Assembly (NCBI GenBank): GCA_973851085.1
Contig: OZ316776.1
Location: forward strand, 4,340,001 to 4,404,000
Origin: Ptychomitrium polyphyllum
Taxonomy: Eukaryota
Length of the DNA: 64,000 nucleotides
Direction of reading: 5' to 3'
In this document: positions 1-64,000 of the stretch, piece after piece
How positions within the stretch are numbered: position 1 is the first letter of the stretch
Layout of the letters: each line of letters starts with the position of its first letter
The notes under the pieces: generated by a model
Told to the model about the DNA's origin: nothing
Database searches by the model: none
The model's input: only the letters and a program-made list of their open reading frames with translations
Program-made: the position numbers and the translations under genes

Positions 1-77
1 GTTTACTATTGCATTATCCTGAGCATGCTGAAGCAATTTACTGCTGATGACTAACCATTTCCATGTTATTTGTGCAG

Positions 78-130
78 TTTGGACAATGATAGGGCCCTTT
101 TTGCTCAAGAACAGGGACTTCAGTGCATGA
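78..130 (+). CDS. Terminal exon of a Serinc/TMS-TDE family membrane protein; gene starts upstream of the window
   Basis: Acceptor tgtgcag at 71-77, then (x)WTMIGPFLLKNRDFSA* ending in TGA at 128-130. Resembles the conserved Serinc C-terminus W(T/S)xxxPxxxxxRDF. Confidence 0.6.
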
Positions 131-1959
131 GCCGTCTGCTATGCTTTTGTGTTAGAAGCGGAGCCTGAGCTGGAGAGAGTTTATTGTACGTACTAGTTTT
201 CAAAAAACTTCTGAGTCTCGAGCCTCCAATTACAGGGGATGTACCCAATTGAGACTGACCTTTCAGTCCACAGGTTCTTCTCTGGCTAGAGATACCCCCA
301 TTTGTAGCCCCTGAGGGCCTCACTAGTCAGAGAGTGAGTGCTAGATCTCGGTAATTCTGTTCATGTTAATTGGCCTTTTTCTGGAGTAAATACAAGGGCT
401 GAGAAGTATCCATGAATAATTTTCCATTACTATCTGTAATTATCTCCAAAGTTCTTGAAACGAATGATAACTTCATCCGGTTGTTGATATGTATTATCTC
501 TGTATACTTGAAGTGTGATTTTTTTTCAGTCATGGAATTTTTTTGATCTAAACTGCACTTTGTCATCTTACATGTTTGGATTGGTGTGTTTATTTTCTTG
601 CAATGGAAAAAAACCTGTCTGCTTTATAAAAAAAAAATAAGATCCAAGAAAATGTTTGTGCTTACATTCTTCAGCCAAATTACCTTGCACCATGATGAAA
701 GTACTAGAACATTAAGGTCTAGAATGTCAATCTATTTTGCTTGATTCACAACGATTTACCACTCCTTAAATGGATGAAAATGGGGAGTTGTCCCTTATTC
801 CACTTCTTTTTAAAGTATTAGATTTTGTGCAAACTAGAATATTTAGCTTGATACTCCAATGTAAAAGTGGTGCATGGTCATGTTGTTAAAGTCAAAGTAG
901 AGTGGACATGCAACTTGAAGCTAACACTCCACTTTTTATTATAGACTATTGTTTGTAAGAATATTACCTTATTTGCCAGACATAGAAAAAAAAGTTCCAA
1001 TTTAATAAATACAAACAGTATAATATGTATGAATGGTTATTGTGCTATAAAATATTAACATTTGATTTTTATTATTTTCTATGAACACAATTCTTTAGAA
1101 GCCCAAGTTTTGTCAATGTATTAAAATCATTTTAGCACCTAGTTTCCTGCATATTAATTTATATATTATAATTAGAAGTTGCCTATTAAGGTAATAAAAT
1201 ATTATATTTACATTAATGCAAAATTTTTAGATAATTTTTATGTATAGCAAAAAATAAATTAAATAAATTACTGTAAATATGATGCTAGTCCTCGAATTAA
1301 ACTAGAAATTCACATAGAAACTATTTTTAATGCCCTAAATATACCTTTTTTAAATTTAATATCTTCATTCATTATAAAAAGTAGGTTTTAAAGGAAAAAA
1401 GAAATTTTTATTATAATTTAGTTTAGAAGAAATCTTCAAGGATTTACATAAAATATACCATAAAATGTTTCTTTTATTCTCATTCACCTTAACCCTTTTG
1501 AATACCATGCAATTCTACCAATTAAAAATCATTTTACTCGTCAGCTAAAATAATGGTTAATTTACTATCTTTTAATCTTCATTCCATTTATTATCTTGAT
1601 AAAAAAAAACCTTAAGGATAAGAATGTAACAAATATAGAGCTTGTTCATATATATACAGAGATGGTTACAAGAGGCATTTCCAACACCAACACTCTATGA
1701 AAAGTGACACTTTTTTTTCCCTTTTTAAATACCAAAGGCTAAAATATACACTCACAATAAATGTGAACTGTGGATACAATGACATTTTCTCTTCGGTTAT
1801 CCCTCACATTAAAGAGAAGCATGGAACTAATTCACAAAAGCACTACTAGGGGCATGCCAGTGTACCAAAACCATCACTACGCAATGGCGCAAAATGTAAC
1901 ACTTTTGTAGATTTCAGGTTTCAGATGCAATGTTTTCATCGGTAATAGAACAGAAGTGC

Positions 1960-2470
1960 AGTGACGCTTTTTGGTTATCTCTCGCTGGAGCGGCAGACGA
2001 GATGACTGTAGTGGCACGACGGCAGGAACAGAATTAAGAGACGCATACCAAAAGCCGACACTATTCAAGAAAGCCACAATATCTATCGCAAATGTTGGAT
2101 TTGGGAATTCTAAGTGTACGAATAATATAGATAAGCAGAGCAATGACGCTTTTTAATTCCCTTGCACACTTGAGAGAACGCTCAAGAGAGGAATAGGGGA
2201 GGACCGTCGCCAGCATTCGCATAACAACAGGTGCAGTTTGAAGGAGCTCACACCTAAAACCGACACTTCTTTGAAAGCTAGATGGTAAACTATTATCCTG
2301 GACCTCAGGTTCTAAAGCGTACGTAGATAGGAGATGATGTTGCTTTAGGAAAATAGTGACGCTTTTTGGTCGTCTCGCACTCTTGAGAGGGAGAGAGACG
2401 AGAGGACCGTCGCTGGCATTTGCACGACATCGTCTCTGCTCACAACTGGAGGTGCTCCTTCCAAGTGAAA
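1960..2470 (+). repeat. Three degenerate ~190-210 bp tandem units in the promoter of the chimeric gene
   Basis: TGACGCTTTTT recurs at ~1962, ~2144 and ~2357. GAGGACCGTCGC recurs at ~2199 and ~2402. AAA(A/G)CCGACACT recurs at ~2051 and ~2256. Confidence 0.65.
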
Positions 2471-2968
2471 CGTTTCTCCGTCTTCACGCCGCACACTTCC
2501 ATCGCCGTCTCGCGGGAAGTTTTAACGCATTGCCAACGGAACCACAGAAGAGCAAACAACCCCAACTCGACCTTGCACAGCGAGCGCGCGAAAGTTCACA
2601 GCGGAAGATTTCATCATTATGTCGATGTGCTAGGGTTTCACCAAACGCCACTTTCGTTGCGCGCGCTTGACACAAGCTTTGGAGTTTACCTCTGCGAGGG
2701 AAGTGTAGAGATAGAGAAGAGAAGAATCGCATAAGGAGGAGAAGTGGAGTTGTTCGTTTTGGTTTGCGGAATGAAGAGTGTGCTGTTTGCTAGGGTTTCG
2801 ATAATTGTTACTTTTTTTGTGTAGGATTTCTTCGTTGAAGTAGTCATTGGATTTGTATACGTAGTTCAGTCGATTGAGATAGGTGAGAGGAGAATTGCGT
2901 GAGGGAGAGTGGCAGAGGAGTTGAAGTTTTGTTTGTGGGAGCCGGGGTTTAGTTTAGTGTTTGCGCGG

Positions 2969-5900
2969 ATGGCGGATGACGACGGCAGCGGGTCTCCAGC
3001 GCAGCGGCCTTATAACGGGGATCATGGCGGCGAGAGTAGGCGCGAGGTACGGCTTTGTCGGATGTGATGGCTTGGTTAAGTGAAGTTTAGGTTGCCGCGT
3101 TGATGTGAGTGGATTGAGATGAGCATGGGACTAGAAATGTCACAATTGGTCGTGTCATAGTGGCTGCGGTTGTGGCGGTGCGTGAAAACGGGAGTGAGAA
3201 AAATCGGTGCTGCTGATAATTGCCACTGTCGCCGTTGAGGCGTGTTTCAGGCTCTGCCTCTTCCGGTTCGTTACTTGGCTGTGACAGACGGGGCAGGCCG
3301 TTCGCGGAAATGTTTTTGATGAAATTGGCGTTGAATTCTGTGTATACTGGCGTTTTTTCACTTCCCTTCTCCCTCACTAGCAATTTGGCCTCGCAGTGGC
3401 GTTCGTGTTTAGCTAGTACAGGGTTGGGATTATCGGCAATTGGGATTATAGTAATAATTGCCTCGCGGTGGCTTGTGCCTTTTGCGTGCATTTTTTTAAT
3501 GTATGTTGCTTCATTGGTAGGATCTACCTGCTTGGTGATGAATGTAGTGTCTTTCTGTTTGATGTCTATATTATTTTAGGATCATCTATTTATTTAATGG
3601 GAACTTTTGTTGCTTGCATGTGCTTGAAGTCCTAGGAACTTAGGTGAACGAGCATACTTTTAATGTTGAGATTAGGTCGACAAAGGAATTCTTTGTCCAC
3701 AATAACGAGTGTTTTAACAATAATTGGGTGGATGGCTCTCTCGCTTTAATGCTTTTGAGAACGTTGATACGTCTGCTGTGAATGATTTGTGTTTGTGTAC
3801 TCATAGTTGTGGATCAGAGTAGTCCCTTGCGTGCTCGTTTGTTTTTCCAACAGAGTCCAGACGCAGATTTTTGAACTAGCTGGCAGCCGTATAATTCCCT
3901 TCGAGTGGCAGATTAGCTGTACCTGTGGGATGTTATTACGTTGTGTTTGTTTCTTTCATATTACGTGGTCTTGCATGTGCATGATTGGAGAGTCTGAGGT
4001 ATGTGACAGAAATGCTTTCATAATTCGTATTATTTTTTTGAGCCTGTGTTTGTATTGCAGCGTGTCGCCCGAGAATCCGACAGAGACGGAGAGAGGAATC
4101 GAGAGAGAGATAGGGACAAGGGTAAAGAACGTCGTCATAGAGATGTGGATGTGAATCGCGAAAGAGACCGAGGAACTAGAGACAGAGACAGGGATATGGA
4201 CCGTGATCGTCATCGCAGCCATGATCGTGAGAGGTGAGCACCTTGGAGATCGTTTGCTATGATTTTCTAGTTACTAATGCTGCTAGTTCATGCATGGAGA
4301 GCATCATGCATAATAAACTCACAAATTGTTTCTGGCTCACTGAATTTGTTTCACCTTCAGCATAGTTTACTCATGTATCTACTGTTTTGAAATACACGAT
4401 GTGTTTCTTGCTTTAACGTCTCTGCCTACGATGAACATGTCACAACGCTGTTATCCAATCTGTTGTGGAATGCAGACGTAGTCGTGAATTTGGAGACGAC
4501 CGAGATAGAAGGCAGCAGCATCGTTCTCGATCTTCCTCCCGAGGACGGTCGGGGGATGTTTCTAGGTCTAGGTCTCGTTCAAGATCCCGTTCAAGGAAAA
4601 CAAGTGGATTTGACAAGGCCGCACCAGGTGCAGGTGTTGGTTCCAGTACTGCAGTACCAGGTTTGCGTGGCCACGAGATTCATTATACATTTTCTGAGAC
4701 TAAAGTGTGCTTTTGAACCAGCTGTAATATGGCGAACGTGATCATTGTTGTCTTGGTGATCTTGTGTGAGGTTGTATAGTTAGTGCTCATTCTATCTTGG
4801 ATGCTACCAGCACTCTAATTCAAGGGCATTATATGTGTGGCTACCGTATTGTGTTACTGGAATTTACAGTTTTTTTTCTTACAAAGTATTGGAATTTCAA
4901 GTGACCTTGTGCCTTCTGAATAGATTTTTGGTTCCCATTCTTTCAGGTCTTGAACGTCGATTTCAAGCTGCTAATAATGGAAATATTTCTGGGGAACTGC
5001 AACCCCAGCAATTCAATAAGGTGGCTCTAGACGGTACAGTATGCAGTAATCTTGGTGCTGACTCGCAGCAGTCTGAGGCTCATGATGGTGGGGTGCAAGG
5101 TAACAAGCTAGCTGCTGTTTCGGCTGCAAAGACTGGGAAATGTTCTAAGTGGGGACCTGTACCTTCTTCCGATGATGCTATGCCTTCGGAAGTTGCTAAT
5201 GATTTTCAGGCTGCGAAAATGGCTGCCATTAGAGCAGCCGAACTTGGTAAGTGAATAGTTTGGTTAGAGCACCATTGCTTTATGGCAATTCCAACTATCT
5301 GCTACCTACCTGTTTATCTTATTTGATATACACAAACCTTTAAGAGTTGAATTATTGCAGAATTACACTAAGACAATGGTGCGTAGCTGGTGCTTACTGC
5401 AGGTGGTAGGTTAGTAGCTGTCTAGTTGACTGTCTAATGTGGTCTCTGTTGCGACAAGAAAAACATATAGAATCTCTTTTTTCCTCGAGGGTTGAGGTAT
5501 TCTTGTTCTAGAGATTATATTATTTTTTATATTTGATGCTTGTTGGTAACTTAGTACATTCGTATTTTCAACAATGCTGACACGGATCAACTATCACGTC
5601 TAGCTTTGCAAGCCTGTCAAAGAAGAAAATCATGCATGATTGAGATAGAGGCTTCAGGAAGTTTCTGACGTTCATTGTGTGGTATGCAGTCAATAAAAAT
5701 CTGAGTTTAGCAGGATTTATGTCAGCCGACCACAAGAAGAAGCTGTTATGGGGCAGCAAAAAGGCTCAGGTGGAGCAGGTAGGGCTACTGGATGCTGACC
5801 TGGTAGTTAATAGAAATTAAATACGATCATGGTGAGGAGGAATGTTTAATTGTTGTATAATTGTTGTTTGAGGGCAGAATAGCAACTGTGGAAATAGTTC

Positions 5901-6412
5901 CCTTCGTGATCTATGTAGTGTCCTACGTGATTATCACTCACTGTTTATGAGATGTGTTGAATAACAACTGTCATTTTGCTAACGCAAGGTGCACTGTTTT
6001 CTCTTCCATCTGGAAGCCTGGCTGAGAATTTAGCACATTGATATACAGGAGCCAGTTGTAGCAGCGGCGGGAACAAATCGCTGGGATACTGTCCATTTCT
6101 CTGATAAAGATCGGATGGAGAAATTTCACAAGCTTATGGTAAGCACCTGATATGTTTTGCGTTTGTTTTGAATGATATCACCGTTACACGGATCTGGAGA
6201 AAGTGCTTAAATTGGCTATCCTTTCCTTGTTATTGGTATTGATTGTGCAGGGTGTAAAGGGTGATATAAAAGAGGGGGAGGCACCACTACCACCCCCCGG
6301 TACAGGTATCTTTACAGAGGAGAAACAGAGAGAGCTTCAAGCGGATCTAGAGAAGCAGTTCACACAGGGACTGCGAAGACGAGATGGCCGGACTGTTGGA
6401 TTAGGACTGTAA
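2969..6412 (+). CDS. Chimeric RS-rich protein: U2AF65-derived N-terminus fused to an RSRC2-like/SMAP (small acidic protein-like) C-terminal domain, 7 exons
   Basis: Exons 2969-3046, 4061-4233, 4476-4660, 4947-5246, 5690-5778, 6049-6138 and 6251-6412 all have GT-AG introns and compatible phases. The C-terminus ...KKKLLWG...RWD..FSDKDRMEKFHKLMGVK...LQADLEKQFTQGLRRRDGRTVGLGL* is typical of plant RSRC2/SMAP proteins. The first three exons align to exons 1-4 of the U2AF65 gene in this window. Confidence 0.85.
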
Positions 6413-8260
6413 CAAGTCAATATCGATAAATGTAAAGATTGGGAGCTACAAAGAGGATTCTTATCGGGGTCTTCGGAATGCCACGCTGTGCACTCAGGAT
6501 TTTTCACGTGCAATATGTGCAGTAAGGTTTATAGCACGGTGGCTCTTCTGCAGACCACATCCTTCCAACACATGAGTCATGTCCTCAATGGAATCTGGAC
6601 CAGGATAGGATTTTGGTTCTGATCTACCTTGCTAGCTGCGCCTGCCAACCTCTGAAACCGATCTGGAATGAGTCAATAGTAGGCTAATACATAGAAAGGA
6701 CCGATCAGGCACATTTGTCTTCATTACGACTTCATGTTATCTTAGGATCATATCTTTCAGATTAAGATGTGTAAAGAATCTGTATGTGTTTTGTAATGAT
6801 ATTGGAGGAAAATCGGTTTGACAGAACGACGATATTGATGTCTCTCAAGGAAATTTCTTTCTTTCTTTCTGAATGTTCTCTTTGTCCTACCCATTTTGGT
6901 GGACCGAGCATGTTTGGTTAATTTATGGACAGGTTTGTGAACGATTATTGTCGGTAGTGATGGATTAAATTTGTAATTTCTTGAGTACGCAGTATCGGTC
7001 CAAATTTGAGTAAGGTAGGGATCACTATTTCAAGGACCTGTAAGTGTCTCCTAAACGTCCACCTGCACTCAATCAAGTTTTTATGGAACGAAGTGTTAGT
7101 GGTATGATGGTATGTGATCGATCACGTGTGTGCGGAAATATCTTACTCACCAAATATAAAGTTCTTGAGAACAAGTCCGTTTCTTAAAAATTTCGAGTTC
7201 TACCACTACGTTTTTGCAATAAGGTATTATTTTCCCAGTTATACTAAATTGCTTATACTTTTATTTGACAAAATATGTTACAATCATCACCTTACACCTT
7301 TCATTTACACCTTTTATCTTGTTTTTGTTTTATTCTAACATTTGTTTAATATGTATTACACCATGGATTTGTAATTAAACAAAATCTGAGTTGATATTCC
7401 ACAAATCACCATTTCGAGGTCAAGAAAGAACCATATTGACATCTTCACAACGATATATCCCATGAAGCCAGCATATCAATGGAGAATCAATAGGATTTTG
7501 ACAATAACCCACTACCTTTTTCTATGCGGTGATGTCAAACTTATAGACAATAGAATATAAGCCCTGTTCTAAACTGCACAAGAAAGCATCATACCAAAAA
7601 CATTCATAATATCATATTTCAGAAATACGAGATATGACATTGTAATCAAAGTTTTGTGTTGTATTTATCTTTATTTGCGTATTTGGCAATGCATTTTCTT
7701 TGTATTCTGCGAGTAGTAGTGGTCCAAACCGAATGCATAGTTTTGCAACAGGTGCGTCTCACGCTTCTCAATATCTGAAAATTTCAAGATTCATACCCCA
7801 GTTCCTCGTGAATAAACAGTATTTCTCATTAATCTGCTCATGACCAAAATATGGTCACCTCAGTACTAAAGGGTTGAGCCACAGATTTTGCTTCTTATTA
7901 ACCATCCCGAATGTTGGAGCGAGGACATAGCTACAGTAAAAGACCGCCTCAAGCTAATGGCTTATAAGGTCTGATAATCCTCAACACGTCGATGCAATGT
8001 GCCAAAGAGCCCCTAGTGGCACAATAGGTACTCTCCATCGTCACACTGCAAAACTAGTAACAAACAACACAGGTTGTCAAGAAGCCTGGAGAACACTCCA
8101 CTAGCAGACTAACTTTCTATAAAGGACACAACTCTATGCTCAAGGCCTTAGAAAATGACCCCAACTATAATATTCCTTGAGGACTGCGTACATGGCTGAC
8201 TTGCGTATTCTAACCAATGGTCATAACATTGACGGTGGACAAGGTCCTCGTCACTATCCT

Positions 8261-11200
8261 TCAAGCTCCGTAATCCCCGTCTGCAAATTTCTCCTCAGAA
8301 TAGTAGACAGCAACAACAGAGTTCCCACCAAATCTACGCCCATGAAGTGATGATTTTGCTTTCGCGGCCCCTGCTGTGTCAGAATACTCAACAAAAACCT
8401 GAAATGTCAACAAATCAACAAATCAGCAACAAATCAGTTAGTCTAACAATGCATTACAGTTAAAGAATACAACTACGAGGAAAATGAAACACAGTAAGCA
8501 GTATAAAAATGTAAGAAAAGGTAGATAGAACTAAAAATAGATGGAGACGGTTATCACAAAAGTATGGTATTAAATAAACAATCCCGACAAACAGGGGTAA
8601 CGTTGACAAAAGTAACAAACCTTGCCAACGCCAGGAACATCTTCACCACCTCTCGGTCTAGGAATAACAATCCCCATAAGATTACCTGAAAAGCACAACT
8701 TGAGATCAATTTTAAAATGGCATAAAGAACTTTAGAGAAGACAAGCAAAGCAATTTAACGAACAGTGCTTTCATTACGAGAGCCAGGTCAGTAATTGCAT
8801 AGAATACATACCGTACTTCCCACATTCTTCCTTCATATCTTCCAAGATATCTTGATACTCTTCGTCATCTTTCAATTCCTCTGGTGATACAACCTGTTCA
8901 AAAATTCCTGTGTCTTGAAACTGATAGGAGAACCAAAAAAACCTTGAAATGAAGTCAAATTCCAGACTTTTTGAAACTCCTGATATATAGACGGTTGACT
9001 GTCTTTCAAGATGCAGCTACTCACAACAATACTTCAACAAATACCTCACCTGAGTCAAAGCAACCACTTTGGTGGGCGTTTCAAGAGGGGACATTCCTCC
9101 CATGCCAGGCATCATACCAGCCATCATTGGAAGCCCAGGGAAACCCATGCCACCTAATGCAACAGCATTGGCACCACTCGCTTGCAAAGCAAGTTTCTGC
9201 ATACAACTTAAAATTGTTAAATGACAGACAGAAATCAATTTATTACGAAGATGCAATACCGAACTGCAGTCAAGTAAATAGAATACGAAGCAAAGATGAA
9301 CTAAAACATACCTGGATAGCGATTTGATGTTGAGCTTGAGCCAGCACATTTGCTTGATCAGGCTTTGGTTGTCCACTGCAACATAACAACATCCATGAAT
9401 GAGACACAGTTCTAGCAATGCCAAGATGTCAAGGCCAGCATCTGCTCTCATCTCAAGAATCTGAGATGACAATAGAACAAAACTGAAAAACGTGCAGAAC
9501 CTATTTCTCTAGTCGATCTAATTCCTCCAAGCATGTGAATTAAGATTCGTTGAGTCAAAAACATGTAGATAAGTACCAAACATAGAAGAGCTCTATGCTA
9601 GAGCTATAAGTTAGTAAATGATGTTTCTTTTGTGAAGGATAACTATTGCGAGCATGGAGACTAGTTTCCTTCACGTGTAAATGGGCTAAAGCCAACCTTG
9701 CAGTGGCCCGACGAACGTTTAATGTCTTGTCATCCATTTTCATGCCATTAAGCGTTGCACAGGCAATATCCACAACTGATGGGTCCTGTGAAAGGGGAGA
9801 GAGCGGGGCACACAGCCATACAGACGGATAGAGTGAGAAAGATTAAACCAAACTCTCTACCTGGCAGAAGCGCGACGCACGCTTAGAGTCTTATCACCCA
9901 TTTTCAACCCATTAAGTGCACCTATAGCAACGTCTGTAACAGCTGGGTCCTGCGAGATAAGTAATTTGTCACAGCTCACAGGTTATCAAAGAGCAGAACC
10001 AATCTTGGCCATGCAGAAACATCCCGACTTAATGACAAAACAAAAGTGTATTGTTCAAGATAGTTGCACATTCCTACCATTCTTGAGTAAAACACAGCTC
10101 AAGAAACATGATCAATCTGACATATGAGAAGCATTAATACCTGATACACGCAGAAACCATACCCTTTGGAGTTCCCTGTGTCCCGGTCTTTGACAAGATC
10201 AAAACCTCTCAGAGGCCTACAGTTCCAAAAAACTGGTTTAGGCTGAGTTAATGTATAACTTGGAACATCGTATATCATTAAAACTGAACGCATTTGAGAT
10301 AAAGTCTAAAACAAGAGACTCAAGTGAAACATTTGCAAGCTGACTTCTCACCCAAATGACTCGAGCAACTCCTTAATTTGAACCTCTGTCAAGTAATATG
10401 GCAAGCCTCCAACAAAGATACGATCAGGCCCATCCGCACCTCCCGCAGCACTCCTGGAATCCCCCATTATTATTAAAATCTCTTGGCCACCAGAAACAAG
10501 ATCACTAGGAGGAAAAATTTCAACATCTATGTTCAATAAGGAGAAAAGAATTTGGAATGTATAAAACCAACAATAGAAAATACAACGATAGAATCACAGC
10601 TAAACAAGTCGTTCCAATACTTGTATCAATCGATTCCCAAGAACATGTTATGCATTATAGTTGGTGAAATTATGCATCACCATATTAATATGCCTAACAA
10701 CAGACAGAATCCTAAACTAAAAGTTAATGCGCTAAGGATGCATTCCTACAAATTGTAAGCAGCTTACCCAGGGGTTAACCCAACTGCAGCCAAATTCAAA
10801 TGAGGACTAGGTTGACTTGGACCAAGAGTAGCAGCCATAGATGGATTGTAATCACTTGGTCTCCTCACTCGCACAGATACACCCTACAAAGACAGACAAG
10901 GAAACTATGTCACTTTTCAAATAGATTCTAGAGGGTAACAATTTCTACAGAACAGTAGTATCAGATAGATATATCACGTGAGCTCCACAGGAAACGTACC
11001 AAGATAATGACTAAAACCACCAAAATAAAGAGAAACTGAGCGCAGTTAAAAACTGGTACAAACCTCAAACATAATTCCATCAAGGGCCATCGCGTTGCTG
11101 GCTTCTTCAACAGTCCGCATCTCAACAAATGCAAATTTCTTTTCTTGATTGATGTAAACGTTCACAACAGCATCACCTGGACCAAAACCACATTAATCAG

Positions 11201-14200
11201 GATATCGCACATTGACAAAGCGCTAGAAAAAAACTTGATGTGATCTGGCGCTCAGCTCTGCTAATTCCTTCTTGACTAGCGTCAACGTCAATGAGAGGTT
11301 TTCGAAATGAGTTACAACAGCGCAAATAATGATTGTACAAGCAGCGGACCTGGACCAGCAGTATTGCCTCCAACAGCAGCCATCACCTGACTAAAGTAAG
11401 TTGCGATTGTCTGCACCACACAAAGCAAACACAGTGAACTACTGAAGACGTGCAACTATTATCAATTCAAATATCTGTCTACTTATGATGCAGTAGAAAT
11501 GTTCTATTGAAGGCTCACACAGGTCGAATGGCTTGCATGAGCTCAAACATCAAAATACGACCTCAAATGCCAAATATGAAGGCAGATTTACACCTTATAA
11601 TAGGTCAACAAGATTGAGCATAAATCACACTAGCTATGACACTCCAAACAAAGAGCAGATGTACAGACGTTGTATAAAATCCAGGATATCTATGCATTCG
11701 TATGTCGTGTAAGATGATTTTACCCACCTGTTCATTCGCCATAGGTGGTAGGCCGCCAACATACACTCGACGAGCATGCCTCGTAGCCTACAAAGTAATC
11801 GCCAGAAAATCAGGTCTATAACCAGACTTCAATATATAACCATCCTCCTATCTTAAACCGCTCTCTCTGAAGGGTAGAGTCTTGGCAGCTCAATCAAAAT
11901 GGCAGGCCACCACCTCTAACACAGCTTGTTACAAAAACGTTACTCAGCAAGAAGCATAATCACCTGTTGAGTCATGGCTTGTGCTGGCATTCCAGGAATA
12001 CCTCCAAACTGCTAAACCACCAAACAAGTCAATTATAATATGAACCAAAGGGCTCATCAAACCATACATATAGCGAATACATACAATCACTGTACTCAAG
12101 TCAAACTTTGAAAAACTGCACAAAACAAGCTAAGCACGTACCTGTGTCCCGCCAAATGGGAACATCCCTGGAAATACTCCAGGCATGGGTTGTGACATCC
12201 CAGGAATTTGACCTGAAAGGCGTAACAGAAATTTCGTGAGACTACAGGGACCGGATATATCATGACATTCTTTGTGAACCCAAAATTTGAAGGAAAAGAG
12301 AGAGACAACAGTCCATGTCATCTAGTCCAAATATTACAAAATTAAGATCATATTAAAGGATTAAAACAACATCCACCACTGTCAAGATTGCTGTTCTTAA
12401 ATCTACAGAGTCATCAGCTATGATAGTTTAAAGTATATACACATACTTTGGCAGGTTATATGCACTGACACTGAAAAAGCTAAACGTCATCACGTAGGAT
12501 TCTGAATGGAATAATCACTGTTTACGTCCAGAACCACTTTCAATAGTGTTTTGTAGGTTCTCAAATGACAAGTACTCCATACCAAATTTGTGAATCATAT
12601 TAAGCTTCATAGATTGATAACCACCAAATGCATTTGCTCAGATGAACTGAAGCAGCAAATATTAACCAACACCAAGGTAATCCATCACTTCCTTGTTGAT
12701 AAATCACACCTTAGCAGGGACCCTATGCGCTTCATGGAGAGGGCACAGGGCTCGATTGATGCCTTTCGCAACCACGAAGCATACAAAGACAACCACAGAC
12801 AAACAAACAACAAGGAAACAACAACCAAACACCAAAGCACAGACTTCCTCAGTTCCAAATCAAAATTCTGTCCGACAATACTCACAATTTTAATAGCGAA
12901 AAAGACAAAAATAAAGAGAAGTACAACCTATCAAGCAAGCTAAATGAATACAACCAGTCGAATTTTCTATTGTCCACGTGGATAATTGATACCAAAAGCC
13001 ACTGTATTATAGACATTCTACAAATATGTAACACTCAGGATTAATATAAGCTAAACATCGTCCATTTCAGTTCATTTATCATTTGAGCAACAGCCTACAA
13101 AGCCTATAGAGAAACAAACACATGAGCAATATACTTGAAGTTCATTTAGTGCATTTGTCAATTGAAACGTCACATCATCATAATGTCCATACAAACCTGG
13201 TATTCCAGCACCGGGAACAATAGCTGCACCAGGTGGAGCCATGTCAAATCCACTTGTTTTCCTACAAAAAGAAGCACGCAACTACTTGTGAGCACTAATA
13301 CTGCTAGAAAGGGCGCACCATAAATCCACCTTGAAGACAACATCGAAGACAGAGCAAATGCTCTATTTCAATACACTTTCAAGTGCCAGCCATGGAACTA
13401 TATTATGATTGCCAACCGTTAACAGCTAGCTGCCCAGACAACCGCCTGATCAGAAACATAGCCTCAAATCCAGAGGCATGCCGGTGCTCGACATTGCATT
13501 AGCTTGAAAATCCCAAAGTACTAATAGTAACAACTGGCTGAAACCTTCTTGATCGAGATGGAGATCTTGAACGAGATCTGGATCTAGAGTAATCCCGCGA
13601 TCGCCCTTGAGAACCAGATCGAGATCGATGTCGATGCCTCCTGTCTCGGTCACCTCTGTCATAATCACGACTGCGTCTGCATTTGTAACACAATATGATT
13701 TCAATAATATGACACATAGACCACAACCAAGAGGTTAAAATATAAAGACAGCCTGTCAAAATAGATGAGGACCAAGTGTCAATGACCTGCAAAAATAATG
13801 AATTAGAAACTCTTTACCTCCAAAGTTATGGCTGTAACAGTCTGCATGAAATGAAAATCAGAGTTCAGCAAAACATTACAAAACAAGACGCTTACCTTTC
13901 CCTATCATGGCTGCGGTGACGCTCGCGGTCCCGGTCCCTGTCCCTGTCTCTATCCCTATCTCCTCTGTCTATTTCACGATTTAAATCAAAATGTCGATGG
14001 CGACGATCTTTTCCCCTGTCACGATCTCTCTCTCGATCCCTGTCCCGGCTCCTTTCTCCGTCTCTATCAGATTCTCGAGAGCCACGCTGCAATGCACACA
14101 CTTAATGACATGTAAGACGAATTCTTTGAAAATTTACAGCTATTGTGATGTGCAAGGATCGAAATATGTTCATACAGGACTAGCTAATAAAAATGGACCT

Positions 14201-15388
14201 AGAACTACGCAACACAACACCTTACGATCAAAGGAATCCTACCAATAAAAGAAGGTGAGGGGTAGACCTCTTCACTGTGTATGAACACATGAGAAACTGC
14301 AAAACGAGGACGCCAGATAAAAACTTCGCCAGACAAGAAGGTTTCAAGAGAACACAACGGACAGTGCTCACCACCACTACTCAACACTAAGCTCAAATTC
14401 TCAACGTGTACAGTCCATTACACCAAGTGACACTACGTCAGATTTACCATCACATTCAAGCATTAATGTGATAGAGCCATCTACATGGTGATCATGTAAT
14501 AGTCGTAGATGTGGAGGATAAGGCATCCCTCCGTCAACCTTTTCTCAACATCAGTGCTCTTTAACCGGAATCCTTCCGAACTACGCACATGAAGGAAACA
14601 CCAAAAGCAACAAACATGTCCATTAAAATACAGAATCGGTCAAAATAAACTAGACCGCAAACAGAAAAATGCTGTACCTTACATTCGAATGTTTTCGTCA
14701 CCTACGTAGTCGATACTACCACCTAAGAAATATGCATTTCAGAGTGTACGTGTAAGACGCTGAATATTGCGACCATGTGGTAAACACAGCTCGCAGGTTT
14801 CCTGAATTTTGAACCACAGAGTATCGTCTTCACAAAAAAAAACTTACATTGTTTACAAGGTTACTTAATAAATTAATCATCCGCTCCAGAGGCAAACAAA
14901 GGATATCCGTCACCTTCTCACTCCCTACCAGAGTTCAAGAGTCGCCAAACGATTGTCCTCGATCAGCTGCTCGATGTGCTAACCATTGCCGAGCGCGACA
15001 CAGAAAAAGTGTCCGCCAGTGATTATAGCCAAAAACATCGAAATTGTAGCACAACGTCATGCACAAAATTTAGACAACAAAACGCCAATTCTATCGAAAT
15101 CGCCACCAATAGCCTACTCCACAACAAGAGCCACAGGACCTCAGACGCAACCAAGCGAAAATATAACTCGACGACATCTACCTCCCGCTGAGCTTCTCAA
15201 AGAACTCAGACCGATTGCTCCACATCCGACGCTCATCTCACACGACCTGACACGGCGACCTAAACCAACACCTCGGAGTAGGACTAGGATCATACCTCCC
15301 GCCGCCTCTCGCCGTTGTACTCCCCGTTGTAAGAGCGGGGCGGAGGCGAGTGGCCATACTCATACGGGCCCCCTTCGTCGTCTGCCAT
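8261..15388 (-). CDS. U2AF65: Splicing factor U2AF large subunit (RS domain, RRM1, RRM2, UHM)
   Basis: ATG at 15388 (MADDEGGPYEYGH...), RD/RS exons, then KTSGFDMAPP, ATRHARRVYVGGLPP, EKKFAFVEMR, DRIFVGGLPYYLTEVQIKELLESFG, DLVKDRDTGNSKGYGFCVY and VGKVFVEY...GRRFGGNSVVAVYYSEEKFADGDYGA*. Stop codon at 8261-8263. Confidence 0.97.
9697..9785 (-). other. U2AF65: U2AF65 RRM2 alternative exon B (89 nt), paralogue of exon A
   Basis: cag|GAC CCA TCA ... GCA AG|gttggc; encodes DPSVVDIACATLNGMKMDDKTLNVRRATA(S). Confidence 0.85.
9861..9949 (-). other. U2AF65: U2AF65 RRM2 alternative exon A (89 nt)
   Basis: cag|GAC CCA GCT ... GCC AG|gtagag; encodes DPAVTDVAIGALNGLKMGDKTLSVRRASA(S). Confidence 0.85.
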
Positions 15389-18006
15389 CCGCGCCAAGGC
15401 CACTCACAGCGGCGCTAATCCTTCCTTCCGCCGTCCCGCTACTCCGCCGTTCGCCTTCTCTGCGCGCGCGCGCTCTTTATCGCTATGTCCGGGCGATGCG
15501 ACGAGCAGCCGCGAGGTGAAGCAGAGGAAGGCAGAGTGGCGATGGCGAAACCCTAGGTCTGATGGCGATGGTTGTGTGGCAACTCTTCGCCTCCCGACAC
15601 CCTCTCCACACTCTCCACGCTCTCCCCACGTCCCTGCAAATGGTCACACCCTACCACCGTCACCGTATCCCGGAACCAGCACCTTCTACTGCTGACTTAT
15701 ATTTCGCTCCGTGGAATCTACAGAACGCATCAACAGTGTCGGCTTTAGGTGCAGTGTCGGTTTTGTGTATAGACCCCTTACCCTGCCTGTTGGGCGTAGG
15801 CTGCTTCAATTCCCAATTCAGTGGGGTCAACTTACTCATGTGCGAGATAACAGAGGAGGCCAGACTCTTCTGTGAAGATGTGGTGTACTTTGTAACTTGG
15901 AGCGTACCTTGCTTACTGTTATTATTAGAGCCTACAACACTGTTAATGTATATCACATAACTAGTTACAGTTTCCTATGTACGGTTGATATTCTTTGGTA
16001 CAATTGTATTGAAACTATCGAAACAACTAATGTTTCTGTATTCGGACAGAGCAACATTTTTTTTTACTTATTTATTTACAATCAATAAATAATACGAAAT
16101 TGAATATTGAATTATAAATACTTAAAATTTGATTTCTAAACTATCATAATTCCTCACAAGATAAGGTGGACTAAAATTGGTCGTATCAGAGATTGAGAGG
16201 GATTAAATTGGGATAGTAGTGTTTAAACTTAGGAATTTATAAGTCTAATCTCTTGTTGAATCAAACATGCAATAAGAATATGTATTTTGGTTGATGCAAA
16301 TGTTTCAAATCAATTCTACAAAAAATTAAAAACAAGTTTATAAAATCACCAATTTGATAAATTACAATAAGGAAAATTTTAGAAAATATTTTTTAAAGAG
16401 AATATCTTTTATTAAAGAAGTTTGAATTGTCATTGGTTTATACAATCTAAAGGCAAATGATTGGAGAAAAATTCCAAATGGTTAATTCTTAATTAAAAAT
16501 GAAGAATATTAATATCTCGTTTGATTAAATAGGTCAAGTTGGTAACAGCCGTCATTTAACACTTGGAATGCATTTTTTTTCCTTAAGCCTATAAGGTTGG
16601 TAATTTACAAACATTTAAAGAAAAATATCCTACTAATTTCTAATTCTATGGATATTTAATCATCAACTACAAAATAAATTGTTCATGTAATTTTCTTTTT
16701 ATTTGATATTCCTCCATAAGCTAGGAGTTTAAAGACAAGAACATCAAAGATCAATCCTACATGTTAATTTTTCAAAGTAAATAAACCTAATTCTTCAATT
16801 ATATATAAATTTGTAAAAACTATTTATATATATAATTTATCTACAACAACAGTTTTTCATATATCTTTATTTGTGTTAAGCCAACATTACTTGTTGTGCA
16901 TATACCAATTAATGGATCTCTTATAATAAATGAAACATTCATATAACATTAAAGTTGATCATTTTAATTGACATAGTAGAATTTGATATTGGATTAAAAA
17001 ATTTGCCTAAAATAGAATACAAAAGACTTTAATTGAAGCTTTGTCTTAATTTTTTCTTCAAAATTAAATAAAAAAATTGACACCTAAAAGTTGGCTCTTT
17101 TCACTTCTAACTAGTTTCTTATTTACAAATTGAAAAGTCCTTTTTGCCTTAGTTCTTAGTTTAAAAATAAATAAATAGTTTTTGAATAATATATATTTTA
17201 TGAATTGATCTTTTAAAACCTCATAACTACAAAATAAATTCTTGATATGTTCTAAATAAGATTTGCACTTCATTACAATAATTGTAATCTTCTTCCTATT
17301 TCAAATTAAAATTTAATTAAGTTAGAAAAAATTATGAAGATTTATGCCTAAATCTTAATAATTTCCTTGTTGAATTACCTTATGTTTGAAGATTCTACAC
17401 AAATCATTTTCTATTTAAAAACTATGCTAGAATTACTGTGGTAAATTCAAAATATGAAAATAGTAAATTCATGATGGCAGAGGAAAAAGAGAGTCCTCAC
17501 AATCAAGTGCAGAACAACCAAAGTACCCAACATAAGGAATTATTGCAAACCATACTAAATTACAACCACTTCCCTAATTACCTCAATCCCCTTCGCATGC
17601 CTCAGTAGCTGAGATGAGTATTTATTTATTTAAAATACAAATAGAATTTGAAAACACGATATACACTTTTGCTTTATACATACATACATACAACATATAC
17701 CAGATTCTTACTTAAAAAGATCATCATTATCATTATAGCATCATCGGTGAAGACAATGACATTGGTCTACATCGAATGGGCTTTATAGGCAACAAGTCAT
17801 GCAAAAACCCAAGTTATTTCTCGCAGAATGTCATCCAAATAAGGAAGTACACCCTTACTAGGGGTCCTGGAACCCGCCCACTCTATATATGCCCTAAAGG
17901 ACGATTTTGGGATTCTCTGACTTACCCGTCTCTCCTATTTGCTGACATACTGGTATAGTGTCGAAATATTGCTATCCTGAAAGATTAAGGCGTTAACGAG
18001 CGCTAG

Positions 18007-20397
18007 TTACATTGGCACATGTAACGCTTCTTTTTCCGCCCTCTCTGCCCTGCACAGTAAAGAAAATACAGAAACAATATAAGCATTTAGTTATATATAT
18101 TTCCCAAAGCACTAGACTAAAGGACAAAGGTTCTAAACCCTCCTAAAAGTGATCAGCTGAAAGATGATAACTGATAGTAGAGGTAATATTTAATATTACC
18201 AAGAGTAGTTTGCGAATACAGTGGTTATAATACAAACCACAATGTCAACGAACATAGACAACCTCCTCCTAGAACTCCCTTCACAGACAAGCTTGAACAT
18301 AAGATTAATGTCAAGAGTCATCTCAAGAGCTAAAGGGTAGACATTGAAGAGGATCAGAATCTGATTTAGTTATAGACTAGGCTCAAACTTACACGAACGT
18401 ATCAAGAGACTAAGCCCGTTCTTTATAGTTGATGAAGAACCCATTGACTTACCAACAGTAACGAAGCTTGAACCTTATAGTAAACAAAGAGATTCATATG
18501 AAGGTAAGAAAGGTAACCTACTTGCGTACACAAAATCTAAATTCTCTCCCTCTTCTCACATCCAATTCTCCCTCCTCCAACTGCACAGTCGCATCAACAA
18601 TTTTGTTGGTTGGATATGAATCGCAATACAAACACCAAGCATCAAATGTGTGAAATGCTGTATTGAATGGCAACGGCTTACAACATAGTCACATACATGA
18701 CCGTATTATGCAATGGCCAGAAGGAGCAGTAATATCCGAGAAACCTAAGGAAAACCTAAGAGCGTAGTGGAATCTGGTGAAGATGTGATAACTTACTGGA
18801 TCTGTCCCATAGATGGACTCGTAGCAAGCGGAAGATAAACATTTCATTGCGCAATTTTCCTTATCGATTGCTGATGCTTTGCACGCTTGACCCCATAGTC
18901 CACTGTAAAAGCAAAAGAATCTAAAAGGTAAACCATCAACTTTAGAACAACTGCAAACTTCTTATGCACATACCCACTGTCATCTGAGGAAAATGGCAAT
19001 TTATGAGAGATGAGAATTTATACCAGAATGAAAGAGCTGTTACACTCGCATGTACTGCCTATGTAGATGTACATCCAGCAGATGAGATGAAAATAGATGT
19101 GCAAAACTTTTAGTTCGCCAAAATGAGGTGTTCCTTCACGAATCAAAATAATTGCAAAAATGTATCTAAGAGCACATTCACACGGATGCAATGTACTTTA
19201 GGGTCACATACATCACAATTCGAGAAACTAGTTCTTCTTGAAACTTTAAACCCGAGATAAGATTTATAAGAGAAACGAGATTTAAATAACTACCGTGGGT
19301 TCAAAATTTGCATTAGTAGATAAGTTTGTAACCTCATAGGTCACTACGTCCTTGTAATAGTTTAGAAAACCAAATATTGAACTGCAGATCCAGTCCATAT
19401 CGAAGGAAAATAGATTGCAGACTTGCCTACATGTCAATGTCTTGATAACAGACGGACATCCGCTGACGATAAACTTTCTCCTGCCATTTCTGCAAACAAG
19501 AGAAAATCGATTTAAAAAAAAAATTCACTTTAACATTGTTCTTGTTCTCGTTAGCACCCTTTCACAGACCGAGAAACCAAGAAGTTAAAATATCTTAATG
19601 GTCACATTGACAGATTAAATAAGCCCCTCGCAACTTCTGTCCACATCCTAGTGCAAGAGGCTATTTGCTAATAGCCTCTGTCAAGTACGTGCACGTATAA
19701 ACCATAGCTTCCCATTGCAATTATTTAAGCCGATTCAGTAAGACGTCTCCATCAACTCACAACAAAAAACCTGCAGTTCGTGATGATTCAAGGTTGATAG
19801 ATAGCGTATGCTTCATCAACCAAGACTAACAAAAGGACAAAAAAATGCAGAGGAGAAGCTTAAACCCTTCGTATCAAATCTTGAGAAATGGAGAATGCAA
19901 AAAAGAAAACAACCTAGCGTGCATAGTTATCAAGACTAGAGCACTCATGATACCAAGTTCGAGCAACAACACCAAATAGCGAGTACTTAGTCAGTGAATC
20001 ATCTTGGGCTCAAGAACAATTTCTCCCTTCACGAATGTCAACGAAATTGAATCCGCAATGCTCGCATGAGCCCTAATCATATGATCGCAAGAAAACCAAA
20101 AACCACCGGAGCCAAATTCCGAAAATCAACAAAATCAAAAAAATCCAGCACCTTCGCGGAAACCCTACCCGCACAATTCACAACAAAAACTGCAAACCTG
20201 AACCTGCAAGTACGAAATCAGTGGACGCATCAGACTTGGTCGTGAGCACGTAAAGGAGTGGCACATACACTGAGCGGAGAGGGACCATAGTGGTGGCTGA
20301 GCAGGAGCGCCTGCGCTGGAGCCGCGTGGTGCATGAGCAAGAGCAGGAACAAGAGCAGCATGAGGAAGACCGGAAGCTTGAACGCCGCGGTCGTCAT
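18007..20397 (-). CDS. Small secreted Cys-containing protein, DUF4787-like, 5 exons
   Basis: Spliced product: MTTAAFKLPVFLMLLLFLLLLMHHAAPAQA (signal peptide)...LS|KWQEKVYRQRMSVCYQDIDI|GLWGQACKASAIDKENCAMKCLSSACYESIYGTDP|LEEGELDVRRGREFRFCVRK|AERAEKEALHVPM*. The motif ENCxxKCxSxxCYxxIYxxDPLEEGExD is characteristic of the family. Confidence 0.8.
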
Positions 20398-21415
20398 GTC
20401 GATGCAGATGCAGCCACGGAAACAAAGATGGAGTGCGCCTCGGCAGGCAGAGTGGTCGCACCAAAATCGTAGCCCAGGCATACACTAGTGCGTCACCAAG
20501 TCAGTAAGTGGAAAAACCGAGCACGCTGTGAAGCGCAGGCACAGTGAGCGAGTGAGTGGCAGTACACTCCTATCCTAGCGCAGCGCCAACGACACCATGA
20601 GTGAAGAGGTGAGTGAGCTTGTGGCGATGGCGATGGCGATGGAGTTGCAACTCTTGGTCTCCAAGCTCGCGCTCTCTCTCTCCCCCCTCAGAAAACCTCC
20701 TTTCGTCACTTTGACATGGCGCATGCTGCCAACATGAATGAACCCGTGCTATTCCCCAATTGGTTCATGCCATCTTAAAATCCACATGACATCCTCATTA
20801 CCTGCACATGGTACCCACCACATAACATCCGCATGACATCCTTAAGACATCCACGTGACATCCAAATGTGGATTTGAACGTTGTCAGAATAACATCAACA
20901 TGCCTTGAATTAAAATCATGTTAGAATGACATAGGTTATAATGGCACCAAAATGATATTATTTCAAATCCATTTGAAGATTTTATTATCATTTTAACTTG
21001 TGTCATTTCAAGACATTTCAATCCAAGACAATTCTTCTCTCAAATTCATAAATAAACATATTTATTGCATGAGTTCTTAAGATTGTACACTATTGCCAAG
21101 TATACTTACTTGCCATTTCTAACCGTTACTCCAAGCTTCTCCTCATATATGCTATAAAATCACACTGAAGTTCAAACAAGCGAAAAAGTCAAGCGGAAAA
21201 GTGAGAGAGAAAAAGAAGAATCCTGAAGCAATGACGGGCCAGCCCTGGACCCGACCCGGCCCGCAAATAAGAGGAAGTCTCGTTGTAGAGAGAGACAGAG
21301 ACTGAGAGTGAGAGTGGCGAGAAAGCATTGATTTCATCGTTTTGTTGCGTGGCTCTCGCCATCGCCGTCGCCATCAGTGCTCTCACGCTGCGGCTCACCC
21401 TGCGAGGCCTTCACC

Positions 21416-24400
21416 ATGGTGCGTACCCGTGCTTTCCATGCTGCCATCGTATTTGTTCTGTCAGCTGCTTCCAATTGGGCGTCTGCTCTCTTTCTGCGCT
21501 GGCGAGGCTAGGTCGGGAGTCGGTGTTTGGGGTTTCGTCGAGCAGTGTACTGATTGTGGCGTTCATGGTTGGTTCGACAGGGGGATAGGAAGCTGGATGC
21601 TAAGATTGAGGCGCTGCTGAATGAGGAGAAACAAATGCGTCTTGCTGCAGATGTCGCTGGTACGAGGAAGGTGGTGATTGAGATCATGCGGTTGTGCTAT
21701 GAGGCCAAGGCGTGGAAGACTCTTAACGAGCAGATTCTGCTTCTGTCGAAGCGACGGTCGCAACTGAAACAAGTAAGTGTTTGTAGCTGTGCTGGTTCTT
21801 GAGGTTGTGGAGATTTGGAGTTATGCCTTCGGTACGGGACTGTGATGATGAGCAATCATGGAGCTTTTTTATGGAGTGAGAGTTGTTCTGGGAGATGTAG
21901 TTTTGGCGATGCGTTCTATTCGCTGTTTTCGCATGCAATGTCTGCTGAATTGATCTTCGTGTATCTTTCTAGGTTGTAATTAGGGTTTTGTGTGGAAGTC
22001 CTTGGTACGCTACGACTTATTCCGAGTGAAGTTTTCGACCACGTTGACCTCAGTAACAACTTTTAGCTAGCTCACGCTTCAGGTTTTTTCCACGTGATAT
22101 AGTGCCCTTAAAGCTTGTTGATCATGTAATTGACTAGATTTTTTGATGTTGATGGTGATGTGCAGGCTGTGACTGCGATGGTGCAGCAAGTTATGCAGTA
22201 TATAGATGAAGCCCCAAATGTAGAAACTCGTATTGAGCTGATTGAGACTCTGAATACTGTGTCTGCCGGAAAGGTACTACTATCTTCTCCGTTTGTTCTG
22301 TTCTCATCGTATTCAAGATAAGAATATTAGTGGATAGCATTTCTTTCTAAAGAGTATTCTTTTTGATGCATCGTTGATGCTGAAACAGATATATGTGGAG
22401 ATAGAAAGAGCACGCTTAATCAAGAAGCTAGCAAAGATCCGAGAGGAGCAAGGACAAATTGCTGAAGCTGCAGATTGCATGCAAGAAGTTGCGGTATGAT
22501 ATTTCATCTTTAGTGAGTCGATGAGTTCGATGTTTTAAAAAGTGCACTTTGTTGGTGTCTTGAAAGACCCTGGGAAGCAGTTTGTGGTGTCAGAATCGGG
22601 AGGTTGTGTATGCAGCTTTACGATCAATAGCAGGTTTCTTATTCAACTTGGTATTTATGAATGCAGGTGGAGACTTTTGGTGCTATGGCAAAGACTGAGA
22701 AGATTGCTTTCATTCTTGAGCAGGTATGAGATTGTTTTGTTTGCAAACTATACGTTGCTTTCTAGCTCAAATTTGGAAGTCAGTTGGTAGTTGACAAATA
22801 GTTTTAATCATCATTGATAATAAAGTGGCGTGACAGGTTCGCCTTTGCCTTGACCACAAAGATTTTATTAGGGCTCAGATATTGTCAAGAAAAATAAATC
22901 CTAGAAGTTTCACTGAAACGCCTAGGCAAAAGAAGAAGGTCAAAGAAGCAGAAAGCATCATAGAGGAACCAGCTCCCGACGTGCCAACACTTCCGGAATT
23001 GAGGCGGATTTACTACGAGCTTATGATCAGGTTTGGGCTCTCACAAGTTACTCTATTGTATCAAAGTTTATAAGAGGCTATATTAGCGTGCTCTGATGTT
23101 GAAGAGACATGTTTTGAAAGTGAAAGTCATATTTAAGGTGTTGTTGGCTTTTTCTGTAGATACTACGCACATAATCATGAGTATTTGGAGATGTGTCGGA
23201 GTTATCAGGCTATATATGAAGCTCTTGTGAAGAATGAGGCACAATCTTCTGATACTGCTATGGCAATGGCAGGGCAGCTAGAATGGGTTCCTGTGAGTAT
23301 CTTAGGCTGCTCTTTTCTCAATGATGTTTTCCACAGTACTTTATTATTTCTTTTTAAGATGATTGAAGAAATGTCTAATTCTCTTACGATTTTGACTTTT
23401 GCGCCCTTCATTTGTTTACTTGGGGTGGGGATGGTGTCATAGATTTTGAGAAAGATATCTTGGAACTTAGTTCTGGCTCCTCATGATCCCATGCAATCCA
23501 GCTTAATGAATAGCACGCTTGAAGATAAGAAGTTGTCCGAAATTCCTAAGTTTCAGTACGTTACTTATCCAATGGTTTTTTGCATTCATGTGTTATGAGT
23601 GGTGAATTTTTTTGTTAAGGGGATTATTGAACTCAATGCTGTGGAACATTCCAACAAGGCTTGGAGCTATTTTCATGTGAAATGTCATTGTCCTGATATG
23701 GTTGGGATAGTATACTTTCAGACAATCTGCCTTTGCCTAGTTTGTTTTATTTTATGATTAATAGCATCTGGAAAGAGCAGGTGTTTTAATAATTTTGGCG
23801 AACTTACAAATAAAAGTGCAAGATAGTTGACTACGTAAGCTTTCATTGCTGTTGTTGCAGAGCGCTGCTAAAGCAGTTCATAACAATGGAAGTCATAAGG
23901 TGGGATCGCTTTTGGGAAGATTACAAGACTGAGTTTGAGCAGGAAGTTAATCTCCCTGGTGGCTCCCTTGGTGAGCAGGCAGCTGAGGATCTTCGCCAGC
24001 GAATTATTGAACATGTATGTATTTCATGCTGATTCCTGTGTAGGAGTGTGGATTGGAATTTTGGCTTGGTTGTCAGGTATAGCTTTTAGAATTATTATTA
24101 TCATTGATATCGTTTTCTTGACTTTCAGAAAAAATTTGGTGTCGATAACTGGTTTAGTATAGGGACGACTTGCGGGGATCCATTCTAATATGATACCTTG
24201 TTACAGAACATATTGGTAGTTTCCAAATATTACTCAAGAATCACATTGACGAGGCTCTCGGAGCTTTTGTGCCTCACTCCTCAGGTATTTCTTTTAAAGT
24301 TTATGCTTGTGTAATTTGCTCTTTTCTGTCTAGGCAATTGCATCTGCTACGCTCAATGACGTTTTAGTGTAGTCATTGTCATGTTGTGAACTAAGAACGA

Positions 24401-24819
24401 CTTACTAACGAGAGTGATAAAATTACTTATAATTAAAATTGCTTACCAATGCGGTAGCGCTCTTTAGGTGTGAGGCATGTTTGCTATTATGTCCGCTGAT
24501 GTCATCTTCAATTAGCAGTTTGTATCATTGTTGGATAGAGGTGCGTGCTAGGTTTACAATTCGTTTGCTCTATTTTCATATTGTGGTCATGTGACAGGAA
24601 ACCGAGAAGCACCTCTCAGATATGGTCGTATCCAAGGCTTTGATTGCGAAGGTTGACAGACCAGCAGGAATTGTCTGTTTTATCAGCAAGATGGATAGCA
24701 ATGATGTTCTGAACTCTTGGGCAGTCAATGTTGAGAAGTTGTTGGATCTTGTTGAGAAAAGTTGTCACCAGATTCACAAGGAAACAATGGTTCACAAAGT
24801 TACATTAAAAGTTCAGTAA
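21416..24819 (+). CDS. RPN5: 26S proteasome non-ATPase regulatory subunit 12 (PCI-domain lid subunit)
   Basis: ATG|gt at 21416-21418 spliced to [24 protein letters not shown]... Later exons give [47 protein letters not shown] and [25 protein letters not shown]. Confidence 0.95.
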
Positions 24820-27536
24820 TTACTGCTAAACCTTTGGTTTACTGCTAGATTTACTCATGGTTCCTCGTTAGTTCTTTGGTGACATGTGCGAGCAGTTTCA
24901 AGTTTCTTTTCCATAATCTTCGACAACAGTTCCTGTGAAGCAGCCTTTGGTTCCCAGTTCACTGGTGGAAGTTGTCGTAGATGGCTTGTGTGACAGTGAT
25001 CATAACTCGCCGGAATTGCCACATTTTTTAGCGCAATGTTCCAGATAAATGGTGTGTGTCACGGAGGTCCAAATCCATTGTTTTCCTCTTGTGCCATCTT
25101 GGGAAGGATTCTTGGAACTTCGTCATAACTATACAACATATGGTACCTCATCCGATGAAGGTGATACGTGCTACTTTTGAGATTTTGCAGTATTGTCTGT
25201 GTAATGCTTTTATCAATGTACCTTCTCAGAAAATGTGAATGAGTCCAGTTTCCCTTTCTTTAGTGGAATTAGATTAGTAGAACAAACTTGCTTCACATTA
25301 CTTTGGCTTTACTACAGTAGACAATTGACAGTTGAATGATTGCACATTCAGTCATGCCTTGACTTATGTTTCAAAGCATGTAAAACATAACGTCTCTGAA
25401 TTAATGAAAACCGGAATACTTCGTACCAAATTGGACCAAGTCGTGATGAAACCAAGTCCATTCCACCTCGGTGTAATGCTGCCATCTTTACTTGGCACAG
25501 TGGTTTCTATTGCAAGTAATGAAATTTCTTATTCCATGAGTACCGTACTTCCGTGTATGACTTATGTCGTCACTTACTCTCTATCCACATGCAACAAATA
25601 TAAACTTTCAGAGACGCTTGTCACATAGCTTTGAATCCCTCAATCCTTAGCACTCATATCAACTTAGGGTTTTGTGGTTTATACTAAGAAATGAAGCTTA
25701 TTGGCCATTACTTCATGTAGTGAGGATTACAAAGCGTAACCCATTTGACACCATGTAACCTAACCATGCAATGCCACTAATCCCTCATCCAGGTTAAGCA
25801 CTCCCCACATTGATTTCCACAATCAAGTGTGCATTGGGGCTAGGACCTCGAGGCATGCCTATTTAAGGGAATCTATTCAGGGGAGTGCTTTATCTACACA
25901 CAAAGAACCCCCGCAAAAGCTCCCCGGTGGACCCTCTCAAACACTCAAGAGCCCCTCTCAAACCCTTTACTTTTAAAAGTGAAACACCCAAAGAACTGAA
26001 AAGTGCATTACATGCAAACACGCATCCCTTAAAGAAAATCAGATTCACACGGTCATAGACGTCCCTCTAACCAACCAATAAATTGACAGTCACGGATTTG
26101 AGCAAAGGTCCAAATCCGATACAGGCCGCCCACTGAAAAATGTCCCCCCATGACCGTGGAAGACGATAAGCCTGTTGCCTCATCAATGAAGCCTTGCCGG
26201 GCTCCCATACCACTGGTGGCTCATACCAGCTATTCTGTCTGCAACATAGAAATCGTTGAACAATTGGTGCACAGATGTACTCTTTCGTTGTCTAGATTGC
26301 ATGAAGTGGGTGAAGGGATTTGTCCAAACTGTGCAGAGTGGAAACTACTTGCACGAAGGCCTGTGCGTAGTTCTATTGTGATGTGGTGAGGACAATGAAG
26401 AGAGCTTGAGGTTGAGTTTGGTTTTGAGACTGTTGTCTTGAGCTCTTCTTCCTGGAAAATTTAGTACTGGAGATTCTGTTAAGGTAAGTCATGACTGCTG
26501 AAAGGTGTCATTTTTTACTCGTAGTGTCATATTTGAGCTTTTGAATTTTTGAAATTTGCTTGTTTTTCATGACGTAAGTGCCGGGTATGGGGAGCGTTGG
26601 AGTGCTGTGGGGGTGACTTGGTGGAGTGTAGTTGCAGAAGTGGACATCCTGGGATGTTTTCCACTGGGAATAGGTTAGAGCTATGTCTAATTTCGATGAG
26701 TAAGTAGTGAATTAAAGTATAGGGAGAATTCCATTTTGTGATTCTCGTAGGCGGTACTACACTGGAGGCTTTTGTTCTAGAAACGACGGAGAGTTCAATC
26801 GTGATGGAGTTTGGTATACCTAAGAATTAGAGGTTCCTCAAGAATATCGTTCTTGCCTGAACAGCTATACTCCGAATCTGCAAACAAAGTAGAACCTGTT
26901 TTTTCGTCAACCTGATTTAGATTTTGGTAGTGTACTCAAGTGAGATTGTGCCGTTCCATTTTGAATGCCTGGCAAGGAGCGCAGGATCAACTTTCCAAGG
27001 GGATATCGACAGAAACTCGCTGCACTGGACTGTTCCAGATTGGAGAGAGTTCTCATAGTCGGAATTCAAAATATAATTAAGCACAATCTGTTGGCGATTG
27101 GCGTGCCACTAGCTAAATTTTGAGTAATTTTGTATTTTCTTCTGTTTTTTCGTAGAACAAGGTCTGAGATCTGGACTATTCCGTTGTCGTATTGCCCAGG
27201 TGCCAAGAGCATTTCGGAACTCAACGTGGTCGTGTCGGATCCAAAGCTATGGCTGCTATTTGAAGCAGAGGGCAGGGCACGGACCAGTCCTTCTGCACCT
27301 CTGTGTTGAACCTCACCCAGGTTTGCATCTTTGGCAGATGACAATTCTCCACATATTTTGCATCCTTTTTCCCACCTTGTTCAAAAAAATATGTGATCGT
27401 TTCTCTATACATGTCCTCCATCAAATGAAAATCTTGAAGTGCCTCTGCTTCGATGCCCATCCTTATCGCTTGCTACAGATGCCTTCACCCAATCTCAGAG
27501 TGTGGATTCTGCCTGCAGACCCAGGTAGATTCCAAG

Positions 27537-29221
27537 ATGGGCGGCGTCGCAGCAGCCAATCGCACGCTTTCGTGTCATCGTTTTGTGGCTCTTTCTCACG
27601 GCATTGGTGGTGCCGAAAGTTCAAGCACGAGCAACTCCATGAGGGCATTCTTTCAGAGAAGAGGTCTCCTGGCGCTGCCCCGCCGAGAGAGGTCAACATC
27701 TCGTCATCAGAGCTCGAGGAAATGGAAATCCTGCTCTGCTGCCACAGTCGGTCATGCATTGCTTGAGACCTCCACAGGCATAAATGTCGAAGGCATAGTG
27801 GCTGAGGCGCCCACGTTGCTAGCCCTCTCATCAGACTTCGATTGGCAGCGATCCGCGACTGAGCTTCGAGACGAAGCCCATGGCATTTTAAGTGCAGGGA
27901 GCGAGAGGGAGGTAGCCTTGGAACGACTGGGAACTGTCATGAACGGGTGGTTGCATGATAGGATGTTCGAAGGTGTCCTGCAGCCGTCTCTAAAGCAGGG
28001 TGTGCAGGATCCTCAAGAGGAACTTGGTGTTCGCATTCGGGTGGAGGAATTGCGGTGGCAAGCTGCCCTGCAGGTAGGACACCATTCGTCTGTGCTGCTC
28101 CCGCCTTACTGTTGTCCATGGACCATAACCTGACCATATCAGTTCTCACAAAATCAAACATCCTTCTCTACCGATAGCGCACCGTAGATACGTGGATTTA
28201 CGTTTTCACGACTTTTGGTGCAGGCGACCGAGGAGCTAGCAAATGGTGTGGACAGCAGCTTTGACTGGGAATCGGAGGTTGCGGAACTACGTCAATGCCT
28301 TGAAAATCAGGAACGAGGAGGCCTCGAAGACAAGCTCTGGAAGTCATGGGAATCCGCTCACGAGAGTATGAATACGGACGCCGAGCGCTTGCACGACGAA
28401 GCCCTTGAGATTCATCACACGGTTAGTTCCTCTTAACAATCTTTTGGCTTAAGAGTCAGCCAGCGGTCTATCCAAAATAGGGAAGCACGGAGATCTTCAG
28501 TAGGCTGTTTCTTTCAACTCTAGTTTCAGGGCAGGAACGATCACTATCTGTTGCACTATCGTTGCTAGATTGTCGATATGCATATGAAGTTAACTTCCAC
28601 TTGATTGGTACCTAGTGCAAATTATCCACAATCCGGATGAGCAGAATGGGTCGTTCTTTTTCCCTGATAATCGCGACTGCCTGGAAACAACAGGACGACT
28701 CATATTTGAGGCTGAATCCAGACGGCAGCCAAGAGTTGGAGCCCGTGGCGCATGACAAGAGCTTAAACAAGACACTTGAAATTTCTGGTACATGGTGGAC
28801 TCTCGGGGTACTAGCAACAGCAGGGGCGTTTGGAAGTGAGACTCTGGAGGCCATTGCTGCAGATGAGTCTGTCGCGTCAGCTGTTACCACTGCGAACCGG
28901 GAAGCCCGAAGCTGGATTGCGCCTTCCGTCCTAGCCTTCTCAGTGGTCTCATACAGTCTCTTCACTTTGTACCGGAACAAGGTCGGTGGCATCTCCTCTT
29001 CGTATCTTGGACCAGCACTTTACCGACGAGAAAGTTGCATTACGTTTGGTTCTGTTTTCGCTGAGAATGCGCATTAAAATCTGAAAGCCGCTGAACGATC
29101 TCTGAATTTGCAGGTCAATCTATACGCAAAACTCACGCACTGGGTGTTCGGACTGGTTGCAACGGCCATTGTTGCCAACATTGTCCTGACTGCCACCATT
29201 GGGGTACGTTCCTACAACTAA
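27537..29221 (+). CDS. Uncharacterised 402-aa protein with a possible organellar transit peptide and C-terminal hydrophobic helices, 4 coding exons
   Basis: Exons 27537-28073, 28224-28421, 28616-28981 and 29114-29221 are joined by phase-0 GT-AG introns into one open frame. Ser/Arg-rich N-terminus, acidic middle, and 2-3 hydrophobic stretches at the C-terminus. Confidence 0.7.
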
Positions 29222-29799
29222 GCAACAGGAGTGCAGGTACACGTCCCTAGCGCAAATACTGGGAAACACCAATCTTTTCGGAAATCTTCAAAGTGGAGAG
29301 CACGTCCATGAGTTGTCCATGAGCATCTGGAACTATATGCACTTTTGTGGTGACAACTCTGACCATGACGCTCTCCGTGTTCAGCTCTATGAGGGTTCAG
29401 GATATAATGATGATCTAGAGCGTCCCTGATAAACCGTGTGTTCTCTATCCTCAGGTGCGGTTGAATTGAGAGTATGCAGACAAGCGATGTATACACGCAG
29501 CCTCTAAATATAAAATTACGAGGCGAAGTTTGAACGTCTCCCGCGGTCGGCCAAATGAAATATAGAACGACAGAAAAGAGAGATGTATTTAAGATTCTCT
29601 CAAAACCGTAGGGTTTTGAAGAGATAGGAAAACAAAGGCACGAAGCGGAACTGTACAGAGGTCTATGTTAAAGCCATTAATGCAAATGACTTGGATCAGT
29701 GATTCAGTGGTGAACTATATCGACGAATATTTCCACTAACCCTTAGATTTCTGTATTCACGAGCCGCATCCTGCTTGAGTGCAAAGTAACTAAAAAAAA

Positions 29800-29898
29800 T
29801 TGCTTGTAATGATAGCGCAAAAATATCAGTACAAAACCACATTAACTTTGCTTGTAATGATAGCGCAAAAATATCAGTACAAAACCACATTAACTTTG
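29800..29898. repeat. Perfect 48-bp tandem duplication
   Basis: TTGCTTGTAATGATAGCGCAAAAATATCAGTACAAAACCACATTAACT occurs at 29800-29847 and 29848-29895, followed by TTG. Confidence 0.95.
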
Positions 29899-30750
29899 AA
29901 ACAGCAGGAAGTTAAATTAGCCAGTGCAGGCCAGAGAGGAGGTTCGATGCACGTTTCTACACCTTGATCATCTGCAATGGAGGCACAGCCTCAAAATCTA
30001 GCTGATGATCTCACCGAAAGCATCACTCCCGAGCTTGACAATCGAATGGGTCCGTCTACAATCTGTCCTGCCTTCACACGAGGGTGGCTGTGTGCAAGTA
30101 CTGTCCACGTGGTGTGTTGGGTCGAAGCGGTGCCACCACACAGGAAGTTGTGCTTCGTGCTCCAGTTCCAGTACGAGATAGCAACTACGATCACTCTACT
30201 CTGCTTGAGCCGGTCTCTACTCCTACACATGTTTAGGGTGAACACTGGCGAGTCGGGAAGACTCTGAAAGACTCGAAGTCGACAAGGAACGTCGCGACGG
30301 ATTATCACTAGAGAGGCGAGACTCCGATACACAGAGCGAGAGAGCAGCTGACACTCTCGCCCTGCTGTGAGAACGGGCAGCAATGAGAAGCTGAGAGCTC
30401 GAAGGAATCGAACGAAAACCCCAAGGCTTACAAACTACTTGCTACCGCCTTGGGCACTGTCGGTCGGCGCAAGTCGTTGGATCCGTCCCACGCCGGGTGC
30501 GGCTTTGCCATGGACGTGAACTGAATTGTGCTGGACTGCAGTCGGCATACGGACCGAAGTATCTTGATGATGTGTCCGAATCAGCGCGCGGCAGCGTCGA
30601 GAGCCACAGGCAGGCAATCAGACAGGCTTCTACACTTGCCGGCGTTTCCAGGAGTCCTTGGGACCGGTACCGCGATAGACGTTCCGAGTCCGATCTCCGT
30701 CGGTCGGCCGAGCTTGCCCTACGCACGATGAACATATTCATGCACGAATT

Positions 30751-31125
30751 TCAGATCCAATCCAGACCGCACGGAGCTTTCGAACCCGATCCATGAGGTC
30801 CGCAGCTCACCCGATGACGGGGCCCCTTGTTCTCGTTCTTCATTTTCCCCTTCTTCTTTCCGGCCCGCTGGTCGGACTTGCAGGACAACCACCAGATCGT
30901 CCAACTGACTACAGCGAGCGCGGCGAGGACGACTGCCACACAGGCGACTTTGAATGCGGTGGAGTCACTGCAGAGAAGACGATGTGAAAGACGTCTCAGC
31001 GTGGGAGGCTCGTCTCTGGAACTATCCACAGAACGTGCTGAAATTGATGGTACGCAAGGTCCCGCAGAGAAGGTGATTCCCGCAGCTAGTTCCTGGAAGT
31101 CTATTGGTGGCGCTGATGCTCCCAA
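30751..31125 (-). other. Possible fragment of a small single-pass membrane protein gene or pseudogene
   Basis: The ORF contains the hydrophobic run FKVACVAVVLAALAVVSWTIWWL followed by a Lys-rich tail, flanked by a plausible ctctgcag acceptor and gtgagc donor. I could not build a full gene model. Confidence 0.3.
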
Positions 31126-32104
31126 TCCTTCCAGGATGAAGGTAAGGGCACCGTGAGTGGGTCTTAGGATGGAGATCGAACCTCAGGCCGTAGATCGGTC
31201 GAACGGCTTCGCGGCGGAAGCGAGGGTGCTTTAGCTCTGCGCAGATACTTGCGATTGTCAACAGCAGCTAGTGGTAGGACCGGAACTCGGATACATGCTG
31301 ATTTCGGGCAGTGAGGCTCGCGCGCGTGAGACTGGAACGAGTACACCTTAGTACTCATCCTACCTTTTCACTCAGGATTGTAAAGTCTTCAGAACACAAG
31401 CGGAGAAACGTAGAGTCCACGGAGTGCGAGAGGATCCGTACACCGGAGCAGACGTAATTATGCTACTGGACCTGGCATCCGGTAGAGGAGTTCGTGATTG
31501 TAGGTGACCAGCTAACCTGAGGATCCGAGGAGGCGCCGGGGGAGGCGCTCCATGCGCCGGCTCATGCGAAGGGAGTGACGAAGCTCCGTGGCCTGCGGCA
31601 ACAATACGCACGCCATGGTTAGTACCGCGATCCAAAGCCAGCACGTATCGGCTGGCACTCCATCCCTCGACCCGATCGCACCTGCCTAATTCCGGCCTCT
31701 GAACAACACCAGAACACCACCACGGACGACGCGGCGCAGCATAGACATGACAAAATTGCTCAACAAGCCTGCCTAGTCCACAATTTTCTCAACGAAGCGG
31801 TCGGCTGGTAATCGGGAGAGAGAGCGGCCGTCCCCGCCATTGCCGGACAGGAACGCAGTACCAACGGCGACGTCGCAACAAAACATCAGCGATCAGCCGT
31901 CATCCCACAACGGACCACGAATGCTGAGCCATCTTCTACGGCATCGATCCTCGAATGAGTGCCAGGGCGCTTACGAGTGCGTGCGAGAAGCCAAGGCTCC
32001 AGAGCTCTACAGACCGCAATCGAGAAAAGTCGAGCCGAGCGCGACGAGTCCCGGACAGCCTGCGAAGCCTTTTCGGACAGGGATGTGCACATTCGCACCG
32101 TCAC

Positions 32105-32705
32105 CCAGCGCCGCCGCTGCACACAAAGCCGTCGCTGGCGGTGCGATCTGTACGTTGGAGGTGTCGGTTGTGGGGTACAGTAACGGTGGAAGGGTTTTGG
32201 CCATATGCAGGGCGGAAGGATATAGGGAAGGAGGGTGTGGCGGGCGCGTTGGGAGACGAAGATTCGCTACACTACCCTTGCCATCCGTACTAGGGTTTTG
32301 CCATCGCCAGCCTCCCTCCGCTTGACCTCGCGGCCGGTCGTCGCATCGCCCGAACGGAGCGAGAGCGAGAGCGCGCGCGCATAGGAGAGGTCGTCGAGTT
32401 GGTTGTCGCTCGGTTGCGCTTGTGGTCCTGTGGCTGTCGTAGTGGAGCAGGCTGTTGGTGGCGGTTTGTATCAAACTGGAGTCTCGTTGTAGACTTTGCG
32501 AAGGACGTTGTGGTACGATTTCGATGACTTTGGCTCTCATCACTGGCGGACAGTTTCTCTCTGTCGCACTCGGACACTCTTAGCACATCGAGCTGCTGAT
32601 CGAGGGCGATCGTCTGTTGGCAGTTAAACTCCGGTAGGGAGTGAGAAGATGACGTATATCCTTCGTTTGCCTCCGGAGCGGACGATCAGCATGTCGTGTA
32701 GCCTT
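32105..32705 (+). pseudogene. Diverged inverted copy of the U2AF65 promoter, 5' UTR and intron 1, with coding exon 1 deleted
   Basis: Aligns to the reverse complement of ~15765-15455 and ~15180-14860. Shared blocks include TAGGGTTT.GCCATCGCCA, TCGTCGCATCGCCCG, ATCACTGGCGGACA, TTAGCACATCGAGC.GCTGATCGAGG and GGTAGGGAGTGAGAAG. Confidence 0.85.
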
Positions 32706-33435
32706 CGGTCTGGATGTGGTTTTCGAGGATGGTTCTCTAGATGCAGATCTCGTTTACGAAGGTATGCTGTTGTCGGGACTTGGGGGTTCCAAGTTGAGGG
32801 AATGTCGGCCACCAATATGGTTCCGGACTGGAAAGTGTCCAAGCATGGCTCCAGGTTGCCCGGTCATAGATAGCCCCAGAAGGCCGACGAAGAGCATGCA
32901 GATGATCAGAAGTCCAGAACGAGTGCAGTGAAGAGGTATGAAAGCGACAGCGGAAGAAGTGGAAGAAGTGGAAGAGTTGTCAAAGTTCAAGGACGGCATA
33001 ATTCTACGACCACTCCACAAACAAGTTGGGAGAATGTGGAATCAGTTGGATGTGGCAGGAGCTACACTGGTACACAGTTAAAGCGGAAGCCTGGAGAGAG
33101 ACCTGCACATCCGAAGCCTGCGCTTCATTTATTATCTTAGAGAATCGGAAATGATGGCCGTACAAGCCGCGTCGCCGGTGTGAGTTCTCTGGCACAAGAT
33201 TTTCCGAGTGAGTGTTGACTAAGCCAGCTGAGCAAGCCCACTCGCGAAGGCATGGATATGAAGTGAGCATGACACCCTGAATGTGCCTCCGGTAGTACCT
33301 CGGCCGCATTGCCGTGTCGATTGTAGCAGGCGTTCCGGAATAGCTGAGTTTCCACTGTTGTTTCAAGCACCACGTTTGGACGTAATTGCCCGCCGTATGG
33401 TTTCTTCACAGGTCCTTGGGACAAGCCCTAGATGT

Positions 33436-36400
33436 TGACGAGAGGCGATAATGTGACGCATCGTAGAATCACAGCGTCGAGAGGTCTCCGGACTGCAACG
33501 TACAGCACATGTTTATGGGTGCGACGTGAGGAAACCAGTCCTAGAGGATGACAGCATTGAAGGAGCAGAGTGAGACTGAAGATGCTGATTGATGCGAGTA
33601 AATCATGTGCAACGCACGCAAAGACCCATTCTCTTGCAAACCGACTCAGAGCATTGAGAGCGTCTGCTCGGATGGAGTGAGTCCATCGTCTCATCTCTGG
33701 TAAATGCAGCAGAGTTACTATTCCCTACACCGGCGACAGGGGCCGGTGACGTCCACAACTCAAACTCGAGGAAAGCCCAGTATGCTCGAAAACCGCCAAG
33801 AAGAGTGATACCAACCGCTTCGCCCTTCGAACGGCTGGGTACGTCAGCTACATCATATCCAGTGTGTACCTCATCATGCAGTCCAGAGGCATGTCTCCAG
33901 CCGGTCTGACAGGATTTACGATCGACCACAGAGAAATCGCCCGAATGAGCGCTGAGTTGTTCAGCACTAGACCTTGCCCTTGAGTTTCTTGCGAGTCGAC
34001 GTGGGAACTGACTCCACCATCACCTGCACATCAGTTCCGAATGTCACCGAGGTTTCACACGATCGCGTCCAAACCGTCGCCCGAGAACTGAATCGAAACA
34101 AGTACGAGTCGGCCGGGTTTATGTTCGAGGCCATCAGCAGCCCAGCGCTTTCACTCCGCATCTGTTACCTCGATGGGACGATGCAAGGGGGATGGGTCAC
34201 TTGAGCCAGTATCGAAGTTGTTTGGGAGCATGCTTACTCTTCCATCGTAGTCCACGCTTGCGAAGACCCACGGATCTAGTGCGCTCCATGCAATCCCTGC
34301 CACTCACAACCACCAAACCTCCGCTACTTCAGACGATGAACTTTGCTTCAGAGAAGCTACTGTCATTGACGACCTATAGCAGTCCAGCTAAAGTTGCTTT
34401 CAGTGCCGTGGCCCATGTTCGGGCGGACTGGCACTACTTTCTTGCACATCTCCGCCTCGACTGGCCGCCCGGATCATAAGCAACCTCGGGGTCCGTCCGT
34501 TACACCGCATATCGAAATTCACAAGACGAGCGTACCGTAGACACTGTCTTCGTGCTCGGTGTAGGAGCGCAACAGAGAGTCCACAGAGCCTCTCGGTAAT
34601 CCAGAAGGACTGCAAGGTTCACAGACGACCAGAGTCTGTCAGATTCCATTCACATGTTTATGGGTGCGACGTGACGAAACCAGAGGAAAGGGAGCGGACT
34701 CTGAAGTATATACCTCTTCGGTAGCGATGCATCGGCAATGCGCCACAGATTCACTACTGCATCTGTTCCTGAGCTCTGCCCAAAGGACGCACAGGGCCAA
34801 TCATGCGCAGATACAAATGACCAGACTCATAATATGCGAAACGTGGAGTCCACGACGACACTACCCGACATCTAAACGGACCCAGCACACTGCACGAATT
34901 CCAAGTACATGTGGAGGCCAGCTAGTACCAGAATCAGCTCCTCGAACTTCGGATTGTATTTGACTCTTACTGCCCTGCAACAAATGCCAGAGGTGAACGC
35001 GTGAGGACTCGCTCTCCATGCAGTGTCCTCCACCGACGAGTTCTTCTCGCTGCAAAGTCTGCATGAGGAGCAGGCCACGCGTGTCTACACTACGTGCTCT
35101 TAGCTGCCTTGAAATGTGTAAGTCCACCATATCACACGCACGGAGAAGCACAAAACACGACTGTACTACAGCACTCCTCTCCGCGGACGCGACACCGAAA
35201 GGAATCGTGTAGTCACACCCAGGCTGGCCTTCAAGCCAAGAGGTTCAGATGCCCCCTTACCAGTGGTGGTGTCCGTGCAGATTGTCCAGAGGACCGCTCG
35301 GCTTCCTCAGATCCCAGACACGGATCCAGGAGTCATCCCCTGCGGTTGCCTGCTCCACCTTAATGCCAAATCTTTCAGAAGCCAAAACTTCGTAGCAATA
35401 GCCTCTACGCCTACACTGTTCGCTACTAGAGTCACAAATCGAGAAAAACGACCCTGATCGTACAAGGGGCGTGGGGAGAACGTGGACCGTACAATGGTGT
35501 ACTTCTTCTGAGGGTTGAAATCGATGTGGCGAGTCTGAAGAGCATGCGCCTGATCGATTACAGCCGAGGAACTGCAGACCCAAACCAAACCAACAGTCGC
35601 ATGTCAGTGCGTAAGGAGGGACCCCGTCACGCTTCTGCATCCAGAACGGATACCAGACTGCCCCGCGGTATTGCCACTACATCCACAGCTTGCGGATTCT
35701 GGAGTGTGGTATGGGAACCTAACCCCTCTGTTCCGTGCTTCGAACCTGCATCCCATGGCTGGCCCTAGCACAACGAGTACCCCTGGTCCACTCCTCACTT
35801 CACGCCAGTTCAGGAGTACCTTGCTTGCGAATCTGGTGGTCCTTGGCATGCACCCACCCACCTCGTCCCACGAGCAGGAGGCGAAGAATTACCTCATAGA
35901 CCGCAGGTCCCAGCAGTGGATCGATCCCTCGGAGGCCGTTGCTATGCTGTTCACGTCGTGGGGATCCCAGGCCCCCACCTCCAAGCGATTGCGTTCCCCG
36001 GCTGACGCCTGCAGGGTAGGATGGAAAGGGAAACCGTCAGATCTGCTGCATACCCTGCTTCAACATTCATCGCAAAACGGTCGATCTTCACAACACCAAC
36101 AGCAACGGCCACACGCGCACGACATTCGTGCCCGTACAGAACCGTCCGTCCAAGACAAAGAAAAGGGAAGCGAGGCACACATGAGGCGAAGCAAAGCACT
36201 CAACGAGGAAAAAATACGCCAAATGTTGCACTGCTCTGAGGCGCTCGAATCTCAGCCACTTGTGACGCAGGTTTAGGGGGAATACGGACCTGTGACGTGT
36301 TCCGTGGAGAGTCGACGTTCCAAACCACGATCTTCTCCGTTCCTATGCTTGCGACTTGTGGATGACGACCGGATGGCCACCAGAGTGTACTGCAGTCAAG

Positions 36401-39400
36401 CCACAGGTACGCAGGACTTAGCAGGTGAGACATCGCGCTCCGGCTCTCGTTGCAACCCCCGCTACTTCGTACAGCACTGCCCTGGCCACTCGCTGGTTAC
36501 CTCGTCGCTGAGATACACTACCAGCGGCAGCTCTCAGCAGATGGGTAGTTCATCGTCCATGCTTTCTAACCATGATGAAATTGAACGCACCGAACGTGGG
36601 TGGGAGCAATTATTGACCGAACGTGATGGAGAAGCCTTACTCTCAGAAGAACCGGTAGCTGAGCGAACCAATCTGTGAGCCCGGCCTGGAGCTCACGGAC
36701 CTTCACACGGTTGCCCGAAAGAATCGGATTTCCTTTCACAGCACACTAAAGAGACCTAAATCCGCGTTTTCATAGCAGCTCGCACCTCTCACGACTTTCT
36801 GTAGTCAGATCACCACATACCACTTCCAGTGCTGCGCTACACCTGGCAAGGAGGCGGCCATCTCCACTGGCAAAGCAGCACCTCTATTTCCTCGAGATTC
36901 AGGTATCTTCCACACAGCTGTTCCTGTTTCCCCGACTGCCATGACACAGAAAACCACGCAACCATCATCAAGCCAGTGCGGTGCGTGTGCTCTGACCTCG
37001 TAACTCGCAAATCCGCCACCCAGGACCCGAAAGGCGACCAATTTCTCGGTACCCGCTCATCACACATCCCTGGCCCTCCCCTTCCCGGTCAGGCTCGGGC
37101 GGTTAGGGCCATCCTCACGAGCCAGCAACATTAAGCTTTTCACCGACAAACATGAGCAATCACAGTCCTCGACTCTTCAGCAGCGATACCATCTTGTGTG
37201 CCCGCTGTACGGTCAACACAGCTGCGGAGTCCCAAGAAGGCAGGCCAAATTCAAGGGTGGATCACATGGGGTGTCGGAGCGAACGCCAGAGGAGCGCAGC
37301 GCAGGCCGCTGCTCATTCTGATGGCTCGCCCCAGTGATGTTACCTGAGGAGTAAACCGTCGTGAAGAGTGACTTGTCGAACGGGCAGGCTGCGAGGTCCC
37401 ACATCTCATCACGGTGTGTGTACAATCCTCGACGGACCAACGCGGACGAGTTTTCTCCCAGCTCCAGCACATGAACCTGCGTGGTTCCCACAGAGCTGCA
37501 CCTCAGATGGCTCGTCATGAGATGCACCTAAATCGACCAATGCGAAATGCGCGAATGGGACCGGCTGTGACACTCGACCCACCGCGATCTGCGGCCCTTC
37601 GTTCCCTCCAGCATCACCATCGACGAGCTAAGCATTAATCTCTGCAGCCGAGTGGCAAGGAGACTGACCTCATTCTCGTACCGTAAGCTCAGGGTGCCAA
37701 CCAGCCACCGGTTGCTCTCCGTGTCCGCCGTTTGCGCCGAGATGCACCTTGCCTGAACAGAAGCAACACCACACGCGCCTCAGAAGCCACGGCCATCGAA
37801 ACCCCAAATGCAAAAGGACGCGGACGCAGTCGCATTTGTCAGTACGTGAACATTTCGCTCGAAAATCGCAGAGACTTCGAAACCCGCGCCGCACCGATCC
37901 AGGACTGGTTGAGGATCGTTGGCGGCGACACTACGCGATCACCTACACCTCTCGGCTGACCACCGCGGATCACACTGTCGGGAAGGAATCAATGCATCCA
38001 TTTCAACATCGACACCGGCTCGACAGCAGGGCCAAGAGCTATAACTCCACGTCTGGAGCACTCGTGGCTGCGATGCGCGTTGTTTGGGTGCGCGGAACGG
38101 CGTTCCGCACGATCGCCGGACGCGTGCGCGCACTCCCAGTCACACGATCCCGGCGGATGACAGGTTTCCGCGGTTGCGACAACTCGAGCCCAACCAGGCT
38201 CTCCGTTTCCGCAGGCGCTGTAGATCCATGGGACCATCTTGTCCGGCACAACCCAGTTCCCCACTTCACCTGATGCTTAAGGCCGTACGAAATCGCGCTT
38301 GGGTGCGGCGCCTGCATCCTGCCTCGAAGTTGATGCTGCCTCGATCGACGATCACACCCACCAACAACTCCGGCCTCGTCCACAGCCCGAACCGCGGCGC
38401 CCGCTGCCCGCCTCGCTCCGCTCCTCGACAGCACTCAGCCGCGCGTGCAAAATTCGCTCATCGGGTCGCCGAAACCACTTGTGCCAACTCACCACTTGCA
38501 GGCTTCCCCCTCCCTCCCCCCTCCATCCCCTCCCCGAAAGCCGCTCCCCGCGCGACTAGAGACCAGACCTCGCGCAGACCACACGCAAGCGTAAGCGCAC
38601 ACAATCGCCGGTATCTTCTTGGCCCGCAACGTTCCGGCACCAGATGCCACAGCAGCCTACGCCATGGCCGCCGAAGCAGACCGAGAATCACACTCAGTGC
38701 TCCGCTGCTTCGCGATCGGGAACCCCGTCGATACGGAAGCTTCGGCTCTTCGGCCAAAGCATCGGCCGGAATCGCAGCCGAGACTACTCGCCCATGAGCG
38801 ATCACCGTGCCGAGCAACTCGGCTGCGAAGGGCATGAAGGCTGTCGCAACACTGTCCCCGACACCCACGCAGACGCAGACGCGGAGACGCGGACTCTGAC
38901 GCTGACTGCGGCTGAGGCAGTTGGGAGGCTTTCGGAGGGCATTCGCCATCGCGCGATGCGGATTGCCACTCTGGTGCCGTGCAATGGACGCAGCCACGAC
39001 GAGCACTTGCCGTTCTGTGGGATACCATGGCGTTTCGCTCGCTTGCCAAGCGTGCAGCGTGAGTTCGAGGTCGCAGCCACAAGTTCGACTTCGGAGAAAC
39101 CCGACGTCGCTCTGCTTTTCTCTGCTCTCGCGTCTCGTTTCGTCTCGTCTCTGCCATTCTCTCTTGGTTCTCAGCGCTCACTACTTGGTTCTGCACCCAC
39201 GATTGCCACATCCGCGGGGCCCATACTAGGACTGTGCCGACCATTCCCGTCGTCCCAGGGGTCGCTGATCGCTGGGGATCCAGTTCCGTGAGCGACAGGG
39301 GATGCAGCCCGACGACGGGGGGATTCTCTGGTTGCCTGAGACCCTGTGTGTTTGTGGCGTTGCGAGGGCAAGAGGAGCTGCGGAAGCTGAACGTCAATGC

Positions 39401-39658
39401 GTTTGTGTGGGTGATCAAATGTCCCCATCAAATACAGCAAGATGTGTCGACGACGCGACGTCAAGAATAGTGCTCGCTTTATTGAACCAGCAAATGCTCA
39501 TGAGGACGGCTGCAGCAAAGTTACCTTTGCTTGCATCCGATGCAAAGGAGGGAAGAGACCTCTCCAGGAAAACAGTAATTGATCCAAGTCCAATCAAACA
39601 ATGGAGATGATGCAGTACATTATTCTGTACAAATGATGTTTCCGTGGACGATGCTGAC
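33436..39658 (-). repeat. Left arm of a large inverted repeat (minimum extent; probably continues leftward)
   Basis: Position x pairs with 97436-x. ORFs in 33603-39610 have mirror ORFs with the same translation in 57826-63833, apart from one residue. Confidence 0.97.
33967..38317 (-). CDS. DWA2: WD40 protein DWA2/EIPR1(TSSC1)-like, copy 1
   Basis: Spliced product: MQAPHPSAISYGLKHQ|ARCISAQTAD...GTLSLRYENE|VHVLEL...HRDEMWDLAACPFD...|...GAWDPHDVN...WDLRSM|...WDLRKP...GHHHW|AVRVKYNPKFEELIL|SSGTDAVVNLW...|...HEDSVY|GIAWSALDPWVFASVDYDGR|VMVESVPTSTRKKLKGKV*. Canonical splice sites. Confidence 0.9.
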
Positions 39659-40137
39659 AGGGTATATGGTTGGTGGGAGTGAAGATCTCATGACGGAGTT
39701 GTGTATATTACAACTTACTCATTGGGTGCCGTCGCCATTAGGCTTGTTATGGATGTATTGTTAGCTTCATCAAACATTAGGGAACTAGCTTAGAGATGAG
39801 GCAGCTGGTGAGCCTTTTGCATTGAAGAGAAGTGCTCTGAGGAAACAAGCAATTGTCTAGGCCCAGTGTTGACAAGCCTTGGGGTCTTTAAACACTCAAT
39901 ATCACTAGCATAAATTTACATGGGAGAGCTCTTTTGATTCGACTATCTCCGAAATTCTGCAGTGCAGGTTGAGCTCTAGAAATTTCTCGGTTTTAGTCCG
40001 CATAGAACCTGTTGCAGGTTTGGACATTTTGAACCCCACTGCTGTCGTTGTGAAGGTGAAATCTACAAATATGTCAAGTGAAGGCATCATTTGCATTAAA
40101 GGGCAGTCTTGACTTGAAGTAAGTGCTGAAGCCAGCA

Positions 40138-42486
40138 CTAAACTAAGTCAGTTGATTTGTTTTTCTGGAACATCCACTCTGTTTCTGAGAAACGACCGTT
40201 GTCGTGGTGGTCATCGTCAGATCCGTCTTCGTGCTCGCCATACACGTCAATAATCTCAAGTTCATTCTCCTCTTCCAAGCTAAACTTTTCAAACTCAAAA
40301 GCAGAGCCAAGTTGGGCATCAGCAAGGGCTAAAGCATTAGCACGGTCGCGGTCTCGAGGGTAGGTCCAGTACAAGATGGTGTAGAGGAGGCAGCAGATGG
40401 TGAGGGGAATGCCCATGGCCGTGTACAGTGCCTTGGAGAGTGAGAGGGCATTTTCCTTGTCAATCAGAAGCTCCGCGGCCTGGTCCCTCCCCGGTTGAGG
40501 TGCGATGTACCCGTAATATTTTTCTGCAAGGATACCCACCAGAGGTGGAGCAAATGACGCCAGCATGGATTCAAATGAACGATCCAGAGCGTAGATGGTA
40601 GTTCGAGCACTCGCAGGGACAATCTCTGCAAAAATAGGGCTGTTCACACCCACAAACCAGTCAGCCAGCGAAATCTTGTTTCGCAAAGTCGCTGCAAACA
40701 TCATCTGAAGAGGAAAACACGGAAGGTACAATGAACAAGCTACACTTTGACCCGAAAGCTGACTTTGCCCGTACGTGAAGCAGACTGAAAACCTGGTTGA
40801 TGCTTACTTGTTTGTGGCAGCAGCATTCCAAGAGATCATAAAGCCCAATACAAAAAACATAACTCCGTGCAACACAGGTGTGGATGGATCGATGGGCACA
40901 ACAAGCAGAGTGATGCCCGCCAGGGGAACACCAGATGCCGAACTGATCTGCGAGAGCATGATTCGGCCTGCATTGGGCATACGTACGGACAGGATATCAC
41001 CCAATTTCCCACCGAATAAGCCCCCGAAGGAGGTGGCAACCGAGAAGACACCAAGCAGGATCGCCGTAGTCGCGTGCGAAAATCCAGTCAGCTCCAGCCA
41101 CATGGATGCAAACGCCAGTGCAGCCCACGGAAAGTTGCCCGCCACCCCTTGCGCCACAAAAACCTGAAACGTACGAATCTGGCAGACGTGCTTTGCTTCC
41201 ACCAGCATGGCTTTCAGACCATCCCAAAGCCCTTGCCATCCTCCTTTCGCTCTGAAGCATGCAGTAACGATGATCACATGTGAGACGGAGTATAAAGAAG
41301 GAAGAGGAAAATGGGTGTTTTAGGAGTTAGAAACAAACAAGATAGTCGTTGTGACTTACGGAGGTGGAGAGCGTCCCCCAGAAAACCTTGGATCAACTGC
41401 GAAATAACGAACTAGCACTCCAACGACAATGCTGATGACCGCCACCAAGTGGAAAGACACCCGCCATCCGGGGTACCCCAAAACCGTTCCTCCAGCTAGA
41501 ATCACAGACAAAAAGCCTCCTAAAATCGACCCAATGTTGCCTGTCAGCTGGAGCCAGCCGAACGCCATACCTCGCTCGTGTTCCTCTGTTGAATCTGCCA
41601 CCAGAGATTGAATTGCAGGCACCACCATCGCTAATCCAATCCCGTTTAATGCCCGAGAAATTACCATCTGAAAACAACCAGATGTCAAAATATGGCGACT
41701 GCATAGATATATTGATCCTATTCTCAACTCAAGCGGCACCTCCAAGATCAAGGTCCATTCGAGGTTGTCCAAGATTAGCTGAATTAGCAGGAACAGCAGA
41801 TCTGCATATTCTAAAGCAGGTGATGTAATTGCAATCAGTACAAGTGTAGCCGACCTCGAAAAGTCCCCACTACCAGATCTGAGGCGCTATCATGGCACTG
41901 TGAGGTACTAAAGATCCTTACATATTGATCATCAGGCATGTGCCATATCAGGAACATTAAACATGCTATGCCTCAAGACAATCAATGCACAGAAATCTCT
42001 GAACTGCAAGTAATCTATAGCCAAGAATAAAAACAACACTAAACTGAAGGTTCATCGCAGCGACTTCTGTAAACAAGCATCGAGCTGCAACAGCGCTCTC
42101 GACGAGAGCAGTAGACCACTCAGCACGATAACCCGAAATCCTTGAATGATGAAGGGGCGAACCATGCTGACCTGAGTGAATGTCGTCGAAATGCCGACGA
42201 AGAAAGTGGCCACCGCCCAGAGAATTGCCCCCAACGCAATCACATGCGCCCTATTGTGATTCACAGATGCGTACGCGGCCAGCGGCGCAAAAACGGCTTG
42301 CACCAGAGATCTCACCAACGTCAGAGACCCCAGCTTGGCTGGAGAGGCATCCAATGCTAACCCTATTTCTCTGTATACTCCAGGCAGCAAGGCTTCATCT
42401 GCCCGTTCCATAATCCCGGCCAGGTTCACCATTAGCAGAGTACGCCTAGCTTCATCATTCCACCACTCGCGCCCACACGTCCTCAT
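40138..42486 (-). CDS. Major facilitator superfamily transporter (plant spinster-like type), 4 coding exons
   Basis: LMVNLAGIMERADEALLPGVY, SRALNGIGLAMVVPAIQSLVADS, FQVFVAQGVAGNFPW, WNAAATN|NPIFAEIVP, ALDRSFES and YWTYPRDRDRA; multiple transmembrane segments. Confidence 0.92.
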
Positions 42487-45400
42487 GATAGGCGCTCCTC
42501 ACTCACACTTGCTGTCGAAATGGATCAGATAGGATCTTCTAGTTCACCGCACGAGCACTAGGAGCCCTCTAACTCTTAAACCCTGCATCCCACAAAAGGT
42601 TTGCTGCACAGCGTCGCTATCGGGACTAAGCTGTTGCTGCCAGTCAGATAGAATGCCTCAAAGGCATTGACCACTTGACCTGAGTGCGGAAACCACCACA
42701 TCCTGCGAACTCGTTGGTAAATATCAAGCCTCAAGTGACAGAAGTAAGATAATCCAGGCTCGCGGTACCACCACGCATAGACTTCACGAATGAAACATCT
42801 TCATTCACCATGAAGCCAACTGTTTCTTGCGTGCCCTAAATGCTCCGGCTTTCGAAAGCTATCACACAAAAAGCACATCATGTTCAGTCCAGCCCCAAGA
42901 CGACCCTTACTCCGAGATCTATCCACAAACTCTGAATCTACACCATGGTACCAAGTTACTGCTACTGTACTGTACAAGAGAGTCACAGGTTACAACGAAG
43001 AAACATGAGCGAGATGGAAGTGATTAAACGGGATCTGGACACAGTTGCAGGATCCCACGCTCAAATCCCAAAATAGTGAAATAAGCTAGCAGACGCAGTG
43101 CCAGAATCTGAAAGCAAGGCCGAAACAAACGGAGCCACACAAGGGAGGAGCTTTAAGTGGACCGACTAAACCAAGATAGGGAACTTGGAGATTCAGATTG
43201 TACTCGCAAAGGGCCTGCCTAAAAGCGTCGGCGTCGCAGGGGATGGTTGTCGACTGGAACCAGGAGGGCAGGAGATCGCCGCACTTACAGAGTGCGAGTA
43301 AGTGGACAAAAAACCACTTTCGTGGAGCTGGGTCGACACTGGAATGGAATGGCACAAGAGTGAGTCTCGGGAGCAGGCGCAATAGCACACTAACAAGTTT
43401 GGAGAACGCTGCAGGCGTGAGTTCCGATCTAGCAAAGGAGGCGTCTATCTAGAGAGAAATCGGGCGCTCTATTCCAAGGTGGGACAAGTGACGGCGACCC
43501 AGCGCGAGAGCGCGGCCCCGGAAGGGTTCACTTGTTGGTCAAAGGCGGCCACTCATGAGGCTGATTGTTCTGAATAGGTGACACTGGCCTCCCTGCAAGG
43601 ACAGCCCCGGCCCCTTTACCCGCGCAGGCTGCAGCCTCAACCGTGTTCTTTTCCGTCCGGATTAGCATGTTTTATACGTTGCGATGACTCCATGCTCCTT
43701 GAATGCTTTTCTCACATGTGAAATCTAGGGTAATACACTTAGATGATACTTAGGTGCTACTTGAGTTAAAAGAGGGTACAAACCTTGATTCTATGAAGGA
43801 AATGTGGCTTTTGTTCTGCCGCTTCTAACAATATTTCGTATCAGTTGCTCCTCATATTTTTTGTAGCAAGTTAGCTAAAGTTAAAGGGATTAAAAAACAT
43901 CACCAGCGCTCAAGAGCCTACCTTTCTCTTCATATGCACGGGCAATAGTTCGGGACTAAGGTGCATCACGTCATCAATAATTAGCCTTTCGCGAGTAGTC
44001 AAGAATTAGGACCCGCCTACGGAATACACGTGGAATAAATCGTGTATTTCTGCCTTCACACCGCTGCCAACTATCAGTTGAGCAGTGAGCAGGTCAGCAA
44101 GTTCGTTTAGAAGCTCTGCAATGTTCAAACCCGTCTTCTACGTTTGACTCGATGGAGATTCGCAAGATGCAATAGTATGGCTACTGGAGCAGCATAAACT
44201 CAACTAGTCACAATCTCTAAAGCATTCGTTAAGTTCAAGACTCTTCCACGATGGAAAGGGAGCGTGAGCAGTGGGCAGAGTCATCGCGTGGTGCGGCACA
44301 GGCTCCTCTATCACCTCCTGACCAAGAATACAAGAACTTAGTCTCCTTACACTCACATGAACTCGGCATGCATTATCCTCTTGCCTGTATGCCACTAAAT
44401 TCACAACAAATTTGGGGACAAATCGTCCTCCATATTAATCAAACTCATGATCACCAGCCCTGCGCATTTCTCATCGATCACCAAAAAAAACCTCTCGCAA
44501 ATAATTAAGTTCAAAAATATTTTAGAAAAAATCACATCCTCCTTTCCGATCATTAAAAACCTAGAGTGCATAGCAGAAAAATAAACCTAGAAAATGGATG
44601 ATTAAATGACTAAATGAACCATTACTACATTACTATCCACTAGAGATACTTAAACCCATAGCCTCAGCACCGAGAGCACCAATCACGAACGCAACAGAAC
44701 TTAGAAACTAAGTACCGCACTTAAAAACTACATTTTCAGCCTCGAAACCCTTAAACCACTTCACTACGACAAATCAACCACTTCGCTTGGATATATAACC
44801 TTAGTGTACACACTACACAATCCAAAGATATACAATACAGCCTCAGTATCCAAAAATGTATTATATGCTTATCATTTGTACAATCAAAGAAGACAAAATT
44901 TAAATTGGAAGTGATCTTCAAGTTCTAAAACTGTGTCTGATGAGATGAAAGTGTACATGTGTTTACAGAAAATAGCATGGCAAACAAGAAACTGCTTCAG
45001 ATTTCAGTTTTCCCAATAACCCCGCTGGGACTTAAAAGGGTTAATACCCAACTCACAAACGTGAAAAGCTCCTCTCTTGTCCATAACACGGAAAATTACC
45101 ATAAACTTCAGGTGCAAGCTCATGAAGACTACCATGCTGTAACTATAGCTGCTTGAACTATTCGCGCTTTGGCGGTAGCACCACATTCTGACTATTATAC
45201 TGTTCTCCTTCCAATAACATAGAGAAAGTTTTAATAAGTTTTTGATCTCATGTCTGACCCCAAGAATGCTTGAATCACGTTCCTGCACACAATTTTTGTC
45301 TATATATTCGGATGAGGCTGTTATACAAAAATCTGGCAAGCACCTTTCCCAACAAAAGTTGATAACCTCCTTTGCATCATGATGCAAAAGCTTGATATTA

Positions 45401-45940
45401 TTTTATGAGAACGAGTTACATCCGAGGAGCTTCGTACTTGTAAGAAAAAGGAAGAGAGTAAAGATCACTGAGAGAATCGTACGAAGGCGCACAACACCTT
45501 AGGTTGAAACTTCGGTACCTAATCATCGATGAGGTTTATGCATCTTGCTCCTGAACTGAACGGAGGCTGAAAAATGCATCCCTATCAGATTCTCCACCTC
45601 TTCAACTTCTGCATCGTTTTACAAGAGAAAGCAAAAGGGTTGATATCTGCAGGTTACATTTATGGCAAAAATCCTTATAAGCCCATAAGCAATTGATTTT
45701 AGCACAGCATGGCAGGAATAAAAACGTTAAAATAAGAAAACCTTTTTCTGTTAAGAATATCCTGAAACGCGCACGCAGCTATTTAGAACGATTCTTCAAC
45801 TCAATACTGACCTTTTATAGAAGATTTCAAACTTGCACAAACCGGGAGGTAGTGCTTCTCATTGAGTTCAATTTGGGACCATCTGTATCAAAGTTTCAGA
45901 TACTACTCAATACTATCGTAATAAAAGAAGGCTGACCTAA

Positions 45941-47442
45941 TTAATCCGATTCCGAGGATGACGAACGTCCTTTTCGCTTCCGTCTCTTCATAACGAGCTT
46001 TGCAATCTCTAGTTGGTTATCCAACACCAATTGAGTTCGCTTCAGATCAGCTTCCGTCCGTTGTCGCTCCAAGTCCTTATGCATCTCCATTTTGGCTTGC
46101 TCAATCCGTGCTAACACCTCGGCGAAAGCGGTGATGCTGTTGGCCTACAAAGCGAGTGCCGTATGAGCTCAGATATAATATTTTTAACTGCTCTCCTGCA
46201 TTCCTGGCTTGTCGAACATGTTGTTAAACATGTACAACCAACGGCAAAGCACAAAGTGCACATACTCACCAAAAGCACACCGGGATTTGAAAGCGAATTT
46301 TGCACAGGAAGCTCACTCCGAGTATTTTTAGCTCCTGACGTGCCTGGCATATTCAACATGGTATTAACTTCGCTAGCATCTGTCTTGCTGTCTTTCCTGT
46401 TTCCAAAAGCGGTCTGCGGATCTCCTTCCTCTTGCTCACCATCCCCAACGATTGGTGAAACTTCCCGATCTTCAGCTACAGGTGCTGCAGCACGCAATTC
46501 ACTTTCCCCTTCGCACTCCACAGCTGGTTCTGTAAATGCTCCCTTGGATTTTAAATTCGGCTCTTGCGAGGACAGAGGTTCTGAGCCAGATAACGTGTCT
46601 GCACAATCCCGTTGATCTCCAGCAAGACCCTTTGGAGTAAAACCAAGCATAGTATCCAGTCTGTCATAATATGACCACCGGCTGGTACCTGCCAACGCAG
46701 GATTGCCATTTCTATGCGTCTTCTCCATCTACACAAACAGGCATGTAACATATTCCCATCAGACTGTCCACTATTGACAGTTGTATGTGGCAATACAACA
46801 AGTCCCATTAAAGCTCATAAATGCTTCAGGTACATCCAAATCCCAAAACCCAAATGGCTAAAATGGATCTCCGATTTCCAGAACTAAAAAACATGCTACC
46901 AAACATTAAGTTCCCGATCCAGAACTCTGTTTCTTTATTTGATTCCCTGCAGAAAGCTTGAAGACGAGTAAAAAGTCCTTAGATTTAAGAAGCACATTGA
47001 TATTCTACTCTCTTTCAAGCCACCAAGCGAACAAGTCAAACAGTACAAAATAACTCTGGAAGAATGTGGTCAAAGCTGCTACCTTGTACCGTCGCTTTAA
47101 ATTTTCGATCTTCATTTTACATTGTTTACTGGTCTTGGCAGACTTGGTGCCACCTTCACGCGAACTCACGTGATGAGCGACTTCGTGCCAATGCCGCCCT
47201 CGCAAATTTCCCCTCTGCAAGGCAGAATATTTCTCCTCATAAATATCTAAAAGGGAATGCACAGCGCCGTGACTCCACTCATAATACTCTCGCCGGTTTG
47301 CATCAGTTCCAGAAACTGGTCCATTCCTCGGCCTTTTGCTAGGCTTCTTCGCCTGCACAGGCGTTACCTGCAGCTCTGCGTAATGATCAGCGCCAAACGA
47401 CACAGCGTCGACTGTTCCAATATTAGCAAGCGCGTCCTCCAT
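45941..47442 (-). CDS. Trihelix transcription factor (SIP1/ASIL-like, Myb/SANT-like domain plus C-terminal coiled coil), 3 coding exons
   Basis: WSHGAVHSLLDIYEEKY...GNLRGRHWHEVA...KTSKQCKMKIENLKRRYK|ME...RWSYYDRLD. Last exon: ANSITAFAEVLARIEQAKMEMHKDLERQR...KRRKRKGRSSSSESD*. Confidence 0.9.
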
Positions 47443-48180
47443 AGTAGAACAACCAGCCACGAATCCCCGCAACGCCACCCTATTTCAAATCTCCACCAAT
47501 TCCAACACCTCCCTGTAACAATCAGAATGCCATCCTCAATCCCCCAATCATTCTACTACGCTTTCCATACTCTCTGAACCTCCCCCAGAGCTACCACGCC
47601 ACCGCACATGAAAAAAAACCCTAAATGCAAACCACTCTCCCACCGACTTCCTCTCTACCACCAACACGCTCCTGTACTCCAGCTGCTATCGCTGCGAGCT
47701 CTCACACATCAAAATCCGCTTTCCCTGAACAGGCTGCAAGAGCAAACGAGAAATTCGCTGCTCCCAAGGTTGAACCAAAACAACCTGGCAAAACGGCTGA
47801 CACCTCTGCAAAACGTCGGACAATCACGTAGAGGTCACCAACAAGAGAAAGGAAACAGCAGTGCTGAGTTCGAAACCTAACTTGCTGTACGTTGTGAAGA
47901 AAAATATCTGTATAAACACAAGCAATGACGACTCCCAGTCCACATGACACGAAGTACAGCGAAGTGGAGCCTACAGTGCGTTGGTATGAAAGGAGGAGAG
48001 AGATTGTGGACAGCTTTTATGTAACAATCAAGGGGTAGAACAAGTTTGAGCACGAAGGGGCAAGGAAGCCTGAAGAGCAGGCTTTCCAGACACCAAAACC
48101 CGACCACACGACCTCATGTAGAACTCCAAATCAACGATCACTCCATCGCCAAACGGCAAAACCAGCCTTCGCCCCTCCGC

Positions 48181-48245
48181 CTCTCTCTCTGTCTCTCTCT
48201 CTGTCTCTCTCTCTGTCTCTCTCTCGCTCTCTCTCTCGCTCGCTC
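48181..48245. repeat. Interrupted (CT)n/(GA)n microsatellite near the 5' end of the trihelix gene
   Basis: ctctctctctgtctctctctctgtctctctctctgtctctctctcgctctctctctcgctcgctc. Confidence 0.9.
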
Positions 48246-49254
48246 GGGGAGAGACGATGTTCCCGCACTGTTCCCTTAGAGTTCTCGGATAGTTTTCGGC
48301 GAGTTCCCGGAGAGATTAAAGAAAAATGAGCTTTGAAACATGGATAGCATGTAGAATTGCCTGGAAGATCAAAAGAAATTGAATCCTGAGACTCAAATTC
48401 TTGTAGAGCCATCTTAGTAATTACACCACCACTTCTACTACAAGAGTGTTTTTCCAGTGTATATTAAGTGAACCAATGTACAGTGTTATTGCTGTAGTGA
48501 TCTGCTGTAGTGCCCACCGATACAGGCAGATCATTCCTACTCATTTGATCATGACAAAATGGGAACGAAAGAAGGAAAGGAACAGAAAGGAACAGAAAAA
48601 GCAATGTTCTCTTATTGACCAAGTGTTGCAACGAATAACAATCACGTCAGAACCCACAGAAGGGCAACCTCCCCACGAACGGATGGGATTCAACATCGAA
48701 GCCACCACTGCAGCATCATCTTCAAGGGAAACTCTGCAATCTCAAAGCCCTCCAATGCAAGAAGTTTCTGAAACCCATATATATGCTTTCCCTGTAGACC
48801 CCATGTTACACCTCAATTACAGCACTCCTGCAGTAAACTCTGAACACCGTCTACCAAAGCTAATTCTATCACTTAAAGAATTCGATCCCCTAAAGGTAAT
48901 GACTCCATTGTCAACACGTGACCTTGTTCCCCTAAACAGTGCGGGAGAATGGACAGCAAGTCATGGAACTAGACTCATGGCTATATGCATTCACTGCCAC
49001 ACAGTCAAGTCTATCATTTTTTATTGGTAATGTCGCACTTTCCAAGCTGCGGAGGATGCTATTTTGCAGGAGAATGTTGTGTTGGCTAAGAAGTTCTGAA
49101 TCCAGGATCTGAAGGCTTCGCAGAAAGGGGATGCAGTGGACTGAAAGAGCAATGAGCTCAAGAGATGGTGAAGACGTGGATGCTGCAAGGAGCTACGAGA
49201 TTCAATAGACTTGGCGAACCTGATGGCAATGGCGGCGCGTGCAAGAGGAGGATG

Positions 49255-49903
49255 TCAGTCGACGGCGCCGCGGGCGCGCTTGGGGAGCTGGTCGCGGCCA
49301 CTGAAGCGGCGCTGCGCCCAGCGAGTGGTGGGCAGGAGGAGGAGGTAGAAGGCGGTGAAGAGGAAGGGGGTGGAGACGAGCCAGCCGAGTAGGGCGTGGG
49401 CGATGGCGGCCACCAGGTCGCCGGAGGCTCTGCCGGTGAGCGCCTGCCAGAGGGCGTCTTTTGAGAGTGCGAAGGGGCTGGCGCCGACGATACGTTCACC
49501 TCCTCGGAGAAACGGTACCATCAAGCTCATTTGCAATGGAGTGGCAAGGAAGTTGGCCAGCATCATGGTTGGCCCGTTGCATCTCGTGCCCAGGATCGCT
49601 GCTGCGATGCCGCAGAAGACAACCGTGACGCCGCAGATTGGGAAGACGCCGAGAGTTATACCGAGAGCCGCTGAGAGGACCAGCTGCTTCGGTTCTGCGC
49701 CCCTGCGCATGTGCAATATGGGTACAGGTTCAAATACTGGACGTGAGAGGGGAACAGAGGAGGAAGATGAGAGGTTTTGTGGTTTGAAGTGAGAGATTGG
49801 CGGGATAGTACCTCCGAAGAATTACAACGAGAGGTTTGTAAATCTTGGTTCTAGCCCATCGCACGACGCGGTAACTCCGCCACCCGCTACGCTCCCTCTC
49901 CAT
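49255..49903 (-). CDS. DUF2062-like membrane protein, 2 coding exons
   Basis: Exons 49903-49812 and 49702-49255: MERERSGW...KIYKPLVVILRR|GAEPKQLVLSAALGITLGVFPICGVT...NGPTMMLANFLATPLQMSLMVPFLRGGE... Confidence 0.85.
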
Positions 49904-51035
49904 CGCGGCAGAACGTCACTCGAATCCGTCTCTCATCAGATCTACTCTTTCATCTTCCTCGTCCTCCTATTGTCGATGCGCCAACAACATCCTCTCAATC
50001 AACGCAATCCACAGGCCAATCTCAGAAATGTCGACTTCCACTCATCAGAAAACTACCGCCAGTTCACGCTCCAAACACGACAACGTCAAACAAACGATCA
50101 AAATTCGCGTTCACGACTCACATTCAAAATCCCTAAACCCAAACACTCAAACCCAGAAAGGAAAACAACCACTCCAATCTCACGCCTCGTCCGCACTGCC
50201 GTCCAACACAATGAGCGCACACAAACCTCTCGCTCTCTCACTTGCTCTGCCCCAAATGTCTTCAAAACACCCAATTCTATACAAAGTTTCCGCATGCAGA
50301 CGCAAAAGACAGACGAGCGACTCTGCGCCAAGATACAACCAGAGTGTCCGAGGCAGCCATTACAGTGGTCAATAATGCGACCTCCCACCTCCTATATAAA
50401 GGATTCTTTTGTATGGGTCAGAGCTAATCTGGCGCGAACAATCCATCACCCCATCATTGAGCACACCATGTGACTCCAACACTTTTGTGACTCGCCGCTA
50501 TTCTCTTTGTGGCGGTCCGTCCCCACCATGTGGCGAGCAGTTGTTGGCCCCGCAACAGAAAAAGTCCTTCACTCGCCCTAACCCTGCTCCTCCTCGTGCT
50601 GGACGAACCTCAAGCACTTGCCTCATCACCATCGCTATCGACGCTGTTGATCTCTGTCATTAGGGACCCAAGTTACTCGCACACTGCAACCAAAGACCAA
50701 CAACGAACGCGATCACAAATGTTGTCAGATAGTACTCCTCATCACCTAGGTGAAACTCCAGTTGCAGACTATTTGCAGACAGGTTGATTGATTGACTAAC
50801 TGTGGGGCGCGGATTAGCGTCAAGTCGATATCTTTAGGGTGTGACCCATCATCCGCGAGGTTTCCTTTCTGATGATCCGCACTAACAGTCAAATTCGCGC
50901 ACGTGATTGCAGCGACGCACTGTTACCGACGCGCCGTCGAGAATTCTGCAAGCCTGGAAGGGGGGCGGGCGGGCGGATCTGGGCGGCGTCTTAAGGTAGG
51001 CGAGTTATCGTCCAAAATGTGACTGGAAATTTTCC

Positions 51036-51152
51036 CTCGACCAATGGTCGAGAAAGAATACTCCGCCCGGTGGTCGGAAAGGGGCGTTCTTTTCCCTCGA
51101 CCAGAGGTCGGAGGTGGCGGTTTTGGGGAGGATGGTGGCCGACTGGCGGTCG
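51036..51152. promoter_or_regulatory. Cluster of four CGACC-N3-GGTCG palindromic motifs upstream of the kinase
   Basis: CGACCAATGGTCG at 51038, CGCCCGGTGGTCG at 51064, CGACCAGAGGTCG at 51098 and CGACTGGCGGTCG at 51140. Confidence 0.4.
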
Positions 51153-51260
51153 GAGGTAACTTTCGCGGTGTTTGGCGAGTGACGCAGTGTGTTTGGCAAA
51201 GCGACTGCGAGAAGCTCATCGTTCGCGCGGCTGGTCATAGTGCCACTCAGTCCACTTACT

Positions 51261-54200
51261 ATGAAGGTGGAGCGCGTTGAGTAAGTGCGTAAGTTGGTGG
51301 TGGTGGTATTCTTTTTCCGTTGCTGGTGCCGTTGCTGGCAGTGAAGCGCTGGCACCGGACTTGCAGCGAGATGGGGTGGAGCGATGTGGAGGATGTGGAC
51401 GCGGCTAAGGGCATCTATGCAGTGTGCGGACAGCTCTGGTCAGGTGAAGTACAGTTTTCCCACTTCGAGCCTGTTTTTGAGTGAGCGGATTTCTTCGCAT
51501 TAGTTTGGTGTACTTTGTTATGGGTTGGATGGAGGGAGAGAGTCGGGGAGCTTATTTGCATGTAGATTCTGTCTTTTTCCAGCTTGTTAGGTAGCATGTG
51601 GACGCTGCTACAGCTTTCAGGGATATTTTAGCTGATGTTTCACGGGTCAGTAGGACGAGAATGTGCAGGATCAGGAGTTGGGTTTTTCCTTTATGGGCCT
51701 CACTTCTAATTCTACGCCTGCAAGAATTTGTGTCCTTTAAGAAGAGAATTGGGGATGGTTCTGTTAGCGATGAACTGAGTATTTACGGGCTTTGAAGGTG
51801 CGCGGTGACATTGTTTGTGCATTGAGGTTCATGTGAAGCTTTTTTTTCGATATCGAAGCCTTAGACTCTAAACCATGATCTGCGCGTCGTGTTTTCGTTG
51901 TGAAAATTTAGGACGTAGCAATCAGCGCGTTTGAGCCGCAAGTGTACCTGTAGTGAGAAAAAATATCATGGGCTTTGAAATTCTCATATCTGCACGCCCC
52001 CTTATTTGGACTCTTAAATGCCTTAACTTCGACCGGTTAGCTTATTTTCTACAGGATTTTCCATGTTACGACGAGCCAGAAACTCTTCTATCCCCCTCTG
52101 TAGCAGAGTACTAGAATCTACTTTATCTGATGTAATGGGAGATCAGGAATTTGGAATTACCCGTTCTCGAATAGTCTTAGAACGCTGGACATGGTTCTAT
52201 ACGTAGCTGTAGCAAATGCGAGCTCACAGACGTTTGAAGTCTTTACATCGATCATATAGTTGTGACAAAAATGCTATGTCTCTTTATTCCTAGGCACTTG
52301 CTGGTTTCCTCTACCTCTCTTTCAATGTATATAGGCATCATTTTGTTAGATGCCAGATTCTCATCGGATGGTGTTGGAGTATATTTTCTTCAACCTGATG
52401 TTAGGCTAATATTCTCGAATCAGATACTGTGTTGGGCTCTTGGTGCGGAATTAGTAAGAGCACATCCTGTCGAGTTCATCAGAGCGTACATTAATATTCA
52501 CTACTTTGTGATCCTCGCCAGTGGTCCGTTTGTGCATGTACCAATAACGTTGTATATCTCAAGAATTTTCATCCTGATCCGAGATTTATAAATGTGTACA
52601 GTGGGTCCCCGCTATAGGCTGCAAGAGCATGTTGGTTCAGGATCATATGGTGATGTATGTCGTGCAGTGGATCGAGAATTCCAGCAGGTTGTTGCTCTCA
52701 AGGTAAGATTCTAATTTCTATGCATATTGATTAAGATGGAATTAAGGTAACTAAGTGAGGCATGGAATTAAGTTAGTGTGATGAGCATATCACAGGAAAA
52801 CACATACCTTTCTACGAGTCTACCGAGCCTCACATATGGATTTGGATTGACCTTCATCTGTATACTGACCTCACTGATCCTTTCATATACAACAGAGGGT
52901 GCCAGATGTATTCTTCTGCCAGATGCTTGCCAAACGTGTGCTCAGGGAAGTGTGCATTATGCGGCGTCTCATCCATCCTTACATAATTTCATGTAAGCCC
53001 TGATACTGAGAAGAACACACATTGTAAATTGAAACTAGTGGACAATTTTGAAATTCTTACTAATTATATTAAAGTACGATATTTCTTACTTTGAGCATGG
53101 TTGTGTTGACGTCCACGTGATATTGACATTGCAGTGACGGATGTCTTCACGTCGAAGAATCTGGAAAAACCCGACTCAACGGATTTGTACATAGCAACTG
53201 AATTTGCCGAACGGTATGGTTTGGTGTTCAGACCTTTTCTCTCTTGCAGTTTTAGGTCTTTTGACTTGCTTCGTATGGATACAGCGGGCTAGACTGGAAT
53301 TGACGGTGGCCTCAAATTGTCCTTCTTGAGTTGAATTCGACCTATGGGTATTTTAACGCGTTCTAAGTGTATGGAAATGCGTGGATTGTGAACATTTTCA
53401 GTGGGGATTTTTATCATCAGTCGGAGCCTATGACAGCAGAGACTGTTCGGACTCTCATCTGGCAGTTGCTCGTATCAGTGAACTATATGCATTCCTGCCA
53501 TGTTTGGCATAGGCAAGTGATTGTTTTAACCTGTCTAATACATCGGTCCAGAAAGTACACAATGTTATTTACTGAAATCACGTCAATCTTAGATGTATCC
53601 TGGGTTTTGATAAGGTAAAGTTCCCATCCATGAAACGTGGACATGTTTTCCTGTGGCAGGGATATTAAGTCCGAAAACGTTCTCCTCATGGGGAACTTGC
53701 AAGCCAAGTTGTGTGATTTTGGGCTTTCGCGATCAGCTTTTGAGGTTCGTGGATCTGTAAGCTCTTTTCAGAACACGTGAGATGTCTCGTTTGGATTCAT
53801 TTGTCAAGAAGTTGTATATCGAAAGCATTTCCAGGTTTAGTGTGTTCCGGTTTTCTATTGCTGTAACTGTTTGAATATGATATGAGTGAGGAAGTTATAT
53901 GTATAGTTTCTGAGTTGATCCAGACCTCAAATTACATGGATGCAAAACCGACCACTGGGCGCAAGAAGAAACCGGTGCTTACCAGACAATACACGAAGAC
54001 AGTGAGTGCATGACTTAGTACACAAACTCAATAATGGCTTAAGCTATTCATGTGGAGAGGATGAAGTATTGCTCTTTTGACGATCAATTGATTTCACCAG
54101 TCTGGCATTCAACCGATTTCCTGAAATTGATCCAAAAAATGATTTAATGGTCATACTTGCCTGCTTACAGAAAGATCACTCTTTTTAACATTTATGATCT

Positions 54201-57200
54201 GGATCGTAATTCAACTCAACAGGTTTTGAATTCAGGTTGCATTTGTAGATTGGTGGAATATTAGAACGGCAGTTGACATGGTTACTTTCTTCCTGGTTAC
54301 ATAAACTTACAAACTATTTCGGTACTCCTTTTTGTCAGGTTGTTACTCCAAGTCACCGTGCACCTGAGGTAGTCATGTCGCAAGGCCAGTACACGTCTGC
54401 TATTGATGTGTAAGTTCGAACTTGGTCTTTCGGATGGGTCTCTTGACCATTCGAAGTCATCTTGTATTTTGTATTTGCTAGATTTGCTTGTAGAATTTGT
54501 CGTGCCCTGCAATATCAGGTAATATTCAGTTAGGGCTTATATTATCATTTCTTAGTGACAATCATTCTCGACAGCCACCACGTTTTTGGTCTATTCATAG
54601 ATCCTTATGATTTTTTGAGGATCTATTGACGTCGTTGCATATCAAAATTACACTGGTCCAAGTTTCAATTTCCAAACGCATGCATGTAACTAGTCACAAA
54701 CGTGTTTTGTACTTTTCTGATTGGTTTGCCGCAGGTGGTCGGTTGGTTGCATCTTTTGGGTAAGGTCGTCAGAACTAACTGAGCTGCTCAATTTAGCGCA
54801 ATTCTCAAGGTTGAGATGGGGGTTCTTGGATCGTCATTATACGTCGTGGAGGCTGCCTAGCTGTATTGGAATGTGAAGAGTTTGAAATAAACCTGGATAT
54901 TATATCTTGCTAGAAGAAACGGTTTTCAATGCTTGTCCGTTTGTAGAACTTGGCGAGACTTTGGCTTGATTTTCTTGTGAACTTATGAACTTCTAGATCT
55001 TTTCCATAACGATATTTATCATCACTTCGCCTTCTAGTTGCCTATTTTCACTTGGTCTATTGAACTACTAAGATGCTTAAGGCGTTTGCATGTGATTCAG
55101 GAGCTCCTTATGCGACACAGTCATCCTAGTCTCCGTGGTCTTTTAACCAAGCCTCTTTTTGGTGTGCGGTATGATCTCGGTCCTATTCTCTTGAGTTGAT
55201 TGTTTTAGGTGGAGGAGGTTTTAGAACTTTTATGATGGTGATCATGCCCAGCCACCGATTACAGTGTGCGGCTTAGTAAAATTCTGCCTTTCCTTAGGAC
55301 AAAATAGCAAAGTTAAACACAAGGAATGGTTTTGATTTAATCCTTTTAAGCCATTGAAGAAATAACAGCTTTTTCGTAAGATGTATTTGTGCGGTCTTTT
55401 CATTTTTTTCAGCTGTATGTTTCGTTTCATTTTACTCGATTCTATTCCTTGACCTGCTCCCGCAGTGGTGAGCCAACCACGCCCTTAAGGGGTGAATCTT
55501 ATAACAGCGATATAACTTCCGAGCTACATGATCAGGTACCACCACCGAAGTTACCAGTGTTATTGTGCATTTACTTTCTTCTGTTGAAGTAGATGCCCCT
55601 TGATGTCGATGTCGAGGTAATTGAGTTATTCGCCTGCTTAGAGCTCTGGTTCAGAGAACCACAGGTTCCTGATACCCATTCGTGACCACGTGCTTAGCTT
55701 ATACTAAGTGATGATAAAAGAGGAGAACTTATTCAGTGCTTACACCTGGTGTTACAGTTGGATGTGATTTTCAACGTAATTGGCACACCTTGCTGGAAAG
55801 ACATCGAGAGTGTCCCTGGCGAACATTGGCGAGCATACCTGAAGAAGGCTCCAGGAAGGGTGAGGCCTCAAAATCCAGTCTGCTTTATGTTTATTGGGAC
55901 AGCTTTTCTTGTCTCTTTGGGCTTAATCTTTCGAAAAGATTTGTCTACAGTTCCGTTTATTGAGCCACACGTTCCTCTCGATTGTCAGGTCCCTGTGAAG
56001 TCTTTGTTGAAGCTTAGAAACAACTCAAATTTTTTAACTGGTCAAGATTTAAATCAGCAATTTTAGATATTCATAGTACTTCGATGTATACCCGTGACCT
56101 CTTTTAGTACTTAATTTATTTGATTTGTAACTTTTAATTCGTTGTACAAAGTAAATAGCCTTGTAATTGCCCATGTTTTTAGGCAGGAAACATTGTGAAA
56201 CAATTATCAGGCTTAGTTGATGACAATGCACTGGACCTTCTGCAACGGATGTTGGCATTTGCTCCGCAACGACGCTGTACTGCAGATGAGGCGCTCTTCC
56301 ACACTTACGTGAGTAATCTCAATTTTGAGCCCTAATCACCTCGACAGTGCCCAGGAGGCCATTTGTTATATCCTCTTTTGTCACTGCAAATAGCATCTGG
56401 CAAAGAGCTAGATCTACAAATCTTGCTTCAATGCTGTGATCTTACAGAGTAAGTTTTTTATACAACTTTGCATAACTTAATCATGTGAACTGTTGCAGTT
56501 CAAGGGTATGAACAAAGCGCCAGAAGTATGGCCAATCCCTGCGGTGGGAAGGTCAACCTCTTCTCTGCCTGACCATCCAATCTGGAAGATTACCGAGCCT
56601 GCTGTTGCCCTTGGCCTACTTGAGGTATTTTTTTGCTTGTCTGTTGGACACCCAGGTCAAGGAGCGCACACGTACTCCTTGGCAGGATCGATAAAGTTGC
56701 GTGTTATCTCTGCAGAGGGAGCTGGAAATGTCAGAAAATCACGAAGATGGCGGCAAAATGAAGCTGGAGGAATTGCTTCAATGTGAAGTGGAGCAGCAGC
56801 AGATGCAGACCAATACACGGCGAGCTACTCTTCGCAGTCTTGCCACTGAGGGAATGTTTGATCGCGCAGCTTTGCCTATCCCTGTTCTTGTGAAGGTATT
56901 ACCAGCTTGTTCATGTGTTCTTGTGCTAAAGAAACTAAGCACATGGTACTTCAGAGATTCCGAGGAAATAGAACGAAAAAAGGAAGACTTAATTCACTGG
57001 TTATCATATTTCAGGAGATCAAGTGAGTTAGTTTACATCTGATAGCAATTTGTTCATACATGCTACTATGTTATATTACTAAGATACTCTTTTGACCTCA
57101 GCTCTAACTGCCACTTGCATTGACTTTAGTGAAGACTTTGTAATATTAAATCACTTCGAAATTTTAATTGTCTACAATCCTCATACGTTTTGATCCTATG

Positions 57201-57501
57201 ACAGGACCCACCACGTGAAATGCAACTCTTTCCATGCGCAACATCCCGTGCAAATGACAATTCCACTGAATCACCGAGGAACCAATCAGAACCATGGGCT
57301 GCGGACGAGCGTCGGTGTCAACCGACATACAAAAGCGAGGACGAGTTAGGGAGGGGGTCAAATGATTCCCAGCTATCGCATGAACTCGGTCGGCCCACTG
57401 GAATTGCATCTGGTCTAGATGGTGCTCCTCTCCCAGAGCACAACCCTCCCTTAAAGCGACCAAGGAAAATGCTGATACGGTATGACGCATCACACTCGTA
57501 G
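51261..57501 (+). CDS. CMGC-group, MAP kinase-like Ser/Thr kinase with an atypical activation loop, many exons
   Basis: VGSGSYGDVCRAVD...VALK|RVPDVF...AKRVLREVCIMRRLIHPYIISLTDVF...DLYIATEF, HRDIKSENVLL, KLCDFGLSR, LTRQYTKT|VVTPSHRAPE, YTSAIDVWSVGCIFWE, DQLDVIFNVIGTP and ALDLLQRMLAFAPQRRCTADEALFHTY. Start is either ATG 51261 (in frame via a short exon) or ATG 51371. Confidence 0.9.
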
Positions 57502-57777
57502 TACTCCACTACCCGTTCATGATTTCCATCAAACTTGCACCATTCAAGTATTTAAGCAAACCATAAAATCAACCTCAACCGAATCTCCCATGTCTTGAAA
57601 TTAACAAGTACCCTGACCGAAGTGCAGGCAAGGCTCCCTTTCAATAGAGCTGATTAGACCCGACATACAAGACGACTTCCCTGCACAAGAGCCTATGGCT
57701 GGTGACACCAAAGTCTCCATATGAGGATCAACAGCTCGAAAAGGCAAAGCATAGAACTACTAACGCCCATCTCTCCC

Positions 57778-60700
57778 GTCAGCATCGTCCACGGAAACAT
57801 CATTTGTACAGAATAATGTACTGCATCATCTCCATTGTTTGATTGGACTTGGATCAATTACTGTTTTCCTGGAGAGGTCTCTTCCCTCCTTTGCATCGGA
57901 TGCAAGCAAAGGTAACTTTGCTGCAGCCGTCCTCATGAGCATTTGCTGGTTCAATAAAGCGAGCACTATTCTTGACGTCGCGTCGTCGACACATCTTGCT
58001 GTATTTGATGGGGACATTTGATCACCCACACAAACGCATTGACGTTCAGCTTCCGCAGCTCCTCTTGCCCTCGCAACGCCACAAACACACAGGGTCTCAG
58101 GCAACCAGAGAATCCCCCCGTCGTCGGGCTGCATCCCCTGTCGCTCACGGAACTGGATCCCCAGCGATCAGCGACCCCTGGGACGACGGGAATGGTCGGC
58201 ACAGTCCTAGTATGGGCCCCGCGGATGTGGCAATCGTGGGTGCAGAACCAAGTAGTGAGCGCTGAGAACCAAGAGAGAATGGCAGAGACGAGACGAAACG
58301 AGACGCGAGAGCAGAGAAAAGCAGAGCGACGTCGGGTTTCTCCGAAGTCGAACTTGTGGCTGCGACCTCGAACTCACGCTGCACGCTTGGCAAGCGAGCG
58401 AAACGCCATGGTATCCCACAGAACGGCAAGTGCTCGTCGTGGCTGCGTCCATTGCACGGCACCAGAGTGGCAATCCGCATCGCGCGATGGCGAATGCCCT
58501 CCGAAAGCCTCCCAACTGCCTCAGCCGCAGTCAGCGTCAGAGTCCGCGTCTCCGCGTCTGCGTCTGCGTGGGTGTCGGGGACAGTGTTGCGACAGCCTTC
58601 ATGCCCTTCGCAGCCGAGTTGCTCGGCACGGTGATCGCTCATGGGCGAGTAGTCTCGGCTGCGATTCCGGCCGATGCTTTGGCCGAAGAGCCGAAGCTTC
58701 CGTATCGACGGGGTTCCCGATCGCGAAGCAGCGGAGCACTGAGTGTGATTCTCGGTCTGCTTCGGCGGCCATGGCGTAGGCTGCTGTGGCATCTGGTGCC
58801 GGAACGTTGCGGGCCAAGAAGATACCGGCGATTGTGTGCGCTTACGCTTGCGTGTGGTCTGCGCGAGGTCTGGTCTCTAGTCGCGCGGGGAGCGGCTTTC
58901 GGGGAGGGGATGGAGGGGGGAGGGAGGGGGAAGCCTGCAAGTGGTGAGTTGGCACAAGTGGTTTCGGCGACCCGATGAGCGAATTTTGCACGCGCGGCTG
59001 AGTGCTGTCGAGGAGCGGAGCGAGGCGGGCAGCGGGCGCCGCGGTTCGGGCTGTGGACGAGGCCGGAGTTGTTGGTGGGTGTGATCGTCGATCGAGGCAG
59101 CATCAACTTCGAGGCAGGATGCAGGCGCCGCACCCAAGCGCGATTTCGTACGGCCTTAAGCATCAGGTGAAGTGGGGAACTGGGTTGTGCCGGACAAGAT
59201 GGTCCCATGGATCTACAGCGCCTGCGGAAACGGAGAGCCTGGTTGGGCTCGAGTTGTCGCAACCGCGGAAACCTGTCATCCGCCGGGATCGTGTGACTGG
59301 GAGTGCGCGCACGCGTCCGGCGATCGTGCGGAACGCCGTTCCGCGCACCCAAACAACGCGCATCGCAGCCACGAGTGCTCCAGACGTGGAGTTATAGCTC
59401 TTGGCCCTGCTGTCGAGCCGGTGTCGATGTTGAAATGGATGCATTGATTCCTTCCCGACAGTGTGATCCGCGGTGGTCAGCCGAGAGGTGTAGGTGATCG
59501 CGTAGTGTCGCCGCCAACGATCCTCAACCAGTCCTGGATCGGTGCGGCGCGGGTTTCGAAGTCTCTGCGATTTTCGAGCGAAATGTTCACGTACTGACAA
59601 ATGCGACTGCGTCCGCGTCCTTTTGCATTTGGGGTTTCGATGGCCGTGGCTTCTGAGGCGCGTGTGGTGTTGCTTCTGTTCAGGCAAGGTGCATCTCGGC
59701 GCAAACGGCGGACACGGAGAGCAACCGGTGGCTGGTTGGCACCCTGAGCTTACGGTACGAGAATGAGGTCAGTCTCCTTGCCACTCGGCTGCAGAGATTA
59801 ATGCTTAGCTCGTCGATGGTGATGCTGGAGGGAACGAAGGGCCGCAGATCGCGGTGGGTCGAGTGTCACAGCCGGTCCCATTCGCGCATTTCGCATTGGT
59901 CGATTTAGGTGCATCTCATGACGAGCCATCTGAGGTGCAGCTCTGTGGGAACCACGCAGGTTCATGTGCTGGAGCTGGGAGAAAACTCGTCCGCGTTGGT
60001 CCGTCGAGGATTGTACACACACCGTGATGAGATGTGGGACCTCGCAGCCTGCCCGTTCGACAAGTCACTCTTCACGACGGTTTACTCCTCAGGTAACATC
60101 ACTGGGGCGAGCCATCAGAATGAGCAGCGGCCTGCGCTGCGCTCCTCTGGCGTTCGCTCCGACACCCCATGTGATCCACCCTTGAATTTGGCCTGCCTTC
60201 TTGGGACTCCGCAGCTGTGTTGACCGTACAGCGGGCACACAAGATGGTATCGCTGCTGAAGAGTCGAGGACTGTGATTGCTCATGTTTGTCGGTGAAAAG
60301 CTTAATGTTGCTGGCTCGTGAGGATGGCCCTAACCGCCCGAGCCTGACCGGGAAGGGGAGGGCCAGGGATGTGTGATGAGCGGGTACCGAGAAATTGGTC
60401 GCCTTTCGGGTCCTGGGTGGCGGATTTGCGAGTTACGAGGTCAGAGCACACGCACCGCACTGGCTTGATGATGGTTGCGTGGTTTTCTGTGTCATGGCAG
60501 TCGGGGAAACAGGAACAGCTGTGTGGAAGATACCTGAATCTCGAGGAAATAGAGGTGCTGCTTTGCCAGTGGAGATGGCCGCCTCCTTGCCAGGTGTAGC
60601 GCAGCACTGGAAGTGGTATGTGGTGATCTGACTACAGAAAGTCGTGAGAGGTGCGAGCTGCTATGAAAACGCGGATTTAGGTCTCTTTAGTGTGCTGTGA

Positions 60701-63700
60701 AAGGAAATCCGATTCTTTCGGGCAACCGTGTGAAGGTCCGTGAGCTCCAGGCCGGGCTCACAGATTGGTTCGCTCAGCTACCGGTTCTTCTGAGAGTAAG
60801 GCTTCTCCATCACGTTCGGTCAATAATTGCTCCCACCCACGTTCGGTGCGTTCAATTTCATCATGGTTAGAAAGCATGGACGATGAACTACCCATCTGCT
60901 GAGAGCTGCCGCTGGTAGTGTATCTCAGCGACGAGGTAACCAGCGAGTGGCCAGGGCAGTGCTGTACGAAGTAGCGGGGGTTGCAACGAGAGCCGGAGCG
61001 CGATGTCTCACCTGCTAAGTCCTGCGTACCTGTGGCTTGACTGCAGTACACTCTGGTGGCCATCCGGTCGTCATCCACAAGTCGCAAGCATAGGAACGGA
61101 GAAGATCGTGGTTTGGAACGTCGACTCTCCACGGAACACGTCACAGGTCCGTATTCCCCCTAAACCTGCGTCACAAGTGGCTGAGATTCGAGCGCCTCAG
61201 AGCAGTGCAACATTTGGCGTATTTTTTCCTCGTTGAGTGCTTTGCTTCGCCTCATGTGTGCCTCGCTTCCCTTTTCTTTGTCTTGGACGGACGGTTCTGT
61301 ACGGGCACGAATGTCGTGCGCGTGTGGCCGTTGCTGTTGGTGTTGTGAAGATCGACCGTTTTGCGATGAATGTTGAAGCAGGGTATGCAGCAGATCTGAC
61401 GGTTTCCCTTTCCATCCTACCCTGCAGGCGTCAGCCGGGGAACGCAATCGCTTGGAGGTGGGGGCCTGGGATCCCCACGACGTGAACAGCATAGCAACGG
61501 CCTCCGAGGGATCGATCCACTGCTGGGACCTGCGGTCTATGAGGTAATTCTTCGCCTCCTGCTCGTGGGACGAGGTGGGTGGGTGCATGCCAAGGACCAC
61601 CAGATTCGCAAGCAAGGTACTCCTGAACTGGCGTGAAGTGAGGAGTGGACCAGGGGTACTCGTTGTGCTAGGGCCAGCCATGGGATGCAGGTTCGAAGCA
61701 CGGAACAGAGGGGTTAGGTTCCCATACCACACTCCAGAATCCGCAAGCTGTGGATGTAGTGGCAATACCGCGGGGCAGTCTGGTATCCGTTCTGGATGCA
61801 GAAGCGTGACGGGGTCCCTCCTTACGCACTGACATGCGACTGTTGGTTTGGTTTGGGTCTGCAGTTCCTCGGCTGTAATCGATCAGGCGCATGCTCTTCA
61901 GACTCGCCACATCGATTTCAACCCTCAGAAGAAGTACACCATTGTACGGTCCACGTTCTCCCCACGCCCCTTGTACGATCAGGGTCGTTTTTCTCGATTT
62001 GTGACTCTAGTAGCGAACAGTGTAGGCGTAGAGGCTATTGCTACGAAGTTTTGGCTTCTGAAAGATTTGGCATTAAGGTGGAGCAGGCAACCGCAGGGGA
62101 TGACTCCTGGATCCGTGTCTGGGATCTGAGGAAGCCGAGCGGTCCTCTGGACAATCTGCACGGACACCACCACTGGTAAGGGGGCATCTGAACCTCTTGG
62201 CTTGAAGGCCAGCCTGGGTGTGACTACACGATTCCTTTCGGTGTCGCGTCCGCGGAGAGGAGTGCTGTAGTACAGTCGTGTTTTGTGCTTCTCCGTGCGT
62301 GTGATATGGTGGACTTACACATTTCAAGGCAGCTAAGAGCACGTAGTGTAGACACGCGTGGCCTGCTCCTCATGCAGACTTTGCAGCGAGAAGAACTCGT
62401 CGGTGGAGGACACTGCATGGAGAGCGAGTCCTCACGCGTTCACCTCTGGCATTTGTTGCAGGGCAGTAAGAGTCAAATACAATCCGAAGTTCGAGGAGCT
62501 GATTCTGGTACTAGCTGGCCTCCACATGTACTTGGAATTCGTGCAGTGTGCTGGGTCCGTTTAGATGTCGGGTAGTGTCGTCGTGGACTCCACGTTTCGC
62601 ATATTATGAGTCTGGTCATTTGTATCTGCGCATGATTGGCCCTGTGCGTCCTTTGGGCAGAGCTCAGGAACAGATGCAGTAGTGAATCTGTGGCGCATTG
62701 CCGATGCATCGCTACCGAAGAGGTATATACTTCAGAGTCCGCTCCCTTTCCTCTGGTTTCGTCACGTCGCACCCATAAACATGTGAATGGAATCTGACAG
62801 ACTCTGGTCGTCTGTGAACCTTGCAGTCCTTCTGGATTACCGAGAGGCTCTGTGGACTCTCTGTTGCGCTCCTACACCGAGCACGAAGACAGTGTCTACG
62901 GTACGCTCGTCTTGTGAATTTCGATATGCGGTGTAACGGACGGACCCCGAGGTTGCTTATGATCCGGGCGGCCAGTCGAGGCGGAGATGTGCAAGAAAGT
63001 AGTGCCAGTCCGCCCGAACATGGGCCACGGCACTGAAAGCAACTTTAGCTGGACTGCTATAGGTCGTCAATGACAGTAGCTTCTCTGAAGCAAAGTTCAT
63101 CGTCTGAAGTAGCGGAGGTTTGGTGGTTGTGAGTGGCAGGGATTGCATGGAGCGCACTAGATCCGTGGGTCTTCGGAAGCGTGGACTACGATGGAAGAGT
63201 AAGCATGCTCCCAAACAACTTCGATACTGGCTCAAGTGACCCATCCCCCTTGCATCGTCCCATCGAGGTAACAGATGCGGAGTGAAAGCGCTGGGCTGCT
63301 GATGGCCTCGAACATAAACCCGGCCGACTCGTACTTGTTTCGATTCAGTTCTCGGGCGACGGTTTGGACGCGATCGTGTGAAACCTCGGTGACATTCGGA
63401 ACTGATGTGCAGGTGATGGTGGAGTCAGTTCCCACGTCGACTCGCAAGAAACTCAAGGGCAAGGTCTAGTGCTGAACAACTCAGCGCTCATTCGGGCGAT
63501 TTCTCTGTGGTCGATCGTAAATCCTGTCAGACCGGCTGGAGACATGCCTCTGGACTGCATGATGAGGTACACACTGGATATGATGTAGCTGACGTACCCA
63601 GCCGTTCGAAGGGCGAAGCGGTTGGTATCACTCTTCTTGGCGGTTTTCGAGCATACTGGGCTTTCCTCGAGTTTGAGTTGTGGACGTCACCGGCCCCTGT

Positions 63701-64000
63701 CGCCGGTGTAGGGAATAGTAACTCTGCTGCATTTACCAGAGATGAGACGATGGACTCACTCCATCCGAGCAGACGCTCTCAATGCTCTGAGTCGGTTTGC
63801 AAGAGAATGGGTCTTTGCGTGCGTTGCACATGATTTACTCGCATCAATCAGCATCTTCAGTCTCACTCTGCTCCTTCAATGCTGTCATCCTCTAGGACTG
63901 GTTTCCTCACGTCGCACCCATAAACATGTGCTGTACGTTGCAGTCCGGAGACCTCTCGACGCTGTGATTCTACGATGCGTCACATTATCGCCTCTCGTCA
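57778..64000 (+). repeat. Right arm of the large inverted repeat; runs off the end of the window
   Basis: Reverse complement of 33436-39658. Identity starts abruptly at GTCAGCATCGTCCACGG (57778). Confidence 0.97.
59119..63469 (+). CDS. DWA2: WD40 protein DWA2/EIPR1(TSSC1)-like, copy 2
   Basis: Mirror of copy 1 and intact. Differs at 63176 (GGA, Gly) versus 34260 (GCA, Ala) in PWVF[A/G]S. Confidence 0.9.

What the first reader, a model, noticed from the sequence alone, without database searches (positions are those of the whole stretch)
2969..6412. Chimeric gene: U2AF65 RS domain and GFD motif fused to an RSRC2/SMAP C-terminus, facing its parent
Seen: exon 1 (MADDDG...YNGDHGGESRRE|) matches U2AF65 exon 1 (MADDEG...YNGEYNGERRRE|). 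Exon 2 (RVARESDRDGER...RHRSHDRER|) matches U2AF65 exon 2 (RGSRESDRDGER...RHRSHDRER|). Exon 3 ends in RKTSGFDKAAPGA...VPG|gtttgc, against RKTSGFDMAPPGA...IPG|gtttgt in U2AF65. Intron phases match and the 5' UTR is similar (CTAGGGTTTC.CCA..CGCCACT). After that point the gene switches to unrelated SMAP-type exons, and the ORF is intact. Known: the GFD segment sits where animal U2AF65 has its U2AF35-binding ULM. Inference: a local inverted duplication and exon shuffling created an RRM-less protein that may still bind U2AF35 or other UHM proteins, acting as a decoy or adaptor next to canonical U2AF65.
Basis: partly seen in the sequence, partly recalled or inferred. Interest (0 to 1): 0.8.

Follow-up and report, generated by a model that had tools for sequence, protein, structure and literature searches.

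The report
Moss RSRC2 with borrowed U2AF65 tail
In this moss, the gene for the splicing helper RSRC2 begins with an old, still-conserved copy of the first exons of its neighbour, the core splicing factor U2AF65, so the predicted (not yet transcript-confirmed) hybrid protein likely uses U2AF65's arginine/serine tail in place of its own, a natural domain swap between two splicing proteins.

Summary
The chimera is real at DNA level. Seven GT-AG exons (2969-6412) give an intact 358-aa frame. Exons 1-3 copy exons 1-4 of the facing U2AF65 gene (74-81% nt; 104/145 aa, dN/dS 0.25). Intron 1 is homologous too (z 19), so the copy was genomic. Exons 4-7 are a well-conserved moss RSRC2/SMAP half. None of 236 long RSRC2 relatives has this N-terminus, but a shortened Physcomitrium SMAP protein appears to carry a relic of it (p 0.0002), so the fusion is probably old and shared. 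No RNA run was available, so the 4660-4947 splice is unconfirmed. The decoy idea is weakened: KTSGFD is kept, but the following MAPP became KAAP and the next 15 codons carry 10 replacements. Most likely this is a working RSRC2 whose disordered RS/RD tail was replaced by U2AF65's RS domain. New variant of a known kind; interest 0.55.

The parts
2969..3046 (+). Exon 1, derived from U2AF65 exon 1 (start codon, 26 codons)
   Evidence: 16 of 26 aa identical, dN/dS 0.24, phase-0 donor shared
3498..3823 (+). Intron-1 segment homologous to U2AF65 intron 1 (14738-14386)
   Evidence: 224 of 373 columns, z 19 against 200 shuffles; overlaps the stretch 14514-14635 also kept by another U2AF65 paralogue
4061..4233 (+). 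Exon 2, RD/RE-rich, derived from U2AF65 exon 2
   Evidence: 74% nt, 46 of 57 aa, dN/dS 0.13
4476..4660 (+). Exon 3: RS repeats, KTSGFD and a diverged linker; equals U2AF65 exons 3+4 with the intron between them missing
4596..4625 (+). KTSGFD core (identical to U2AF65 in DNA) followed by KAAP in place of MAPP
   Evidence: codon list
4661..4946 (+). Phase-1 fusion intron: donor inherited from U2AF65 intron 4, acceptor in front of the RSRC2 half; the breakpoint lies in or at the end of it
   Evidence: best donor in 4480-4945 (10.3 bits), acceptor 2.5 bits within the range of U2AF65 acceptors; 4947 is one of four open in-frame acceptors (4887, 4902, 4947, 4968); body not alignable to U2AF65 introns (z 0.4, 0.0)
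4947..5246 (+). Exon 4: RSRC2-derived linker, KWGP motif and start of the conserved helix
   Evidence: 45% over 100 aa with moss RSRC2 fragment P0001, homology from 4964
5690..5778 (+). Exon 5, RSRC2 conserved region (KKKLLWG)
6049..6138 (+). Exon 6, start of the SMAP domain
6251..6412 (+). Exon 7, end of the SMAP domain and stop codon
   Evidence: dN/dS 0.06 against L001
13197..15388 (-). U2AF65 exons 1-4 (15388-15296, 14086-13896, 13676-13545, 13261-13197), the donor of the copied segment
8261..15388 (-). Intact canonical U2AF65 gene, 18 exons, 569 aa, tail-to-tail with the chimera

Best explanation
This is a moss RSRC2/SMAP gene whose first three exons are an old genomic copy of U2AF65 exons 1-4, and the predicted spliced product likely works as an RSRC2 that uses the U2AF65 RS domain in place of its own disordered tail. 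Shown: an inverted, intron-bearing copy of the U2AF65 5' end sits in frame and in phase in front of four RSRC2 exons, and both halves evolve under purifying selection. Inferred mechanism of origin: a local inverted duplication put the U2AF65 5' end in front of the 3' half of an RSRC2 gene, the phase-1 donor of U2AF65 intron 4 was spliced to an acceptor before RSRC2 exon 4, and one U2AF65 intron was lost precisely. Inferred function: the borrowed RS/RD tail gives nuclear-speckle targeting and contacts with RNA and SR-type proteins, as the native tail does in human RSRC2, while the helix and SMAP half keep their own partners; the GFD segment came along as the end of the copied exon and probably binds U2AF35 weakly or not at all. 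The event likely predates the split from Physcomitrium, which appears to keep a shortened relic.
For: Homology of exons 1-3 and intron 1 to U2AF65. dN/dS 0.19 (95% bootstrap 0.10-0.32) over the RS region and 0.25 over all 145 codons at dS 0.67-0.83, with all alignment gaps in whole codons and no stop; a copy that had been neutral since duplication would give a pairwise value near 0.5 (inference). C-terminal half groups with mosses (95/92) on a 0.04 branch; exon 7 dN/dS 0.06. No canonical RSRC2 N-terminus in the 64-kb window (16 proteins of 300+ aa among 18 queries, best E 0.17). Native RSRC2 N-halves have similar composition (R 16-19%, S 9-18%, D+E 20-23% in 7 tested; gene A 27, 14, 21). Human RSRC2 needs its N-terminal disordered region for speckle location and splicing (PMC12993456, passages); the U2AF2 RS domain also promotes speckle location (PMC12956353, abstract). 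MAPP is present in the window's U2AF65 and 5 of 5 angiosperm U2AF65 fetched but is KAAP here, with 10 non-synonymous and 2 synonymous changes in the 15 codons after GFD. The neighbour rather than the other paralogue is the closer donor: 0 of 10 against 5 of 10 third-position differences in codons 136-145 (counted by hand). Physcomitrium SMAP protein P0323 residues 6-29 align without gaps across the exon 1/2 join (score 61, p 0.0002 in 5000 shuffles; best of 228 canonical RSRC2 N-parts 53, best of 5 angiosperm U2AF65 44), and its first six residues score 17 against gene A versus a maximum of 15 for 225 canonical starts.
Against: No transcript evidence for any junction. The RS region is low-complexity, so the alignment and dN/dS may be flattered, and the value is pairwise, not lineage-specific. 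RKTSGFD is fully conserved (7 of 7 codons, no base change), which fits selection on that motif, although 7 of 7 is expected about 13% of the time at the RS region's 75% identity (own arithmetic). No full-length RSRC2 from any true moss other than Sphagnum and the short Physcomitrium protein was retrieved, so the moss distribution is thin, and P0001 differs from gene A over its first 16 residues without showing what lies further upstream. The Physcomitrium match is short (11 of 24 identical), was picked by eye before testing, and has only E 0.88 in a BLASTP of the 145-aa N-terminus against 243 proteins. Function is carried over from human RSRC2; no plant RSRC2 study was found.
Confidence: 0.55

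Rival explanations
1. Adaptor or decoy: the chimera keeps a working U2AF35-binding motif, so it either tethers the RSRC2/SMAP half to the U2AF complex or competes with U2AF65 for U2AF35.
For: RKTSGFD unchanged in protein and DNA while the next 15 codons diverge. The motif lies between the RS domain and RRM1 in plant U2AF65, where animal U2AF2 has its ULM (PMC12709185 passage). One proline and the Gly after it survive (KAAPG).
Against: MAPP to KAAP removes a hydrophobic residue and a proline of a segment kept in 6 of 6 U2AF65 seen; the proline/aromatic extension is required for high affinity in the human and fission-yeast complexes (PMC5113200). The ULM is defined by a central Trp; plant GFD has Phe, and I found no paper mapping plant U2AF35 binding to it.
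Confidence: 0.2
2. Extra paralogue: the genome still has a canonical RSRC2 elsewhere, and the chimera is an additional, specialised SR-like protein, perhaps co-regulated with U2AF65 through the copied promoter and intron-1 element.
For: The runs hold at least one and probably two further U2AF65 paralogues, so duplicates are common here. The copied intron-1 element and a weak upstream match (z 5.4) could carry U2AF65-like regulation. The whole genome could not be searched.
Against: The SMAP half is slow-evolving (branch 0.04), as expected of the working orthologue, whereas the Physcomitrium relic runs long (0.54).
Confidence: 0.15
3. Two separate units: a decaying partial U2AF65 duplicate (2969-4716) that merely lies upstream of an RSRC2 3' half transcribed from somewhere else.
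For: No RNA confirms the junction; the 4947 acceptor scores only 2.5 bits in a small matrix.
Against: The duplicate is under purifying selection, has kept its strong phase-1 donor, and matches the phase of exon 4; only 286 bp separate the halves; no other RSRC2 5' half lies in the window; the Physcomitrium protein, also held as Logan-derived sequences that include the exon joins, appears to show the same kind of N-terminus joined to SMAP exons.
Confidence: 0.07
4. No fusion: the N-terminus is the ancestral RSRC2 tail and resembles U2AF65 by convergence of RS repeats.
For: Ten legume RSRC2 proteins have [TS]SGFD, so the motif can arise independently.
Against: Intron-1 DNA homology, shared splice sites and 74-81% nucleotide identity; 0 of 236 relatives start like U2AF65 or have SGFD followed by prolines; the legume motif lies 6 residues before the conserved helix, a different place.
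Confidence: 0.02

Closest known systems
RSRC2 (arginine/serine-rich coiled-coil 2), SMAP family PF15477, plant orthologues and human RSRC2
   Same: Disordered R/S/D/E-rich N-half, conserved helix, KKKLLWG and C-terminal SMAP domain; groups with moss RSRC2.
   Different: The native N-half (YRR-type start motif in 195 of 236) is absent and is replaced by U2AF65-derived exons; 358 aa against 436-804 aa in Sphagnum and liverworts.
Plant U2AF65 (U2AF large subunit)
   Same: Exons 1-3, intron-1 element, RS domain and KTSGFD core.
   Different: No RRM1, RRM2 or UHM; one intron lost; MAPP changed to KAAP; linker diverged.
Physcomitrium patens SMAP protein XP_073391085.1 / PHYPA_000956 (P0323, 144 aa)
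   Same: SMAP exons 5-7 with the same boundaries and a short N-terminus resembling the chimera's exons 1-2.
   Different: Lacks most of exon 2, all of exons 3 and 4, so no RS repeats and no GFD; long branch (0.54). Unstudied: no paper names these ids.
Chimeric genes formed by partial duplication and exon shuffling (e.g. the Oryza fusion genes of PMC9199173, seen as search listing and abstract start only)
   Same: DNA-level partial duplication joined in phase to an unrelated gene.
   Different: Here both parents are splicing-related proteins and the exchanged module is an RS tail replacing a similar tail.

Membership tests
RSRC2 / SMAP family | C-terminal SMAP domain PF15477 | tested here: met
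   exon 7 E 2.5e-7 (31.7 bits, cut-off 29.5); exon 6 E 0.0013
RSRC2 / SMAP family | Conserved helix and KKKLLWG region before SMAP; placement among plant orthologues | tested here: met
   moss clade with Sphagnum 95/92, 25 rows chosen from the fetched proteins
RSRC2 / SMAP family | R/S/D/E-rich disordered N-terminal half | tested here: met
   composition similar, but of different origin
RSRC2 / SMAP family | Native plant RSRC2 N-terminal motif (FRKP...YRR) homologous to other members | tested here: not met
   absent from the gene and from the window; so a variant with a replaced N-half, not an ordinary member
RSRC2 / SMAP family | Speckle location and role in splicing | not testable with these tools
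   known for human RSRC2 only (PMC12993456)
U2AF65 family | N-terminal RS domain | tested here: met
   93 of 124 aa identical to the neighbour
U2AF65 family | RRM1, RRM2 and C-terminal UHM | tested here: not met
   no RRM hit in exons 2-7 and exon 4 does not align to U2AF65 (z -1.5)
ULM (UHM ligand motif) | Central Trp preceded by basic residues | tested here: not met
   GFD has Phe; basic residues are present (definition from PMC5113200). Canonical plant U2AF65 has Phe too, so this does not exclude a plant-type motif
ULM (UHM ligand motif) | Proline/aromatic extension needed for tight U2AF35 binding | tested here: not met
   MAPP to KAAP and 10 replacements in 15 codons (requirement from PMC5113200)
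ULM (UHM ligand motif) | Binding to U2AF35 or another UHM | not tested
   no U2AF35 sequence was in hand, so no complex was predicted
Chimeric gene from genomic partial duplication | Halves homologous to two unrelated genes, with intron homology and a phase-compatible junction | tested here: met
Chimeric gene from genomic partial duplication | One transcript across the junction | not testable with these tools
   no RNA holder listed

The most novel reading that the evidence does not exclude
In a lineage of true mosses the only RSRC2 gene was rebuilt by capturing the RS domain and U2AF35-binding core of U2AF65, so that RSRC2/SMAP became physically tethered to the U2AF 3' splice-site complex through a Phe-type plant ULM: a lineage-specific alternative partner for U2AF35 that reads no RNA by RRMs, later reduced to a relic in Physcomitrium.
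Probability: 0.15. Interest if true: 0.8.

Novelty: new variant of a known kind. Interest (0 to 1): 0.55.

Why it matters
It is a natural RS-domain swap between two splicing proteins, kept under purifying selection over a long time (dS about 0.7-0.8). It tests in vivo whether RS tails are interchangeable modules, gives a handle on plant RSRC2, for which I found no functional study, and supplies a natural mutant (MAPP to KAAP with KTSGFD kept) for asking whether and how the Phe-containing motif of plant U2AF65 binds U2AF35. Physcomitrium offers a tractable host and seems to hold a decayed form. Chimeric genes as such are common, and nothing here shows a new activity yet.

Tried and rejected
No genome is held for this window. 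RNA: no RNA holder listed; this is no evidence on expression. Second RSRC2 copy: at 80% likeness no contig at genome depth was laid on exons 4-7 other than the gene's own, only one 151-nt piece at depth 10.6 against 365 in X2, whereas U2AF65 paralogues were picked up on 38-nt pieces; contigs show presence, not absence, so this is only a hint that the gene is single-copy. Searches for full-length chimeras in other mosses found none: (131, 315 and 5 hits; best 120, 120 and 5 listed; 189 hits, 150 listed; 1 locus of 139 candidates, holding only the last exon; 0 of 603 in prokaryote genomes), cluster look-ups. The word-based searches are weak on RS-rich queries and did not even return a moss U2AF65. 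Atlas: exon 3 gave only hits of 0.81 or less; P0323 gave SMAP clusters. PDB: the U2AF65 GFD exon did not hit the solved U2AF complexes. No complex prediction was run because no U2AF35 was in hand. Telo-box likeness rejected as evidence. Introns 2 and 3 do not align to U2AF65 (z -0.1, 0.4, 0.0), so the breakpoint cannot be placed inside 4661-4963. Physcomitrium synteny could not be tested: two family papers list only Pp3c25_5610 as U2AF65 (supplements), while P0323 lies on a 30.3-Mb contig that I take, from recall, to be chromosome 1. Earlier scan findings: none returned. Low synonymous divergence in the GFD exon (2 of about 17 sites against 46 of 92, Fisher p 0.003) may mean later conversion by the neighbour or its cDNA, which could also explain the precise intron loss; this was noticed after the fact and is unexplained.
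Full report
Observation. The stretch 2969-6412 reads as seven exons (2969-3046, 4061-4233, 4476-4660, 4947-5246, 5690-5778, 6049-6138, 6251-6412) with GT-AG introns in phases 0, 2, 1, 1, 0, 0 and an uninterrupted 358-aa frame (one search had exon 5 one base too long). Facing it, tail to tail, is an intact 18-exon U2AF65 of 569 aa (15388-8261). One contig of DNA run X1 covers 2000-9753 without a difference and X2 covers 3020-9359 likewise; both runs are one sample and may be the window's source, so this argues against a local mis-join but is not independent. The C-terminal half groups with mosses; the species was not determined.

The N-terminal half is a copy of U2AF65. BLASTN finds exon 2 at 74% (E 5e-37), the two parts of exon 3 at 77% and 81% (E 1e-19, 2e-15) and exon 1 weakly. 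Over 145 codons 104 residues are identical; dS 0.67, dN 0.17, dN/dS 0.25 (bootstrap 0.15-0.41); the RS part alone gives 0.19 (0.10-0.32) (Nei-Gojobori, pairwise). A copy that had been neutral since duplication would be expected near 0.5 against a constrained parent (inference), so the copy has been selected as protein for much of its history; low complexity may flatter the figure. Intron 1 is homologous over 3498-3823 (224 of 373 columns, z 19 against 200 shuffles), which shows a genomic, not retroposed, copy; the same intron stretch is kept by another U2AF65 paralogue. Introns 2 and 3 no longer align. U2AF65 has a phase-2 intron before KTSGFD (13544-13262) that the copy lacks exactly; a second paralogue has an acceptor at that place, so this is a loss in the chimera. 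The neighbour is the closer donor: in codons 136-145 it differs at 0 of 10 third positions and the other paralogue at 5 of 10 (counted by hand), though later gene conversion could give the same pattern. The 5' UTR likeness is a common telo-box (name recalled) and is not evidence.

The C-terminal half is RSRC2. Exons 6 and 7 hit SMAP PF15477; the named hits are plant arginine/serine-rich coiled-coil protein 2. Exon 4 matches the moss fragment P0001 from base 4964 on (45% over 100 aa). In a tree of 25 chosen C-terminal halves the gene sits with Sphagnum and three other moss sequences (95/92) on a branch of 0.04; exon 7 has dN/dS 0.06 against L001. Among 236 fetched SMAP proteins of 300 aa or more (top hits and cluster members, some near-duplicates), none starts like U2AF65, none has SGFD followed by prolines, and 195 have a YRR-type start motif; 11 have SGFD, 10 of them legumes with it 6 residues before the conserved helix. 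No canonical RSRC2 start lies in the window.

The junction. The donor at 4660 is the U2AF65 intron-4 donor and the best in its neighbourhood; the acceptor at 4947 is modest (2.5 bits) but within the range of the 17 U2AF65 acceptors used to build the matrix, and is one of four open in-frame acceptors. No RNA run holds the stretch, so the splice is inferred.

Age. The Physcomitrium SMAP protein P0323 (XP_073391085.1, 144 aa) has SMAP exons 5-7 and a 32-residue N-terminus. Residues 6-29 align without gaps across the chimera's exon 1/2 join (11 of 24 identical, score 61; p 0.0002 in two kinds of 5000 shuffles), better than to the neighbouring U2AF65 (56), to any of 228 canonical RSRC2 N-parts (best 53) or to 5 angiosperm U2AF65 (best 44); its first six residues also resemble the U2AF65-type start (17 and 19 against at most 15 for 225 canonical starts). 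The match is short, was noticed by eye, and is not significant in a database BLASTP (E 0.88; E 0.004 pairwise with exon 2). I put about 0.7 on it being a relic of the same fusion. The fragment P0004 is sister to the gene (93/93) but lacks its N-terminus. Sphagnum has the native type.

How it most likely works. Human RSRC2 has a disordered R/S-rich N-terminus that is required for speckle location and for splicing rescue, while SMAP is dispensable in those assays (PMC12993456, passages). Removing the RS domain of human U2AF2 reduces speckle location and many contacts (PMC12956353, abstract). Native plant RSRC2 N-halves have a composition close to the borrowed tail. The simplest reading is a like-for-like swap: RSRC2 lost its own tail and runs on U2AF65's (0.55). 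Whether it is the only RSRC2 in this genome is open (0.15 for an extra paralogue).

The U2AF35 question. RKTSGFD is unchanged, even in DNA, but MAPP, found in the neighbour and 5 of 5 angiosperm U2AF65, is KAAP, and the 15 codons after GFD carry 10 non-synonymous and 2 synonymous changes. In the human and fission-yeast complexes a proline/aromatic stretch after the ULM Trp is required for high affinity, and the ULM is defined by a Trp after basic residues (PMC5113200, passages). The equation of plant GFD with the animal ULM rests on position (PMC12709185, passage) and on recall; it did not show by sequence search, and no mapping paper turned up (searches; passages of PMC6510283 and PMC12027700). 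An adaptor or decoy role stays possible (0.2). A basic-Trp motif, KWGP, in exon 4 is native to RSRC2 (20 of 228, in liverworts, a lycophyte, ferns and Mesotaenium) and would be the more conventional candidate for UHM binding; untested.

Novelty. Nine literature searches returned no report of a U2AF65-RSRC2 fusion or of the Physcomitrium ids; the library lacks most subscription journals, bioRxiv supplements were not seen, and moss genome papers may list the gene in tables I did not open. For PMC8635922 I saw the listing and supplement passages; for PMC12027700 passages and its supplement. The scan's own notes held nothing. Verdict: a real, selected, probably old chimeric gene; a new variant of RSRC2 rather than a new kind of system; interest 0.55.

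Noticed in passing
window 9861-9949 and 9697-9785 (-): U2AF65 has two tandem 89-nt exons, 71% alike, same phase and both open, encoding the end of RRM2: likely mutually exclusive exons.
   Followed up: partly
window 33436-39662 and 57775-64000: A 6.2-kb or longer inverted repeat, 99.97% identical (1 mismatch, 1 gap), flanking about 18 kb and running off the window's end: a very recent inverted duplication, a large element, or an assembly feature.
   Followed up: no
window 14514-14635 (-): Non-coding element in U2AF65 intron 1 kept at about 89% by another U2AF65 paralogue and in decayed form by the chimera; a candidate regulatory or poison-exon element.
   Followed up: partly
window 1945-2429 (+): Three loose copies of a roughly 200-bp unit upstream of the chimera with ACCGACAC cores, also seen upstream of U2AF65 at about 15735-15765; CCGAC resembles a drought-response core (recalled).
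   Followed up: no
P0144, P0145, P0147, P0159, P0162, P0163, P0165, P0176, P0180, P0183: Ten legume RSRC2 proteins have K[TS]SGFD just before the conserved helix, apparently an independent appearance of the U2AF65-like motif in the same family.
   Followed up: partly
window 5146-5157 (+), exon 4: KWGP, a basic-Trp motif shared by RSRC2 of liverworts, a lycophyte, ferns and Mesotaenium but not by the Sphagnum or seed-plant rows shown; a possible native UHM ligand.
   Followed up: partly
window 40138-41886 (-) and 49255-49821 (-): Open frames that look like an MFS-type transporter and a small membrane protein (names from recall, not tested).
   Followed up: no

What the first reader, a model, noticed from the sequence alone, without database searches (positions are those of the whole stretch)
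9697..9949. Tandem duplicated, probably mutually exclusive exons in RRM2 of U2AF65
Seen: two 89-nt exons, both with cag|GAC...AG|gt borders and the same phase, encode paralogous peptides (DPAVTDVAIGALNGLKMGDKTLSVRRASA and DPSVVDIACATLNGMKMDDKTLNVRRATA). Both are open and many nucleotide differences are synonymous. Including both or neither shifts the frame, since 89 is not a multiple of 3. The 75-nt intron between them (9786-9860) has no AG from about nt 9 until the acceptor. Its branch-point-like motifs (TTTAAT, CTCAC) lie only ~14-28 nt from the donor. Known: a branch point too close to the upstream donor is an established way to enforce mutually exclusive splicing. RRM1-RRM2 of U2AF65 bind the polypyrimidine tract. 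Vertebrate U2AF35 has a mutually exclusive exon pair, and such exons are considered rare in plants. Inference: this gene makes two U2AF65 isoforms with different RRM2 C-terminal halves, a possible switch in 3' splice-site selection.
Basis: partly seen in the sequence, partly recalled or inferred. Interest (0 to 1): 0.88.

Follow-up and report, generated by a model that had tools for sequence, protein, structure and literature searches.

The report
Ancient twin exons in moss U2AF65
A moss gene for the core splicing factor U2AF65 carries two side-by-side copies of one exon that related mosses splice in one at a time, giving two proteins that differ in the second RNA-binding domain; the pair likely predates the split of mosses, liverworts and hornworts and may tune which splice sites are chosen.

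Summary
Exons A (9949-9861) and B (9785-9697), 89 nt each on the minus strand of a moss U2AF65 gene, each give an open frame; both or neither gives an early stop. Spliced contigs of related organisms join the flanking exons to A or to B; 0 of 4 runs in the narrow look showed A-B or skip-both joints. Physcomitrium RefSeq already models both isoforms of one locus. A second moss contig keeps the 75-nt intron at 84% identity, with the CTCAC motif 25-27 nt from the donor. Peptide B is 28/29 identical in liverworts and a hornwort; two read-through proteins, one in a Sphagnum cluster, hold a decayed B. New lead: the intron can pair 14 bp with exon A's 5' end, with one compensatory change. The deeply conserved A/B differences lie on helix alpha2 and the hairpin turn, not the main RNA face, so a switch in 3' splice-site choice is untested. 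Branch point unmapped; no RNA from the window's own organism. Not found described in six paper searches nor earlier in this scan. New member of a known kind, parallel to vertebrate U2AF1.

The parts
8261..15388 (-). U2AF65 (U2AF large subunit) gene: RS region, RRM1, RRM2, UHM; likely orthologue of the Physcomitrium locus with isoforms P0038 (A) and P0020 (B)
   Evidence: Exon model and translation; first ATG at 15388; joints of relatives' contigs match the modelled introns; human U2AF65 structures hit by P0038 at E 2e-54
10141..10216 (-). Constitutive upstream exon (76 nt; carries RNP1 of RRM2)
   Evidence: Joined to A (9948/10140) and to B (9784/10140)
9965..9980 (-). 16-nt motif conserved upstream of the exon A acceptor (15 of 16 identical in L003); holds a GTGAC branch-like motif; function inferred only
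   Evidence: Alignment
9861..9949 (-). Exon A (89 nt): helix alpha2, hairpin and beta4 of RRM2, equivalent to human D309-V337; vascular-plant-like variant
   Evidence: 80 of 89 nt identical in L003, 7 synonymous and 1 nonsynonymous codon changes
9786..9860 (-). 75-nt intron between the twin exons, shortest of the 17 modelled introns; same length and 63 of 75 nt identical in L003
9833..9837 (-). Candidate distant branch point CTCAC (A at 9834: 27 nt from the A donor, 49 nt from the intron end); predicted, not mapped
   Evidence: Conserved in L003 at nt 22-26; no branch-like motif 17-40 nt from the acceptor
9813..9831 (-). Conserved intron element predicted to pair with exon A nt 5-19 (9945-9931; 14 bp, one bulge) and with the exon A donor (5 bp)
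   Evidence: same register in both species, U-A to C-G change at 9938/9819; best 16-nt helix reached by 0 of 60 and 1 of 60 shuffles
9697..9785 (-). Exon B (89 nt): paralogous variant with Thr at 319 and Asp at 326 (human numbering)
   Evidence: 84 of 89 nt identical in L003, 5 synonymous and 0 nonsynonymous changes; 29/29 aa in Physcomitrium and Ceratodon, 28/29 in Marchantia, Riccia fluitans, Nothoceros
9312..9375 (-). Constitutive downstream exon (64 nt)
   Evidence: Joined to A (9375/9861) and to B (9375/9697)

Best explanation
This is a tandem-duplicated exon pair in RRM2 of a moss U2AF65 gene that related mosses splice in one at a time, giving two equal-length proteins that differ at 10 residues; exclusion is likely enforced by a branch point only 27 nt from the exon A donor, with frameshift and decay as a likely backup. 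Shown: anatomy, frames, both sets of joints in relatives, conservation of both peptides and of the intervening intron. Inferred: (1) once U2 sits on the CTCAC branch point, U1 cannot use the A donor, so A and B are not joined (about 55-60% likely the main device); (2) a predicted 14-bp helix between the intron and exon A's 5' end, stacked on a short helix over A's donor, would hide exon A and bias the choice towards B (about 35-40% real); (3) the pair arose before mosses, liverworts and hornworts split (about 80%) and B decayed in Sphagnum; (4) the proteins differ in function, more likely through the alpha2 face and hairpin turn (RRM1-RRM2 open/closed balance or a partner contact) than through base specificity (untested).
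For: Joints (runs X4-X7; four organisms, three studies): upstream-A in 3 of 4 runs, A-downstream in 3 of 4, upstream-B in 3 of 4, B-downstream in 4 of 4, A-B and skip-both in 0 of 4. One 1731-nt contig of X6 runs upstream-A-downstream with 76 and 64 nt sides and 0-2 differences per exon; near-identical contigs of X5 and X7 run B-downstream with 57-nt sides. A second paralogue shows both an A-like and a B-like exon joined to the same neighbours in X6 and X7 (loose ends and pieces). Physcomitrium isoforms X1 (A) and X2 (B), both 560 aa, are identical at 346 of 346 compared residues outside the segment and 20 of 29 inside. L003 holds A, a 75-nt intron and B; that intron is 84% identical against 46-60% for six neighbouring introns. 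It has 2 (window) and 1 (L003) adenosines in the last 43-4 nt against 4-13 in the other 16 introns. In a tree built without the segment, one liverwort orthogroup (99/99) mixes B-annotated (Marchantia, R. fluitans) and A-annotated genes (R. sorocarpa, Calypogeia), the two Riccia being sisters (97/81). Tails of read-through proteins P0109 and P0029 match exon B (0 of 2000 shuffles each; 2 of 9 tails tested). A 5' splice site to branch point limit of about 50 nt is cited for OGDH in PMC7969005 (passages).
Against: No RNA of the window's own organism was laid; the runs are relatives (5-8% of words) and their RNA status is a guess. Contigs drop rare forms and decay would remove A-B products, so their absence does not show a steric block. 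In X4 the A joints have sides of only 26 and 28 nt, under the tool's 31-nt bridging standard, and the X5 upstream-A joint belongs to a divergent paralogue. 4 of 16 other introns also lack a branch-like motif 17-40 nt from the acceptor. The 50-nt limit comes from animals. The helix rests on two sequences; the region as a whole folds no better than shuffles (z 0.64 and -1.10), whole-exon duplex energies are not significant, and in the window the register is lost when exon B is added to the fold. No liverwort or hornwort genomic DNA was seen. All Sphagnum isoforms tabulated are A-type, so B is dispensable in at least one moss lineage.
Confidence: 0.78

Rival explanations
1. Exclusion is only apparent: the 75-nt intron is spliced normally, and A+B or skip-both transcripts are made but destroyed by nonsense-mediated decay, as for vertebrate U2AF1.
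For: Both forms carry early stops with several introns downstream. U2AF1 transcripts with both or neither 67-nt exon are downregulated by decay (PMC5224494, passage). Contigs cannot show rare forms.
Against: Decay alone does not explain why the intron keeps its length, CTCAC motif and A-poor middle at 84% identity.
Confidence: 0.22
2. The two isoforms do the same job; the pair is kept as an RNA-level device (dosage or feedback control of U2AF65), and B's protein conservation is a by-product of constraint on its RNA.
For: B is more conserved in nucleotides than the constitutive exons (84 of 89 against 445 of 532, Fisher p 0.006). Sphagnum seems to have lost B. Human G326 is solvent-exposed and does not touch RNA (PMC7408900, passage).
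Against: All 5 changes in B between window and L003 are synonymous. B is 28/29 identical between moss and liverwort or hornwort while the rest of the protein is 84-87% identical. Thr319, Met323 and Asp326 occur together in 15 of 163 tallied proteins, the named ones all bryophyte (isoforms counted separately).
Confidence: 0.2
3. The tandem pair is a moss feature; liverworts and hornworts have a single exon, and their B-like or A-like peptides reflect lineage sorting, conversion or convergence.
For: No liverwort or hornwort genomic DNA was obtained, and no single liverwort or hornwort gene was seen with both isoforms.
Against: Sister Riccia orthologues carry different types (22 of 29 alike inside, 328 of 352 outside), while R. 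fluitans and Marchantia B are 29 of 29 alike. A hornwort transcript reads on after B with RLA, as the window does at its unusual GTTGGC donor.
Confidence: 0.15
4. One exon is a dead duplicate or an assembly artefact.
For: None beyond the lack of RNA from the window's own organism.
Against: Both exons are spliced in relatives, both are open and under purifying selection, and an independent contig has the same layout.
Confidence: 0.02

Closest known systems
Vertebrate U2AF1 (U2AF35) tandem exons 3 and Ab
   Same: Duplicated tandem exons of equal length not divisible by three in a U2AF subunit; both or neither leads to stops; few residue changes in an RRM-type fold (PMC5224494 passages); isoforms differ in splice-site preference (PMC6821156 abstract); isoform separation after gene duplication is known (PMC4494069 passages).
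   Different: Other subunit (65 kDa), other domain (RRM2, not the UHM), other kingdom, so an independent origin; 89 against 67 nt; here the exons are only 75 nt apart, which allows a steric block.
Distant-branch-point steric exclusion (OGDH exons 4a/4b; the alpha-tropomyosin prototype is recalled, from no call)
   Same: Candidate branch point 25-27 nt from the upstream donor, long AG-free zone, intron length frozen in evolution; OGDH branch points lie 25-41 nt from the donor (PMC7969005 passages).
   Different: Branch point here is predicted only; the intron is far shorter and in a plant; a predicted helix with the upstream exon lies between branch point and pyrimidine tract.
Physcomitrium patens RefSeq U2AF large subunit isoforms X1-X5 (for example XP_024385755.1 B-type, XP_024385756.1 A-type)
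   Same: The same two peptides as alternative isoforms of one locus.
   Different: Automated models only; two plant U2AF65 family papers have no occurrence of 'mutually' in main text or held supplements.
RNA-structure-controlled exon choice (beta-tropomyosin exon 6B, Dscam docking sites; recalled, from no call)
   Same: An intron element complementary to one alternative exon could hide it.
   Different: Only one helix, supported by two sequences and one compensatory pair; a competing helix with exon B was not supported (pairing probability about 0.01 or less).

Membership tests
Mutually exclusive homologous (tandem-duplicated) exons | Adjacent exons of shared origin, same phase and length | tested here: met
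   89 nt each, 62 of 89 identical, same phase
Mutually exclusive homologous (tandem-duplicated) exons | Each exon is spliced to both flanking constitutive exons | tested here: met
   All four joints in relatives' contigs and in Physcomitrium isoforms; not in the window's own organism
Mutually exclusive homologous (tandem-duplicated) exons | Both-in and both-out forms absent or rare | tested here: inconclusive
   0 of 4 runs list such joints, but contigs drop rare forms
Mutually exclusive homologous (tandem-duplicated) exons | Both exons under purifying selection | tested here: met
   A: 7 synonymous, 1 nonsynonymous; B: 5 and 0, window against L003; one pair of sequences
Distant-branch-point steric exclusion | Branch point under about 50 nt from the upstream donor | tested here: inconclusive
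   Conserved CTCAC at 27 and 25 nt, no conserved alternative nearer the acceptor; predicted only
Distant-branch-point steric exclusion | Lariat mapped to that adenosine; moving it away allows A-B joining | not testable with these tools
   Needs lariat RT-PCR and minigenes
Distant-branch-point steric exclusion | Long AG-free zone and constrained intron length | tested here: met
   65-nt zone; 75 nt in both species while six neighbouring introns differ by 20-89 nt
RNA-structure-controlled exon choice | Conserved helix with compensatory changes across many species | tested here: inconclusive
   One compensatory pair in two sequences; local helix beats shuffles, whole region does not
U2AF1 exon 3/Ab pair itself | Homology to U2AF35 UHM exons | tested here: not met
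   The gene is U2AF65 and the exons are in RRM2; analogous, not homologous

The most novel reading that the evidence does not exclude
An exon duplication in U2AF65 before land plants split gave an RRM2 switch: B kept algal-like residues and gained Thr319/Asp326, A became the form that vascular plants kept. Bryophytes have held both for over 400 million years (age recalled) with a compact 75-nt device that combines a steric branch point with an exon-hiding helix, and use it to shift U2AF65 between open and closed states and so retune 3' splice-site choice across the transcriptome; Sphagnum and vascular plants lost B, and Physcomitrium paralogues may have split the two forms between genes.
Probability: 0.2. 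Interest if true: 0.82.

Novelty: new member of a known kind. Interest (0 to 1): 0.63.

Why it matters
U2AF65 sits at the first step of 3' splice-site recognition. A deeply conserved either/or exon in its RRM2 gives bryophytes a built-in second version of a core spliceosome part, arrived at independently of the vertebrate U2AF35 pair. It is a small, clean case for testing whether the steric branch-point rule known from animals works in plants, in organisms with easy gene targeting (Physcomitrium, Marchantia), and it comes with natural losses (Sphagnum, probably vascular plants) for comparison. It is tempered by both isoforms already standing in automated Physcomitrium annotation and by no functional difference having been shown.

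Tried and rejected
No whole genome is held for the window. No RNA holder of the window's own organism was listed. The B-specific pattern gave 5 metagenome stretches: L003 genomic, L004 and L005 spliced, L001 and L002 chance matches; 0 in prokaryote genomes and 0 in viral contigs. The intron-element pattern gave one bacterial match, taken as chance and not examined further, so no third copy of the intron was found. A competing helix between the intron element and exon B was considered and dropped: pairing probability about 0.01 or less over the element in both species, and forcing it costs 1.6 and 8.7 kcal/mol. An 8-bp Watson-Crick run alone is not rare (47 of 600 random exon-intron pairs; 33 and 31 of 600 shuffles). 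Nine proteins with two matched stretches were read: eight are whole-RRM duplications or chimeric models, not tandem exons; the ninth is P0029. Among the 97 representatives, the full B signature stands in 2 short read-through fragments of unnamed origin; 8 rows gave no match to the printing pattern. 7 of 9 read-through tails showed no B remnant; one of them (P0026) is open from exon A to the downstream exon. Contig depths were not used as isoform ratios. The AlphaFold model of the B isoform (mean pLDDT 58, 75-85 over the exon) only placed the exon on alpha2, hairpin and beta4; its alignment was mostly non-B, so it says nothing on A/B differences. Two earlier scan notes on other genes were not used; no look-alike stretch was on record.

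Full report
Observation. An 18-exon model from 14086 to 8261 translates without a stop with A alone or B alone; with both, a stop falls inside B; with neither, in the next exon. The first coding exon starts at 15388. The protein is U2AF65, closest to a Physcomitrium patens locus, so the window is taken to be a moss (inference).

Both exons are used. Seven runs guessed to be RNA, all of relatives (5-8% of words), were listed; five were laid (X1, X4-X7; four organisms, three studies). Their contigs skip the modelled introns. In the narrow look (four runs, joint table not cut) upstream-A appears in 3 of 4 runs, A-downstream in 3, upstream-B in 3, B-downstream in 4, A-B and skip-both in none. The strongest rows: a 1731-nt contig of X6 through upstream-A-downstream with 76 and 64 nt sides, and near-identical contigs of X5 and X7 through B-downstream with 57-nt sides. 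X4 shows both forms, A with short sides (26, 28 nt). The upstream-A joint of X5 belongs to a divergent paralogue. A second paralogue in X6 and X7 has an A-like and a B-like exon on the same neighbours. Independently, Physcomitrium RefSeq isoforms X1 (A) and X2 (B) of one locus are both 560 aa and identical at 346 of 346 compared residues outside the segment. Limits: no RNA of the window's organism; contigs give neither ratios nor absence.

Conservation. L003, a genomic metagenome contig, has A, a 75-nt intron and B in the same order. Against the window, A shows 7 synonymous and 1 nonsynonymous codon changes, B 5 and 0; two spliced contigs (L004, L005) carry a B identical to L003's. Peptide B is 29/29 in Physcomitrium and Ceratodon and 28/29 in Marchantia, Riccia fluitans and the hornwort Nothoceros, where the rest of the protein is 84-87% alike. 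In a tree of 44 proteins built without the segment, one liverwort orthogroup mixes B-annotated and A-annotated genes, with the two Riccia as sisters; both exons being present and annotation picking one is the simplest reading, but no liverwort DNA was seen. All Sphagnum isoforms tabulated are A-type. Two of nine read-through tails after exon A match B (0 of 2000 shuffles each), starting about 46-48 nt after A and diverging after the first half; one is a member of a Sphagnum fallax cluster. This reads as a decayed B (inference). Lycophyte, fern and seed-plant proteins fetched carry no B signature; the B search had only 32 candidates, so this is weak. B shares Val313, Ile315 and Met323 with charophyte sequences such as Coleochaete, while A shares Thr313, Val315 and Leu323 with lycophytes and ferns, which allows an origin before vascular plants split; 29 residues cannot settle it.

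How exclusion may work. The intervening intron is the shortest of 17 and is 84% identical in L003 against 46-60% for six neighbours. CTCAC is kept, its A 27 and 25 nt from the donor; between nt 33 and 71 each species has one A, at different places. 12 of 16 other introns have a branch-like motif 17-40 nt from the acceptor; this one has none, as do 4 others. Human OGDH exclusion uses branch points 25-41 nt from the donor, under a proposed limit of about 50 nt (PMC7969005, passages). A steric block is therefore the best-supported device, with decay as backup; neither was tested. The best 16-nt helix (-18.8 and -21.1 kcal/mol) is reached by 0 of 60 and 1 of 60 shuffles, and five of the six register pairs checked have probability about 1 when A and the intron are folded alone; against it, the region's overall z-scores are 0.64 and -1.10 and the register is lost in the window, not in L003, when B is added. 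It is a lead.

What the isoforms change. Aligned to human structures (numbering fixed by Y152, F262 and F304 named in PMC7408900), the exon is D309-V337: alpha2, the hairpin and beta4, as the model of the B isoform also shows. A and B differ at 311, 313, 315, 317, 318, 319, 323, 326, 331 and 336. Human K328, K329, L331, Q333, A335 and S336 take part in the first three uridine sites (PMC3616741 passages; PMC4786784 one passage), so the moss differences at 331 and 336 touch them; but liverwort A and B agree at both. The shared differences are 313, 315, 319, 323 and 326. [quoted passage not shown] A change in open/closed balance or in a partner contact is thus more likely than new base specificity; all of this is inference from the human protein.

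Prior knowledge. The type is known: vertebrate U2AF1 has tandem 67-nt exons with decay of both-in and both-out forms (PMC5224494 passages), whose isoforms differ in splice-site preference (PMC6821156 abstract). Six searches (listings only) showed no paper on this pair. Two plant U2AF65 family papers have no 'mutually' in text or held supplements (PMC8635922; PMC12027700); the latter says bryophyte genes are alternatively spliced and refers to a Figure S7 that I could not see and that may draw these isoforms. PMC5336241 and PMC11464654, passages only, added nothing; PMC4494069 (passages) covers isoform separation in vertebrates. Subscription papers are not in the library. That such exons are rare in plants is recalled, not tested.

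Verdict. Real, conserved and expressed in relatives; a new member of a known kind, present in automated annotation but not found described. Interest 0.63.

Noticed in passing
window 12631-12887 (minus strand), inside the 984-nt intron 12213-13196 of the same gene: A U-rich stretch of about 260 nt is 82% identical in L005, a transcript that keeps this intron; an X5 contig runs from the next exon straight into sequence resembling about 12712-12741 (loose end). Looks like a conserved poison exon or retained intron, possibly U2AF65 feedback control.
   Followed up: partly
window 12142-12297: Contigs of X1, X6 and X7 extend the 71-nt exon upstream into the intron: alternative acceptor or retention, at least in a paralogue.
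   Followed up: no
proteins P0068, P0141-P0143, P0017, P0018 against P0003, P0004, P0019, P0010: The second moss paralogue has an A-type exon with one extra codon; of its two Physcomitrium copies one is annotated only with B, the other only with this A form: possible separation of the isoforms after gene duplication.
   Followed up: partly
window 11964-12008: The 45-nt exon before RRM1 is missing from some Physcomitrium isoforms (P0004, P0005): a second, in-frame alternative event.
   Followed up: no
window 9950-10140: Contigs of X1 and X4 cover exon A together with its upstream intron: possibly a slowly removed or retained intron before A.
   Followed up: no
window 9691-9696: The unusual donor of exon B (GTTGGC) is kept in L003, and read-through proteins including a hornwort one continue with RLA.
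   Followed up: partly
window 33436-39662 and 57775-64000: An inverted duplication of at least 6.2 kb, 99.97% identical, running to the window's end: very recent duplication or assembly feature.
   Followed up: no
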